Shown one piece after another: positions 1-42,313 of a stretch of DNA of 42,313 nucleotides. Position 1 is the first letter of the stretch. Each line of letters starts with the position of its first letter. A program made the position numbers and the translations under genes. Location: contig JAOUEE010000001.1 in the NCBI GenBank assembly GCA_029858875.1, positions 1 through 42,313 of the forward strand. Direction: 5' to 3'. The notes beneath the pieces are model-generated. The model ran no database searches, was not told the origin of the DNA, and was given only the letters and a program-made list of their open reading frames with translations. Source of the DNA: Acidimicrobiia bacterium (GTDB taxonomy: Bacteria; Actinomycetota; Acidimicrobiia; Acidimicrobiales; SHLQ01).

Positions 1-2
1 TG

Positions 3-287
3 GTGGGGGACTCGCCCACCGTTGCCGGGGCGTGGTCCACCGAGCTGGCGTTGCTGTTCATCGACGGGGGTCACGGCCACGAGCCGGCCCATCGTGACTA
101 CGAGAGCTGGGCCCGCTTGGTGGTCCTCCACGGGACGTTGTGCATCCACGACGTCTTCGCCGACCCGGCCGACGGTGGACGGCCTCCCTTCGAGATCTAC
201 ACCCGGGCCCGGGAATCGGGCGCCTTCGAGGAGATCGAAGCGGTGGGGTCGCTGCGGGTCCTCCGTCGCACCGGGCCCGGCATCTGA
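3..287 (+). CDS. Class I SAM-dependent methyltransferase (O-methyltransferase-like), C-terminal fragment; the gene continues upstream of the window
   Basis: The frame is open to the window edge. It contains LALLFIDGGHGHE...LCIHDV, which resembles the post-motif region of Methyltransf_24-type enzymes. GC3 is high. Confidence 0.55.
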   Translation: MGDSPTVAGAWSTELALLFIDGGHGHEPAHRDYESWARLVVLHGTLCIHDVFADPADGGRPPFEIYTRARESGAFEEIEAVGSLRVLRRTGPGI

Positions 288-318
288 CCCGGCTCCGCCG
301 CCGTTGCCGGGGGCCGGA

Positions 319-1389
319 TCAGTCGAGACTGGGATCGCGCACGTCGTCGCTGACCTCGATGATGGGAGGCAGCAGATCGTGATCGACGAACAGGCCGGAG
401 GCCGCGCTGGTGCGGCTGAGGGCGTCGGCCCCGAGGATGATGGCCGAGGCGGTGTAGGTGGATCGCTCTCCGGCCGGGAAATGGGACAGCTGGGGGTACA
501 CGATGCCGGTGAAGTACCGACCGTCGTCGTCGCGGAGGTTCTGGACCCAGCGGAACAGATCGGCGGCGAAGTCGTGCTCGCCCACCAGGAGGTACGCCAT
601 CATGCACTCGCAGGTCTCGGCGGCGGTGATCCACGGCCGATCGCTGACGCAACGCACGCCCTTGCCGTCCATGACGAAGGTGTCGCGTCGGTCGTCGAGG
701 TGTTCGCGGGCCGCGGCACCGATGAGCGCACCACTCAGCACCGGGTAGTACCAGTCCATGGCCCAGCGGTGCTTGGGGGCGAAGGCGTCGTCGGGGCGAG
801 TCCGGATCACCTCGGCCAGCCGACCGAGGGAGAGCTCCCAGTCCGGTCGCTCGTGGCCCAGGTGCTCGGCCACGGCGACGGCGCAACGCAAGCTGTGACA
901 GATGCTGGACGATCCGGTGAGCAGGGCGAACGACCACGGGGTGCCGTCGGTGTGGCGGGCCCACAGGATCTCGCCACGGGGCTGTTGGAGGTCGAGGACG
1001 AACCCGATGGCCTTCTCGACGACCGGCCACATGGCCTCGACGAAGCCCTCGTCCTTGGTGAGCAGGTAGTGGTGCCACACCCCCGTGGCGATGTAGGCCA
1101 CCACGTTGGCGTCGAGCTTCTCCTGCTCGACGCGATCGGCCAGGTAGTACTGGTGCCACGAACCATCGGGCCGTTGGCTGTCGACCAGCCACTGGTAGGC
1201 CGCTTCGGCCTCGGCGGTCAGACCGACCAGGTCCATGGCCATGGCCGCCTCGATGTGGTTCCAGGGATCGGCGTGGCCGCCGGGGAACCACGGCACCATG
1301 CCGCTGGGCAGCTGCCACTCGGCGATGCCCTCGCCGGTCAGCCGCAGCGCGTCGGAGGTGAGCACGCCGGGTACGTCAGGCAGCGACAT
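319..1389 (-). CDS. Prenyltransferase / terpene-cyclase-like alpha-alpha toroid protein
   Basis: 356 aa. A QW-type repeat is visible (VDSQRPDGSWHQYY), with further DG-containing repeats (LQQPRGEILWA, LRDDDGRYFTG). The 3' end of the upstream methyltransferase gene overlaps its start by 14 nt. Confidence 0.7.
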   Translation of the reverse strand: MSLPDVPGVLTSDALRLTGEGIAEWQLPSGMVPWFPGGHADPWNHIEAAMAMDLVGLTAEAEAAYQWLVDSQRPDGSWHQYYLADRVEQEKLDANVVAYIATGVWHHYLLTKDEGFVEAMWPVVEKAIGFVLDLQQPRGEILWARHTDGTPWSFALLTGSSSICHSLRCAVAVAEHLGHERPDWELSLGRLAEVIRTRPDDAFAPKHRWAMDWYYPVLSGALIGAAAREHLDDRRDTFVMDGKGVRCVSDRPWITAAETCECMMAYLLVGEHDFAADLFRWVQNLRDDDGRYFTGIVYPQLSHFPAGERSTYTASAIILGADALSRTSAASGLFVDHDLLPPIIEVSDDVRDPSLD

Positions 1390-2146
1390 TCGATGACTCC
1401 GTGGGTATGGGGGCGGCGGCCGCGATCGCTTTGGTCGCGTACACCACCAGGCTCTTGCCGATCAGCGGGTTGAGCAGCTTGTCGGCCACCCGGGTGATCA
1501 TCGGGTTCTCGGTGATCTCCCAGGTCAGCAATCGGTTGTAGGCCGACACCAGGCGGTTCTGCTCGACCGCCTGGTTGGGGCCAACGGCGCATCGTAGCCA
1601 CCAATACGGTGAGTGGAGCGCGTGAGCGTGGCTGGCGCCGGTCGGCGTGAGGCCCGCCTCGCGGAACTTCCGGCGAACCTGCCGCTCGGTGTAGATGCGG
1701 ACGTGACCCCCCTCGACGGCGGGGGCGTGGTAGTCGTCACTCAGTGCCCAGCAGATCTTCTCGGGCAGCCATGAGGGGATGGTGACGGCGATGGTGCCGC
1801 CTGGGCGCAGTACCCGGGCCAACTCGGCATAGGCCGCGGTGTCGTCGGGAACGTGTTCCATCACCTCCGACGCGATGATGTGGTCGAACTGCCGGTCGGC
1901 GAAGGGCAGCCGGGTGGCGTCGCCGTTGGTGGAGACGCACACGGTGCCGTCGGGCACCTCGCCGTCGTTGCGCATCACCTGGACGATCTTGGCGATCTCC
2001 ACCAGTTCGGGGTGGGCCATGTCACAGGCGATGACGTCGGCGCCGCGCCGGACGGCCTCGTAGGCATGCCGACCGAACCCGCAGCCGAGGTCCAGCAGCA
2101 GTTCGCCGGCGCGCAGACCGAGCCGGTCGTAGTCGACGGTGAGCAT
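1376..2146 (-). CDS. Class I SAM-dependent methyltransferase
   Basis: 256 aa. SAM motif I LLDLGCGFGRH, acidic loop VIACD, and post-I/II motifs (IIASEVMEHVPD, LRPGG). Its ATG overlaps the TGA of the upstream GT4 gene by 1 nt (TGATG), suggesting translational coupling. Confidence 0.85.
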   Translation of the reverse strand: MLTVDYDRLGLRAGELLLDLGCGFGRHAYEAVRRGADVIACDMAHPELVEIAKIVQVMRNDGEVPDGTVCVSTNGDATRLPFADRQFDHIIASEVMEHVPDDTAAYAELARVLRPGGTIAVTIPSWLPEKICWALSDDYHAPAVEGGHVRIYTERQVRRKFREAGLTPTGASHAHALHSPYWWLRCAVGPNQAVEQNRLVSAYNRLLTWEITENPMITRVADKLLNPLIGKSLVVYATKAIAAAAPIPTESSNVAA

Positions 2147-3435
2147 CAGCGCGGCCGGTGGTCTTCGAGCAGCTGACGGTATTGCTCGACGGTGGCGACG
2201 GCGGTGTGGTGCCAGCTCCAGTTGTCGATGACGCGTTGACGGCCGGCCTCACCCACGCGGGCACTGACCTCGGGGTGGTCGAGGGCCTGGCCGATCTGGC
2301 GAGCCAGGGCATCGGCGTCACCCGGGGGCACCTGGAAGCACGTCTCGTTGTGGGTTCCGGTGACCTCGGGCAGGGCACCGCCGGTGGTGGTTACGAGCGG
2401 TACGCCCGAGCACATGGCCTCGATGGCCGGCAGCGAGAACCCTTCGTACAAAGACGGGACGATGGCCAGTTCGGCCTCGGAGTACAGCTCCACGATGCGT
2501 TCATCGGGTACGCCGCTGACCCACTCGACGCAGTCCTCGAGGCCGAGGGTCCGCAGCTTGTCGAGGCTGGCCCCTTCCTTGGGCCGGCCGATGATGGTGA
2601 GCTCGACGTGGCGCTCGGTACGAAGCTTGGCCACCGCATCGAGCAGGAAGGTGAGTCCCTTCATGGCCACATCGGCGCTCGCCGTGGTCACCAGGCGACC
2701 AGGGATCCGTTGTACGCCCGGGACGGGACGGAACAACTCGGGATCGACACCGACCGGCACGACATGGATGCGGTCGAGGGGCACCTCGTGGTCGCGGCTG
2801 ATGTCGAGCTTGGAGTTCTCGGACACGCACATCACCCGATTCATCCGCTTGGCGACCTGGGTCTGCATCTTGGTGAACGCGTACCAGCGGCGCTTGCCGA
2901 ACTCCTTCCACTTGTTGGGAGCGTGTTCGATCTCGAGTCGGCGGTCGACGGTGATCGGGTGATGGATCGTGCTCAACACCGGCAGATCGAGACGGTTCTG
3001 AATGGCCAACAGGCCCCAGCCGAGCGTCTGGTTGTCGTGCACGACGTCGAAGTCCCCCGGCCGAGCCGCCAGGTGTCGATAGGCCCGCCAGCTGAAGGCC
3101 ATCGGCTCCGAGAAGTTGCCCGTCCAGAACGACACGTTCTCGAGCACGTCGGTCCAGTCGTTGAGCTCCCAGATGCGGGGCTTGCGCATGGGAAAGGCGT
3201 CGTTGTAGATGTCGAGGCTGGGCAGCTCGACCAGCGGAACCCGCTCGTCGAGCACCGGATAGGGCTGCCCGCCGAGGACCTCGACATGGTGACCCAGCTC
3301 CACCAATGCCTTGGCCAGATGGCGGATGTACACGCCCTGCCCGCCAACGTGGGGCTTGCCGCGATAGGCGAGCAGCGCGATGCGCAGAGGTCGAGAGCCA
3401 GGGTGCATGGGGGAGAAGCCTTTCCGCTGGGGCAT
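2146..3435 (-). CDS. GT4-family glycosyltransferase
   Basis: N-terminus is IALLAYRGKPHVGGQGVYIRHLAKAL. An EX7E motif is present (YEGFSLPAIEAM). The ORF is open to 3543, but homology starts near M37 (3435) or M46 (3408, preceded by GGAAAGG), so the start is uncertain by about 30-135 nt. Confidence 0.85.
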   Translation of the reverse strand: MPQRKGFSPMHPGSRPLRIALLAYRGKPHVGGQGVYIRHLAKALVELGHHVEVLGGQPYPVLDERVPLVELPSLDIYNDAFPMRKPRIWELNDWTDVLENVSFWTGNFSEPMAFSWRAYRHLAARPGDFDVVHDNQTLGWGLLAIQNRLDLPVLSTIHHPITVDRRLEIEHAPNKWKEFGKRRWYAFTKMQTQVAKRMNRVMCVSENSKLDISRDHEVPLDRIHVVPVGVDPELFRPVPGVQRIPGRLVTTASADVAMKGLTFLLDAVAKLRTERHVELTIIGRPKEGASLDKLRTLGLEDCVEWVSGVPDERIVELYSEAELAIVPSLYEGFSLPAIEAMCSGVPLVTTTGGALPEVTGTHNETCFQVPPGDADALARQIGQALDHPEVSARVGEAGRQRVIDNWSWHHTAVATVEQYRQLLEDHRPR

Positions 3436-3493
3436 GAGGCGGTCAAATGACGTGACGGTTTCTCCTCCGCCGGCTCCGCGGCCGATCAGCGAT

Positions 3494-3511
3494 GGATAAC
3501 AATCGTTATCC
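3494..3511. promoter_or_regulatory. Operator-like inverted repeat GGATAAC-AATC-GTTATCC, with a degenerate second copy GGACAACGGTATCC at 3517..3530
   Basis: A perfect 7-bp-arm palindrome in a locally AT-richer patch, 60-100 nt upstream of the GT4 operon start. No regulator gene is adjacent. Confidence 0.3.
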
Positions 3512-3708
3512 GGGGTGGACAACGGTATCCGGCCAGTGGCCATTCCCGCTCGCAGGCCGGGTCGGTCGCGGCGACGGCCGGCGCCGAGGACCGCAGCGAG
3601 CCGGTGCGCCGGCGTTGGCCGGACGGCTCGTTCCTCGCCCGAAGCCCGACCCGGATCCTCTGGTCGCCGTCGCGCCAGGATCCCTCGTCGGCCGACCCGC
3701 GCCGTCCC

Positions 3709-4146
3709 TCAGACCTCGAGGAGGATGGTGCAGGGGCCGTCATTGGCCAGCTCCACCACCATGTCGGCCCGGAATCGGCCGGTGGCCACGGTCGCGCCGA
3801 GCCCACGCAGTGTGGCGCACAGCTGCTCGATGAGCGGCTCGGCCACCTCCGGCCGAGCCGCCGCGATGTAGCTGGGGCGACGGCCCTTGGCCGCGTCCCC
3901 GTACAACGTGAATTGGCTCACGACGAGCAGCTCGCCACCCACATCGGCCGCCGACCGGTTCATCACCCCGTCATCGTCGTCGAACACCCGGAGATGCCAC
4001 AGCTTGTCGGCCAGCCGGGCCACCTGGGGCGTCCCGTCCTCGTGGGTGATGCCCACCAGGACGCACAGCCCGGGCCCGATGGCACCCACCTCGTCGTCAC
4101 CGACGGTGACCCGGGCTCGACCGACGCGTTGGACCACGGCTCGCAC
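3709..4146 (-). CDS. dtd: D-aminoacyl-tRNA deacylase
   Basis: 145 aa. MRAVVQRV N-terminus, SQFTLYGD and NDGPCTILLE motifs typical of Dtd. Confidence 0.9.
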   Translation of the reverse strand: MRAVVQRVGRARVTVGDDEVGAIGPGLCVLVGITHEDGTPQVARLADKLWHLRVFDDDDGVMNRSAADVGGELLVVSQFTLYGDAAKGRRPSYIAAARPEVAEPLIEQLCATLRGLGATVATGRFRADMVVELANDGPCTILLEV

Positions 4147-4228
4147 GGCCGGTCACGGTAGCGGCTGCGGGCGGCGCCGGTGGCGCGTACGGTTCGTGCC
4201 GTTCCCGCCCTGAGGAGGTTCGCTGCCC

Positions 4229-5152
4229 GTGGTGCTGGTCGCCTGTGCTCGTCGCCCACGCCGCGCCCGACATCGCGGCGGGCGGAGATCGGCGCCCGCG
4301 AGCGCCGGGTTGGTACTGCTCGTGCTGGCGGGGGCCTGTGGTGGCGGTGATGGTGATGCGGCTCCGACGTGTGCTGCGGCCGTGACCGAGCTCGGATCGC
4401 TCGACGGTGAGGGTCCCTCCGAGGCCAGCGGCCTGGTCCGGAGCCGGATCACCGAGGGGGTCCTGTGGACCCACAACGACCGCGGTCGACCGGCCGAGCT
4501 CATCGCCATCGACCCGGCGGGCCGGGCGCTCGGAACCTGGCCCGTTCAGGACGCGCCAAACATCGACTGGGAGGACCTCTCGATCCTCGGTGGGCCGGGC
4601 CAGGCCGAGCTCGTCGTCGGCGACATCGGTGACAACGATGCCGAGCGGGCCTCGGTGACGATCCACTATCTGACCGAGCCCGACCCCGGGGAAGACCCGA
4701 TCGTTCTGCGCCCGGTCGACACGGTGGAGCTCCGCTACCCCGACGGCCCCCATGATGCCGAGGCCCTGCTGGTCGATGGCCGCAGCGGCGAGGTCGGATT
4801 GGTCACCAAGGGCGACGACGCTGTGCTGTACGTCACCGACGCCGATCCCCGTGCCTCGGTCGATCAGCCCATCGTGTTGCGCAAGGTGGGCACCGTCTGG
4901 TCCGACGCCGAGGTACGAGCCGGGGCCGTCAGCCCCGACGGGGGGCTGGTCGCGCTCCGAACCGTCGATGGCCTGCGTGTGTGGCGCGACGATGGTCCTG
5001 CACTGGCCCGTCTCGTCGACCGACCGTCGTGCACGGTCGTCCTCGAGCAGAAGCGAGCGGAGGGCCTGGCCGCACCCGACGCCCACACCCTGATCGCCGT
5101 CGGCGAGGGCAAGCAGGCCAGCCTCTTCGAGGTCCGGCTGGCCGAGGATTGA
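4229..5152 (+). CDS. Secreted lipoprotein of unknown function (beta-propeller-like repeats)
   Basis: GAGGAGG lies 10 nt upstream of the GTG start. Arg-rich n-region, then LVLLVLAGAC with a lipobox-like Cys. Repeated EASGL / WTHNDRG / DWEDLS / GDIGDN patterns. No family recognised with confidence. Confidence 0.7.
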   Translation: MVLVACARRPRRARHRGGRRSAPASAGLVLLVLAGACGGGDGDAAPTCAAAVTELGSLDGEGPSEASGLVRSRITEGVLWTHNDRGRPAELIAIDPAGRALGTWPVQDAPNIDWEDLSILGGPGQAELVVGDIGDNDAERASVTIHYLTEPDPGEDPIVLRPVDTVELRYPDGPHDAEALLVDGRSGEVGLVTKGDDAVLYVTDADPRASVDQPIVLRKVGTVWSDAEVRAGAVSPDGGLVALRTVDGLRVWRDDGPALARLVDRPSCTVVLEQKRAEGLAAPDAHTLIAVGEGKQASLFEVRLAED

Positions 5153-5212
5153 CCGTCGGCGGCGCGCCAGACGGTCACTCTGCGTGGTCAGAACGAGGCG
5201 ACCCGCGGCCGA

Positions 5213-5271
5213 TGTTTCGATTCGAAAACACCGTTCGACGAGCCCGGGAAGGTCATCTACCGTCGAATCGA
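5213..5271. promoter_or_regulatory. TTCGA-rich palindromes in the 240-nt leader of the RND operon
   Basis: TGTTTCGATTCGAAAACA (5213..5230). TCGATTCGA (5217..5225) is the exact reverse complement of TCGAATCGA (5263..5271). TTCGACG (5234..5240) pairs with CGTCGAA (5261..5267). Function unknown. Confidence 0.25.
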
Positions 5272-5392
5272 AGCTGAACGCAGCCTGACTCGATCCTGGG
5301 GGACAGAGTCGGGGGCGGACTTCCCCACCGATTTTCGGATCATCGAAGGCTGTGGGGCAGATGGGGAGCAACGACGGGAAGGTGGGTTCCGG

Positions 5393-8300
5393 ATGATGCG
5401 ACGAATCGTGGGGGCAAGTCTGCTCCGTCCGACGCTGGTGCTGGTGCTGGCGGCGGCCGTGCTGGTGTTCGGTTTCGTGGGGTCGGGCAGCACCCAGGTG
5501 GACTCGCTTCCCCACTTCTCGCCGGTCGTGGTCGAGGTGCAGACCGAGGCGCTGGGGCTCTCGGCCGCTGAGGTGGAGCAACTCATCACCGTGCCCCTCG
5601 AAGCCGACCTGCTCAACGGCGTGGCCTGGCTCGACACCATCCGATCCGAGTCCATCCCCGGGCTGTCGACCATCCGGCTCACGTTCGAGGAGGGCACCGA
5701 TCTGCTCGAGGCCCGCCAGGTGGTCCAGGAACGACTCACCCAGGCGGCCGGCCTGCCCAACGTGTCGCGGGCCCCCTCCATGATCCAGCCCTTGTCCTCG
5801 GAGAGCCGGGTGATGATGATCGGGCTGTCATCGGACGAGGTGTCGCTCATCGACATGTCGGTCCTGTCCCGGTGGACCGTCCGGCCCTTCCTCATGGGCG
5901 TTCCCGGTGTGGCCAACGTGTCGGTGTGGGGCCAGCGCGAGCGTCAGCTGCAGGTACAGGTCGAACCCGACGACCTCGAGGCGGCCGACCTCACGCTGCT
6001 CGACGTCGTGAAGACCACCGGCAACGCCCTCTGGGTGTCGCCGCTGAGCTATCTCGAGGCGTCCACGCCGGGCACGGGCGGTTTCATCGACGGCCCCAAC
6101 CAGCGCATCGGCGTGCAGCACGTGTTCGCCATCGACGGCCCCGAGGACCTGGCCGCGGTCACCGTGGAAGGCGCCGATGGCATCACGCTCGGCGATGTGA
6201 CCACGGTGCTCGAGGACCACCAGCCCCTCATCGGCGATGCGCTCGTGGACGAGGGTCCGGGCCTGCTGCTCGTCGTCGAGAAGTTCCCGTGGGCCAACAC
6301 GGTGGAGGTGACCGAGGCCGTCGAGGACGCCCTCGTCGAGCTCGCGCCCGGCATGACCGGCATCGACGTCGACACCGAGCTGTTCCGCCCGGCCAGCTAT
6401 GTCGAACGGTCGATCGACAACGTGCAGACCACTGCGGTGGTGGCGTTGGTGCTGGCCATCGTGGTCCTGTTCGCCCTCTTCTACAGCTGGCGCGCGGCCC
6501 TGATCAGCCTGGTCGCGTTGCTGACCTCGCTCGCCGGCGTCGCCGTGATCCTCAACATCACCGACACCACCGTGGATCTGATGGTGATGGCCGGCGTCCT
6601 GGTGGCGTTGGGCCTGGTCATCGACGACAGCATCGGTTCGGTGGCCGCCCTGCGTCGTCCCGACGACGATGCCGATGAAACGGCGCCGCTCCCGTTCATC
6701 CAGCGTGCGGTCGTCAGTAGTCGATCCCCGATGGTGTACGCCACGGTGGCGATGGCGTTCGCCATCGTGCCGGTGTTCGCCATGGAGGGCGCCGCCGGCG
6801 AATTCCTCCCGTCCGTCGCACTCGCCATGGTCCTCACGCTGGTGGTGTCGCTCGTCATCACCCTCACGGTGGTGCCCGCCATGGGTCTGTTGTTGGCCGG
6901 CGCCGACGGGTCGAAGCTGCACCGGACCTCGCCGCTGTTGGCGCCGGTTGGTCGTCTCTACGGCAAGGTGATGCATCGCTGGACCAGCCGTGCGACCGGT
7001 GCGCTGATCGCCTCGATCGTGTTGGTGGCTCTGGCCGCGGCCCTCCTGCCGACCCTCGACAAGGAATTCGTCCCCGACTTCCGACAGACCGATCTCGTGG
7101 TGGCGTTCGACGGGGTGGCCGGCACCTCGCTGGAGGAAACGAGCCGGGTCACGGCGCTGGCCGGCGCCGAGCTGCGGACGGTGCCCGGCGTCGAGGACGT
7201 CGGCATCCACGTCGGTCGAGCCATCCTGTCGGACGAGACCGTCAACGTGAACGCCGGTGAGCTGTGGGTCCGGATGGACCCCGACGCCGACTACCGACGG
7301 ACCCTCGACTCCATCCGGGCGGTGGTCCAGGGCTATCCGGGCTTCGGCGTCCCGGATGCGCTGAGCTACTCGAACGAGCGGGTGGATGCCCTGCTGCGCC
7401 AGCGCAGCGACGACCTGGTGGTCAGGGTCTACGGCGAGGATCCCGTCGTCCTGGGCGGCCTCGCCGACGAGGTGGCGGCGATGGTGGCCGGTGTGGAGGG
7501 CACCGCCAACGTTCGTGCGGTGCACCCGATCCTGCAACCGACCGTCGAGATCGAGGTCGACCTCGAGCGGGCCGAGCAGTACCAGGTGAAGCCGGGCGAC
7601 GTGCGCCGAGCGGCGGCCACGCTGCTGTCCGGTATCGAAGTGGGCAGCTTCTTCGAGGAGCAGAAGGTCTTCGAGGTGGTGGTGTGGAGCCCACCCGAGC
7701 GGCGCAACAGCGTGACCGCCATCGAACAGCTCAACATCGACACTCCCAGCGGTGATGTCGTGGCGCTGTCCGAGGTGGCCGATGTTCGAGTGGCTCCCAA
7801 TGAGCAGGTCATCGAGCGTGACGCCGTGTCGCGCTACATCGACGTCGTGGCTGATCTCTCCGGTCGGGACCGCGATGCCGTGGCCGGAGACATCACCGAT
7901 CAGATCGAGGCTCAGGGCCTGCCCTTCGAGTACCACGTGCGCATCCTCGACGATCGCAGCGACGCCGCCGCCAACCAGCGTCAGGTGATCGGCATCGCCA
8001 TCGGGGCCGCCATCGCCGTCTTCCTGCTGCTCCAAGCCGCCTTCCGGAGCTGGCGTCTGGCCGGCGTGCTGCTCCTGGTGCTGCCTCTCGGTCTGGTGGG
8101 CGGAATCGTGTCCCTGACTCTCACCGGCGGGACCTACTCCATCGGATCTGCGGTGGGATTCCTCGCGGTCGGCGGACTGACGGTGCGGGCCGTGCTGGCG
8201 TTGTCCGGTCGGTACGAGACGCTCCAGCTCGATCAGGGAGTGGCCTTCGACCAGGACCTCGTCACCAAGGGGGCCCGCGAGCAGTTCACGCCCACGCTCA

Positions 8301-8518
8301 TCACCCTGGTCACCGTTGCGGTGGTGATGGCCACCATCGTGGTGTCGGGCGAGGTCGCCGGCCAAGAGGTGGCCCGGCCGGCGGCCATCGTGGTGCTCGG
8401 GGGGCTGGTCACCGTGGCCATGGCGGCCCTGTTCGTGTTCCCGGCGCTGTACGGGCGGTTCGGCGCCGCGGCCCAGCCCAGAGAATCGCTCTTGACGACC
8501 CGATCGGGGGATGTATGA
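5393..8518 (+). CDS. RND efflux permease, CzcA/AcrB superfamily, paralogue 1
   Basis: 1041 aa. The N-terminus has the typical RND pattern (MMRRIVGASLLRPTLVLVL...). TM4 carries IDD at residues 410-412 (D411-D412). Two large extracytoplasmic loops and a 12-TM layout are evident. GGGAAGG lies upstream of the ATG. Confidence 0.9.
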   Translation: MMRRIVGASLLRPTLVLVLAAAVLVFGFVGSGSTQVDSLPHFSPVVVEVQTEALGLSAAEVEQLITVPLEADLLNGVAWLDTIRSESIPGLSTIRLTFEEGTDLLEARQVVQERLTQAAGLPNVSRAPSMIQPLSSESRVMMIGLSSDEVSLIDMSVLSRWTVRPFLMGVPGVANVSVWGQRERQLQVQVEPDDLEAADLTLLDVVKTTGNALWVSPLSYLEASTPGTGGFIDGPNQRIGVQHVFAIDGPEDLAAVTVEGADGITLGDVTTVLEDHQPLIGDALVDEGPGLLLVVEKFPWANTVEVTEAVEDALVELAPGMTGIDVDTELFRPASYVERSIDNVQTTAVVALVLAIVVLFALFYSWRAALISLVALLTSLAGVAVILNITDTTVDLMVMAGVLVALGLVIDDSIGSVAALRRPDDDADETAPLPFIQRAVVSSRSPMVYATVAMAFAIVPVFAMEGAAGEFLPSVALAMVLTLVVSLVITLTVVPAMGLLLAGADGSKLHRTSPLLAPVGRLYGKVMHRWTSRATGALIASIVLVALAAALLPTLDKEFVPDFRQTDLVVAFDGVAGTSLEETSRVTALAGAELRTVPGVEDVGIHVGRAILSDETVNVNAGELWVRMDPDADYRRTLDSIRAVVQGYPGFGVPDALSYSNERVDALLRQRSDDLVVRVYGEDPVVLGGLADEVAAMVAGVEGTANVRAVHPILQPTVEIEVDLERAEQYQVKPGDVRRAAATLLSGIEVGSFFEEQKVFEVVVWSPPERRNSVTAIEQLNIDTPSGDVVALSEVADVRVAPNEQVIERDAVSRYIDVVADLSGRDRDAVAGDITDQIEAQGLPFEYHVRILDDRSDAAANQRQVIGIAIGAAIAVFLLLQAAFRSWRLAGVLLLVLPLGLVGGIVSLTLTGGTYSIGSAVGFLAVGGLTVRAVLALSGRYETLQLDQGVAFDQDLVTKGAREQFTPTLITLVTVAVVMATIVVSGEVAGQEVARPAAIVVLGGLVTVAMAALFVFPALYGRFGAAAQPRESLLTTRSGDV

Positions 8519-8946
8519 AACGGCAGGTGCTGATCGTGCTGGTGAGCGTGGCGGCGCTCGTGCCGGCCGCGTGTGGCGACGATGACTCCGACTACGTCTA
8601 CGAGGAGCCGGCGACGGTCGAGGAGATCGGTGCGGATCTCTGGCGCATCGAGCTGACCGAGCAGGCCGCGGCGCGCACCGGCGTGGAGACGGCGATGGTG
8701 GCCAGCGACACGGTGGGCGGTGAGCAGATGCTCGTGGTGCCGTACTCGTCGGTCATGTACCACTTCGACGGATCGACGTGGGCGTACACCAACCCCGAGC
8801 CGTACGTCTACGTACGTGCCCCCATCGAGATCGATCACATCGACGGCGAGTCGGCCATCCTGAGCGCGGGACCCGACGAGGGCACCGCGGTGGTCTCCGT
8901 CGGCGCGGCCGAGCTGTACGGCGTCGAATTCGGCGTCGGGAAGTAG
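8515..8946 (+). CDS. Mini periplasmic-adaptor (MFP)-like lipoprotein; only the membrane-proximal and beta-barrel segments are present
   Basis: 143 aa. Signal peptide plus LVPAAC lipobox-like Cys. IELTEQAAARTGVETAMV resembles the MFP N-terminal strand. QMLVVPYSSVMYHFDGSTW...VRAPIEIDHIDGESAILSAGPDEGTAVVSVGAAELYGVE resembles the CusB/CzcB C-terminal barrel. Its ATG overlaps the RND1 TGA (ATGA). Confidence 0.7.
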   Translation: MKRQVLIVLVSVAALVPAACGDDDSDYVYEEPATVEEIGADLWRIELTEQAAARTGVETAMVASDTVGGEQMLVVPYSSVMYHFDGSTWAYTNPEPYVYVRAPIEIDHIDGESAILSAGPDEGTAVVSVGAAELYGVEFGVGK

Positions 8947-8982
8947 ATCTCCGATGACCACGGGCCGCGGAGGTCGAGCGTC

Positions 8983-11900
8983 ATGATGCGGTGGGTGGTG
9001 GCGACCAGCCTGCGCTTCAAGTACCTCGCCGTGTTCTTGCCGCTGGCCATGATGGTGTCGGGTGGACTGGCTCTCCAGGGCGCCCCGGTCGATGTGTTTC
9101 CCGAGTTCGCGCCACCCCGCGTCGAGGTCCAGACCCCGGCGCTCGGTCTGTCGCCGGCCGAGGTCGAGCAACTCGTCACGGTGCCGCTCGAGGACGCGCT
9201 GAACGGGGTCGCCGGCCTCGAGACGATCCGTTCGAAGTCGGTGTCGGACCTGTCTTCGATCCTGCTCATCTTCGAGCCGGGGACCGATGTGATCGGGGCT
9301 CGCCAGCTCGTCCAGGAGCGCCTCGACGTCACCATCCCCACGCTGCCCAAGTGGGCGGCGCCGCCCGTGATGTTGCAGCCGCTGTCGGCCACGAGCCGGG
9401 CTATGAAGATCGGGTTAACCTCCGATGAGCACTCACTGATCGATCTGTCGATGACGTCGTACTGGCGCATCCGCCAGCGGCTCATGCGAGTCCCGGGCGT
9501 GGCCAACGTGGCCATCTGGGGTGAGCGGTTGGAGATGTTCCAGGTACAGGTCGAGCCGGAGCGTCTCAACGCCAACCAGATCTCGCTCAACGAGCTGATG
9601 ACGGTCACCGCCGACGCGCTCGACTCGGGCATCCTCCAGTATTCCGACGGAGCCATGGTGGGCACCGGTGGCTTCATCGAGACGCCCAACCAGCGGCTCG
9701 GTGTGCGCAACAAGCTGCCCATCGTCGGTGCCGACGAGCTGGCCCAGGTGGCCATCGCGGAGCGCGACGGCGAGGTGCTGCGCCTCGGCGACCTGGCCGA
9801 CGTGGTGATCGATCATCAGCCGCTGATCGGCGATGCCGTCATCAACGACGGGCCGGGTTTGATGCTCATCGTCGAGAAGTTCCCGTGGGGCAACACGCTC
9901 GAGCTCACCGAGGGCGTCGAGGAGGCGCTGGACGAGCTGGCCCCGGGCCTGCCCGGCGTGGAGATCGACAGCGAGATCTTCCGACCGGCGACCTTCATCA
10001 GCCTCTCGCTGAGCAATCTCCAGTCGGCCATGCTCATCGGATCGGTCCTGGTCGTCATCATCCTGTTCCTCTTCCTCTACGAATGGCGGGTGGCGCTCAT
10101 CAGCCTGGTGGCCATCCCGCTGTCGCTCGTGTCGGCCGCCCTCGTGCTCTACGCCCGAGGAACCACCATCAACGTGATGGTGCTGGCGGGGTTCGTGATC
10201 GCGCTGGGTGCCGTGGTCGACGACGCCATCATCGATGTGGAGAATATCGTTCGCCGCCTTCGGCTGCATCGGGCCGACGGTGATTCGGCCTCGACGGCCC
10301 GCGTCATCCTGGGAGCATCTCTCGAGGTGCGCAGTGCCATCGTCTACGCCACGCTCATCGAGGTCGCGGCGCTGGTCCCGGTGTTCTTCCTCGAGGGATT
10401 GTCGGGGGCCTTCTTCCGCCCGCTGGCGACGTCGTACGGGTTGGCCATCCTCGCCTCGATGCTGGTCGCGCTCACCGTCACCCCGGCCCTGAGCCTGATC
10501 CTGCTGCGCAACGCCCCCCTCGAACGGCGGGCCTCGCCGATCGTGCCGCCGCTCACCCGCGGGTACAACGCCATCACGACGAGGATCGTGCGGTCACCCA
10601 AGCCGGCGTACGCCGCGGTGGCCACCTTGGTGATCGCCGGCCTGCTCGTCGTCCCGTCGCTCGGCCAGGAGCTGCTGCCGTCGTTCAAGGAACGTGACTT
10701 CCTCATGCACTGGCTCACCCGTCCGGGCACGTCGCAACCGGAGATGCACCGCATCACCAGCGCGGTCAGCCCCGAGCTGCGATCGATCGACGGGGTACGC
10801 AACTTCGGCGCCCACATCGGACAGGCGCTCATCGCCGATGAGGTGGTGGGCATCGACTTCGGTGAGAACTGGATCAGTGTCGATCCGTCCGTCGACTACG
10901 ACCAGACCGTCGATGAGATCCAGACCACCGTGGACGGCTATCCCGGACTGTTCCGCGACGTCCAGACCTACCTGAAGGAGCGGATCCGCGAGGTGTTGAC
11001 CGGATCGAGCGATGCCATCGTCGTGCGGATCTTCGGCCCGGACCTCGAGGTGCTCGACGACAAGGCCCACGAAGTCGAAGACCGACTGAGCCAGGTCGAA
11101 GGGCTCACCGACCTGCACGTGGAGCTGCACGTGAAGGTGCCCAAGATCCAGGTCGAGTTGGATCTGGACGGTGCCGAGAGCTACGGGCTCAAACCGGGCG
11201 ACGTGCGGCGGGCCGTGGCCACGATGGTGGCCGGCGAAGAAGTGGGTGACATCTTCCAGGGCGGGCGGGCCTTCGACGTGCAGGTGTGGAGCACGCCCGA
11301 GGTCCGCGACAGCGTCGACGACATCGGGCGACTGCTCATCGACACGCCCAGCGGTGACCAGGTGCCCCTCGACGAGGTGGCCTCGGTGCGCATCGAGCCC
11401 ACCGACAGCTCCATCGAACGAGAGAACCAGTCCCGTCGACTCGACGTGAGCGCCAATGTCGGCGGTCGTGACCTCGGCGCCATTGCCCGCGATGTCGAGG
11501 CCGTGGTCGACGCCATCGACTTCCCCCTCGGCCACAGCGCCGAGATCATCGGGGAGTACCAGGAGCGCCAGGAGACGCAAGGATCGCTGCTGCGGTACTC
11601 GCTGCTGGCCGCGGTGATCATCTTCGTGTTGCTCTTCGTGTCGTTCTCGTCGCTGCGGCTGGCGGTGCTGAGCTTCGTCTGTCTGCCCGCAGCACTGGTG
11701 GGGGGCGTGCTCGCCGCCTGGTTCACGGGGGGAATCATCTCGCTCGGTTCGCTCGTCGGATTCCTGACCGTGCTCGGGATCGCCGCCCGCAACGGGATCA
11801 TGATGATCAACCACTTCCAGCACCTGGAGAACGAGGAGGGAATGACCTTCGGGCCGGCCCTCGTGCTGCGGGGCGCCGAGGAGCGTCTGGCGCCGATCCT

Positions 11901-12114
11901 CATGACGGCACTCACCACGGGTCTGGCGCTGCTCCCCCTGGTGGTGGCCGGCGACATCGCCGGCCACGAGATCGAGCACCCGATGGCCATCGTGATCCTG
12001 GGCGGACTGGTGACCTCCACCATCCTCAACCTGTTCGTGGTGCCCTCGCTGTATCTGCGCTTCGGCGGCCGGGATGGCGATCAGGCTCCAGCGGTGGCGG
12101 CCAGCGCCGGCTGA
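8983..12114 (+). CDS. RND efflux permease, CzcA/AcrB superfamily, paralogue 2
   Basis: 1043 aa. GGAGG lies 8 nt upstream of the ATG. TM4 has the canonical GAVVDDAIIDVENI motif; TM10 reads GIAARNGIMMINHF. Clearly paralogous to 5393..8518 along its full length. Confidence 0.9.
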   Translation: MMRWVVATSLRFKYLAVFLPLAMMVSGGLALQGAPVDVFPEFAPPRVEVQTPALGLSPAEVEQLVTVPLEDALNGVAGLETIRSKSVSDLSSILLIFEPGTDVIGARQLVQERLDVTIPTLPKWAAPPVMLQPLSATSRAMKIGLTSDEHSLIDLSMTSYWRIRQRLMRVPGVANVAIWGERLEMFQVQVEPERLNANQISLNELMTVTADALDSGILQYSDGAMVGTGGFIETPNQRLGVRNKLPIVGADELAQVAIAERDGEVLRLGDLADVVIDHQPLIGDAVINDGPGLMLIVEKFPWGNTLELTEGVEEALDELAPGLPGVEIDSEIFRPATFISLSLSNLQSAMLIGSVLVVIILFLFLYEWRVALISLVAIPLSLVSAALVLYARGTTINVMVLAGFVIALGAVVDDAIIDVENIVRRLRLHRADGDSASTARVILGASLEVRSAIVYATLIEVAALVPVFFLEGLSGAFFRPLATSYGLAILASMLVALTVTPALSLILLRNAPLERRASPIVPPLTRGYNAITTRIVRSPKPAYAAVATLVIAGLLVVPSLGQELLPSFKERDFLMHWLTRPGTSQPEMHRITSAVSPELRSIDGVRNFGAHIGQALIADEVVGIDFGENWISVDPSVDYDQTVDEIQTTVDGYPGLFRDVQTYLKERIREVLTGSSDAIVVRIFGPDLEVLDDKAHEVEDRLSQVEGLTDLHVELHVKVPKIQVELDLDGAESYGLKPGDVRRAVATMVAGEEVGDIFQGGRAFDVQVWSTPEVRDSVDDIGRLLIDTPSGDQVPLDEVASVRIEPTDSSIERENQSRRLDVSANVGGRDLGAIARDVEAVVDAIDFPLGHSAEIIGEYQERQETQGSLLRYSLLAAVIIFVLLFVSFSSLRLAVLSFVCLPAALVGGVLAAWFTGGIISLGSLVGFLTVLGIAARNGIMMINHFQHLENEEGMTFGPALVLRGAEERLAPILMTALTTGLALLPLVVAGDIAGHEIEHPMAIVILGGLVTSTILNLFVVPSLYLRFGGRDGDQAPAVAASAG

Positions 12115-13637
12115 GCGGGGTCCGAGGTCGACCCCGACCAGTGCCGATGGCCCGATCGACCGATGGTCACGGCCAGCACGGCCAGGATCACCATGGGCCA
12201 CACACCGAAGCGCACGGCCCAGGTCCGGCCGGTCCGGAGCTCGACGGTGCCGTGGAGCACCGCCTGCTCGGAGATCGCGGTGCGCGCCAGCACGTTGCCA
12301 TCGCTGTCGATGATGGCGCTGAAGCCGGTCGGCGCCGCCTGGAGGACCCAGCGGTCGGTCTCGAGCGCCCGCAGGCGGGTGGATGCCATCTGCTGGGTCT
12401 GCACGATGGTGAGCCAGTACGACGACCCATTGGTGGGATTCAGGAGCAACTGACCGCCATTGCCGATGGCGTCGCGGGCCCGGTTGTCGAAGAACACCTC
12501 CCACGAGATCGACACCCCGAGTGCGCCGACGGGTGTCTCCACCACCGCCGGTTCGGTGCCGGGCCTCACGTGGCGGGCCGGGAGGGAGTCCCCGGCGAAG
12601 CGTTCGATGAGGCCGCGCAGGGGCACGAACTCGCCGAAGGGCACGGTGCGCACCTTGTCGTAGCGGTCACCCCGGCTGCCGTCGGGGAGCCACACATCGG
12701 TGAAGTTGACGTTCTCGGTGTCGGAGACCTTGTAGAACCAGCCGGGCAGCAGCGGCGCGCCCAGCTCCACGGCCAGCTCCGACACGCAGGCCTCGGCCAG
12801 GGGCAGGGTGAACGGGCCGTCGATGGATCCCCGGCCGGTGCCGTCGACCGCGAGCGGGCACGAGTCGACCGGCGCCGGCTCGTCGATGATCTCGGGATTG
12901 ACGACGTTCTCGGGCCACAGCACCAGATCGACGCCGTCGTTCACCGCGGCCGACGCCGCCACGTGGCGTTCGAAGACCAAACGAGCCCCCTCGGCGCTGG
13001 CCCGCGTCCGCTGTTCGCCGCCGCCCTGCACGACGGCCACGTCGATGGTGTCCACGACCGTGGCCCTGGGAGCCACGACCACCAGAAGTGCGGCCAGGCC
13101 GAGCACCACCCCGGTGCCGATGATGGTGGGTCGGTGGCGCTCGGCCAACCCGGCCAGGCCCATCCCCACGGCCACGACCAGGGCGGTGAGCAAGAGGGCG
13201 CCGAACACCCGCACCGTGGGGGCCAGCGGCGCCTGGGCCTGACTCATGGCGAGAGTGGCCAGGGGAACGCCGCCGAAGGGCCACGACCAGCGGACCAGCT
13301 CGGTGAGCACCACGGCGCCCGGGAATGCCACTCGTCGCCATCGTGACGGAGGGGAGATGGCACCGGCGACCCCCAGCAGCGACGCGTGGAACAGGACGGC
13401 GAGCACGTATCCCGGGGGCGTGAGGTCGAACATCCAGAGCATCGACGGGAAGAACCAACCCATGCCGACGAGGGCCATGCGTCGAAAACGGATGCCGGCC
13501 ACCCGGGCCCGCAGCAGCGAGTCGGCCAGCGCGAAGCCGACGAAGGCCAGGGGCCACCATCCCCACGGGGGCATCGCGGCGGCGATGCAGAATCCGGCCG
13601 CCAGGCAGCGGATGGTGATGATCAGGCGGTGGGACAC
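12081..13637 (-). CDS. lnt: Apolipoprotein N-acyltransferase homologue (Lnt, CN-hydrolase domain) with Ser at the catalytic Cys position
   Basis: 518 aa. Multi-TM N-terminal half. WPEN (Glu) and YDKVRTVPFGEFVP (Lys) are conserved. The ICYE-equivalent reads ISWE (ATC TCG TGG GAG on the minus strand, about 12501..12512). The 3' end overlaps RND2 convergently by 34 nt. Confidence 0.8.
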   Translation of the reverse strand: MSHRLIITIRCLAAGFCIAAAMPPWGWWPLAFVGFALADSLLRARVAGIRFRRMALVGMGWFFPSMLWMFDLTPPGYVLAVLFHASLLGVAGAISPPSRWRRVAFPGAVVLTELVRWSWPFGGVPLATLAMSQAQAPLAPTVRVFGALLLTALVVAVGMGLAGLAERHRPTIIGTGVVLGLAALLVVVAPRATVVDTIDVAVVQGGGEQRTRASAEGARLVFERHVAASAAVNDGVDLVLWPENVVNPEIIDEPAPVDSCPLAVDGTGRGSIDGPFTLPLAEACVSELAVELGAPLLPGWFYKVSDTENVNFTDVWLPDGSRGDRYDKVRTVPFGEFVPLRGLIERFAGDSLPARHVRPGTEPAVVETPVGALGVSISWEVFFDNRARDAIGNGGQLLLNPTNGSSYWLTIVQTQQMASTRLRALETDRWVLQAAPTGFSAIIDSDGNVLARTAISEQAVLHGTVELRTGRTWAVRFGVWPMVILAVLAVTIGRSGHRHWSGSTSDPAQPALAATAGA

Positions 13638-13723
13638 AGGCCTCTACGCAAGCACATCTCGCCGGCGCAGGGGCTGCACCGGTCCGATGACCGCATCGGG
13701 CGTTGCCGGGCCGATGGCTGGCG

Positions 13724-14023
13724 TCAGATGGAACAGGTGTCTTCGTCGCGGCGGATCTCGGCCCGCACCTTCTTGCGCAACGTGCCGCGGACGTCGAGGC
13801 GGACGGTGCGGGCGAAGGACAACAGGTTGGGCGACAACAGCACCTTGATGCCGTCGCGCCGCACGGTCCTGTAGGGGGCGAGGTTCTTACCTCGGAGATG
13901 GGTGTCGACCGACACCTCGTAGCGGGTTTTGCCTCAACCCACCGGCGGGAGGAAGTCGACGGCCACGACACCACCCTTGGCCGTGATCGCGGCCAAGGCG
14001 TCGTCGGTCACTTCGAGCTCCAT
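13724..14023 (-). CDS. Candidate small selenoprotein (99 codons, in-frame TGA at 13934..13936 as codon 30)
   Basis: ATG at 14023..14021, preceded by GGGAGG at a 5-nt spacing. The reading is MELEVTDDALAAITAKGGVVAVDFLPPVG-[TGA]-GKTRYEVSVDTHLRGKNL...EDTCSI. This is the same frame as the 13724..13915 ORF in the track. GC3 is very high on both sides of the TGA, and a SECIS-like hairpin lies downstream. Confidence 0.6.
13895..13918 (-). promoter_or_regulatory. SECIS-like recoding hairpin
   Basis: Minus-strand RNA GGUGUC-GGUC-GACACC (13916..13901) gives a 6-bp stem and a GGUC apical loop. The loop G/U sit 27-28 nt 3' of the first base of the UGA. GAG/CUC can extend the stem across a CAU bulge. Confidence 0.5.
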
Positions 14024-14100
14024 TGCTGCCTCCCGGTCGGCTGTCACCATCAACCCTGTCACAGGCCGTGCCGTTCCCGTGGTCGAGACCGAGCGGCCCG

Positions 14101-14796
14101 TCAGGCTGCGCCCGGTTGCGCCGGGGTGATGAGGCGGGGCTGGAGCCGGACCACGTTCCCGATCGAGCCCACGCCCCGGATGACCACGTCGACCTCACCC
14201 CCGGGCACGACCCAGTCCGGCAGGTCGGCCGTGTCGCAGTGGGCCAACATCTCGCCCGGTTGGGCGGCGTCGCACAGTTTGAAGGCCAGGTTCACCGGCT
14301 CGCCGATGTAGTCGTCGCCCTCGAACAGCAGGGCGGTGCCCGAGGCCACCCCGATCCGAACCCGGAGGTCGGTGCCGGCGAAGTGGCTGATGAGGTGGGC
14401 ACCGAGGGCGATCACCGGCGTGGGCTCGACACCGATGACCATGGCGCCGTCGCCCAGCCACTTGGCTACACGGACGCCGCGTTTGGCCGCCACCGAGCGG
14501 GTGGTCTGGCGGAAGTCGCTGAGCATCTCGACCGCCGCATGAGGCCCGTTCTCGCGAGTGAAGCGGGTGAAGCCGCTGAGGTCCACGAACGAGAACGTGC
14601 GTTCCACGCTCAAGTGGGTGGTTCCCGTCGGCAGCAGGGCCGGATGCTCCGAGCCGGTGCCGGGCCGGGCGTCGGCCCAGTCGTGGGTGGCGGTGCCGTC
14701 GGGGGTACCGAACGGTGCCGCTCGGGTGCTCGACGAGGGGTCGGACCCGCGTGGACGGCGTTGGTGGGCGCCCCGGTCGTTGGTGCGATGGACCAC
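14101..14796 (-). CDS. Minimal class III adenylate/guanylate cyclase domain protein
   Basis: Catalytic-domain motifs FSFVDLSGFTRFT, KWLGDGAMVIG, RIGVASGTALLFEGDDYIGEPVNLAFKL. The ORF is open to 15102 but overlaps the Rpf-like gene there. The GTG at 14796 (GAAGGGA upstream) is the most plausible start; start uncertain. Confidence 0.7.
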   Translation of the reverse strand: MVHRTNDRGAHQRRPRGSDPSSSTRAAPFGTPDGTATHDWADARPGTGSEHPALLPTGTTHLSVERTFSFVDLSGFTRFTRENGPHAAVEMLSDFRQTTRSVAAKRGVRVAKWLGDGAMVIGVEPTPVIALGAHLISHFAGTDLRVRIGVASGTALLFEGDDYIGEPVNLAFKLCDAAQPGEMLAHCDTADLPDWVVPGGEVDVVIRGVGSIGNVVRLQPRLITPAQPGAA

Positions 14797-14876
14797 GCAG
14801 TCCGTCCCTTCGTCCGGCCCGCGGTCACCGGCCGCCGCGGGGGCGGCAGGTGACCTCGACCCGGTTCGTTCGCTCG

Positions 14877-15251
14877 TCAGAGTCGACGGCCGCAGTGCGG
14901 CCACGGCGCGGCGCCCTGTTCGGCGAACAGGGCGCGAGCCATCGCGTCCTGCCAGTACCAGGGGCTGGCCGCCGGATCGAGACCGCGCAGGAACGGGTAG
15001 TGGCGACCGGCGACCGAGTCCCACGTGGCCCGCGAGAACTGGTAGGCACCGCGATAGCGACCCGAGGCGCTGACGATGCCGTAGTTGCCGCCCGACTCGC
15101 ACGTGCGGAGCCGGTGGAGCTGCTCGTTGTTCAGCACATGGCGGGTGGGCTCGGTGATGGCCAGGTACTGCGCCATCTCGGCCGGTGTACAGGCCGTGAG
15201 CACGAGGGTGAGACCGAGCGCGGCGAGTACGATTCGCAGACGTCGTTTCAT
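14877..15251 (-). CDS. Rpf-like transglycosylase-domain secreted protein or lipoprotein
   Basis: AGGAGG lies 9 nt upstream of the ATG at 15251. Signal peptide MKRRLRIVLAALGLTLVLTAC. CESGGNY...GAYQFSRATW matches the transglycosylase-like (resuscitation-promoting factor) core. Confidence 0.8.
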   Translation of the reverse strand: MKRRLRIVLAALGLTLVLTACTPAEMAQYLAITEPTRHVLNNEQLHRLRTCESGGNYGIVSASGRYRGAYQFSRATWDSVAGRHYPFLRGLDPAASPWYWQDAMARALFAEQGAAPWPHCGRRL

Positions 15252-15487
15252 GACGGAAGATCCTCCTGTGGGCCCGGCTGCCGTTGTCGGCGATGCGTGG
15301 GACCCGAGTTGGTCAAACGGAGCAGGGCAGCGCGTCACGCGCTTGCAATAGTTGCCACTGCGGGCGCAGACCGTACCGGCCATCCGTCATGCAAATGCAA
15401 CACTGTGGCGACTGTCACGCATTCTCATGCACTTCAGTGCGTGAAGTCGGGGCGCGACCGGCGACTTTCGGGCAGGTGCTTGCTGTA

Positions 15488-16840
15488 TCAGTGATCCAGC
15501 AAGCGCGCAGCGGCGTCCCGACCCGATCGAATGCAGGCGGGGATGCCCACGCCGCGTAGGGCGCCGCCGGCCAGGGCGACCCCACCGAGGGCGTGGACGG
15601 CCTGCTCCACCTCCGAGATGCGATCGAGATGGCCGGGGGTGTACTGCGGGAAGGAGGCGGGCCAGCGAACCACCCGGACGGCGGTGGGCGCCGTGACCAG
15701 CCCCATGGTGCGGTCGAGGTCGGCCAGGAGGGCCGCCACCAGCGCCTCGTCGTCGAGGGCCAGCGCCCGCTCATCGCCGAAGCGCCCGGCCGAGGCCCGG
15801 ACGATGACCTGGTCGGCGCCCCCCAGGTGGGCCCACTTGCTCGAGGAGATGGACGCCGCGCTCAACAGCAGGCCGGCCGAGCGGGGGACCAGGAAGCCGC
15901 TGGTGTCGAGAGACATGGCCACACCCGATGTCGGCCAGGCGAAGGTGGCCATCACCACCCCGGCGTGTTCGATGGCCGCCAGCGGTGTGGGGCCGGTGAG
16001 GGGATCGAGCAGTCGGGCGGCCGATGGCGCGGGCACGGCGACGATCACGCCATCGGCATCGAGGCACCGGCGGCGGGTGCGAATCCGCCATCGATCGCCC
16101 AGCGGTTCGAGCGCGTCCACCGGTTCACCCGTGTGCACGACCGACCTCAGCCGATCCGAGAGCACCTGCACGATGTGCGCCATTCCTCGGGGGTGGGCGT
16201 AGAAGACCGGAGCCGACGGATCGCTCACGGTCGCTCGCTGCCGCTCGAGTGCCCGACTGAGGCTGGGTTCATCGGCCACTGCCGCGAACTGGGGCACCGC
16301 TGCGGCCAGGCTGAGGCGTTCGACGTCGCCCGCGTTGATGCCGCCCAGCAGGGGTCCGACGAGCCGCTCGAAGACCTCGTCGCCCAGACGGTCGCGCACG
16401 AAGCGACTCACCGAGTCGCCGTGGTCGGTCGAGACGGGTTCGGTTCGGCGCCGGTCGGCCTCGACTGCGGCCACGGCCTCGGCGGAAACGGCACCCGATC
16501 GGGCCAGCGCATCGGGATCGAGCGGCACGCCGAGCACGGCGTCGGTGGGTAGGTCCCACAGCTGGTCGTCCAACCAGACGCGGGCGCTACCGATCGCCGG
16601 CGAGACCAGCTCGTCGGCCAGGCCGAGCTCGGCGCAGAGCTCGTACGCCCAGGGGACGCGGGCCAGGAACGCGTCGGCCCCTTCGTCGACCTGGAGACCG
16701 GCGAAGGGCGAGGTGACGAGCTTTCCGCCGGCCTGCTCCTCCGCCTCGAGCAGCGTGACCTCGGCGCCGCGCCGGGTTGCCTCGAAGGCCGCGGCCAGGC
16801 CGGCGATCCCGCCGCCGATCACGGCGATGGTGCCGGTCAC
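15488..16840 (-). CDS. hemY: Protoporphyrinogen / coproporphyrinogen III oxidase (HemY/CgoX)
   Basis: GTG start gives [19 protein letters not shown] (FAD dinucleotide fold). The GTG overlaps the hemE TGA (GTGA at 16840..16837). The longer ORF to 17839 is a shadow of hemE. Confidence 0.85.
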
Positions 16841-17883
16841 CCGTCGGTCCGACCTTCGGCGTGGACCAATGCGACCACCTGCTCGAGGATGCCGGGATCG
16901 ACCTCGGGGAAGACCCCGTGGCCCAGGTTGAAGATGTGGCCCGGATGGCCGGCGTTGCTGGCCAACACGGCCCGGGTGGCATCGGCGACCACGTCCCAAC
17001 CGGCCAGCAGCAACGCGGGGTCGAGGTTGCCCTGTAGGGCGATGCCCGTGGGGACCCGGCGGCGGGCCTCGGCCAGAGAGATCCGCCAGTCCACGCCGAT
17101 CACGTCCGCGCCAGCGGCGGCCATGTCGCCGAGGAACTCGCCGGTGCCGACGCCGAAGTGGATGCCGGGAACCCCCAGGTCGGCGATGCCGGCGAACACC
17201 TTCGTGCTGGCCGGCAACACGAATCGGCGATAGTCGGCCGCGCCGAGCTGCCCGGCCCACGAGTCGAACAGCTGGACTGCGCTGGCTCCGGCATTCACCT
17301 GGGAGCGCAGCGACGCGATGGCCAGATCGGCCAGGCGATCGGCCAGCGCGAACCACAGGTCGGGGTCGGCGTGCATCAGCGCCTTGGTGCGGGCGTAGTT
17401 CTTGGACGGGCGGCCCTCGATGGCGTAGCTGGCCACCGTGAACGGGGCACCGGCGAACCCGATGAGTGGAATGTCGAGCGCACCGACCAGATTGCGCACC
17501 GTTTCGAGCACGTAGGGCGTGTCGACATCGGGTTCGAGCGGTCGGATGCGTTGGAGATCGGCGGTCCCCGCGAAGGGCTGCTCGATCACCGGGCCGACAC
17601 CGGGTACGACATCGACACCGAACCCGATGGCGTGCAGCGGTACCACGATGTCGCTGAAGAGGATGGCCGCATCCACGCCGTAGCGGCGAACCGGTTGCAG
17701 CGTGATCTCGGTGGACAGCTCGGCGTCGGCAATGGCGTCGAGGATGCTCCCGGACCCCCGAATGGCGCGGTACTCCGGCAGCGACCGACCGGCCTGGCGC
17801 ATGAACCACACGGGAACCCGGTCGGCGGGCTGGGACCAACAGGCCTGCAGGAACGCTGTATCGGGTGGTGAGGCGCCGGTCAC
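16837..17883 (-). CDS. hemE: Uroporphyrinogen decarboxylase
   Basis: 348 aa. Signature [15 protein letters not shown] with URO-D-like sequence throughout. Confidence 0.92.
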
Positions 17884-17921
17884 CGCCTCAAACTACCGAG
17901 CCGGCGGGTGCAGACCCGCCT

Positions 17922-19979
17922 TCAGCCGGTGACGAGATCGGCGCGGTTGGCGCGGCTCCGGGTCCGGATGCTGTGCAACGCCGGATGGAGGCCGCTGAGG
18001 ATGGTCTCCAACCGTTCGGCCGTCAGGCGCTCGCTCATTCGCAGTCGGCTGATGCGCAGGGGATGGGTGTCGTCAACGGCCACGGTCCGGTGGTCGAAGA
18101 GGAACCCCAGGTCGTATCCCAGTCGTTCGAGGATCTCTTCCACCCGGGGATCGAAGTTGCCGTTTGGGTAGGCGAACGCCCGTGGGGCGATGCCGAGGAG
18201 GTCGGTCAGGTGCTGATGAGCGGTGAAGATCTCGTGCGCAGCGGCCGTGGCGTCGCATCGGTCGAGGCATGGGTGGGTGGCGGTGTGGTTGCCGATCTCG
18301 ATGCCCTGCGCGGCCATGCCCCGGATCTCGGCCGGTTCCAGCTGGGGCGTGCGGAGCCGCACGGTGTTGGCGGCCCGGAGCTCGGCCACGCGGCGCACTC
18401 TCTCGTCGTCGGGAACCCGTTTGAGCTCGGCCACCATGTCGGCGTCGGCCAGGTACTCGACCTCGTCCCACCAGAACGGCTGGTTGGTGCCCAGCAACGA
18501 GGTCACCACGAACAGCACGGCGGGGATCTCCCGACGGGCCAGCTCGGGCACGGCTCGGTCCAGGACCGATCGTCGACCGTCGTCGAACGTGATCAGCGTG
18601 GCCCGGTCGGGTAGCGCGGCACCGGTCATCGCCTCGCGGAGATCGGTTGGGCTGATGAAGTTCCGGTCCTCGCCGATCTGGTCGAGCTGTTGGGCGAAGG
18701 CCTCCTGGTCGTGGATGCCGTGATAGGCCAGCACGGTGACGTGGTGGCGGGTGAGGGCCCGCGACGCGGCGGCCAGCGGGGTCTTCACGAGCACGGCGTC
18801 GATGCGGTCTCGATGCCGTGTCGCCCGGCGCGGGTCGGCGGTCTGCTCGTAGAGGTCGGCCATGCGGTCCATCACCCGTTGGAACTCGTAGTGCTCGTCG
18901 AACCGCCGACGGGCTCGTACCACCCGGCTGCGGGTCTCGGCGCCGTCGGACAGCACATCCTCGACGCTCTGGACCAGCCCGTCGACCTGATCGACGGGGA
19001 AGTAGCGGGCGGTGTCGGCCAGCACCTCACGCAGAACCGGGATGTCGCTGGCGATGATGGGCACGTCGAGCGCCATGGCCTCGAGAACGGCACCGCCGAG
19101 CCCCTCGTATCGGGAGGGGAACACGAACACGTCCGCGGCCGCAAGGGGTCGCGACACCTCGGTGTGGCCCAGTAGGCGCACCGTGTCATGGAGATCGAGG
19201 GCGTCGATGCGGTCGGTCAGCTCACGGGTGGCGTTGCCCTCCCGTCCGGCGATCAGCACCCGGAGTCCCGGGTGGGATCGGCGCAACCGGGCGGCGGCCT
19301 CGATGAGGGTGAGCTGCCCCTTCTGGTATTCCTGCCGAGCGACGTTGAGCAGGACCAGTTGGTCGTCGTCGAGGCCGAGCGCGGCTCGGGCCGCCGCTCG
19401 GCGGCTGGGGTTGGCCTCGCCCAGCCGAGCTCGTGACCGCCCCCTGGGTATGACCGTGATCTTGGTCTCGTCCAATCCCAGTGTGGCCACGGCCGCATCC
19501 CGCACGGTGTTGCTGATGGCGTGGAACCGCGTGCCGTAGTGCCGACCGGTGAACCCGTCGATCAGGCGAGCGGCGGTGAGTCGCAGACGATCCACATTGG
19601 GGTCGTCGAGCCGACGGCGATCGTAGGAGGTGTTGACCAGGCTGGTGAGCAGGGGGACACCGGTACCCCGCGTGGCCAGTCGTCCGACCACGTCGCTGTC
19701 GAAGAGCATCGTGTGCACCACATCGGGTTGCTGGGCCTTGACCAGTCGGTGCAGGGCCGTGGTGCGGCCCGACCAGCTGGCTTCGGGGATGAGGATCACC
19801 GGGGTGGCTGTGGCCAGCACCTGGTCGTGTACACCCTCCGGTCGATGGTGGAAGCAGGCGACGCTGATGTCCACGCCCCGACGGCGGAGGGGAACGATGG
19901 ACTCGGCCAGCGAGCGCTCCGCGCCCCCGGTACCCAGCCCGTTGACGACGGCGAGAACGCGGGTTCGGTCGTTGCTCAT
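17922..19979 (-). CDS. Bifunctional GT4 glycosyltransferase / CE4 (NodB) polysaccharide deacetylase fusion
   Basis: 685 aa. The N-terminal half is GT4 (VLAVVNGLGTGGAERS; EX7E YEGLGGAVLEAM). The C-terminal half has CE4 motifs TFDDG, NHTATH and RAFAYPNG. Confidence 0.85.
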   Translation of the reverse strand: MSNDRTRVLAVVNGLGTGGAERSLAESIVPLRRRGVDISVACFHHRPEGVHDQVLATATPVILIPEASWSGRTTALHRLVKAQQPDVVHTMLFDSDVVGRLATRGTGVPLLTSLVNTSYDRRRLDDPNVDRLRLTAARLIDGFTGRHYGTRFHAISNTVRDAAVATLGLDETKITVIPRGRSRARLGEANPSRRAAARAALGLDDDQLVLLNVARQEYQKGQLTLIEAAARLRRSHPGLRVLIAGREGNATRELTDRIDALDLHDTVRLLGHTEVSRPLAAADVFVFPSRYEGLGGAVLEAMALDVPIIASDIPVLREVLADTARYFPVDQVDGLVQSVEDVLSDGAETRSRVVRARRRFDEHYEFQRVMDRMADLYEQTADPRRATRHRDRIDAVLVKTPLAAASRALTRHHVTVLAYHGIHDQEAFAQQLDQIGEDRNFISPTDLREAMTGAALPDRATLITFDDGRRSVLDRAVPELARREIPAVLFVVTSLLGTNQPFWWDEVEYLADADMVAELKRVPDDERVRRVAELRAANTVRLRTPQLEPAEIRGMAAQGIEIGNHTATHPCLDRCDATAAAHEIFTAHQHLTDLLGIAPRAFAYPNGNFDPRVEEILERLGYDLGFLFDHRTVAVDDTHPLRISRLRMSERLTAERLETILSGLHPALHSIRTRSRANRADLVTG

Positions 19980-19982
19980 GGT

Positions 19983-20843
19983 TCAGTACCCCAGTGCTCG
20001 GGCCGTGGTGCTGCGACTGGCGATCGCCGCCCGGTCGGCCTGGTCGACGGATTGGTTCGGTGACTCGATGACCGCCTGGCTTCTCGTGAGATCGCGACCG
20101 AGGAAGTCGGAGACCCGGTCCAGGACCTGCGGCGTGTCGTTCTGCCAGTCCTCGTAGTGCACCAGGTGCACGTTGGCTCGATGGCGGTGCTCCAGCACGG
20201 TGTGGTTGACGCGGTCGTAGAGCGCCAGGCGTCGCTCGTCGAGCGCGGCGATCTGCCCGAGCTCGCGGTTGAGGTCCCGGTTGAAGGCCACGTCGTACTC
20301 CAGCCCGTCGGCCAGGCGGCCGGGTTGGGTTACGAACGAGGCCAGCACCTCAGCGGGGTGACGCACGCAGACGAGGAACCGGGTGGTGTGGAGGTGGGGC
20401 AGGTACTGCCAGAAGGTCGGCCACTTCACGGCCACGAGGGTGTCTGCGGTGGTCTCGACGGTGTAGGACCGATCGCCGTCGGGCTGCCAGGTCACCGAGC
20501 CGTCGATCCGCAGCGCATCCAGGTCCAGCCGGCCCCGGACCAACTGTCCACCGTCGAGTTCGGTGCGCAGCGACGAGAAGAGCCGCTCGGGTGCCAGCTT
20601 CAGCCCGTCCCACGGCTCCATCACGCTGATCATCGTGGGCGGCTGGTGGAGGGCGGCGGCGAGGAGCGCGGTGCCCGAGCGGGGGCAGCCACAGATGATG
20701 AGGTCGTTCGGCCCCGGCTCGGCGAGGGGGAGAGCCAGGGTCGTCGGGTCGAGCGCGCAGGAAGCCAACAGGCGTTGGTAGCGGCGCCGGCCAGGGGAGA
20801 CGGCGCGGGCCGCGTCGCGTAGGGCGGTGCCGACGGAAGCCAT
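19983..20843 (-). CDS. Sulfotransferase family protein
   Basis: 5'-PSB-like GCPRSGTALL and 3'-PB-like RHPAEVLAS (R-x7-S). The stop is 3 nt upstream of the GT4-CE4 start. Start chosen at M112 of the 397-aa ORF because the upstream part is Arg/Ser/Pro-rich; start uncertain. Confidence 0.7.
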   Translation of the reverse strand: MASVGTALRDAARAVSPGRRRYQRLLASCALDPTTLALPLAEPGPNDLIICGCPRSGTALLAAALHQPPTMISVMEPWDGLKLAPERLFSSLRTELDGGQLVRGRLDLDALRIDGSVTWQPDGDRSYTVETTADTLVAVKWPTFWQYLPHLHTTRFLVCVRHPAEVLASFVTQPGRLADGLEYDVAFNRDLNRELGQIAALDERRLALYDRVNHTVLEHRHRANVHLVHYEDWQNDTPQVLDRVSDFLGRDLTRSQAVIESPNQSVDQADRAAIASRSTTARALGY

Positions 20844-21141
20844 GGCTATCCATCGAGCACGGGGCGCCGGAACTGAGCTTCGACGAACCATTGGGTGAGC
20901 GCCGACGGCTGCGGTCCGACCATCCGTGCTGGAGCACCGAGTCCCCATCGACGACCGCGGGCCGGCGTCCCCCGCAGGTTCGGAACGCTCGCCGATAGGC
21001 TGAGCGGTCCCCCGAAATGGACCGCTGCGGCGGTTGTGACTCCTGGAGGGTGTCGACATAGACGCCGAGCTCGAGGCCGAACAGGCCACCGTCGACGATG
21101 CGTACCACTGGCTGGAGGTCGCCCGCGAGTCGGCTCGCCGG

Positions 21142-23130
21142 GTGTCCTCGATGGTCGAGGTCGGTGCCGGAGGCACGAGTCAGGCCCGCTTCGAGCGCGA
21201 CGTGATCTCCGACACGCTCGCCATTCGCCTCCGACAGCTCGAGACCGGATCGGCGGCCCTGGTGTTCGGGCGCATCGACCACGACGACGACAACGGCGGC
21301 GATTCCTTCTACATCGGTCGACTCGGTGTCTGGGACGCCGACCAGGATCCGGTGGTGGTGGATTGGCGAGCGCCGATCAGCGAGTCGTTCTACCGCGCCA
21401 CCGCCAGCGACCCGATGGGCCTCGAACGACGGCGACACTTCGCCACACGCGGGCGCGAGTTGCTGGGCATCGACGACGAGCTTTTCGGAGACCTTTCCCG
21501 CTTCGATGGCGAGGCGGCCGACGGGTCCCGCCTGAAGGGTGAGGGGGCGCTGATCCGGGCGCTGGAGACGGCCCGCACCGGCCGATTGGGCGACATCGTC
21601 GCCACCATCCAGGGCGAGCAGGACGAGGTGATCCGCGCGGCCCTGCCGGGCGTGGTCGTGGTGCAGGGGGGACCCGGTACCGGCAAGACCGTGGTCGCGC
21701 TGCACCGGGCCGCCTACCTGCTGTACTCGCACCGATTCCCGCTCGCGGGTCAGGGGGTGCTGGTGGTGGGGCCCAACCGCCTGTTCCTGGCCTACATCGA
21801 ACAGGTACTGCCGTCGCTGGGCGAGGCAGGTGTCCAGATGGCCACGTTGGGCGACCTGGTCGTGCCCGACGCCATCGTCGAGGGCGTCGACCCGCAGCCC
21901 ATCGCCCACTTGAAGGGCGATCTGGTGATGGTGGACGTCCTCCGGCGGGCGCTGCGCCAACGCCAGCGGCCGCTGCGAGAAGACATCGTGCTGGGCTACG
22001 GCCTCCAGCGGCTGCGCCTCACGGTCGAGCAATCGGCCGACATCGTCACCCAGGCCCGGCGGCGGTTCCGCACCCACAACGCGGCCCGGGCCTTCGTGAA
22101 ATCCGAGGTCTTCGCGGCCCTGGCCACATCGGCTCGCGACGAGGTCTCGGCGGAGACGGTCCGGGAACGGAGCCGGCATCTGCCCGAGGTGCGCGAAGCG
22201 CTGGAGTGGATGTGGCCGGTTCTGACGCCGGCCCAGCTGCTGCACGACTTCCTGGGCGCTCGTGCGTTGCTGCGGGCCGCCGGCGGCACCGACGTGGCGC
22301 CCGAGCGCATGGAGACGCTCCATCGTCCCTGGTCCTCGGCCGAGGATGTGCGCTGGTCGACGGCCGACGCTCCGTTGTTGGACGAGTGCCGGGCGCTGCT
22401 CGGCTTCCGCCCGGGCCGGCGCGACGAAGACGAGGTGCGCACCTATGGGCACATCGTGGTCGACGAGGCCCAGGACCTGTCGCCCATGGAGCTGCGCATG
22501 CTCGACCGTCGGTCGTTGAACGGGTCCATGACCATCGTCGGCGACATCGCCCAGGCGACCGGTGCCTGGGCTCACGACGACTGGGAGGGGGTGCTCGAGC
22601 ACATCGACCAGAAGCGCCCTTCCCGCCGGGTGGAGCTCACCATCGGCTATCGGATCCCGGCGCCGCTCATGGACGTGGCAGCCAGGGCGCTTCGGGTGGC
22701 TGCCCCCGATCTGGCTCCGGCCCGATCGATTCGTGAGGATGGTGATCCGCCTCGGCTGCTGGAGGTTCCGGCCGAGTCCGATCTGGGCGAGGCCGTGGTG
22801 TCGGCCACGCGGTACGAGCTCGACCGCATCGAGCACGGCAACGTGGCCATCATCGTGCCTGCCTCTCTGGTGGTCACGGTGTCGGATGCCCTCGACAGGG
22901 CCGGCGTGAAGTACGGACGGGCCACCCGATCCGGTCTCGACCAGAAGGTGACCGTGGTGCCCGTTGGCCTGGTGAAGGGGCTCGAGGTGGACGCCGCCAT
23001 GGTGGTCGAGCCGGATCGCATCGTTGGCGAGGAGCCGCAGGGGGACCGCTCCCTGTACGTCGCCCTCACCCGCGCCACGCGGCGGCTCACCATCATCCAC
23101 CAGCAGCCGTTGCCCCCCGCCCTGTCCTGA
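21142..23130 (+). CDS. helD: HelD-type UvrD/Rep superfamily 1 helicase (RNA polymerase-associated)
   Basis: Walker A GGPGTGKT, VVDEAQDLS, C-terminal YVALTRATRRL. FYIGRLGV...VVDWRAPISESFY is the HelD-specific N-terminal region. HelD-like sequence continues upstream of the first canonical start to an in-frame TGA at 21037..21039. Confidence 0.85.
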   Translation: MSSMVEVGAGGTSQARFERDVISDTLAIRLRQLETGSAALVFGRIDHDDDNGGDSFYIGRLGVWDADQDPVVVDWRAPISESFYRATASDPMGLERRRHFATRGRELLGIDDELFGDLSRFDGEAADGSRLKGEGALIRALETARTGRLGDIVATIQGEQDEVIRAALPGVVVVQGGPGTGKTVVALHRAAYLLYSHRFPLAGQGVLVVGPNRLFLAYIEQVLPSLGEAGVQMATLGDLVVPDAIVEGVDPQPIAHLKGDLVMVDVLRRALRQRQRPLREDIVLGYGLQRLRLTVEQSADIVTQARRRFRTHNAARAFVKSEVFAALATSARDEVSAETVRERSRHLPEVREALEWMWPVLTPAQLLHDFLGARALLRAAGGTDVAPERMETLHRPWSSAEDVRWSTADAPLLDECRALLGFRPGRRDEDEVRTYGHIVVDEAQDLSPMELRMLDRRSLNGSMTIVGDIAQATGAWAHDDWEGVLEHIDQKRPSRRVELTIGYRIPAPLMDVAARALRVAAPDLAPARSIREDGDPPRLLEVPAESDLGEAVVSATRYELDRIEHGNVAIIVPASLVVTVSDALDRAGVKYGRATRSGLDQKVTVVPVGLVKGLEVDAAMVVEPDRIVGEEPQGDRSLYVALTRATRRLTIIHQQPLPPALS

Positions 23131-23269
23131 CCGCGCCGGTCCTGCCCCGACATCCCGAACGGCTCGACGGCCCCTGCCGGTCGTGCCGCGCGACCGGCCG
23201 CGCGGGATCGGCCCTCCACTTCGGGCCATCGGGGTGGGGTGGGCGCAGGTCAGGGCCTAGGTTGCCCGG

Positions 23270-26200
23270 GTGCCTCTGTCTCGGTTCTCGGCGCCGGTGC
23301 GGACCTGGTTCGACACCACGTTTGCGGCCCCGACCGGCGCGCAAGCGCTCGGCTGGCCGGCCATCGCCGACGGTGCCCACACACTGATCCTGGCCCCCAC
23401 CGGTTCGGGCAAGACCCTGGCCGCCTTCCTGTGGGGGATCGATCAGCTGATGACGGCGCCGGTGCCCGACCGTGAGCACCGCACCCGTCTGCTCTACATC
23501 TCCCCTCTTCGGGCGTTGGCGGTTGACGTGGAGAAGAACCTGCGGTCCCCGCTCCAGGGCATCGGGCTGGCCGCCGGTCGAGCCGGGCAGTCGCTCCATT
23601 CACCCACGGTCGGGATGCGCACGGGCGACACGTCGGCCGATGATCGGCGCAAGCTCGTCCGTAACCCACCCGATCTGCTGATCACCACCCCCGAGTCGCT
23701 GTACCTGATGCTCACCAGTCAGGCTCGGGAGACCCTCACCAACGTGCAGGCGGTGATCATCGACGAGATCCACGCGCTGGCCGGCACCAAGCGTGGCGCC
23801 CACCTGTCGCTCAGCCTCGAGCGACTGGAGCAGCGCTGCACGTCGTCGCCCCAGCGCATCGGGTTGTCGGCCACCCAGCGTCCCCTCGACGAGATCGGCC
23901 GATTCCTCGGTGGTCAGGACGTGGCCGAGGACGGCTCCCTCAGCGCCCGGCCGGTCACGGTGGTCGATGCCGGCATCAGCAAGGAGCTCGACATCGAAGT
24001 GGTGGTCCCCGTCGAGGACATGGGTGATCTGGGCAAGGTCGTCGAACCGGATCCCGGTGGGTCGGCGGCCGGACCGGCCCGTCGCAGCATCTGGCCGTCG
24101 ATGCACCCCATGCTGCTCGAGCTGATCCAGTCGCACCGCTCGACGCTGGTGTTCGTGAACGCCCGCCGCCTGGCCGAACGACTGGCCACCAGGCTCAACG
24201 AGCTGGCCATGGGGAACGGCGACGCCGGGGCGCCGGTCCTCATCGGTGACCAACCCGATACCCGGGGCGTCACCCCCGCCGTCGATGACGAGACGGTGCT
24301 GGTGCGGGCCCACCACGGTTCGCTCAGCCGGGAGAAGCGGCTCGACATCGAGGATCAGCTCAAGAGCGGTCGGCTGCGCGCGTTGGTGGCGACCAGCTCG
24401 CTGGAGCTCGGGATCGACATGGGGGCGGTCGACCTGGTGATCCAGGTCGAGTCGCCGGGCGCCGTCTCGCGCGGACTCCAGCGCATCGGGCGGGCCGGCC
24501 ACCAGGTGGGCGAACCCAGTCGGGGCAAGTTGTTCCCCAAGCACCGGGCCGACCTGCTGGAGGCGGCGGTGGTGGTGCAGCGGATGCAGGAAGGCCTCAT
24601 CGAGGAGACCCACTATCCCCGCAACCCCCTCGACGTGCTCGCCCAGCACATCGTGGCCATGTGCGCCCTCGACGACTGGACCGTGGAGGATCTGAAGGTG
24701 GTCGTACGGGGGTCGGCCAACTTCGCCGATCTGTCCGACGAGGTGCTGGAGAACGTGCTCGATCTGCTCTCGGGCCGCTATCCGAGCGAGGAGTTCCGCG
24801 AGTTGCGCCCGCGCATCGTCTGGGACCGGATCGAGGGGGTGCTGCGGGGCCGCAAGGGAGCCCAGCGACTGGCCGTCACCAACGCCGGCACCATTCCCGA
24901 CCGGGGCCTGTTCGGCGTCTTCCTCCCCGACGGCACCCGCGTGGGCGAGCTCGATGAGGAGATGGTGTACGAGAGCCGGCCGGGCGAGACCTTCCTGTTG
25001 GGCGCTTCCACCTGGCGGATCGAGGACATCACCTTCGAGCGGGTCGTCGTGAGCCCGGCGCCCGGTCAGCCGGGGAAGATGCCGTTCTGGCACGGCGACC
25101 GGCCCGGCCGTCCACTCGAGCTGGGTCGGGCCATCGGTCGGTTCGTGCGCGACATCCGCGCCGAGCCGCAACCCCTGGAGCAACTCCGGGAACGAAACGG
25201 GCTCGATGAGCGGGCCGCCGCCAACCTCGTGCAGTATCTGGACGAGCAGGCCGAGAGCACGGGCGTGGTGCCCGACGACCGCACTGTGGTGGTCGAGCGC
25301 TTCCGCGATGAGATCGGCGACTGGCGGGTGTGCGTGCTGACGCCGTTCGGCGCGCAGGTCCACGCGCCGTGGGCCATGGCGTTGCAGTCCCGGCTGGGCC
25401 AGCAGTGGGGTGTCGACACCGAGATCATCTGGAGCGACGACGGGATCGTCGTGCGCCTTCCCGAAGCCATCGACGAGCTGCCCCTCGACGAGCTCCTGTT
25501 CACCGCCGACGAGGTGGATGACATCGTGATGGGCCAGTTGCCCAACACGGCGATGTTCGCGTCGCGCTTCCGGGAGTGTGCGGCCCGGGCCCTGCTGTTG
25601 CCCCGTCGGCGCCCGGATCAGCGGACCCCGCTCTGGCAGCAGCGCCAGCGGGCCAGCGATCTCTTGACCGTGGCCGCTCGGTACCCGACCTTCCCGATCC
25701 TGCTCGAGGCCACGCGCGAGTGCATCAACGACGTGTTCGACCTGCCCGCACTGAAGGAGGTCCTCGGCGATCTGGCCACCCGGAAGATCCGAATGGTCGC
25801 GGTCGACACCAATCGGGCCTCACCCTTCGCCCAGTCGTTGTTGTTCGGATGGATCGCGGTGTACATGTACGAGGGCGACGCCCCGCTGGCCGAGCGCCGG
25901 GCTGCCGCTCTGGCGCTCGATCGTGAGCTGCTGCGAGACCTGTTGGGGGCCGAGGAGCTCCGGGAGCTGCTCGACCCCGGGGTGTTGGCCGACCTCGAGC
26001 TGGAGCTCCAGCGGCTGAGCGACGACCGGCGGGCCCGCGACATCGACGAACTGCACGATGTCCTCCGGCTGCTGGGCCCCCTCGACCGCCATGAGCTGGA
26101 TGCACGATGTGTCGAGGACCTCGATGTGGACGCCGCACTGGCGCAGCTGGAACGAGACCGACGGATCATGTCGGTAGGGGTGGCTGACCGGGCCCAGCTG

Positions 26201-27760
26201 GCGGCCACCGACGATGCCGGCCGACTACGCGATGCCCTCGGCGTGGCCATTCCCATCGGGTTGCCGGCGGTGTTCACCGACTCGGTGGCGGATCCACTGA
26301 CCGATCTGGTGCGTCGGTACGCCTCCACCCACGGGCCCTTCCTGACCGAGCAGGTGGCGGCGCGCTACGGCGTGTCGGTCGAAGCGGTGACGGCCGTCCT
26401 CGGGCAGCTGGCGGCCGAGGGCGCGCTGGTCCGGGGTGAGTTCCGTCCTGACGGCGTGGAGCGCGAGTGGTGCGACGACGACGTGCTCCGGGCGTTGCGG
26501 CGCCGGTCGCTCGCCGCCCTGCGTCGCGAGGTCGAGCCGGTGGAGCATCGCCAGCTGGCCCGCTTCCTGCCGGCGTGGCAGGGCATCGGTGTGCCCCGGC
26601 GCGGCCCCGACGGTCTGGCCGAGATCATCCACCAGTTGCAGGGGGCGCCGCTACCGGCGTCGGTCCTGGAACGGGACATCCTGCCGGCGCGGATGGCCGA
26701 GTATCGGCCCTCCGACCTCGACCAGTTGTGCACCACCGGCGAGGTGGTGTGGATCGGGGCGGGATCGATCGGGACCGCCGATGGTCGTGTGCGGTTGGTC
26801 TTTCGCGACCAGGCGGGGCTGATGGTCCCCGTCCGCGGCGACGGGCCCGATGAACCCTTGCACGGCGCCCTGCGCGATCAGCTGGCGGACCGGGGGGCGT
26901 CCTTCTGGCCCGATCTGGTGGCCGCCGCGGCAGGGGCCGAGCTCCCGTACGACGACGCTTCGGTCCTGGCGGCGCTGTGGGACCTGGTGTGGGCCGGTGA
27001 GGTCACCAACGACTCGTTCGTTCCGCTGCGGTCACTCGGCACCGGCGCGTCACCGAAGCGAACGCCGGCGAGACGGCGTGGTCGTCCGGCCAGCGGCGGC
27101 CGACTGGGCCCACCGAGCGCCGCGGGGCGTTGGTCGTTGGTGGCGCCCCTGCTGCACCCGGCACCGTCGTTCACCGAGGCCGCTCATGCCCGAGCCATGC
27201 AGCTCATCGAGCGTTACGGCGTGCTGACGCGCGAAGCAGCCCTCGGGGAGGGGGCCGAAGGTGGCTTCGCCGGCGTGTACCCGGTACTGAAAGCGCTCGA
27301 AGACCGCGGTGAACTGCGCCGCGGCTACTTCGTGTCGGGGCTCGGCGCCGCCCAGTTCGCGCTGGCCGGCGCGGTCGACCGCCTCCGGAGCGAACCCGGC
27401 CGGACGGGGCCGATCGCCCTGGCGGCGACCGATCCGGCCCAGCCCTACGGCGCATCGCTGCCGTGGCCCGAATCCAGCGGTCGTGCGGCACGGGCCGTCG
27501 GTGCCTACGTGGTGATCGACGACGGCCGGCCGGTGGTGTTCGTGGAGCGGGGTGGCCGCACGATGCTCACCTTTGCCGCCGTGGAGGACGCGGCCGGGTG
27601 GGCGGGCGCGCTGGTGGGCCTGGTGGACGCCGGCCGCACCCGAGGTTTCGAGCTGGGCAAGGTCGACGGCGAGTCCATCACCGGTACGGCGGTGGCCGAC
27701 GCACTGGTGGCGGCCGGGTTCGTTCCCGGCTACCGGGGTCTGACGTACCGCTCCCGTTGA
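23270..27760 (+). CDS. lhr: Lhr large ATP-dependent DExH helicase
   Basis: 1496 aa. GTG start. APTGSGKT, IIDEIHAL, and an actinobacterial Lhr-length C-terminal extension. Confidence 0.92.
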   Translation: MPLSRFSAPVRTWFDTTFAAPTGAQALGWPAIADGAHTLILAPTGSGKTLAAFLWGIDQLMTAPVPDREHRTRLLYISPLRALAVDVEKNLRSPLQGIGLAAGRAGQSLHSPTVGMRTGDTSADDRRKLVRNPPDLLITTPESLYLMLTSQARETLTNVQAVIIDEIHALAGTKRGAHLSLSLERLEQRCTSSPQRIGLSATQRPLDEIGRFLGGQDVAEDGSLSARPVTVVDAGISKELDIEVVVPVEDMGDLGKVVEPDPGGSAAGPARRSIWPSMHPMLLELIQSHRSTLVFVNARRLAERLATRLNELAMGNGDAGAPVLIGDQPDTRGVTPAVDDETVLVRAHHGSLSREKRLDIEDQLKSGRLRALVATSSLELGIDMGAVDLVIQVESPGAVSRGLQRIGRAGHQVGEPSRGKLFPKHRADLLEAAVVVQRMQEGLIEETHYPRNPLDVLAQHIVAMCALDDWTVEDLKVVVRGSANFADLSDEVLENVLDLLSGRYPSEEFRELRPRIVWDRIEGVLRGRKGAQRLAVTNAGTIPDRGLFGVFLPDGTRVGELDEEMVYESRPGETFLLGASTWRIEDITFERVVVSPAPGQPGKMPFWHGDRPGRPLELGRAIGRFVRDIRAEPQPLEQLRERNGLDERAAANLVQYLDEQAESTGVVPDDRTVVVERFRDEIGDWRVCVLTPFGAQVHAPWAMALQSRLGQQWGVDTEIIWSDDGIVVRLPEAIDELPLDELLFTADEVDDIVMGQLPNTAMFASRFRECAARALLLPRRRPDQRTPLWQQRQRASDLLTVAARYPTFPILLEATRECINDVFDLPALKEVLGDLATRKIRMVAVDTNRASPFAQSLLFGWIAVYMYEGDAPLAERRAAALALDRELLRDLLGAEELRELLDPGVLADLELELQRLSDDRRARDIDELHDVLRLLGPLDRHELDARCVEDLDVDAALAQLERDRRIMSVGVADRAQLAATDDAGRLRDALGVAIPIGLPAVFTDSVADPLTDLVRRYASTHGPFLTEQVAARYGVSVEAVTAVLGQLAAEGALVRGEFRPDGVEREWCDDDVLRALRRRSLAALRREVEPVEHRQLARFLPAWQGIGVPRRGPDGLAEIIHQLQGAPLPASVLERDILPARMAEYRPSDLDQLCTTGEVVWIGAGSIGTADGRVRLVFRDQAGLMVPVRGDGPDEPLHGALRDQLADRGASFWPDLVAAAAGAELPYDDASVLAALWDLVWAGEVTNDSFVPLRSLGTGASPKRTPARRRGRPASGGRLGPPSAAGRWSLVAPLLHPAPSFTEAAHARAMQLIERYGVLTREAALGEGAEGGFAGVYPVLKALEDRGELRRGYFVSGLGAAQFALAGAVDRLRSEPGRTGPIALAATDPAQPYGASLPWPESSGRAARAVGAYVVIDDGRPVVFVERGGRTMLTFAAVEDAAGWAGALVGLVDAGRTRGFELGKVDGESITGTAVADALVAAGFVPGYRGLTYRSR

Positions 27761-27766
27761 CGGGCG

Positions 27767-28753
27767 CTAGCGGCCGGAACCCCCGCTGGTGGTTCGGCTG
27801 CCGGTCTGTACCTCGCGGGCGAAGCCGGCCAGCACCTCGGCCAGCCGATCGACCGTCTCCCAGATGAGCATGTGTCCGGCTCGGGGGATCTTCACCAGTC
27901 GGGCTCCGGGGATGTGCTGGGCGATCTGCTCGCTCTGCGCGAATCGGGTCAGCTGGTCGGCTTCGCCGCCGATGACCACGGCCGGGCAGTCGATCTCGCC
28001 CAGGCGGTCGACGAGGTCGAATCGGGCCAGTGCCTGCGCCGCTCCGATACGGGTGGCCTCGGGACATCGCTGGTAGGAGGCCAGGCAGGCCCGCACCAAG
28101 GCCAGGCTGGGGCGGTCGCCGAACGCCATCTTCCCGATCGCCACCTTGAAGGCATCGGGCCGACGCCCCAGGGCTCGCGCCGGCGGCGTGGCCCCGATCC
28201 GCAGCTGCAACTGGCTGTGTCGTTGCCGGGTGGAGGCCGTTGTGGCCACCAGCGCCAGGCCGGCCACGCGATCGGCCAGCACCTCGGGGTCGTAGACGCC
28301 GTGCCCCATGGCGGCCATCCCACCCATGGAGTGCCCGGCCAGCAGCGCGTCGTGCACGTCGAGTCCGACCAGGACCTGGGCCAGGTCGGCGGCCTGACGC
28401 TCGATCCCGAATCCGTCGCGGCCCACCGTGGAGCCCCCGTGACCCCGCTGGTCGACGGCGATCACCTCGAAGCCATCGGCGACCAGTCGATCGGCCACCG
28501 GGCCCCAGTCGTCGTGGTTGCTCGTGAGCCCGTGTACCAGGACGATGACTGGGCCCTCGCCGGCCCGACGGGTGTAGATCTGTGCGCCGTCATCGGTGTG
28601 CACCGTGCGACTGTCACCGGCGGGGAAGCGTGGCGGAACACCGCCGAGAGGGTCGGGTGTCTCAGCCCAACGGTTGAGGGTGCGGCGATTGACGGTGACC
28701 GCACCGCCGATCGTGGCCGCCCCAGCGATGGCGGGGATCACAACTCTGCGCAT
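27767..28753 (-). CDS. Alpha/beta-fold hydrolase
   Basis: VLVHGLTSNHDDW oxyanion region and GHSMGG nucleophile elbow. Start taken at MRRVVIPAIAG (28753). Convergent with lhr, with a 6-nt gap. Confidence 0.8.
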   Translation of the reverse strand: MRRVVIPAIAGAATIGGAVTVNRRTLNRWAETPDPLGGVPPRFPAGDSRTVHTDDGAQIYTRRAGEGPVIVLVHGLTSNHDDWGPVADRLVADGFEVIAVDQRGHGGSTVGRDGFGIERQAADLAQVLVGLDVHDALLAGHSMGGMAAMGHGVYDPEVLADRVAGLALVATTASTRQRHSQLQLRIGATPPARALGRRPDAFKVAIGKMAFGDRPSLALVRACLASYQRCPEATRIGAAQALARFDLVDRLGEIDCPAVVIGGEADQLTRFAQSEQIAQHIPGARLVKIPRAGHMLIWETVDRLAEVLAGFAREVQTGSRTTSGGSGR

Positions 28754-28862
28754 GTTCGGCACCCTACGTGGCCGGGCCGCCGAAGGGGTGGGATCGATCA
28801 TCCCGTACCAGGGTCCCGACCCCGCCACCGGTTGGGAAGGCGGTCGCCGCTATCGTGCGGCG

Positions 28863-29639
28863 ATGCCCGAGGGCGACACCATCCACAACACCGCGGCCCG
28901 GCTGCGGCCGGCGTTGGAGGGGGCGGTCCTGCTGGGCTTCGAAGCCCGGCGGATGCGCGCCCACCGGCCTCGCCCGGGCTGGCGCATCGAGTCGGTGCAG
29001 GCGGTGGGCAAACACCTCATGATCCGCTTCGAACGCGACCTGGTGTTGCACACCCACATGCAGATGACCGGATCCTGGCACCTGTACGCGACCGGCGAAC
29101 GGTGGCGTAAACCCGCTCACCTGTCCCGGGCAGTGCTCGCCGTCGAGGGGTGGCAGGCCGTGTGCTTCTCGGCCCCGGTGGTGGAGACGTTCGTGATCGG
29201 TCACGACCCCGACCCCACCGCCCACCTCGGGCCCGATCTGTGCGGCGCCGATCCCGACCTCGACCTGGCCGTCGATCGGTTCGCCCTGGTGGACGAGGGA
29301 ACCCAGATCGGTCCGGCGCTGGTCGATCAGCGCATCGCCGCGGGCATCGGCAACGTCTACAAGAGCGAGACGCTCTTCGCCTGTGGGCTGGACCCGTTCG
29401 TACCGGTGGCCGAGGTGGGCAGCGAGCAGCGTCGGCAGTTGCTGGAGGCGGCGCATCGTCAGCTTCGGATGAACCTGGGCCGGAACGATCGGCAGACCGT
29501 TCCCGGCGGCCTGGCCGTCTACGGACGAGCCAACCGACCCTGTCGGGTCTGCGGAGTGGGCATCCGCGTCGACCGTCAGGGCGACCAGTCCCGCACCACG
29601 TACTGGTGCCCCCGCTGTCAGATCTCCCGCTCCCCCTAG
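28863..29639 (+). CDS. nei: Fpg/Nei-family DNA glycosylase (endonuclease VIII-like)
   Basis: MPEGDT N-terminus (catalytic Pro2/Glu3), H2TH GIGNVYKSE, C-terminal zinc finger CRVCG...YWCPRC. The upstream part of the ORF (from 28596) overlaps the hydrolase gene and is rejected. Confidence 0.88.
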   Translation: MPEGDTIHNTAARLRPALEGAVLLGFEARRMRAHRPRPGWRIESVQAVGKHLMIRFERDLVLHTHMQMTGSWHLYATGERWRKPAHLSRAVLAVEGWQAVCFSAPVVETFVIGHDPDPTAHLGPDLCGADPDLDLAVDRFALVDEGTQIGPALVDQRIAAGIGNVYKSETLFACGLDPFVPVAEVGSEQRRQLLEAAHRQLRMNLGRNDRQTVPGGLAVYGRANRPCRVCGVGIRVDRQGDQSRTTYWCPRCQISRSP

Positions 29640-29641
29640 TC

Positions 29642-29679
29642 GCTCGGCCCGACCGGTCACGGGTTCGGAACCGGCGAGC
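29642..29679. terminator. Imperfect hairpin between the convergent nei and ABC permease genes
   Basis: GCTCG...CCGGT (29642..29657) pairs with ACCGGCGAGC (29670..29679). There is no U-tract. Confidence 0.25.
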
Positions 29680-29685
29680 CGGGGG

Positions 29686-32418
29686 TTAGTCGGTGGCGAT
29701 GGCGGCGAGGATCTCGAGCTTGCCGGCGCGGCGAGCGGGGAAGAAGGCGGCGATGATGCCGAAGATGCCGGCGGCCACCAGCGAGCCGAGCAGCACCGGC
29801 CAGGGGATGGAGATCACGTCGATGAATGTCTCGGGCAACACGACAGCCACGGCGATGCCCAGGATCGTGCCGATCACCACGCCGAGCAGGCCGCCGAAGA
29901 GGGCGATGATGACCGACTCCCAGCGGATCATGCGCCGGACCTGGCGGCGGGTCATCCCGACGGCGCGCAGCAGGCCCAGCTCGCGGGTGCGTTCGAACAC
30001 CGACAGCGCCATGGTGATGGCGATTCCCAGTACGGCGATCACCAGCGACAACAGGACGAACACGATGATGATGGCCAGCAGCACGGTGAGTTGCTGCTCC
30101 TGGCTGGCCCGGAACTCCTCGCGGTCCTGGATGTTGATGTTGGGGTACTCGGCCAGGGCCAGGCTCAGCGCCGACTCGGCTCGCAACGGATCGCCCCCCT
30201 CGGACAGGTTCACGGTCATGAAGCCGTCGGGGATGGTGGGCAGGTGGAGGTTGAACAGTTCGAGGGGGATGGTCCAGTTGCCGATGACGGTGGAGTCCTC
30301 GTAGACGGCTCCGAGGGTCAACGTCTCCTCCTCCCCGCCGGGGAACTGCACGACGATGGGGTCGCCCACGGCGACGCCCAGGTCGCGGGCCGGGTCCCGG
30401 TGGATGATGATCGATCGGGGTCCGAGTCCGTCGAGGGAACCTTCGACGATCCCGGGGTCGATGTGGTCGACCAGCAGGCCCAGCTCGGTGCCGAAGACGT
30501 CCTTGGCATCGCCGTTCACGGCCATGCCGTCCAGGGCGAATCGGTACCGGGCCACCGACTCGAAGGTGGGGTCCTGTTCGGCGACGGCCACCACCCGCTC
30601 GCTGGCCTCGCGGCTGAACCCGGCGGTGGGGTCGAAGGTGCTGACGAAGAGGAAGTAGTCGGCGTCGACGCTGTCGTCGAGGGTGGCGATGAAGGTGGCC
30701 CGTACCGAGTCGGCCACCACCGCTGCGGTGGACACCAGGGCGAGGCCGATGGTGAGGGCGGCCGCCGCCGCTGCGGTGCGGCGAGGACTCCCGCCGGCCG
30801 ATTCGCGGGCCAGGCGGCCGGGAAGTCCGAACACGGCCTGGATCGGGCGCCCCAGCAGCTGGGCCACGGGCTTGGAGAGCAGGGGGCTCAGCAGGTACAC
30901 GCCGAGGAACACGAGCAGGGCGCCGAATCCCACCAGCGACACCAGCCACAAGAGACGAGACGACACGACCACGGCGAGGACCAACGACCCGATGCCCAGG
31001 CCCAGCACCAGCGAGCCGATGGTGATGCGCCGGCGCAGGCTCGATGCCGGCAACCGCAGGTCCTCGCGCAGGGCCGCCATGGGCGACACGCGCTGCGCTC
31101 GTCGGGCCGGTGCCAGCGAGGCCAACAGGGTGACCCCCATCCCGAGCACCACCCCCACCACGATCGTGGTCGGATTCAGCGGATAGCGGTTGGCCAGGTC
31201 ACCGAAGTCCAGCGCGACCAGGGCGGCCCGCAGGCCGGCGGCGAGGGCGATGCCCAGCAGGAACCCCAACACCGTGGCCACCACGCCCACCAGCAAGGCC
31301 TCGATGACGACGGCGTTGCGCACCTGTCTGCCCGTGGCCCCGATGGCCCGCAGCAGGGCCAGCTCGCGGATGCGCTGACCCAGGATGATGTTGAACGTGT
31401 TGTTGATGATGAACGCACTCACCACCACGCCGATGATGGCGAAGGCCAACAGCACGTTCTGGAGGATGTCGAGGATCTGATCGAACTGGCCCTCGGTCTC
31501 CTCGATGAGCTCCTTGGCGGTGATCACCTCGACGGAGGCGCCCGAGAGCTGTTCGAGCGCCTGCTGGCCACCAGTGGACACCTCGTTCAGGTCGAACGGC
31601 AGGGCTTCGGGTACCGCCACCAGGTCGGCGATGTAGGACTGGATGATCTCGTCGCGGGCGCCCTCGATGCTTTGCTCGATCTCGGCCGTCACCGCTACCG
31701 GATCGGCGTCGGGGTCCAGGGCGACCACGCCGTAGTCGTAGGCACCGATGCGGTTGAAGAACTCCTGGGCGGTGCGGTCGTCGAAGGCCACGAACGAGGC
31801 GCCGGCCGTCTTGTGCTCGATGGGGTCGCCGAAGGTGATCAGGCCCACCAGCTCGAAGGGCCGAGACCCCACCGCACCGGCCACGGTGTAGACCTGGCCC
31901 ACCTCGAACCCGTACTCGGCGGCGATGTCCACGTCGACGAGGAACTCGCCCTGGTAGCCGTCGTCGTAGATGGAGCCCTGGTACCGGGGCTCGCGTCCGC
32001 CCGGTTGGAGGAAGAGCTGGGCCAGCTCGTCCACGCCCGACCAGTTGAATCCCAGCCGCGGCGCCGGGGTGGTGTCGATGGGCTGGCCGTCGACCGTGAT
32101 GGGCGTGGCATCGAAGGACTGATGACGACCCTCGACGGCGACCACCCCGGGGACATCGGCAACCAGGTCGAGCGCCATCTGCGGCAGCGGTAGTCGGTTG
32201 CCACTGAAGTCGTTGTCGCCGACCGCCAGGTTGGTGCGGATGGCCAGGTCGGCGTTGGGCCCGACGATGTCGAGCGACAGCTCTTGGAACCGGTCCCGCA
32301 GATTGTCGGTGGTGATGAAGGTGGCCACCACGAACATCACGCCCAGCACGACGGCAGCGGTGGTCAGCAGGAACCGGAAGGGCCGGTCGGCGATGTTGCG
32401 CAGCGTGAGACGGAGCAT
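29686..32418 (-). CDS. ABC transporter permease with two FtsX domains (MacB-like), paralogue B
   Basis: 910 aa. N-terminus MLRLTLRNIADRPFRF. Two FtsX cores (GQRIRELALLRAIGATGRQV and FERTRELGLLRAVGMTRRQV), each preceded by a large extracytoplasmic domain. Confidence 0.88.
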   Translation of the reverse strand: MLRLTLRNIADRPFRFLLTTAAVVLGVMFVVATFITTDNLRDRFQELSLDIVGPNADLAIRTNLAVGDNDFSGNRLPLPQMALDLVADVPGVVAVEGRHQSFDATPITVDGQPIDTTPAPRLGFNWSGVDELAQLFLQPGGREPRYQGSIYDDGYQGEFLVDVDIAAEYGFEVGQVYTVAGAVGSRPFELVGLITFGDPIEHKTAGASFVAFDDRTAQEFFNRIGAYDYGVVALDPDADPVAVTAEIEQSIEGARDEIIQSYIADLVAVPEALPFDLNEVSTGGQQALEQLSGASVEVITAKELIEETEGQFDQILDILQNVLLAFAIIGVVVSAFIINNTFNIILGQRIRELALLRAIGATGRQVRNAVVIEALLVGVVATVLGFLLGIALAAGLRAALVALDFGDLANRYPLNPTTIVVGVVLGMGVTLLASLAPARRAQRVSPMAALREDLRLPASSLRRRITIGSLVLGLGIGSLVLAVVVSSRLLWLVSLVGFGALLVFLGVYLLSPLLSKPVAQLLGRPIQAVFGLPGRLARESAGGSPRRTAAAAAALTIGLALVSTAAVVADSVRATFIATLDDSVDADYFLFVSTFDPTAGFSREASERVVAVAEQDPTFESVARYRFALDGMAVNGDAKDVFGTELGLLVDHIDPGIVEGSLDGLGPRSIIIHRDPARDLGVAVGDPIVVQFPGGEEETLTLGAVYEDSTVIGNWTIPLELFNLHLPTIPDGFMTVNLSEGGDPLRAESALSLALAEYPNINIQDREEFRASQEQQLTVLLAIIIVFVLLSLVIAVLGIAITMALSVFERTRELGLLRAVGMTRRQVRRMIRWESVIIALFGGLLGVVIGTILGIAVAVVLPETFIDVISIPWPVLLGSLVAAGIFGIIAAFFPARRAGKLEILAAIATD

Positions 32419-32437
32419 CGCGGGTCAGCCGCCGGAG

Positions 32438-35134
32438 TCACGAATGGGCGATGGCATCGAGCACCTTCATCCGGCTGGCCCGGCGGGCGGGGAAGTAGGC
32501 GGCCAGCATGCCGATCACGGCGGCCACCACCAGGAACTGGATGAGGCTCGGCACCGGGATCGCGGTGCGGTCGATGAAGTCGTCGGGGACGGCCAGGGTG
32601 ATGGCCCAGCCGAACACCAGGCCGATGATCGTGCCGATGACCGCGCCGAACAGCGCCACGATGGCAGCCTCCCAGCGAATCATGTTGACCGTCTGGGTTC
32701 GGCTCATTCCCACGGCGCGCATCAGCCCGATCTCGCGGGTCCGCTCGAACACCGACAGGGTGAGCGTGTTGATGATGCCGATGAGGGCGATGATCACGGC
32801 CACCAGCAGGAACACGTTGACGATGGCCAACACGTTGTCGAGGTTGGACTCCTGGCGGTCGAGGAACTCGCTGCGGTCCTCGACACGGGTGCCGGGGAAG
32901 GCCGCGGTGACGGATTCGACCGCGGAGCGGGCTCGTTCGCCGTCGACCCCGTCGGCGATGCGGGCCAGCACGAAGTCGTCGGCCGTGCCGTCGGTGTTGG
33001 CCTCGAACACGCTCAGGTCGACCAGCAGATCCGAGGCCAGGCCGTTGTCGTCGAACACGCCGACGATGGGGGTGGTGATCTGGTCGCCGCTCTGGAAAGT
33101 GAGCTCCAGGCCCTGATCCAGCCGGTAGCCCTCCTCCTCGAACACCTCGCGGAACACCAGCACACCGGTGGGATCGAGATCGCCCTCACTGACGTCGAAG
33201 TCGAGGAGCTCACCGATGGCGTCGAACTGGTATGCGTCGATGCCCCGCTGGGACCCGTCGACCAGCACGTTGCCCGAGCGACCGGCCGAGTTGGCGCCGA
33301 TCTCCTCCATCGAAGCGACGTCATCGGCCAGCGCGGCGGACAGGCCACTGAAGCTCTCGTCGGTGAAGATGAAGTCGGCGGTCACGCCGGTGTCGATGGA
33401 GGCACGAAACGAATCCTTCAGCGACGTCCCCACCACGGTGACCGTGGTGACCAGGGCCACGCCGATGGTGAGGGCGATGGCGGTGGTGGCCGTGCGCTGG
33501 GGATTCTCCGACGCGTTCTTGCGACCCAGCACGCCCGGGAGCCGGAACGATGACAGCCCCGAGGCCAGGGCGCTCCAACCGGCGTAGACCACCAGCAGGC
33601 CCAACACGCTGAGGGCGATGGCAGCCGGCGCCTCGGTGATGGCGAAGACGATGCCGGCGACGGATGCCGCCACTCCACCCAGCACCAGCAGCGGGCCGAT
33701 GATGATGAACAGCACCCCGACGACCCGTGAGCCGAGGAAGCGGGCGGCCGGTCCCGCGAACAGTGGACTCAGGATGGCGGTGGCGATGAACACGATCAGC
33801 GCGCCGACGCCGAGAGACAGCAGCTGGGGAGCCGTGTCGTCGAAGGAGCCGAAGAGCCCGAGGGCGGTGAAGGCGATGCCGAGGACGGCCACGATGATGC
33901 CGATGATGGTGCGGGACCGGCCGGTGGACTCGCGTGCGCCGACGCCTTCGGCCAGCGCGGCGATGGGTGGGATGGTGGAGGCCTTGTACGCGGGCAGGAT
34001 CGATGCCAGCAGCGTGAAGCCCACCCCCACCACGGCGGCCACGATCGCCGTGCGCAGGGCCAGGGGCAGCGGGCCCTCGGGGAAGTCGGCCCCGAAGGCG
34101 CCGAACAGGGCCTGGATGCCGAGGGCGGCGCCGTATCCGCCCAGCAGGCCGACGAGCGTGGCGGCCACGCCGACGACCAGCCCCTCGATGAGGACCGAGC
34201 TCGACACCTGCCGGCCCGACGCGCCGATGGCCCGCAGCAGGCCCAGCTCCCTGATGCGTTGGCCCAACACGATGTTGAACGTGTTGTAGATGAGGAAGGC
34301 GCTGACGAAGGCGATGATGACGGCGAACACCAACATGACCGTGCGGAACGGGCCGAGGAACGTCTCGAAGCCATCGGAGAACTCCTCCTGGCTGGCCTCT
34401 CCGGTGACCACTTCGGCGTCGGCCGGCAGCAGTGGCTCGATGGCGGCCGTGACCTCGTCGACGGCCCCGTCGTCGACCGCGATCCAGATCTCCTGCCACG
34501 CGTCGGGGTAGCCCAACACGTCCTGGGCCGTCTCGGGGGCGAAGGCCGAGATGAGCGCACCAACCGACGCGTCCTCGTCCAGTCCGAACTGGAAGGCACC
34601 GGTGAGGCGGAAGACCTTCGGCCCGAGGGCCGGGGTGACCACCGTGTACTCGTCGCCGATGACGAAGTCGTACTCGTCGATGGTGTCGGGTTCGAGGGCG
34701 AACTCGTCGACGGCGCGCGGTGGTTCACCCTCGATCATCTTCAGTTGGCTCAGCGATGGCTGGTCGCTCCAGTTGATGCCCGACAGCGGCCCCTGGGTCT
34801 CGACCGCATCACCGTCGGGTGCCACCGGGACGACACCGAACTGGAAGATGGACCCCTCGACCAGCGACACGCCGTCGACGTCGGCGATCTGGGCGAGGAG
34901 GTCCTGGCTGACCGGCGGCGTGTCGTTCTCGCGGTCGCCGAACTCGACCGACCCGCGAACGATCAGGTCCTTGCCTGCGTTGATCTCGCCGGCCAGGTCT
35001 CCGAACACCGACCGGAGGCTGTCGGTGATCATGAAGCTGGCCACCACGAACGACACGCCCAGCACGACCGCCAGGGACGTCAGGACGAAGCGGATCCAGT
35101 TGTCGGTGAGGGAGCGAAGGGTGAGCTTGAGCAT
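32438..35134 (-). CDS. ABC transporter permease with two FtsX domains (MacB-like), paralogue A
   Basis: 898 aa. MLKLTLRSLTDNWIRF. FtsX cores GQRIRELGLLRAIGASGRQV and FERTREIGLMRAVGMSRTQT. Confidence 0.88.
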   Translation of the reverse strand: MLKLTLRSLTDNWIRFVLTSLAVVLGVSFVVASFMITDSLRSVFGDLAGEINAGKDLIVRGSVEFGDRENDTPPVSQDLLAQIADVDGVSLVEGSIFQFGVVPVAPDGDAVETQGPLSGINWSDQPSLSQLKMIEGEPPRAVDEFALEPDTIDEYDFVIGDEYTVVTPALGPKVFRLTGAFQFGLDEDASVGALISAFAPETAQDVLGYPDAWQEIWIAVDDGAVDEVTAAIEPLLPADAEVVTGEASQEEFSDGFETFLGPFRTVMLVFAVIIAFVSAFLIYNTFNIVLGQRIRELGLLRAIGASGRQVSSSVLIEGLVVGVAATLVGLLGGYGAALGIQALFGAFGADFPEGPLPLALRTAIVAAVVGVGFTLLASILPAYKASTIPPIAALAEGVGARESTGRSRTIIGIIVAVLGIAFTALGLFGSFDDTAPQLLSLGVGALIVFIATAILSPLFAGPAARFLGSRVVGVLFIIIGPLLVLGGVAASVAGIVFAITEAPAAIALSVLGLLVVYAGWSALASGLSSFRLPGVLGRKNASENPQRTATTAIALTIGVALVTTVTVVGTSLKDSFRASIDTGVTADFIFTDESFSGLSAALADDVASMEEIGANSAGRSGNVLVDGSQRGIDAYQFDAIGELLDFDVSEGDLDPTGVLVFREVFEEEGYRLDQGLELTFQSGDQITTPIVGVFDDNGLASDLLVDLSVFEANTDGTADDFVLARIADGVDGERARSAVESVTAAFPGTRVEDRSEFLDRQESNLDNVLAIVNVFLLVAVIIALIGIINTLTLSVFERTREIGLMRAVGMSRTQTVNMIRWEAAIVALFGAVIGTIIGLVFGWAITLAVPDDFIDRTAIPVPSLIQFLVVAAVIGMLAAYFPARRASRMKVLDAIAHS

Positions 35135-35151
35135 GGCCGGGGCCCGATGTC

Positions 35152-35898
35152 TCAGTCGCCCAGCTCGCGCATCTTGTCGTACACGCTGTCGCTGGTGGGT
35201 TCGAGCAGTTCGTCCACGGTGTGGCCGTCGGCCAGGAACACCACGCGGTCGCTGTAGGACGCGGCCACCGGATCGTGGGTGACCATCACGATGGTCTGGC
35301 CCAGCGCGTCGACCGCATGGCGCATGAACGTCAGGATCTCGGCGCCGGTCCGGCTGTCGAGGTTGCCGGTGGGCTCATCGGCGAAGATGATCTGTGGCTG
35401 GCTGGCCAAGGCCCGGGCCACGGCCACCCGCTGCTGCTGGCCGCCCGACAGCTCGTTGGGGCGGTGCGTGGTGCGATCGGCCAACCCGACGGTGTTGATC
35501 ACCTCATCGAGCCAGGCCTGGTCGGGGTCGCGTCCGGCCAGGGTCATGGGGAGGGTGATGTTCTCCATGGCGTTGAGCGTGGGCACCAGGTTGAAGGCCT
35601 GGAACACGAAGCCGACGTAGTCGCGTCGCAGCAGGGTCAGCTGCTGCTCGCTGAGCTGGCCCAGTTCGATCTCGCCGATGAACACTTGGCCCCTGCTCAG
35701 GGTGTCGAGGCCGGCCATGCAGTGCATCAGCGTCGACTTGCCCGAGCCCGACGGCCCCATGATGGCCGTGAACCGACCCTGCTGGAAGTCCACGGTGACG
35801 TCTTCGAGGGCGACGACGCGGGTGTCGCCCTCACCGTAGATCTTCGTGGCTCCCACCGAGCGCGCCGCGCTTGTGGTGAGAGTCGCTTGGTCGGTCAC
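35152..35898 (-). CDS. ABC transporter ATP-binding protein (MacB/LolD-like)
   Basis: GGAGA lies 6 nt upstream of the GTG at 35898. Walker A GPSGSGKST, signature LSGGQQQRVAVARAL, Walker B IIFADEPTGNLD. The longer ORF to 36168 is not supported by homology. Confidence 0.9.
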   Translation of the reverse strand: MTDQATLTTSAARSVGATKIYGEGDTRVVALEDVTVDFQQGRFTAIMGPSGSGKSTLMHCMAGLDTLSRGQVFIGEIELGQLSEQQLTLLRRDYVGFVFQAFNLVPTLNAMENITLPMTLAGRDPDQAWLDEVINTVGLADRTTHRPNELSGGQQQRVAVARALASQPQIIFADEPTGNLDSRTGAEILTFMRHAVDALGQTIVMVTHDPVAASYSDRVVFLADGHTVDELLEPTSDSVYDKMRELGD

Positions 35899-36182
35899 GC
35901 CGATCTCCGATCGTTGAGGGCCCGCAGTCAGACGATCAACCCTATTGACACAAGAGCACAAGGTCGATGTCTGGGGATGTGATTTCCGACGAAGTCGGCG
36001 AGGAAGTGCGGCGACGACAAGACCGCCCAGCAGAAGGCGCTGCGGCCGGTCCCGGTGAACGACGAGCCGCAGACGATGCCGTCCGGACCACGCCGGCCCG
36101 TCCGCCCGGAACATTGAGCCCAACGGCCCATGGGCGGCGGGGATGGATGCTCGTAGCTTGAAAGGCACTGGAGGACATTCAC

Positions 36183-36365
36183 ATGCAGCGATGGCATGCC
36201 GACGAGCCCGATCGACCGTGGGTTCGACGCCGATACCGCGACCAGAACGAACGGACCCGCCGCGATGATCCCGAGGTCGTCGACCTCACCGACGAGGCCA
36301 TGGCCGCTCGCGAGGTGAACGGCCGAGACTTCGCCATCCTGAAGCTGTTCCGTTCACGCCGCTGA
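36183..36365 (+). CDS. Hypothetical 60-aa highly charged protein
   Basis: GGAGG lies 8 nt upstream of the ATG. GC3 is about 75-80%. No recognisable family. The stop lies 7 nt before the tandem repeat array. Confidence 0.4.
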   Translation: MQRWHADEPDRPWVRRRYRDQNERTRRDDPEVVDLTDEAMAAREVNGRDFAILKLFRSRR

Positions 36366-36372
36366 TCGCCCA

Positions 36373-36560
36373 CCGCGGCCCGAGCGGCCGGTGAGCGTCG
36401 CGAACAGGAGCGGGCGATACCGCGGCCCGAGCGGCCGGTGAGCGTCGCGAACAGGAGCGGGCGATACCGCGGCCCGAGCGGCCGGTGAGCGTCGCGAACA
36501 GGAGCGGGCGATACCGCGGCCCGAGCGGCTCGCGCGCGTCGCGAACAGGAGCCGAGGACA
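36373..36560. repeat. 47-bp direct tandem repeat: three identical copies plus one degenerate copy (a further partial copy follows)
   Basis: The unit CCGCGGCCCGAGCGGCCGGTGAGCGTCGCGAACAGGAGCGGGCGATA occurs at 36373..36419, 36420..36466 and 36467..36513 (identical). A diverged copy lies at 36514..36560. The unit length is not a multiple of 3. Confidence 0.9.
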
Positions 36561-36658
36561 CCGCGGTCGAACGACGCGATCGTCGCGCTCGGGGCGGGGC
36601 GCGCAACGAACCCGAAAGCGCTTGGGTCGCTCGCGCGCCGCGGCCCTACACTCCGGCC

Positions 36659-39600
36659 ATGACGTGCGTGTCCTGCGGGGCCACCTATCGCGAGGGTGAT
36701 CGGTTCTGCGCCTCCTGCGGAAGCTCGCTCGAGGCCCGCGACGACCAACGCCGCGTCGTCACCGTCGTGTTCGGCGACCTGGTCGGATTCACGTCCCTGT
36801 CGGAGTCGCTCGACCCGGAATTGGTCAAGAACCTGGTCGACCAGGCCTTCGAGCGCTTGGCCGCCGACATCGTCCGGTTCGGTGGTCGGGTCGACAAGGT
36901 GATGGGCGACGGCCTGCTGGCATTGTTCGGGGCGCCGGTGATGCACGAGGACGACGCCGAGCGGGCCGTGCGGGCCGCACTGGCCATGCAGCTCTCCATG
37001 GCCCAGCTGCGGGCCGAGCGGGAGGTCGACATCCACATGCGCATCGGGGTCAACACCGGCGAGGTGCTGGTGGGCGAGATCCACGCCGACGGCGACTACA
37101 CGGCCATGGGCGACGTGGTGAACACGGCCAACCGCCTCCAGGCCGAGGCCCAGCCCGACACCGTGCTCGTCGGGCCCGGCACCCACGATGTCACCGCCAC
37201 CGTGATCCGGTACGAACCGCACGGGTCGATCGTGGCCCGCGGGCGCGACGGCCGAGTCGAGACCTGGCGGGCGGTCGAAGCCGTCGGCCTCCCCGGACAG
37301 CGCGACCGGGCCCAGACGCCGCTCATCGGCCGCGACCTCGAGCTCGACCTGGTCGATCGGACGATGGACGCCGCGGTGAAGCGCCAGCGGGCCAACCTGG
37401 TGCTGGTCCTCGGCGATGCCGGGGTGGGGAAGACCCGGTTGATCGAAGAGGTCGCCGAGCGGGCCCGGTCCCGTCACCAGGCCCGGGTGATCTCGGGCCG
37501 ATGCCTGCCCTACGGCGAGGCCAACGTCTGGTTCCCCATCGCCGACGCCCTCCGGAACTTCCTGGGGATCGACGAGGATGTCACCTCCGAGCAGGCCGAC
37601 GCGCGGATACGGGCCATGGCCGCCGATGCCCCCGAACCCATCGAGGCCGAGGATCTCGACCGCGCCATCGCCGGTCTCCAGCACCTGTTCGGCATCGGCG
37701 GGCCGCTCTACGACATCGACCCGGTGCGAGCGGCCGACGAAGCGGCCTGGGCCGTGCGCACCATCTTCCGCTTCGTCGCCCGCCAGCGGCCGCTCATCTT
37801 GCGCGTCGTCGACCTGCACTGGGCCGATGATGTGGTGCTCGAATCGATCGATTCGCTCATGAAGAACATGAGCCGCTACCCGTTCCTGGTACTGGCCACC
37901 GCCCACCACGGTCTCACCGATCGCTGGCGGCCCCGTGCCGGTCGCTCCAACGTCACCACCCTGGCTCTGGAGCCGCTCGATCGAGAGGCGGCAGGTCGCC
38001 TGCTGGAGGTGCTGCTTCCCGTGGACATCGGCGTCGATCAGCGTGAGCTGCTGCTCGACCGGGCCGGCGGCAATCCGTTCTTCCTCGAGGAGTTGGCCTC
38101 CCTGTTGTCGAGCGACGAGGCCGCCGACTCCCTGCCCAGCAACCTGCGGGGCCTGATCGGGGCCCGCCTCGACGGGCTCACCGATCGCCAGCGCCAGGTG
38201 CTCGAGGACGCGGCCGTGCTGGGACGCCGTGGGTCGATCGGCGCCATCGAGCGCATGGTCGACAAGACCCGTGGCCTGTCCGACATTGCCAAGCCGCTCG
38301 AAGCGTTGCGTCAGTTCGACCTGCTCGCGGTGGATGACCACCACTGGGAGTTCCGGTCCGACCTGGTCCACGACGTGGTGTACGGGCGGATCACCAAACG
38401 GGATCGAGCCATCCGCCACATGGGTGTCGCCGCCTACCTCGAGGCCCACCTGGGTGACCGAGCCGACCCGGCCGCCGTCGCGCACCACCTCCGTCAGGCC
38501 ACGGTGCTCACCACCGAGCTCGGGCCGTTGTCGGATCTGCCCGGGGATCTCCACCACCAGGCGCTCGACTGGACGATGCGTGCGGCCCGCGCCGCAGTGC
38601 GGGGCGGCGCCGCCGAACGGGCGACGGGTCTGTACAGCGAGGCGCTCGACCTGGTGGGCCACGATGACCCGGTGGCGCGGGCGCAGGTGCTGATCGGGCG
38701 GGCCAAGGCGCTCAGCGACGGTCATCGCCACGCCGAGGCCCGGGCCGATGTCACCGAGGCGTTGGAGATCGGCGAGGGCGACCCGCGGGTGGTAGCCGAT
38801 GCCACCCTGCGCATGGCCCAGATCGAGCAGTGGTCGGGCGAGTTCGAGCGGGCCACGCTGTTCTACGTCGAGGCTATCGACACCTTCGCCGAGCTGGAGG
38901 ACGAAGCGGCCATCGCCGAGGCTCGGCAGGGCTTGGGGCTCACGTTCCTCATGGCTGGTCGCACCACCGAGGCCGAAGAGATCATCCTCACCAGCCTCGA
39001 TCGGGCCATCGCCAACGACGACCAGGCCGCCGAGGCCTGGGCTCATCAGAACCTGGCCTGGCTGAGCTATGTGCAGGGTCGCACCGCCGAAGCCGACGAG
39101 CGGCTGGCCAGCGCCCGCGCCCAGTTCATGCGGGTCAACGATCCGGTGGGCGTGGCCTGGGCCGACGGCCTCATGGCCTATGTGCGGCTGCACCAGGGTC
39201 GTTTCGAGGAGTCCGAGGAGCTGGCCGAGCGGAGCCTGCGCGAATCCAGCAGCCGAGGCGATCCCTGGGGCGAGGCCATGATGCAGGTGCTCTTCGCCTC
39301 GATCCGGTTGTGGACGGGTCGCACCGATGAGGCCATCACCCTGGCCGAGGAGGCCCGTCGCATCTTCCGCAGCGTGAGCGATCCCGCCGGGTTCTCCCAG
39401 GCGGTGGCCGTCCACGGTCGGGCGCTGTTGCGGTCCGGTCGCATCCGCGAAGGGCTCGAGGCCCTCGAGGAGCTCAGCGAGGACCCCGGCGCCAGCAGCT
39501 CCGGGATGGCCCAGGCCGATGCCGCCATCGCCCTGGCCGAGGTCAGCGTGGGCGACCCCGAGTCGGCCTTGGCCGATCTGGGCCCTTTCGATCCCTCGAC

Positions 39601-40120
39601 CACCTCGGTGCTCGAAGTCGGTCAGTCGGAACGACTGGTGGCCTTCGGACTGGCCCAACTCATGCTCGGTCGGCCCGAGCAGGCCGCCTCGGTCCTGCTG
39701 CCGGCGGCCGAGCCCGACGCCGACGGCCAGCGCAACGCCAACGCGGCCACCGCGGCGGCCCTGGCCGCCGCCGCCGTCGGCGACGGCGAGACCGTTCGGG
39801 TCATCACCAAGGCCCTGAAGTCGGACCACCTCACCTATCTCGACGAGTTCACGCTGATGTTGGCCCGGGCCTTCATCGCCGTGCGCGAGGGGCGGCCCAG
39901 CCGGGTGCACGAACTGTTCGCCCGCAGCCGTGATCATCTGGTCAGCACGGGCGACACGCTGTCGATGGCCATCGGACTGCTGGCCGAGGCCGTCGCCCTC
40001 GAGGCGTTGGGCGACGAGTCGGCGTTGGCTGCCGCCGAGCGGGCCGAGGAGCACCTCGACGCCATCGGCATCGAGGCACTCGGGTGGCGGACCGCCTTCC
40101 GGTTGGCCGCCGGCCTGTAG
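36659..40120 (+). CDS. Zinc-ribbon / class III adenylate cyclase / STAND AAA ATPase / TPR multidomain signalling protein
   Basis: MTCVSCGATYREGDRFCASCG (zinc ribbon). Cyclase motifs VVFGDLVGFT, GDGLLALFG, RIGVNTGEVLVG, GDVVNTANRLQ. Walker A GDAGVGKTRL and Walker B-like LRVVDLHWADD. Long Ala/Leu/Glu-rich TPR-like C-terminus. The track start at 36485 runs through the repeats and is rejected. Confidence 0.85.
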   Translation: MTCVSCGATYREGDRFCASCGSSLEARDDQRRVVTVVFGDLVGFTSLSESLDPELVKNLVDQAFERLAADIVRFGGRVDKVMGDGLLALFGAPVMHEDDAERAVRAALAMQLSMAQLRAEREVDIHMRIGVNTGEVLVGEIHADGDYTAMGDVVNTANRLQAEAQPDTVLVGPGTHDVTATVIRYEPHGSIVARGRDGRVETWRAVEAVGLPGQRDRAQTPLIGRDLELDLVDRTMDAAVKRQRANLVLVLGDAGVGKTRLIEEVAERARSRHQARVISGRCLPYGEANVWFPIADALRNFLGIDEDVTSEQADARIRAMAADAPEPIEAEDLDRAIAGLQHLFGIGGPLYDIDPVRAADEAAWAVRTIFRFVARQRPLILRVVDLHWADDVVLESIDSLMKNMSRYPFLVLATAHHGLTDRWRPRAGRSNVTTLALEPLDREAAGRLLEVLLPVDIGVDQRELLLDRAGGNPFFLEELASLLSSDEAADSLPSNLRGLIGARLDGLTDRQRQVLEDAAVLGRRGSIGAIERMVDKTRGLSDIAKPLEALRQFDLLAVDDHHWEFRSDLVHDVVYGRITKRDRAIRHMGVAAYLEAHLGDRADPAAVAHHLRQATVLTTELGPLSDLPGDLHHQALDWTMRAARAAVRGGAAERATGLYSEALDLVGHDDPVARAQVLIGRAKALSDGHRHAEARADVTEALEIGEGDPRVVADATLRMAQIEQWSGEFERATLFYVEAIDTFAELEDEAAIAEARQGLGLTFLMAGRTTEAEEIILTSLDRAIANDDQAAEAWAHQNLAWLSYVQGRTAEADERLASARAQFMRVNDPVGVAWADGLMAYVRLHQGRFEESEELAERSLRESSSRGDPWGEAMMQVLFASIRLWTGRTDEAITLAEEARRIFRSVSDPAGFSQAVAVHGRALLRSGRIREGLEALEELSEDPGASSSGMAQADAAIALAEVSVGDPESALADLGPFDPSTTSVLEVGQSERLVAFGLAQLMLGRPEQAASVLLPAAEPDADGQRNANAATAAALAAAAVGDGETVRVITKALKSDHLTYLDEFTLMLARAFIAVREGRPSRVHELFARSRDHLVSTGDTLSMAIGLLAEAVALEALGDESALAAAERAEEHLDAIGIEALGWRTAFRLAAGL

Positions 40121-40127
40121 CGAAGCG

Positions 40128-40145
40128 GAAGCCGGGGTCGGCTTC
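40128..40145. terminator. Hairpin between the convergent cyclase-STAND and peroxiredoxin genes
   Basis: GAAGCCG-GGGT-CGGCTTC gives a 7-bp stem and 4-nt loop inside the 28-nt intergenic gap. No clear U-tract. Confidence 0.4.
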
Positions 40146-40148
40146 GGG

Positions 40149-40778
40149 TCAGCTGGGAGCTTTGGTGTAGCGCAGGTACGGCTTGGGGGCGTCGAATGCA
40201 CCGAACCGCTCGCGCGCCTCCTCGTCGGACACGGCCGGGGCGATGATGACATCGTCGCCGGGCGTCCAGTTCACCGGCGTGGCCAGGCTGTGTTCGGCGG
40301 TCAGCTGGAGCGAGTCGATGACCCGCAGGATCTCGTCGAAGTTGCGCCCGGTGCTGGCGGGATAGGTGAGGGTGAGCTTCACCTTGTCGTCGGGCCCGAT
40401 GACGAACACCGAGCGGACGGTGAGGGTGTCGTCGGCGTTGGGATGGATCATGTCGTACAGGTTGGCGACGGTGCGGTCGGGGTCGCCGATCATGGGGAAG
40501 TTCACCTTGGTGCCCTGGGTCTCCTCGATGTCGGAAGCCCACGCGTCGTGGTCCTCGACCGAGTCCACCGACAGGCCGATCACCTTCACGTTGCGTTTGG
40601 CGAACTCGGCCCCGAGCTTGGCCGTGTAGCCGAGCTCGGTGGTGCACACCGGCGTGAAGTCCTTCGGGTGACTGAACAGGATTGCCCAGGCTCCGGCCTT
40701 CCAGTCGTGGAAACTGATGGTGCCCTCTGTGGTGTCGGCGGTGAAGTCCGGTGCGATGTCACCCAGTCGTATGGCCAT
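40149..40778 (-). CDS. 1-Cys peroxiredoxin (Prx6-like)
   Basis: 209 aa. FSHPKDFTPVCTTEL active-site motif. GAGGAG upstream of the ATG. Confidence 0.9.
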   Translation of the reverse strand: MAIRLGDIAPDFTADTTEGTISFHDWKAGAWAILFSHPKDFTPVCTTELGYTAKLGAEFAKRNVKVIGLSVDSVEDHDAWASDIEETQGTKVNFPMIGDPDRTVANLYDMIHPNADDTLTVRSVFVIGPDDKVKLTLTYPASTGRNFDEILRVIDSLQLTAEHSLATPVNWTPGDDVIIAPAVSDEEARERFGAFDAPKPYLRYTKAPS

Positions 40779-40908
40779 GATTGTCTCCTCGGGTCCAATG
40801 GAGCCCCGACCCTACGGCGGGCTCGGCGCGAAGTCGATGGGATCGGGGCGGGACTCGACGATCGGGGTCCGTGGGTGGGGGTTGTCGGGCCCGGGAGTCG
40901 GCGGTTGG

Positions 40909-41412
40909 ATGACGGCGATGATCCTCCGACCCTTCGTCCCCGCCGACCGCGAGCACGTGCTGGCGCTCAACAACGATGCCGTGCCCGCGGTGAGCCGCCT
41001 GGCTGGCTCCGACCTCGATCGGTTGGTGGCCTGGGCCGAGTCGGTCACCGTCGCCGCCGAGGACACGGCGGTGCTGGGCTTCCTGATCGGGCTCACCGGC
41101 CCGGGCCTGCCCTACGGAAGCGACAACTACGCCTGGTTGAGCGACCGCTACTCCTCGTTCCTCTACGTCGACCGGGTGGTCGTCGGGCCGGCGGCCAAGG
41201 GGTGCGGGGTGGGCCAGTCCCTGTACCGCCACATCGTCGCCGTCGGCGCCAGCCGGTTCCCCGTCCTGCTGGCCGAGGTGAACACGCAGCCCCGCAACGA
41301 GGAGTCCCTGCGGTTCCACGAGCGGTTCGGCTTCACGTCGGTCGGCCACGCGTCCACCGAGGGCGGCACCAAGGAAGTGGTGTACCTGGAGCTGGCCCTG
41401 CCCGCAGACTGA
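40909..41412 (+). CDS. GNAT-family N-acetyltransferase
   Basis: ILRPFVPADREHV N-terminus. The acetyl-CoA loop region is VVVGPAAKGCGVGQSLY. C-terminal SLRFHERFGF. Start at 40909 or 40918. Confidence 0.8.
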   Translation: MTAMILRPFVPADREHVLALNNDAVPAVSRLAGSDLDRLVAWAESVTVAAEDTAVLGFLIGLTGPGLPYGSDNYAWLSDRYSSFLYVDRVVVGPAAKGCGVGQSLYRHIVAVGASRFPVLLAEVNTQPRNEESLRFHERFGFTSVGHASTEGGTKEVVYLELALPAD

Positions 41413-41435
41413 GGACCGCGAGAAACCTTCGCCAG

Positions 41436-41451
41436 TGTCGGCTGGCCGACA
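41436..41451. promoter_or_regulatory. 16-bp perfect palindrome TGTCGGCTGGCCGACA in the GNAT / cNMP-binding gene spacer
   Basis: TGTCG-N6-CGACA has the same geometry as CRP/FNR-type sites (TGTGA-N6-TCACA). It could also fold as a 6-bp hairpin with a 4-nt loop, acting as a terminator for the GNAT gene. Confidence 0.3.
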
Positions 41452-41501
41452 GAACCGACGTTCATCATGGGTGACCATGGGGGTCGAGACGAGGAGGACC
41501 C

Positions 41502-41918
41502 ATGGTCAGAACGAGTGGAGTGGCGATGATGGAACGGCCGGTGACCGAGCTGATGACCGGGCTGTCGCGACGCCGGCGACGCGCCATCCTGGGGCAGATG
41601 TCGCGGGCCGCGATGCCCGCCGGGCGGCTGCTCACCCAGGAGGGGGCCACAGGGCGGGAGTTCTTCGTGCTCACCGGAGGCCGGGTGGAGGTCTGCGTGC
41701 ACGGTGAGCCGGTGGCCGAGGTCGAGCCCGGCGACTTCTTCGGCGAGATCTCGCTGCTGCGCGGCTGTCCGCGTACGGCCACGGTCGTGGCCAGTGACGA
41801 CGTGACGCTCGAGGTCATGAACCGCCGCGAGTTCGCCGCCGTGCTCGATCTGTGGCCGTCGCTGGCCCGATCGGTGTCCGAGCGGGCCATCCAACGGCTG
41901 GTCGCGCTCGAGAACTGA
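41502..41918 (+). CDS. Stand-alone cyclic-nucleotide-binding (CNB) domain protein
   Basis: GAGGAGG upstream of the ATG. Phosphate-binding cassette FGEISLLRGCPRTATVVA. 138 aa with no output domain. Confidence 0.8.
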   Translation: MVRTSGVAMMERPVTELMTGLSRRRRRAILGQMSRAAMPAGRLLTQEGATGREFFVLTGGRVEVCVHGEPVAEVEPGDFFGEISLLRGCPRTATVVASDDVTLEVMNRREFAAVLDLWPSLARSVSERAIQRLVALEN

Positions 41919-42033
41919 CCGGGCAGCCGCGCCGACCGGCCGTCAAGATCGAATCGGCGTGGGTTGGTGCCAATAGTTGGTACAGACCGACGCCAGATCG
42001 GTCAGATCGGTCAGACGGCGGATCGGTCAGCGG

Positions 42034-42222
42034 TCAGTCGACGACCGTGGTGGCCGGCGATGCCGGCTCGCCGTTGCCCCCGCACGACCAACATGGTCCG
42101 TCGGTGGGGCCCCGCCACGTGACATCGCACCGCGGGCACAGCATCGCCATCACCGGGGCTCGCCCCAGGCGGGGCTTGGAGAGGGAATCCGGCAACGACG
42201 TCATCGCCATGCGCGGCAGCAT
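42034..42222 (-). CDS. Small zinc-ribbon protein (CPRC...CWSC), hypothetical
   Basis: Four Cys in a CxxC-N13-CxxC arrangement. Very high GC3 in this frame. The start is uncertain because no well-placed Shine-Dalgarno sequence is visible. Confidence 0.4.
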   Translation of the reverse strand: MLPRMAMTSLPDSLSKPRLGRAPVMAMLCPRCDVTWRGPTDGPCWSCGGNGEPASPATTVVD

Positions 42223-42313
42223 AGGGAACCCGTTTCGGAAGAGGGTCGATGGTGTCCTCCGGCACCCGGCTCGACGCAGGCGGTCTCGGGGCGCCCGCGG
42301 GGTGTCGCGGCAA

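What the first reader, a model, noticed from the sequence alone, without database searches (positions are those of the whole stretch)
5393..12114. Two paralogous CzcA/AcrB-type RND pumps flanking a 143-aa hairpin-less mini-adaptor lipoprotein, with no outer-membrane factor
The operon order is RND1, a 143-aa lipoprotein, then RND2. RND1 and the lipoprotein overlap as ATGA (8515..8518), so they are probably translationally coupled. RND2 follows after 36 nt with its own GGAGG.

The lipoprotein keeps the MFP N-terminal strand (IELTEQAAARTGVETAMV) and a CusB/CzcB-like C-terminal barrel (MLVVPYSSV...ILSAGPDEGTAVVSVGAAELYGVE). It lacks room for the lipoyl and alpha-hairpin domains, which normally dock an outer-membrane channel.

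The neighbouring genes (Rpf, HelD, Lhr) point to a monoderm actinobacterium, so a tripartite envelope-spanning pump is not expected. The arrangement suggests a two-pump heteromer in the manner of MdtBC, with a minimal adaptor. I am not aware of a characterised example of this architecture.
Basis: partly seen in the sequence, partly recalled or inferred. Interest (0 to 1): 0.6.

Follow-up and report, generated by a model that had tools for sequence, protein, structure and literature searches.

The report
Paired RND pumps with stripped-down adaptor
Two related membrane efflux pumps flank a small lipoprotein that is an efflux adaptor reduced to the one domain that touches the pump; this three-gene set recurs across many bacterial phyla with no outer-membrane channel, so it looks like a natural minimal version of a well-known drug and metal efflux machine.

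Summary

- **Pumps:** both are full-length ACR_tran proteins, 44% identical to each other.
- **Small protein:** it has no Pfam hit, but it is an adaptor (MFP/PAP) reduced to its membrane-proximal domain. The fold matches only the MP domain of SilB, CusB, ZneB, MexA and BesA. Its C-terminal 73 residues align with genuine 390-aa MFPs (hhalign 99.7%).
- **Relatives:** these sit in canonical OMF-MFP-RND operons. About 250-aa intermediates (MP plus beta-barrel) also exist.
- **Synteny:** RND-mini-RND holds in about 60 loci. Hosts include Actinomycetota, Chloroflexota and Dormiibacterota, but also the diderm Bacteroidota and Proteobacteria.
- **Tree:** the tree fits a single RND duplication.
- **Asymmetry:** RND2 keeps an invariant AcrB-like proton relay, while RND1's is relaxed.
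- **Own genome:** it has no other RND, no full MFP, no OMF and no Omp85.

An MdtB2C-like heteromer activated by the mini-adaptor is the best reading, but it is inferred. The substrate is unknown, and the CzcA/CusA label is not met. This is a new variant of a known kind.

The parts
5153..5392 (+). Leader upstream of RND1. The promoter and any operator are not identified.
   Evidence: No sigma-70 consensus site was found in 4900-12400. An earlier first-reader note (e1-3311730) reports TTCGA palindromes at 5213-5271; this was not tested here.
5393..8518 (+). RND1: the upstream, faster-evolving RND permease paralogue (1041 aa).
   Evidence: PF00873 at 508 bits, matching profile positions 4-1018 of 1021. 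It falls with the upstream ('up') RNDs in the tree. It keeps the TM4 Asp-Asp pair and the TM10 Arg, but has VAA in place of VEN and Gln in place of the TM11 Arg.
6611..6652 (+). RND1 TM4 segment GLVIDDSIGSVAAL, a partly degenerate proton-relay motif.
   Evidence: Across the 48 upstream ('up') RNDs analysed (47 loci plus the window): first Asp 33, second Asp 48, Glu replaced by D21/E13/R4/A3/H3, and the Asn position variable.
8515..8946 (+). Mini-adaptor: a 143-aa probable lipoprotein made only of an MFP membrane-proximal domain.
   Evidence: AF2 pLDDT is 87.3. The top Foldseek hits are all adaptor MP domains: SilB 5a4g, CusB 3ne5, ZneB 3lnn (60 columns, 1.2 A), TriAB, BesA and MexA. The profile against PDB sequences finds TriAB at E=0.001. 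hhalign to full MFPs gives 99.7%, E=2.6e-25. There is no Pfam or NCBIfam hit.
8515..8574 (+). Signal peptide with lipobox; Cys20 is encoded at 8572-8574.
   Evidence: The sequence is MKRQVLIVLVSVAALVPAAC. The Cys column holds Cys in 42 of 47 homologues. Pro at position -3 is atypical, so lipidation is probable but not shown.
8515..8518 (+). ATGA overlap of the RND1 stop and the mini-adaptor start, indicating translational coupling.
   Evidence: A -4 overlap or similar is seen in 21 of 47 loci.
8969..8973 (+). GGAGG ribosome-binding site, 9 nt before the RND2 ATG.
8983..12114 (+). RND2: the downstream, highly conserved RND permease (1043 aa).
   Evidence: PF00873 at 735 bits. It is 58-81% identical to the downstream RND of every paired locus, across phyla. 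It lies in a single 'down' clade (support 100), which groups with the RNDs that pair with full-length MFPs (that joint clade also has support 100).
10207..10248 (+). RND2 TM4 segment GAVVDDAIIDVENI, an intact AcrB-like proton relay.
   Evidence: Across the 54 sequences of the paired-downstream group: D413, D414, D418 and N421 in all 54; E420 in 53. Also R936 and R968 in all 54, and T975 in 53.

Best explanation
This is a self-contained three-gene efflux module derived from a canonical OMF-MFP-RND pump.

**How it arose.** The outer-membrane factor was lost. The adaptor was cut down by an internal deletion of about 250 residues, removing the beta-barrel, lipoyl and hairpin domains. What remains is the membrane-anchored membrane-proximal (MP) domain. 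The RND gene was duplicated once.

**How it probably works.**
- RND2 keeps an invariant Asp-Asp / Arg / Arg proton relay and probably supplies the proton-driven conformational cycle.
- RND1 evolves faster and has a relaxed relay. It probably acts as a specialised partner, for example for substrate capture or scaffolding, within a mixed trimer. This would resemble MdtB2C.
- The mini-adaptor is tethered to the cytoplasmic membrane. It probably binds the porter domain of the pump near the membrane and does what the MP domain does in full adaptors: it stabilises the pump, activates it, or vets substrate entry. It has no channel to open.
- Substrate is released outside the cytoplasmic membrane. That means the wall zone in this monoderm host, or the periplasm in diderm hosts.

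**Shown:** gene structure, the fold and homology of the mini-adaptor, descent from tripartite relatives, conserved synteny, the asymmetry between paralogues, and the absence of OMF and full MFP from the genome.

**Inferred:** the heteromer, the activating role of the adaptor, the direction of transport and the substrate.
For: **The mini-adaptor is an MP-only MFP.**
- The top 28 Foldseek hits are all adaptors, and the low-rmsd alignments cover only 60-78 columns.
- The profile hits the C-terminal MP parts of both halves of the TriA-TriB fusion.
- hhalign to six 386-409-aa proteins gives 99.7%, 47% identity over 73 columns. Four of these were scanned with Pfam and carry HlyD_D23 and HlyD_3 above cut-off.
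- The N-terminal 'V-L-T-E-x-A-A-x-R-x-G-I-E-T' segment also matches the N-terminus of those MFPs (consensus lines).

**Descent from a tripartite pump.**
- The Myxococcaceae relative sits in an OEP-MFP-RND operon.
- Intermediates of about 250 aa fold as MP plus beta-barrel: CusB E=6e-8, MexA about 168 columns.
- About 30% of the best 150 family representatives (45) are 220-340 aa. They match the profile in two stretches separated by an insert, which is the nested topology of MFPs.

**The module is conserved.**
- RND-mini-RND occurs in about 60 of 80 loci with tight spacing.
- The family has 1,944 representatives (50%-identity clusters) at E<=1e-10.

**The duplication is old and single.** The 53 downstream RNDs from loci where the small gene lies between two RNDs form one clade with support 100. 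Upstream and downstream RNDs co-diversify, with r=0.88 between their pairwise identities.

**The paralogues are asymmetric.**
- Relay residues are present in 53-54 of 54 downstream RNDs but are relaxed in the upstream ones.
- 315 columns are >=95% conserved in the downstream set, against 144 in the upstream set.

**No other partners exist.** The host genome has only these two ACR_tran genes, no TIGR01730 MFP, no OEP and no Omp85. No OMF or MFP lies next to the module in Kribbella, Lewinellaceae or an Alphaproteobacteria MAG.

**Literature.**
- The MP/C-terminal domain of MFPs is the part that stimulates transporters.
- MdtB2C divides proton relay and substrate binding between its paralogues (PMC4338810).
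Against: - No physical evidence of a heteromer or of adaptor binding exists. No tool here folds complexes, and the run-finding tool (look-up of sequencing runs) was closed, so no reads were examined.
- Co-inheritance and correlated divergence are expected for any two genes in one operon.
- RND1's relaxed relay could equally mean an independent pump with different coupling, or slow decay.
- One orphan small gene has no RND within 8 kb (Ignavibacterium, L048).
- The window's lipobox has Pro at -3, which is atypical.
- Foldseek E-values for the 143-aa model are modest (1.6e-3 at best) because the domain is small. The homology call therefore rests mainly on hhalign and tblastn.
Confidence: 0.6

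Rival explanations
1. RND1 and RND2 are two separate homotrimeric pumps with different substrates. They are kept in one operon and share, or only one uses, the mini-adaptor. There is no heteromer.
For: - Both proteins are full-length, and each keeps the second TM4 Asp and the invariant R139.
- Some genomes encode one mini-adaptor before each RND (small-RND-small-RND in L098/L099). That would fit two autonomous adaptor-pump pairs.
- Most RND pumps are homotrimers (general knowledge).
Against: - The pairing is almost never broken across phyla: about 60 loci, from what the tree suggests was one duplication.
- The upstream paralogue has lost otherwise invariant relay residues in many lineages: first Asp in only 33 of 48, TM10 Arg replaced by Tyr in 6, TM11 Arg replaced by Gln in 8. 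This is hard to reconcile with an autonomous proton-driven pump.
Confidence: 0.2
2. Only RND2 plus the mini-adaptor is the working pump. RND1 is a decaying or non-transporting paralogue, for example a pseudo-transporter that persists as a regulator or by hitch-hiking.
For: - RND1 has longer branches, 0.49 against 0.64 mean pairwise identity, and less than half as many conserved columns.
- In the window it has VAA for VEN and Gln for Arg.
- RND1 is split in some MAGs.
Against: - RND1 is an intact ORF of about 1040 aa in 47 loci spanning several phyla. It still has 144 columns that are >=95% conserved, and its second TM4 Asp is invariant.
- Of the five loci with a split RND gene, four are MFD MAGs. 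If these are nanopore assemblies (my assumption, not checked here), assembly error would explain them. RND2 is split there too (L041, L052).
- Translational coupling to the adaptor is conserved.
Confidence: 0.1
3. The small protein is not an adaptor in function. It is instead a substrate-binding chaperone, in the manner of CusF or the CusB N-terminus, that hands substrate to the pumps.
For: - The best Foldseek hit is the SilB construct that combines a metal site with the MP domain.
- The pumps' nearest solved relatives are ZneA and CusA.
Against: - No His, Met or Cys column is conserved in the mature part. The invariant residues are Arg, Tyr, Pro, Gly, Leu, Ala and Glu.
- There is no Pfam hit at E<=1, so no known metallochaperone family (such as CusF) is matched.
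- The fold match is to the MP domain itself, not to a metal-binding extension.
Confidence: 0.1

Closest known systems
MdtABC-TolC of E. coli and MuxABC-OpmB of P. aeruginosa (heteromultimeric RND pumps)
   Same: - Two paralogous RND permeases sit in one operon, 44% identical here against about 50% for MdtB/MdtC.
- The proton relay is asymmetric, and one paralogue is the better-conserved 'engine' (PMC4338810).
   Different: - This module is not orthologous: MdtB/MdtC NCBIfam scores are 272-276 against cut-offs of 1584-1774.
- The adaptor gene sits between the two RND genes.
- The adaptor has one domain instead of four.
- There is no OMF.
- Stoichiometry is unknown.
CusCBA and ZneCAB/CzcCBA heavy-metal RND systems
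   Same: - These are the nearest solved relatives of both pumps (ZneA E=6e-103 and 2.5e-71) and of the adaptor fold (CusB, ZneB, SilB).
- Glu residues at 620, 628, 666 and 670 of RND2 align with ZneA D602, E610, D654 and D658. They are conserved in 52-54 of 54 downstream RNDs.
   Different: - Both pumps score below the TIGR00914 cut-off.
- TM4 lacks the first Asp that ZneA has (DFG) and instead carries an AcrB-like Asp-Asp pair with a basic TM10 residue.
- The CusA Met triad aligns to His, Phe and Glu.
- ZneA E136 aligns to an invariant Arg.
- There is no OMF, and the adaptor lacks three of its four domains.
BesA of Borrelia (hairpin-less adaptor) and EmrA (adaptor without an MP domain)
   Same: Both are precedents for adaptors that have lost whole domains (PMC4446572; PMC13328181). 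BesA is among the fold hits.
   Different: - BesA still has lipoyl, beta-barrel and MP domains, and works with the OMF BesC.
- EmrA lost the opposite end of the protein.
- Here only the MP domain is left. Neither the 2015 nor the 2026 adaptor review describes an MP-only adaptor in the passages retrieved by term search.
MmpS5-MmpL5 of mycobacteria
   Same: A roughly 15-kDa membrane-anchored accessory protein is encoded with an RND pump in an actinobacterium. It is needed for pump trimerisation and activity, and no classical OMF or MFP is involved (PMC12501195).
   Different: - The pump is of a different RND subfamily: HAE-2 MmpL there, while here PF03176 scores only 23 bits on RND2.
- MmpS has an Ig-like domain and a TM helix, not an MFP MP domain.
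- MmpL5 is a single gene, not a pair.

Membership tests
RND permease superfamily (Pfam PF00873 ACR_tran) | End-to-end match to the roughly 1020-position model, above the gathering score. | tested here: met
   RND1 scores 508 bits (positions 4-1018) and RND2 scores 735 bits (positions 3-1019), against a cut-off of 28.
RND permease superfamily (Pfam PF00873 ACR_tran) | Proton-relay residues in TM4, TM10 and TM11 (AcrB D407/D408, K940, R971; numbering from memory). | tested here: met
   RND2 has D413, D414, R936 and R968, conserved in 54 of 54 downstream RNDs. RND1 meets this only in part: it keeps DD and the TM10 Arg but has Gln at the TM11 Arg position and VAA for VEN.
HME-RND (CusA/CzcA, NCBIfam TIGR00914) | Score at or above the curated cut-off of 701 bits. 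| tested here: not met
   RND2 scores 589 bits and RND1 scores 350 bits.
HME-RND (CusA/CzcA, NCBIfam TIGR00914) | TM4 signature D-F-G-x3-D-G...E-N (as in ZneA) or the CusA Met triad M573/M623/M672. | tested here: not met
   RND2 has A-L-G-A-V-V-D-D where ZneA has D-F-G-I-I-V-D-G. The CusA triad aligns to H576, F626 and E670 (conservation).
Membrane fusion protein / periplasmic adaptor (TIGR01730, PF16576, PF13437) | Model match, and the four-domain architecture (MP, beta-barrel, lipoyl, hairpin). | tested here: not met
   No Pfam or NCBIfam hit. The 143 residues fold into a single all-beta domain with two short helices.
Membrane fusion protein / periplasmic adaptor (TIGR01730, PF16576, PF13437) | MP-domain fold, and sequence homology to the MP domain of bona fide MFPs. 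| tested here: met
   Foldseek hits to CusB, ZneB, SilB, MexA and BesA cover the MP domain only. hhalign to MFPs of the HlyD_D23/HlyD_3-positive set gives 99.7%.
Membrane fusion protein / periplasmic adaptor (TIGR01730, PF16576, PF13437) | Anchoring to the cytoplasmic membrane by a lipid or a TM helix. | tested here: inconclusive
   A signal peptide with A-A-C is present, and the Cys is found in 42 of 47 homologues. Pro at -3 is atypical, and lipidation cannot be shown from sequence.
MdtBC-type heteromeric RND pump | Two paralogous RND genes in one operon. | tested here: met
MdtBC-type heteromeric RND pump | Obligate mixed trimer (B2C). | not testable with these tools
   No tool here predicts complexes, and no biochemistry is available.
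MdtBC-type heteromeric RND pump | Orthology to MdtB/MdtC, and dependence on a full MFP plus TolC. | tested here: not met
   NF007798 scores 272 against 1584 and NF007905 scores 276 against 1774. The genome has no full MFP and no OEP.

The most novel reading that the evidence does not exclude
The module is a so-far undescribed class of OMF-independent, heterotrimeric RND machine. In it, an adaptor reduced to the MP domain alone is sufficient and necessary to assemble or activate the pump. It would be a natural minimal RND-adaptor core, spread by horizontal transfer through monoderm and diderm phyla. Variants with an in-frame RND1-adaptor reading frame, and variants with one adaptor per RND, hint that each adaptor is dedicated to a particular protomer.
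Probability: 0.4. Interest if true: 0.75.

Novelty: new variant of a known kind. Interest (0 to 1): 0.62.

Why it matters
Two questions are open in the efflux field. What does the adaptor do to the transporter, apart from opening the outer-membrane channel? And why do adaptors exist at all in bacteria that have no outer membrane?

Reviews note as a puzzle that Gram-positive adaptors keep their hairpins (PMC4446572, PMC4338810). Here evolution appears to have run the deletion experiment. The lineage lost the channel and then shed the hairpin, lipoyl and barrel domains, but it kept the MP domain under strong conservation. Intermediates are still extant.

That makes the idea that the MP domain is the transporter-activating module directly testable, in a small natural system. 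Members exist in cultured, harmless actinomycetes (Kribbella, Catellatospora, Cryobacterium).

The module also adds a second, independent and far more widespread case of paired RND paralogues with an asymmetric proton relay. This bears on how heteromeric RND pumps divide labour.

The family is large: 1,944 cluster representatives at E<=1e-10. It has no Pfam or NCBIfam model, and the sources that name it call it 'hypothetical protein'.

Tried and rejected
- **Family scans of the small protein.** Pfam and NCBIfam gave nothing significant. The best hit was E=0.29, to the C-terminus of the DarC adaptor.
- **Single-sequence phmmer against PDB.** Nothing relevant. A profile was needed.
- **CusF-like or metal-chaperone reading.** Rejected, because no His, Met or Cys is conserved in the mature protein.
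- **CusA/CzcA membership.** Rejected on cut-off, TM4 signature and Met triad.
- **'Monoderm adaptation' as the sole cause.** Weakened by diderm hosts that carry the same OMF-less module.
- **RND1 pseudogenisation.** Suggested by split genes in L001/L002, but judged an assembly artefact. The splits lie mostly in MFD MAGs, which I take to be nanopore assemblies (not checked here), and they hit RND2 as well.
- **Promoter and terminator scan.** Uninformative for the operon: no promoter-like site, and the only terminator-like site (6874-6886) lies inside RND1.
- **The look-up of sequencing runs.** Closed, so no expression data were obtained.
- **The ZneA structure paper.** Not held, so the ligand roles of ZneA D602/E610/D654/D658/E136 rest on my memory. 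The presence of those residues in the ZneA sequence was checked.
- **Literature searches.** No description of an MP-only adaptor or of this operon was found.
- **Earlier scan findings, searched by sequence.** None.

Full report
**1. Observation**

The ORF map and translations confirm the three genes exactly as described.
- RND1 is 5393-8518 (1041 aa).
- The small ORF is 8515-8946 (143 aa). Its ATG overlaps the RND1 TGA, giving ATGA at 8515-8518.
- RND2 is 8983-12114 (1043 aa), 36 nt after the small gene's stop, with GGAGG at 8969-8973.

Both large proteins match PF00873 (ACR_tran) from end to end, at 508 and 735 bits. They are 44% identical over 1033 residues. A convergent Lnt-like gene on the minus strand (12081-13637) overlaps the last 34 nt of RND2, so the operon ends there.

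**2. What the small protein is**

It has no Pfam or NCBIfam match and no single-sequence PDB match. It is nevertheless a well-conserved family.
- The word-indexed search found 297 homologues of 138-160 aa. Every one that carries a name is called 'hypothetical protein'.
- An exhaustive profile search found 2,596 representatives (50%-identity clusters) at E<=1e-3, and 1,944 at E<=1e-10.

An alignment of 47 members (A1) shows a signal peptide ending in A-C, with the Cys present in 42 of 47. The invariant residues are R54, P76, Y77, Y82, G86, Y91, R101, L116, G130, A132, G136 and E138. No His, Met or Cys is conserved in the mature part.

AlphaFold2 on A1 gives a confident single domain, all-beta with two short helices (pLDDT 87.3). 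In Foldseek against the PDB, the top 28 hits are all periplasmic adaptors. The low-rmsd alignments (1.2-3.6 A) cover only 60-78 columns, which is the membrane-proximal (MP) domain. The hits include:
- the SilB 'N-terminal metal site + MP domain' construct, 5a4g;
- CusB in CusBA, 3ne5;
- ZneB, 3lnn (60 columns, 1.2 A);
- TriAB, BesA, MexA and AcrA.

The A1 profile also finds the TriA-TriB fusion by sequence (E=0.001). It aligns to the C-terminal end of each half.

**3. Direct homology to full adaptors, and intermediates**

A scan of species-representative genomes returned 80 loci. In Myxococcota and Acidobacteriota, the match (query residues about 70-143) is the C-terminus of a protein of about 390 aa lying directly upstream of a single RND gene.
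- Four of these proteins were scanned and carry HlyD_D23 and HlyD_3 above the Pfam cut-off.
- One lies in a canonical OEP-MFP-RND operon, followed by a two-component system.
- Profile-profile comparison of A1 with six such MFPs gives 99.7% probability, E=2.6e-25, and 47% identity over 73 columns. It runs to the shared C-terminal 'VGAAELYG-x-EFGVG[KH]'.
- The N-terminal 'V-x-L-T-E-x-A-A-E-R-x-G-I-E-T-x-x-V' segment of the mini-protein also matches the N-terminus of these MFPs (consensus lines).

The mini-protein is therefore the N-terminal strand/helix plus the C-terminal part of an MFP. These are the two pieces that together make the MP domain. The roughly 250 nested residues (beta-barrel, lipoyl, hairpin) have been deleted.

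Intermediates exist.
- Proteins of about 250-275 aa in Anaerolineales loci (L067, L068, L072, L078) fold as MP plus beta-barrel (AF2 pLDDT 73.5). Their Foldseek hits are CusB at 6e-8, MexA at about 168 columns, and the hairpin-less BesA.
- Where both flanks are on the contig, these too lie between two RND genes.
- About 30% of the best 150 family representatives (45) are 220-340 aa. They match the profile in two stretches separated by an insert.

It is the MP domain, and the beta-barrel domain is gone as well.

**4. Synteny and distribution**

RND, then small gene, then RND is found in about 60 of the 80 loci and in all three metagenomic contexts examined first.

Monoderm or monoderm-like hosts:
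- Acidimicrobiales;
- many Actinomycetes, including cultured Kribbella, Catellatospora and Cryobacterium;
- Gaiellaceae;
- Chloroflexota (Thermomicrobiales, Anaerolineae, Limnocylindria);
- Dormiibacterota.

Diderm hosts:
- Lewinellaceae, Saprospiraceae and Phaeodactylibacter (Bacteroidota);
- Alpha- and Gammaproteobacteria MAGs;
- Verrucomicrobiia.

Gene calls with Pfam tags show no OMF and no full MFP next to the module in a Lewinellaceae genome, in Kribbella alba, or in an Alphaproteobacteria MAG.

Spacing is tight. The median is 7 nt from the upstream RND to the small gene, with 21 of 47 junctions overlapping and many of those as ATGA. The median is 17 nt from the small gene to the downstream RND.

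Within Actinomycetota the module is patchy: 26 of 401 species genomes, 20 of 249 genera, and 4 of 41 close relatives. In both RND trees the Bacteroidota copies sit next to the Acidimicrobiales copies. Together this indicates an accessory module that moves horizontally as a unit.

**5. The two pumps**

A FastTree of 114 RNDs from these loci gives the following.
- The 53 downstream RNDs from loci where the small gene lies between two RNDs form one clade (support 100).
- That clade groups with the 11 single RNDs that pair with full-length MFPs (joint clade support 100).
- The upstream RNDs lie outside, on longer branches.

The tree fits a single duplication that predates the module's spread. It is midpoint-rooted, and the upstream RNDs do not form one clean clade.

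Upstream and downstream copies co-diversify: the Pearson r between their pairwise identities is 0.88. The upstream copy evolves faster, with mean identity 0.49 against 0.64 and 144 against 315 columns that are >=95% conserved.

The proton-relay positions show the asymmetry clearly.
- Downstream group (54 sequences): D413, D414, D418, N421, R936, R968 and P971 are present in all 54. E420, N937 and T975 are present in 53.
- Upstream group (48 sequences): the first Asp is kept in 33 and the second in all 48. The Glu is D/E/R/A/H, the Asn is variable, the TM10 Arg is Tyr in 6, and the TM11 Arg is Gln in 8.
- The window's RND1 keeps DD and the TM10 Arg but has VAA for VEN and Gln for the TM11 Arg.

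This agrees with an earlier first-reader note on the same genome (e1-3311729).

**6. Is it a CzcA/CusA pump?**

Only by nearest neighbour. ZneA and CusA are the best solved relatives, and TIGR00914 is the best NCBIfam model. Both proteins, however, score below its cut-off (589 and 350 against 701).

The residue-level alignment shows the following.
- RND2 has A-L-G-A-V-V-D-D where ZneA has D-F-G-I-I-V-D-G. It lacks the first Asp that ZneA has, and instead carries an AcrB-like Asp pair with a basic TM10 residue.
- The CusA Met triad (M573/M623/M672) aligns to His, Phe and Glu.
- RND2 E620, E628, E666 and E670 align with ZneA D602, E610, D654 and D658. They are conserved in 52-54 of 54 downstream RNDs but relaxed in the upstream ones.
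- ZneA E136 aligns to an Arg that is invariant in all clades.

That those ZneA residues ligate Zn(II) is from my memory of Pak et al. 2013, since the paper was not held. A divalent-cation substrate is therefore a lead and nothing more.

**7. The host genome**

The assembly is 4.06 Mb and 93.7% complete. It holds only these two ACR_tran genes. No TIGR01730 hit comes near the cut-off: the two weak hits are 40-residue matches inside frames of about 700 aa. There is no OEP and no Omp85. The controls ring in the expected diderm genomes. A full adaptor or channel encoded elsewhere is thus very unlikely.

**8. Mechanism**

The literature supports two points (PMC4338810; PMC13328181).
- The MP/C-terminal domain of adaptors is the part that contacts the transporter's periplasmic domain and stimulates it.
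- In MdtB2C, one paralogue supplies the proton relay while the other binds substrate.

By analogy, RND2 would be the engine and RND1 a specialised partner in a mixed trimer. The lipid-anchored MP-only adaptor would bind the porter domain near the membrane to stabilise or activate the pump. Substrate would be released outside the cytoplasmic membrane. MmpS5-MmpL5 is a functional parallel from another RND subfamily (PMC12501195).

None of the physical steps is shown. I put 0.6 on this reading, 0.2 on two independent homotrimers, 0.1 on a non-transporting RND1, and 0.1 on a chaperone role for the small protein.

**9. Variants seen**

- Two species of one actinobacterial genus have the upstream RND and the small protein in one open frame (1247 and 1108 aa). 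The former signal peptide and lipobox lie internally. This may be a true fusion, or merely a lost stop codon with an internal start.
- Two other genomes carry small-RND-small-RND, meaning one mini-adaptor per pump.
- A fourth family of lipoprotein-like proteins (230-330 aa) has no Pfam, NCBIfam or PDB hit. It flanks the module in about 28 loci from several phyla. It is not next to the window's module; only a 29%-identical relative lies elsewhere in the genome.

**10. Novelty**

Term searches of the 2015 and 2026 adaptor reviews, together with my full-text searches, turned up four-domain adaptors, the hairpin-less BesA and the MP-less EmrA. They turned up no MP-only adaptor and no such operon.

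The parts belong to known kinds (RND permease, MFP), so this is a new variant and not a new category. It is nonetheless a large, unannotated family. It bears directly on what the MP domain does and on why adaptors persist without an outer membrane.

**Limits**

- No complex could be predicted.
- The tree is FastTree only.
- Lipidation is inferred from sequence.

Noticed in passing
L096:4822-8565 (-) and L097:6889-10215 (-): In two species of one actinobacterial genus, the upstream RND and the mini-adaptor share a single open frame (1247 and 1108 aa). The adaptor's signal peptide and lipobox (LLLSSC) lie internally. This is either a natural RND-adaptor fusion or a lost stop codon with an internal start.
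   Followed up: partly
L098:7244-11353 (-) and L099:6818-10903 (+): Variant gene order small-RND-small-RND. A second, more divergent mini-adaptor paralogue (33-36% identical to the window's) precedes the upstream RND, so each pump has its own adaptor.
   Followed up: partly
L094:5736-6692, L004:13474-14379, L095:13799-14671, L002:12612-13595, L093:3875-4579 (-); distant relative in the own genome at L101 (G000:C23:10479-11249): A fourth conserved family of lipoprotein-like proteins (230-330 aa) has no Pfam, NCBIfam or PDB-sequence match. It flanks the RND-mini-RND module in about 28 loci from Actinomycetota, Chloroflexota, Bacteroidota and Proteobacteria. It is absent from the window.
   Followed up: partly
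L078:7467-8216, L072:4829-5587, L068:3320-4144, L067:2804-3565: Mid-size adaptors (about 250-275 aa; MP plus beta-barrel) in Anaerolineales carry a strongly acidic low-complexity insert (DDDEEAEG...DDVEDDD) inside the barrel region.
   Followed up: partly
window 12081-13637 (-): An apolipoprotein N-acyltransferase (Lnt) homologue (LNT_N + CN_hydrolase) converges on the operon and overlaps the last 34 nt of RND2. An earlier first-reader note says its catalytic Cys is replaced by Ser; this was not checked here.
   Followed up: partly
window 4229-5152 (+): A 307-aa ORF directly upstream of RND1 has a lipoprotein-like N-terminus (LAGACGGG) and no family hit. Its only match among the loci is a 24%-identical stretch (E=7e-12) about 2.5 kb downstream of the module in a Saprospiraceae genome (L039:14017-14772).
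   Followed up: no
L048:7983-8435: An Ignavibacterium genome carries a full-length mini-adaptor homologue (43% identity) with no RND gene within 8 kb on either side. This is the only orphan found where both 8-kb flanks are held.
   Followed up: partly
L001, L002, L041/L095, L052: RND genes are split into two called genes in several MFD MAGs, which I take to be nanopore assemblies (not checked here). Either paralogue can be affected, so these are most likely frameshift errors of assembly and not pseudogenes.
   Followed up: partly

What the first reader, a model, noticed from the sequence alone, without database searches (positions are those of the whole stretch)
13724..14023. Hidden candidate selenoprotein: a 99-codon gene with an in-frame TGA, of which the ORF track shows only the 63-aa tail
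On the minus strand, an ATG at 14023 is preceded by GGGAGG at a 5-nt spacing. It opens the frame MELEVTDDALAAITAKGGVVAVDFLPPVG, which reaches a TGA at 13936..13934.

The same frame continues directly into GKTRYEVSVDTHLRGKNLAPYRTVRRDGIKVLLSPNLL...EDTCSI. That is the 13724..13915 ORF, whose nominal GTG start has only an abutting GAGG. Third-position GC is uniformly very high on both sides of the TGA, so both halves look translated in one frame.

Global TGA reassignment is excluded, because TGA ends well-supported genes in this window (lhr at 27758..27760, hemE at 16837..16839, RND1 at 8516..8518).

The pattern is a short strand, then KGG, a second strand, a Gly-flanked U, and a DGI.V.L segment. 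It recalls small HesB/IscA-like redox proteins in which Cys or Sec occupies this turn. That resemblance is my inference, not a database hit. No selA/selB/selD or tRNA-Sec gene lies in the window.
Basis: partly seen in the sequence, partly recalled or inferred. Interest (0 to 1): 0.85.

Follow-up and report, generated by a model that had tools for sequence, protein, structure and literature searches.

The report
Unannotated IscA-fold selenoprotein gene
This is very probably a real 99-codon selenoprotein gene that gene callers split in two, encoding a small IscA/HesB-fold protein of marine Acidimicrobiales with selenocysteine where IscA has its first iron-sulfur-binding cysteine; it is a solid new member of a known kind, not a new phenomenon.

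Summary
On the minus strand there is a GGGAGG ribosome-binding site, an ATG at 14023, an in-frame TGA at 13936..13934 and a stop at 13726..13724.

The selenoprotein reading is strongly supported.
- In 78 distinct homologues (38-90 % identical), codon 30 is TGA in 76 and TGT (Cys) in 2. It is never TAG or TAA, although the same genes' real terminators are TGA 43, TAG 16, TAA 16.
- A hairpin GGUGUC[GGUC]GACACC follows the TGA with a stem of at least 5 bp in 75 of 76 TGA forms. It is identical at the nucleotide level in 71. It fits every published bacterial SECIS constraint.
- The two Cys-form genes I could read encode the same peptide with other codons and have no hairpin.
- About 25 relatives carry a second TGA at the conserved C-terminal Cys. 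It is followed by hairpins with unrelated stems but the same GGUC loop.

A confident model of a Cys-form relative (pLDDT 93.6) matches IscA and SufA. The alignment places Sec30 at IscA Cys35 and Cys97 at Cys99.

The protein is a sub-threshold relative of NCBIfam NF041239, the "CC/Se motif (seleno)protein" family.

Not shown: selA, selB, selC or selD in this genome, and the biochemical function.

The parts
13724..14023 (-). Complete selenoprotein gene: 99 codons plus stop, reading M1...G29-U30-G31...C97-S-I-stop.
   Evidence: Translation is. GC3 is 0.86 and 0.91 on the two sides of the TGA. The full-length protein, but not the 63-aa tail, hits NF041239 over residues 1-85. The same architecture occurs in 76 distinct homologues.
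14029..14034 (-). Shine-Dalgarno sequence GGGAGG, 5 nt before the ATG.
   Evidence: Read directly. Purine-rich GGAGG or GGAG is also found upstream of the ATG in L001, L002, L003 and L005.
13934..13936 (-). In-frame TGA, predicted selenocysteine codon 30, in the context GGT-TGA-GG.
   Evidence: Codon 30 is TGA in 76 of 78 distinct homologues, TGT in 2, and never TAG or TAA. The terminators of the same genes are TGA 43, TAG 16, TAA 16.
13901..13916 (-). Predicted bacterial SECIS core: a 6-bp stem GGUGUC/GACACC with apical loop GGUC (13910..13907). There are 23 nt between the UGA and the loop.
   Evidence: The 16 nt are identical in 71 of 76 distinct TGA forms, and the stem is at least 5 bp in 75 of 76. 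The hairpin alone is -9.1 kcal/mol. It meets the published bSECIS constraints quoted. It is absent from the Cys forms. It is one of only two such hairpins in the window on both strands.
13917..13933 (-). 17-nt spacer between the UGA and the SECIS stem (codons 31-35 and the start of codon 36).
   Evidence: The spacer is 17 nt in the window's clade and 14 nt in most relatives, so the loop starts 23 or 20 nt after the UGA. The spacer sequence varies synonymously.
13733..13735 (-). Codon 97, TGT: the conserved C-terminal Cys and likely partner of Sec30.
   Evidence: The position is nearly invariant across the family. It is TGA (a second Sec) in about 25 distinct relatives. It aligns with IscA Cys99.
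13724..13726 (-). True terminator TGA.
   Evidence: No GGUC-loop hairpin follows the ordinary stop in any of the 47 single-Sec forms tested.

Best explanation
Positions 13724..14023 (minus strand) are one gene for a 99-residue selenoprotein. Translation starts at the ATG at 14023, behind a GGGAGG ribosome-binding site.

At UGA codon 30 the ribosome does not terminate. The mRNA just downstream folds into a small hairpin, GGUGUC[GGUC]GACACC, whose loop starts 23 nt after the UGA. This hairpin is a bacterial SECIS element. It should recruit SelB carrying GTP and Sec-tRNA(Sec), which inserts selenocysteine. These steps are inferred from sequence comparison. They have not been shown biochemically.

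The product has the HesB/IscA (A-type Fe-S carrier) fold. Sec30 sits in the loop between strands 2 and 3, at the position of the first cluster-ligand cysteine of IscA (Cys35). Cys97, in the flexible C-terminal tail, corresponds to IscA Cys99.

I think the Sec30/Cys97 pair is the functional site. It would either ligate iron, an Fe-S cluster or another soft metal, probably across a dimer interface as in IscA, or cycle through a selenenylsulfide. Which of the two applies is not resolved.

The gene belongs to an Acidimicrobiales-centred clade that is a sister group of the curated "CC/Se motif (seleno)protein" family NF041239.
For: **Recoding**
- Codon 30 is TGA in 76 of 78 distinct homologues that are 38-90 % identical to the window protein. 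It is Cys (TGT) in the other 2 and never TAG or TAA. The real terminators of these genes drift (TGA 43, TAG 16, TAA 16).
- Thirteen further full-length single-Cys forms come from protein searches.
- The N-terminal 29 codons evolve like coding sequence. They are needed for the family match: the full protein gives E = 4e-7, and the tail alone gives nothing.

**SECIS**
- A hairpin with a GGUC loop and a stem of at least 5 bp follows the UGA in 75 of 76 TGA forms. Six codons, GAG GTG TCG GTC GAC ACC, are identical at all third positions in 71 of 76.
- The two Cys-form genes whose DNA I hold (L011, L012) encode EVSVST with other codons and do not fold.
- Independent support comes from about 25 relatives with a second TGA at the C-terminal Cys column. 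In 13 of these 25 it is followed by a hairpin of at least 5 bp with the same GGUC loop, built from 7 different stem sequences. The same test gives 0 of 47 after ordinary stops and 0.07 of 25 in shuffles.
- Only two such hairpins exist in the whole window.

**Genetic code and lineage**
- TGA is the usual stop in the window.
- All genome hits are Acidimicrobiales MAGs except one labelled Acidobacteria.
- Another order of the same class, Actinomarinales, has selA, selC, selD and a divergent selB in all 84 complete genomes.

**Fold**
- The AF2 model has pLDDT 93.6. Nine of its ten best PDB matches are HesB/IscA-fold (A-type carrier) proteins, with probability about 1.0 and TM up to 0.63.
- Cys forms give weak full-length PF01521 hits.
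- The hhalign register places U30 on IscA C35 and C97 on IscA C99.
Against: - No selA, selB, selD or tRNA-Sec is present in the window or in the 607 kb of related loci I hold. Sec competence of this organism is therefore inferred, not seen.
- The hairpin's stability is not exceptional against dinucleotide shuffles of this GC-rich sequence (z = +0.1 to -1.5).
- Within the first SECIS there is almost no covariation, because the stem is invariant. The peptide EVSVDT is also conserved as protein, so part of the nucleotide conservation is a protein constraint.
- Rfam has no match.
- Sequence similarity to IscA is not significant on its own (hhalign E = 0.047, probability 1 %; PF01521 below its gathering score). 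The Cys35 and Cys99 equivalence therefore rests on the fold match plus a weak alignment.
- The model is of a 41 %-identical Cys form, not of the window protein.
- The function has no direct evidence, and the gene neighbourhood is only partly conserved.
Confidence: 0.88

Rival explanations
1. The TGA is a genuine terminator. The locus would then encode a 29-aa leader peptide and a separate 63-aa protein starting at GTG 13915, as public gene calls have it, or it would be a pseudogene.
For: Gene callers split the gene this way in every database entry. TGA is the normal stop in this genome. No Sec machinery is visible in the window.
Against: A real stop should interchange with TAG and TAA as the true terminators do (43/16/16). 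Codon 30 is TGA in 76 of 76 non-Cys forms. Cys-form homologues are continuous through this position. The family HMM and the IscA fold need both halves. The GTG start lies inside a conserved hairpin and has no comparable ribosome-binding site. A pseudogene would not keep this frame across sequences only 38-90 % identical.
Confidence: 0.04
2. The UGA is read through without selenium, by near-cognate tRNA (Trp or Cys) or by Cys delivered on tRNA-Sec, so the mature protein has no Sec.
For: The Sec machinery has not been demonstrated for this organism. Cys at this position is clearly functional in relatives.
Against: The hairpin has the loop type, size and spacing of SelB-dependent SECIS elements. 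The same loop recurs behind a second UGA on unrelated stems. That points to a dedicated trans-acting factor and not to leaky termination. If Cys were the intended residue, TGT or TGC would be simpler and is used by relatives.
Confidence: 0.05
3. TGA is reassigned as a sense codon (Trp or Gly) in this organism.
For: Nothing specific, only that TGA reassignment exists in some bacteria.
Against: 17 of 21 well-supported genes in the window end in TGA at positions that match full-length family models, for example hemE, lnt, Lhr and the RND pumps. The aligned residue in relatives is Cys, not Trp or Gly.
Confidence: 0.01

Closest known systems
NCBIfam NF041239 'CC/Se motif family (seleno)protein' (Moor_selen_rel). 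The 2026 review lists it as a selenoprotein family first predicted in Moorella thermoacetica.
   Same: The homology is detectable and spans the full length: E = 4.1e-7, protein residues 1-85 against profile positions 1-84 of 91. All 13 clade members tested match. The proteins are about the same size. The Sec/Cys column coincides with the second position of the family's C-C/U pair in the alignment with the bona fide member P0041. Both families exist in Sec and Cys forms.
   Different: The score is below the curated cutoff: 30 bits for the window protein and 23-35 bits for the other TGA-form members tested, against 40. P0041 scores 78.7. The name-giving adjacent Cys is missing: the window has G-U-G, and the clade has G/S/A/T/N before U. 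This clade also has a conserved C-terminal Cys/Sec that P0041 lacks. Its taxonomic home is marine and estuarine Acidimicrobiales, not Moorella-type Firmicutes.
A-type Fe-S carrier proteins IscA, SufA and ErpA (Pfam PF01521 Fe-S_biosyn, the HesB/IscA fold)
   Same: The predicted fold is the same, with top PDB matches 1x0g, 2d2a, 1r94 and 1s98. The order of secondary-structure elements is the same. Sec30 aligns with the first ligand Cys35, in a G-C/U-G turn after strand 2. Cys97 aligns with Cys99 in the C-terminal tail.
   Different: Sequence similarity is below significance. Only two of the three ligand cysteines are kept, because there is no C-x-C. Sec replaces Cys. There is no isc or suf gene context.
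HesB-like selenoprotein family (TIGR01911, motif UxGP), known from Methanococcus, Deltaproteobacteria and Clostridia
   Same: Both are small selenoproteins related to HesB/IscA. The concept is the same: an A-type-carrier-like scaffold with Sec.
   Different: There is no match to TIGR01911 even at E <= 10. The Sec context differs, G-U-G-K against U-x-G-P. The lineage also differs.
UXX-star and double selenoproteins (NF041114, NF041211, NF041212, NF047649; Haft and Tolstoy 2025, as cited in the review)
   Same: About 25 relatives of the window gene end in ...[T/G]-U-x-H-stop, so a second Sec lies three residues from the C-terminus and its SECIS extends beyond the stop codon.
   Different: The window gene itself has Cys (TGT) at that position. 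The relatives do not match the UXX-star HMMs.

Membership tests
Bacterial selenoprotein gene (SelB/SECIS-dependent UGA recoding) | An in-frame UGA aligned with Cys in homologues (a Sec/Cys pair). | tested here: met
   Codon 30 is TGA in 76 distinct homologues and TGT in L011 and L012. Thirteen further single-Cys-form proteins were found.
Bacterial selenoprotein gene (SelB/SECIS-dependent UGA recoding) | [quoted passage not shown] | tested here: met
   The hairpin is GGUGUC[GGUC]GACACC, with 23 nt of spacing and -9.1 kcal/mol. It is conserved in 75 of 76 TGA forms, absent from the Cys forms, and has the same loop as the hairpins behind the second UGA in relatives.
Bacterial selenoprotein gene (SelB/SECIS-dependent UGA recoding) | The coding signal continues on both sides of the UGA. 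| tested here: met
   GC3 is 0.86 and 0.91. Third positions vary most in codons 2-29. The family HMM spans both halves.
Bacterial selenoprotein gene (SelB/SECIS-dependent UGA recoding) | The genome encodes tRNA-Sec (selC), SelA, SelB and SelD. | not testable with these tools
   None of these is in the window or in the 607 kb of related loci held. The rest of the genome is not available. There is indirect support only: Actinomarinales, in the same class, have the machinery.
Bacterial selenoprotein gene (SelB/SECIS-dependent UGA recoding) | Selenium is incorporated into the full-length product. | not testable with these tools
   This needs 75Se labelling or mass spectrometry.
NCBIfam NF041239, CC/Se motif family (seleno)protein | The HMM score reaches the curated cutoff of 40 bits. 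| tested here: not met
   The window protein scores 30.0 bits. The other TGA-form clade members tested score 23-35. The Cys form P0008 scores 40.1 and the bona fide member P0041 scores 78.7.
NCBIfam NF041239, CC/Se motif family (seleno)protein | An adjacent Cys-Cys or Cys-Sec motif. | tested here: not met
   The window has Gly29-Sec30-Gly31. The residue before U in the clade is G, S, A, T or N. P0041 has G-C-C-G.
NCBIfam NF041239, CC/Se motif family (seleno)protein | Homology over the whole domain. | tested here: met
   E = 4.1e-7, residues 1-85 against profile positions 1-84 of 91. All 13 of 13 members match.
HesB/IscA fold (A-type carrier, Pfam PF01521) | The three-dimensional fold. | tested here: met
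   The AF2 model of Cys form P0006 has pLDDT 93.6. Foldseek gives 1x0g at E = 2e-5 and TM 0.60-0.63, and also finds SufA, IscA, HI1723, Aq_1857 and DsrR. The model is of a 41 %-identical relative.
HesB/IscA fold (A-type carrier, Pfam PF01521) | The Pfam gathering score. | tested here: not met
   The window protein gives no hit. Cys forms score 14-18.7 bits against 26.3.
HesB/IscA fold (A-type carrier, Pfam PF01521) | Three conserved ligand cysteines (C35, C99 and C101 in E. coli IscA). | tested here: not met
   Only two thiol or selenol positions are conserved, U/C30 and C/U97. There is no C-x-C.
HesB-like selenoprotein TIGR01911 | An HMM match and the UxGP motif. | tested here: not met
   There is no hit at E <= 10. 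The motif here is G-U-G-K.

The most novel reading that the evidence does not exclude
This is an uncharacterised, Acidimicrobiales-wide family of A-type-carrier-fold proteins in which selenium replaces sulfur at the metal or Fe-S ligand positions. In many relatives this happens at both positions, through two separately recoded UGAs. The family would then be a selenol-ligated iron, Fe-S or soft-metal carrier, or a diselenide or selenenylsulfide redox switch built on an IscA scaffold. Its biochemistry would differ from the known HesB-like and CC/Se selenoproteins.
Probability: 0.3. Interest if true: 0.65.

Novelty: new member of a known kind. Interest (0 to 1): 0.45.

Why it matters
- **Annotation.** Every public copy I found is called as a 29-aa plus a 61-64-aa hypothetical protein, or as the tail alone. 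The real product is an approximately 100-aa selenoprotein. At least 76 distinct sequences are affected. Most come from marine and estuarine Acidimicrobiales, an abundant but poorly characterised group.
- **Sec use in this lineage.** The family adds to the recent evidence that the class Acidimicrobiia uses selenocysteine. Two independent sites yield a lineage-specific SECIS consensus: a short GC-rich stem with a GGUC loop that starts 17-23 nt after the UGA. This consensus could be used to find more selenoproteins in these genomes.
- **Structure and function.** The fold assignment links the "CC/Se motif" family to the IscA/HesB fold. It also identifies a two-residue active site (U/C30 and C/U97) that can be tested.
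- **Limit.** The recoding mechanism is textbook and the family is a relative of a curated one, so this is a well-supported addition and not a surprise.

Tried and rejected
- **Rfam.** Searches at the gathering threshold and at E <= 10 gave no SECIS or other family. This is expected, because bacterial SECIS elements are poorly represented in Rfam.
- **Hairpin energy against shuffles.** The result was not significant. I therefore do not use thermodynamic stability as evidence.
- **A second hairpin that includes the UGA itself.** GGUGGGUU...AACCCGCU folds in the window, but it is not conserved in relatives such as L006. Rejected.
- **PDB sequence search with the family profile.** Only a chance hit at E = 0.67.
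- **Pfam on the window protein.** Nothing meaningful.
- **Exhaustive representative search with edited or stop-containing sequences.** I ran it with the Cys forms instead.
- **Other read-through TGAs in the window.** The scan found only an ordinary gene junction at 19985.
- **tRNA-Sec and sel genes in all held DNA.** None found. This is uninformative, because the held DNA is short fragments.
- **Gene neighbourhood as a clue to function.** lnt lies downstream in about 14 of 37 loci, and an Rv2466c-like thiol reductase in 8. This is too inconsistent to assign a pathway.
- **Literature.** The GOS paper and Peng 2016 describe nothing like this clade. Haft and Tolstoy 2025 was not available. PF28096, which is precomputed on the Cys forms, is not in the local Pfam copy or in any held paper, so its description is unknown to me.
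- **Model coordinates.** They are not exposed, so the Sec30-Cys97 distance could not be measured.

Full report
**1. The observation**

Reading the minus strand gives GGGAGG at 14034..14029, a 5-nt spacer and ATG at 14023..14021. Twenty-nine sense codons follow (MELEVTDDALAAITAKGGVVAVDFLPPVG). TGA lies at 13936..13934. Sixty-nine more sense codons follow (GKTRYEVSVDTHL...RRDEDTCSI), and TGA at 13726..13724 ends the frame.

The mechanical ORF list contains only the 63-aa tail, 13724..13915, which starts at a GTG. Third-position GC is 0.86 before and 0.91 after the TGA. The window has 69 % GC.

TGA terminates 17 of 21 well-supported genes, including hemE, lhr, lnt and both RND pumps. The code is therefore standard. 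The window has no tRNA gene. None of its 20 largest genes matches SelA, SelB or SelD.

**2. The split is conserved, and codon 30 behaves like a sense codon**

A protein search returned only 61-64-aa entries. Their contigs show the same architecture: a 29-aa ORF called just upstream, an in-frame TGA, then the tail.

I then scanned species-representative genomes and metagenomes with the family alignment. Together with the window this gave 93 loci and 78 distinct protein sequences, 38-90 % identical to the window protein.

Codon 30 is TGA in 76 of these and TGT in 2 (L011 and L012, DFIPPVGCGK). It is never TAG or TAA. The real terminators of the same genes are TGA 43, TAG 16 and TAA 16.

Thirteen further full-length single-Cys forms came from the protein databases: P0006-P0010 (the proteins of L012 and L011 among them), P0025-P0031 and P0036, reading VGCGK, ACGG or GCGG.

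Among five orthologues, the invariant columns in codons 2-29 number 14, 16 and 6 of 28 at codon positions 1, 2 and 3. That is the pattern of translated sequence.

The joined protein matches NCBIfam NF041239 across residues 1-85. The tail alone matches nothing.

**3. A SECIS element, with an independent second example**

The six codons GAG GTG TCG GTC GAC ACC lie 14 or 17 nt after the TGA. They are identical, third positions included, in 71 of 76 distinct TGA forms.

Four of the five exceptions change only the outermost stem pair: G-C to G-U twice, and to a mismatch twice. The fifth changes the loop to CGUG.

The sequence folds into GGUGUC[GGUC]GACACC. In the window this is 13916..13901, with the loop at 13910..13907.

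It satisfies all four constraints of the published bacterial SECIS model, quoted from PMC13188914:
- loop of 3-9 nt (here 4);
- stem of 4-16 bp (here 6);
- G in the first two loop positions (here GG, then U);
- 16-37 nt between UGA and loop (here 23, and 20 in most relatives), with MFE <= -7.5 kcal/mol (here -9.1 for the hairpin alone).

From my own knowledge, GGUC is also the apical loop of the E. coli fdhF SECIS.

The two Cys-form genes encode the equivalent peptide EVSVST with different codons, GAAGTGTCTGTATCTACA and GAGGTTAGCGTTAGCACT. They do not form the hairpin.

In the whole window, on both strands, only two hairpins have at least 6 bp around a GGTC loop. One of them is this one.

There are caveats. 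The hairpin's energy is not unusual against shuffles (z = +0.1 to -1.5). Rfam finds nothing. Because the stem is almost invariant, it shows no covariation of its own.

An unplanned finding fills that gap. About 25 distinct relatives have a second TGA exactly at the conserved C-terminal Cys column. For example...EHKHQPT-TGA-RH-stop aligns with ...EHQHGPGCRH-stop.

Downstream of that second TGA, running past the stop codon, 13 of the 25 have a perfect stem of at least 5 bp around a GGUC loop that starts 17-21 nt after the TGA. These are built from seven different stem sequences:
- CGGGCC/GGCCCG
- AGCCCC/GGGGCU
- GAGCCCC/GGGGCUC
- GCCCC/GGGGC
- AGCGCGCC/GGCGCGCU
- CGGCCC/GGGCCG
- CGGACC/GGUCCG

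Most of the others have hairpins with GGUG, GUUG or GUC loops. The same test gives 0 of 47 after the ordinary stop of single-TGA forms, and 0.07 of 25 in shuffles.

A pair count over the distinct hairpins gives 97.6 % paired cells and 4 of 6 pairs changed on both sides. Shifting the register drops pairing to 29-49 %. That set was selected for forming hairpins, so the 13/25 against 0/47 contrast is the unbiased number.

Two unrelated sites therefore carry the same loop on covarying stems. This is what recognition by one trans-acting factor, SelB, predicts.

**4. What the protein is**

The exhaustive profile search found only 20 representative clusters at E <= 0.001 among 1.84 billion proteins. 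The family is small.

An AlphaFold model of the Cys form P0006 (41 % identical to the window protein, 37-sequence alignment) is confident, with pLDDT 93.6 and pTM 0.83. Its topology is strand-helix-strand-loop-strand and onward.

Nine of its ten best PDB matches are HesB/IscA-fold (A-type carrier) proteins:
- IscA with a [2Fe-2S] cluster (1x0g, E = 2e-5, TM 0.60-0.63);
- HI1723;
- SufA (2d2a);
- E. coli IscA (1r94, 1s98);
- Aq_1857;
- DsrR.

The remaining one, at rank 8, is a YneR-containing integrative model.

The weak sequence signals agree with this. Four Cys forms hit PF01521 full-length at E = 0.002-0.06. Single members hit ErpA and NfuA.

A profile alignment to E. coli IscA, whose sequence I verified against 1r94 and 1s98, runs end to end. 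It places U/C30 on Cys35 and C97 on Cys99. It is not significant by itself (E = 0.047).

Only these two thiol or selenol positions are conserved in the family. Either position can be Sec. Many relatives carry an H-x-H-x(2-3)-[C/U]-x-H tail, which looks like a metal site. The window's clade has RRDEDTCSI instead.

I infer that Sec30 and Cys97 form the active site, either as ligands for a metal or Fe-S cluster or as a selenenylsulfide pair. This is inference, and no assay or coordinate measurement was possible.

**5. Relation to known families**

NF041239, the "CC/Se motif family (seleno)protein", is listed in the 2026 review as a selenoprotein family first predicted in Moorella. It is the only curated family that matches.

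All TGA-form members tested score 23-35 bits against a cutoff of 40. The Cys form P0008 scores 40.1. The CC-containing P0041 scores 78.7.

The window protein lacks the adjacent Cys: it reads G-U-G. MAFFT aligns U with the second Cys of P0041's GCCG.

It does not match TIGR01911, the classical HesB-like selenoprotein with motif UxGP.

The Cys forms carry a precomputed PF28096, which I could not look up.

I therefore file the gene as a homologue and sister clade of NF041239 with a HesB/IscA fold, not as a member under the curated definition. C-terminal U-x-x-stop selenoproteins have precedent (the UXX-star families), but the relatives here do not match those models.

**6. Organism and context**

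Seven of the eight genome hits are labelled Acidimicrobiales MAGs, and one is labelled Acidobacteria. The metagenome records whose titles give a source are marine.

A 2026 preprint reports selC, selA, selD and a divergent selB, with about five selenoproteins per genome, in all 84 complete Actinomarina genomes, which belong to the same class. Actinobacteria were already known as a selenoprotein-rich phylum. This makes Sec competence plausible but does not show it for this genome.

Neighbours in the window are lnt directly downstream (12081..13637) and a weak cyclase-domain ORF upstream (14101..14802). Further out are rpf, hemY, hemE, and two CusA/CzcA-type RND genes beyond lnt.

Across loci, lnt is downstream in about 14 of 37. 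An Rv2466c-like, DsbA-fold thiol reductase is downstream in 8 loci of one clade. That is suggestive of thiol redox, but it is not general.

**7. Verdict**

This is an unannotated selenoprotein gene with a recognisable SECIS element, encoding an IscA-fold protein with Sec at the first ligand position.

The recoding mechanism is the standard bacterial one, and the family is a relative of a curated (seleno)protein family. Novelty is therefore "new member of a known kind". The extras are worth recording: a clade-specific G-U-G site, the fold assignment, and double-Sec relatives with a 3'-UTR SECIS.

Confidence that the UGA encodes Sec is about 0.88. The main gap is the unseen Sec machinery. The biochemical role is open.

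Noticed in passing
L020, L027, L040, L041, L047, L054, L057, L062-L067, L069-L072, L074, L076, L077, L079, L081, L082, L088, L092 (for example L040 around 2989 and the C-terminal TGA 204 nt further on): About 25 distinct relatives have a second in-frame TGA at the conserved C-terminal Cys column (...H-x-H-x-x-[T/G]-U-x-H-stop). It is followed by a hairpin that runs into the 3' UTR, with varying stems and a GGUC, GGUG or GUUG loop. They look like double selenoproteins of the 'UXX-star' type. The window gene has TGT there.
   Followed up: yes
window 13913..13915 (minus strand), and the database entries P0001-P0005, P0011-P0024, P0032-P0043: Public gene calls for this family start at the GTG (or an ATG) inside the SECIS stem, giving 'MSVDT...' proteins of 55-69 aa. 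Often a separate 29-aa ORF is called upstream. This is a systematic mis-annotation across JGI, ENA, NCBI and Logan records.
   Followed up: yes
L034 5403..5993 (+), and 7 further loci of the DFISAVGUGKVAEVSVDT clade: In one clade the gene directly downstream, about 355 nt after the Sec codon on the same strand, is an Rv2466c-like mycothiol-dependent reductase (PF22234, E = 3e-40). This is a possible thiol-redox partner. It is not present in the window.
   Followed up: partly
window 5393..8518 (+) and 8983..12114 (+): Two large CusA/CzcA-type heavy-metal-efflux RND permease genes lie in tandem, convergent with lnt and the selenoprotein gene (TIGR00914 at 350 and 589 bits, both below the 701-bit cutoff). 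I did not examine whether metal efflux relates to the selenoprotein.
   Followed up: no
window 14101..14802 (-): The ORF directly upstream of the selenoprotein gene has only a weak adenylate/guanylate-cyclase catalytic-domain match (PF00211, 25.3 bits, E = 1.4e-5) and no NCBIfam hit. Its true start and function are unclear.
   Followed up: partly
L008 (JADFOM010000102.1): This MAG is labelled 'Acidobacteria bacterium', but its copy of the gene closely resembles that of the metagenome locus L004, and all other genome hits are Acidimicrobiales. This may be a mis-binned or mislabelled contig.
   Followed up: no
window 21142..23130 (+) and 23270..27760 (+): A HelD/HelR-type RNA-polymerase recycling ATPase gene lies immediately upstream of the 1496-aa Lhr-type helicase gene, on the same strand.
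   Followed up: no
window 36485..40120 (+): A 1211-aa ORF partly matches a TOMM-system kinase/cyclase fusion protein (TIGR03903, E = 3e-55, below cutoff) and carries SARP/TPR-like regions.
   Followed up: no
window 13920..13943 (-): A second predicted hairpin, GGUGGGUU...AACCCGCU, encloses the UGA itself in the window sequence. It is not conserved in relatives such as L006, so it is probably incidental.
   Followed up: yes
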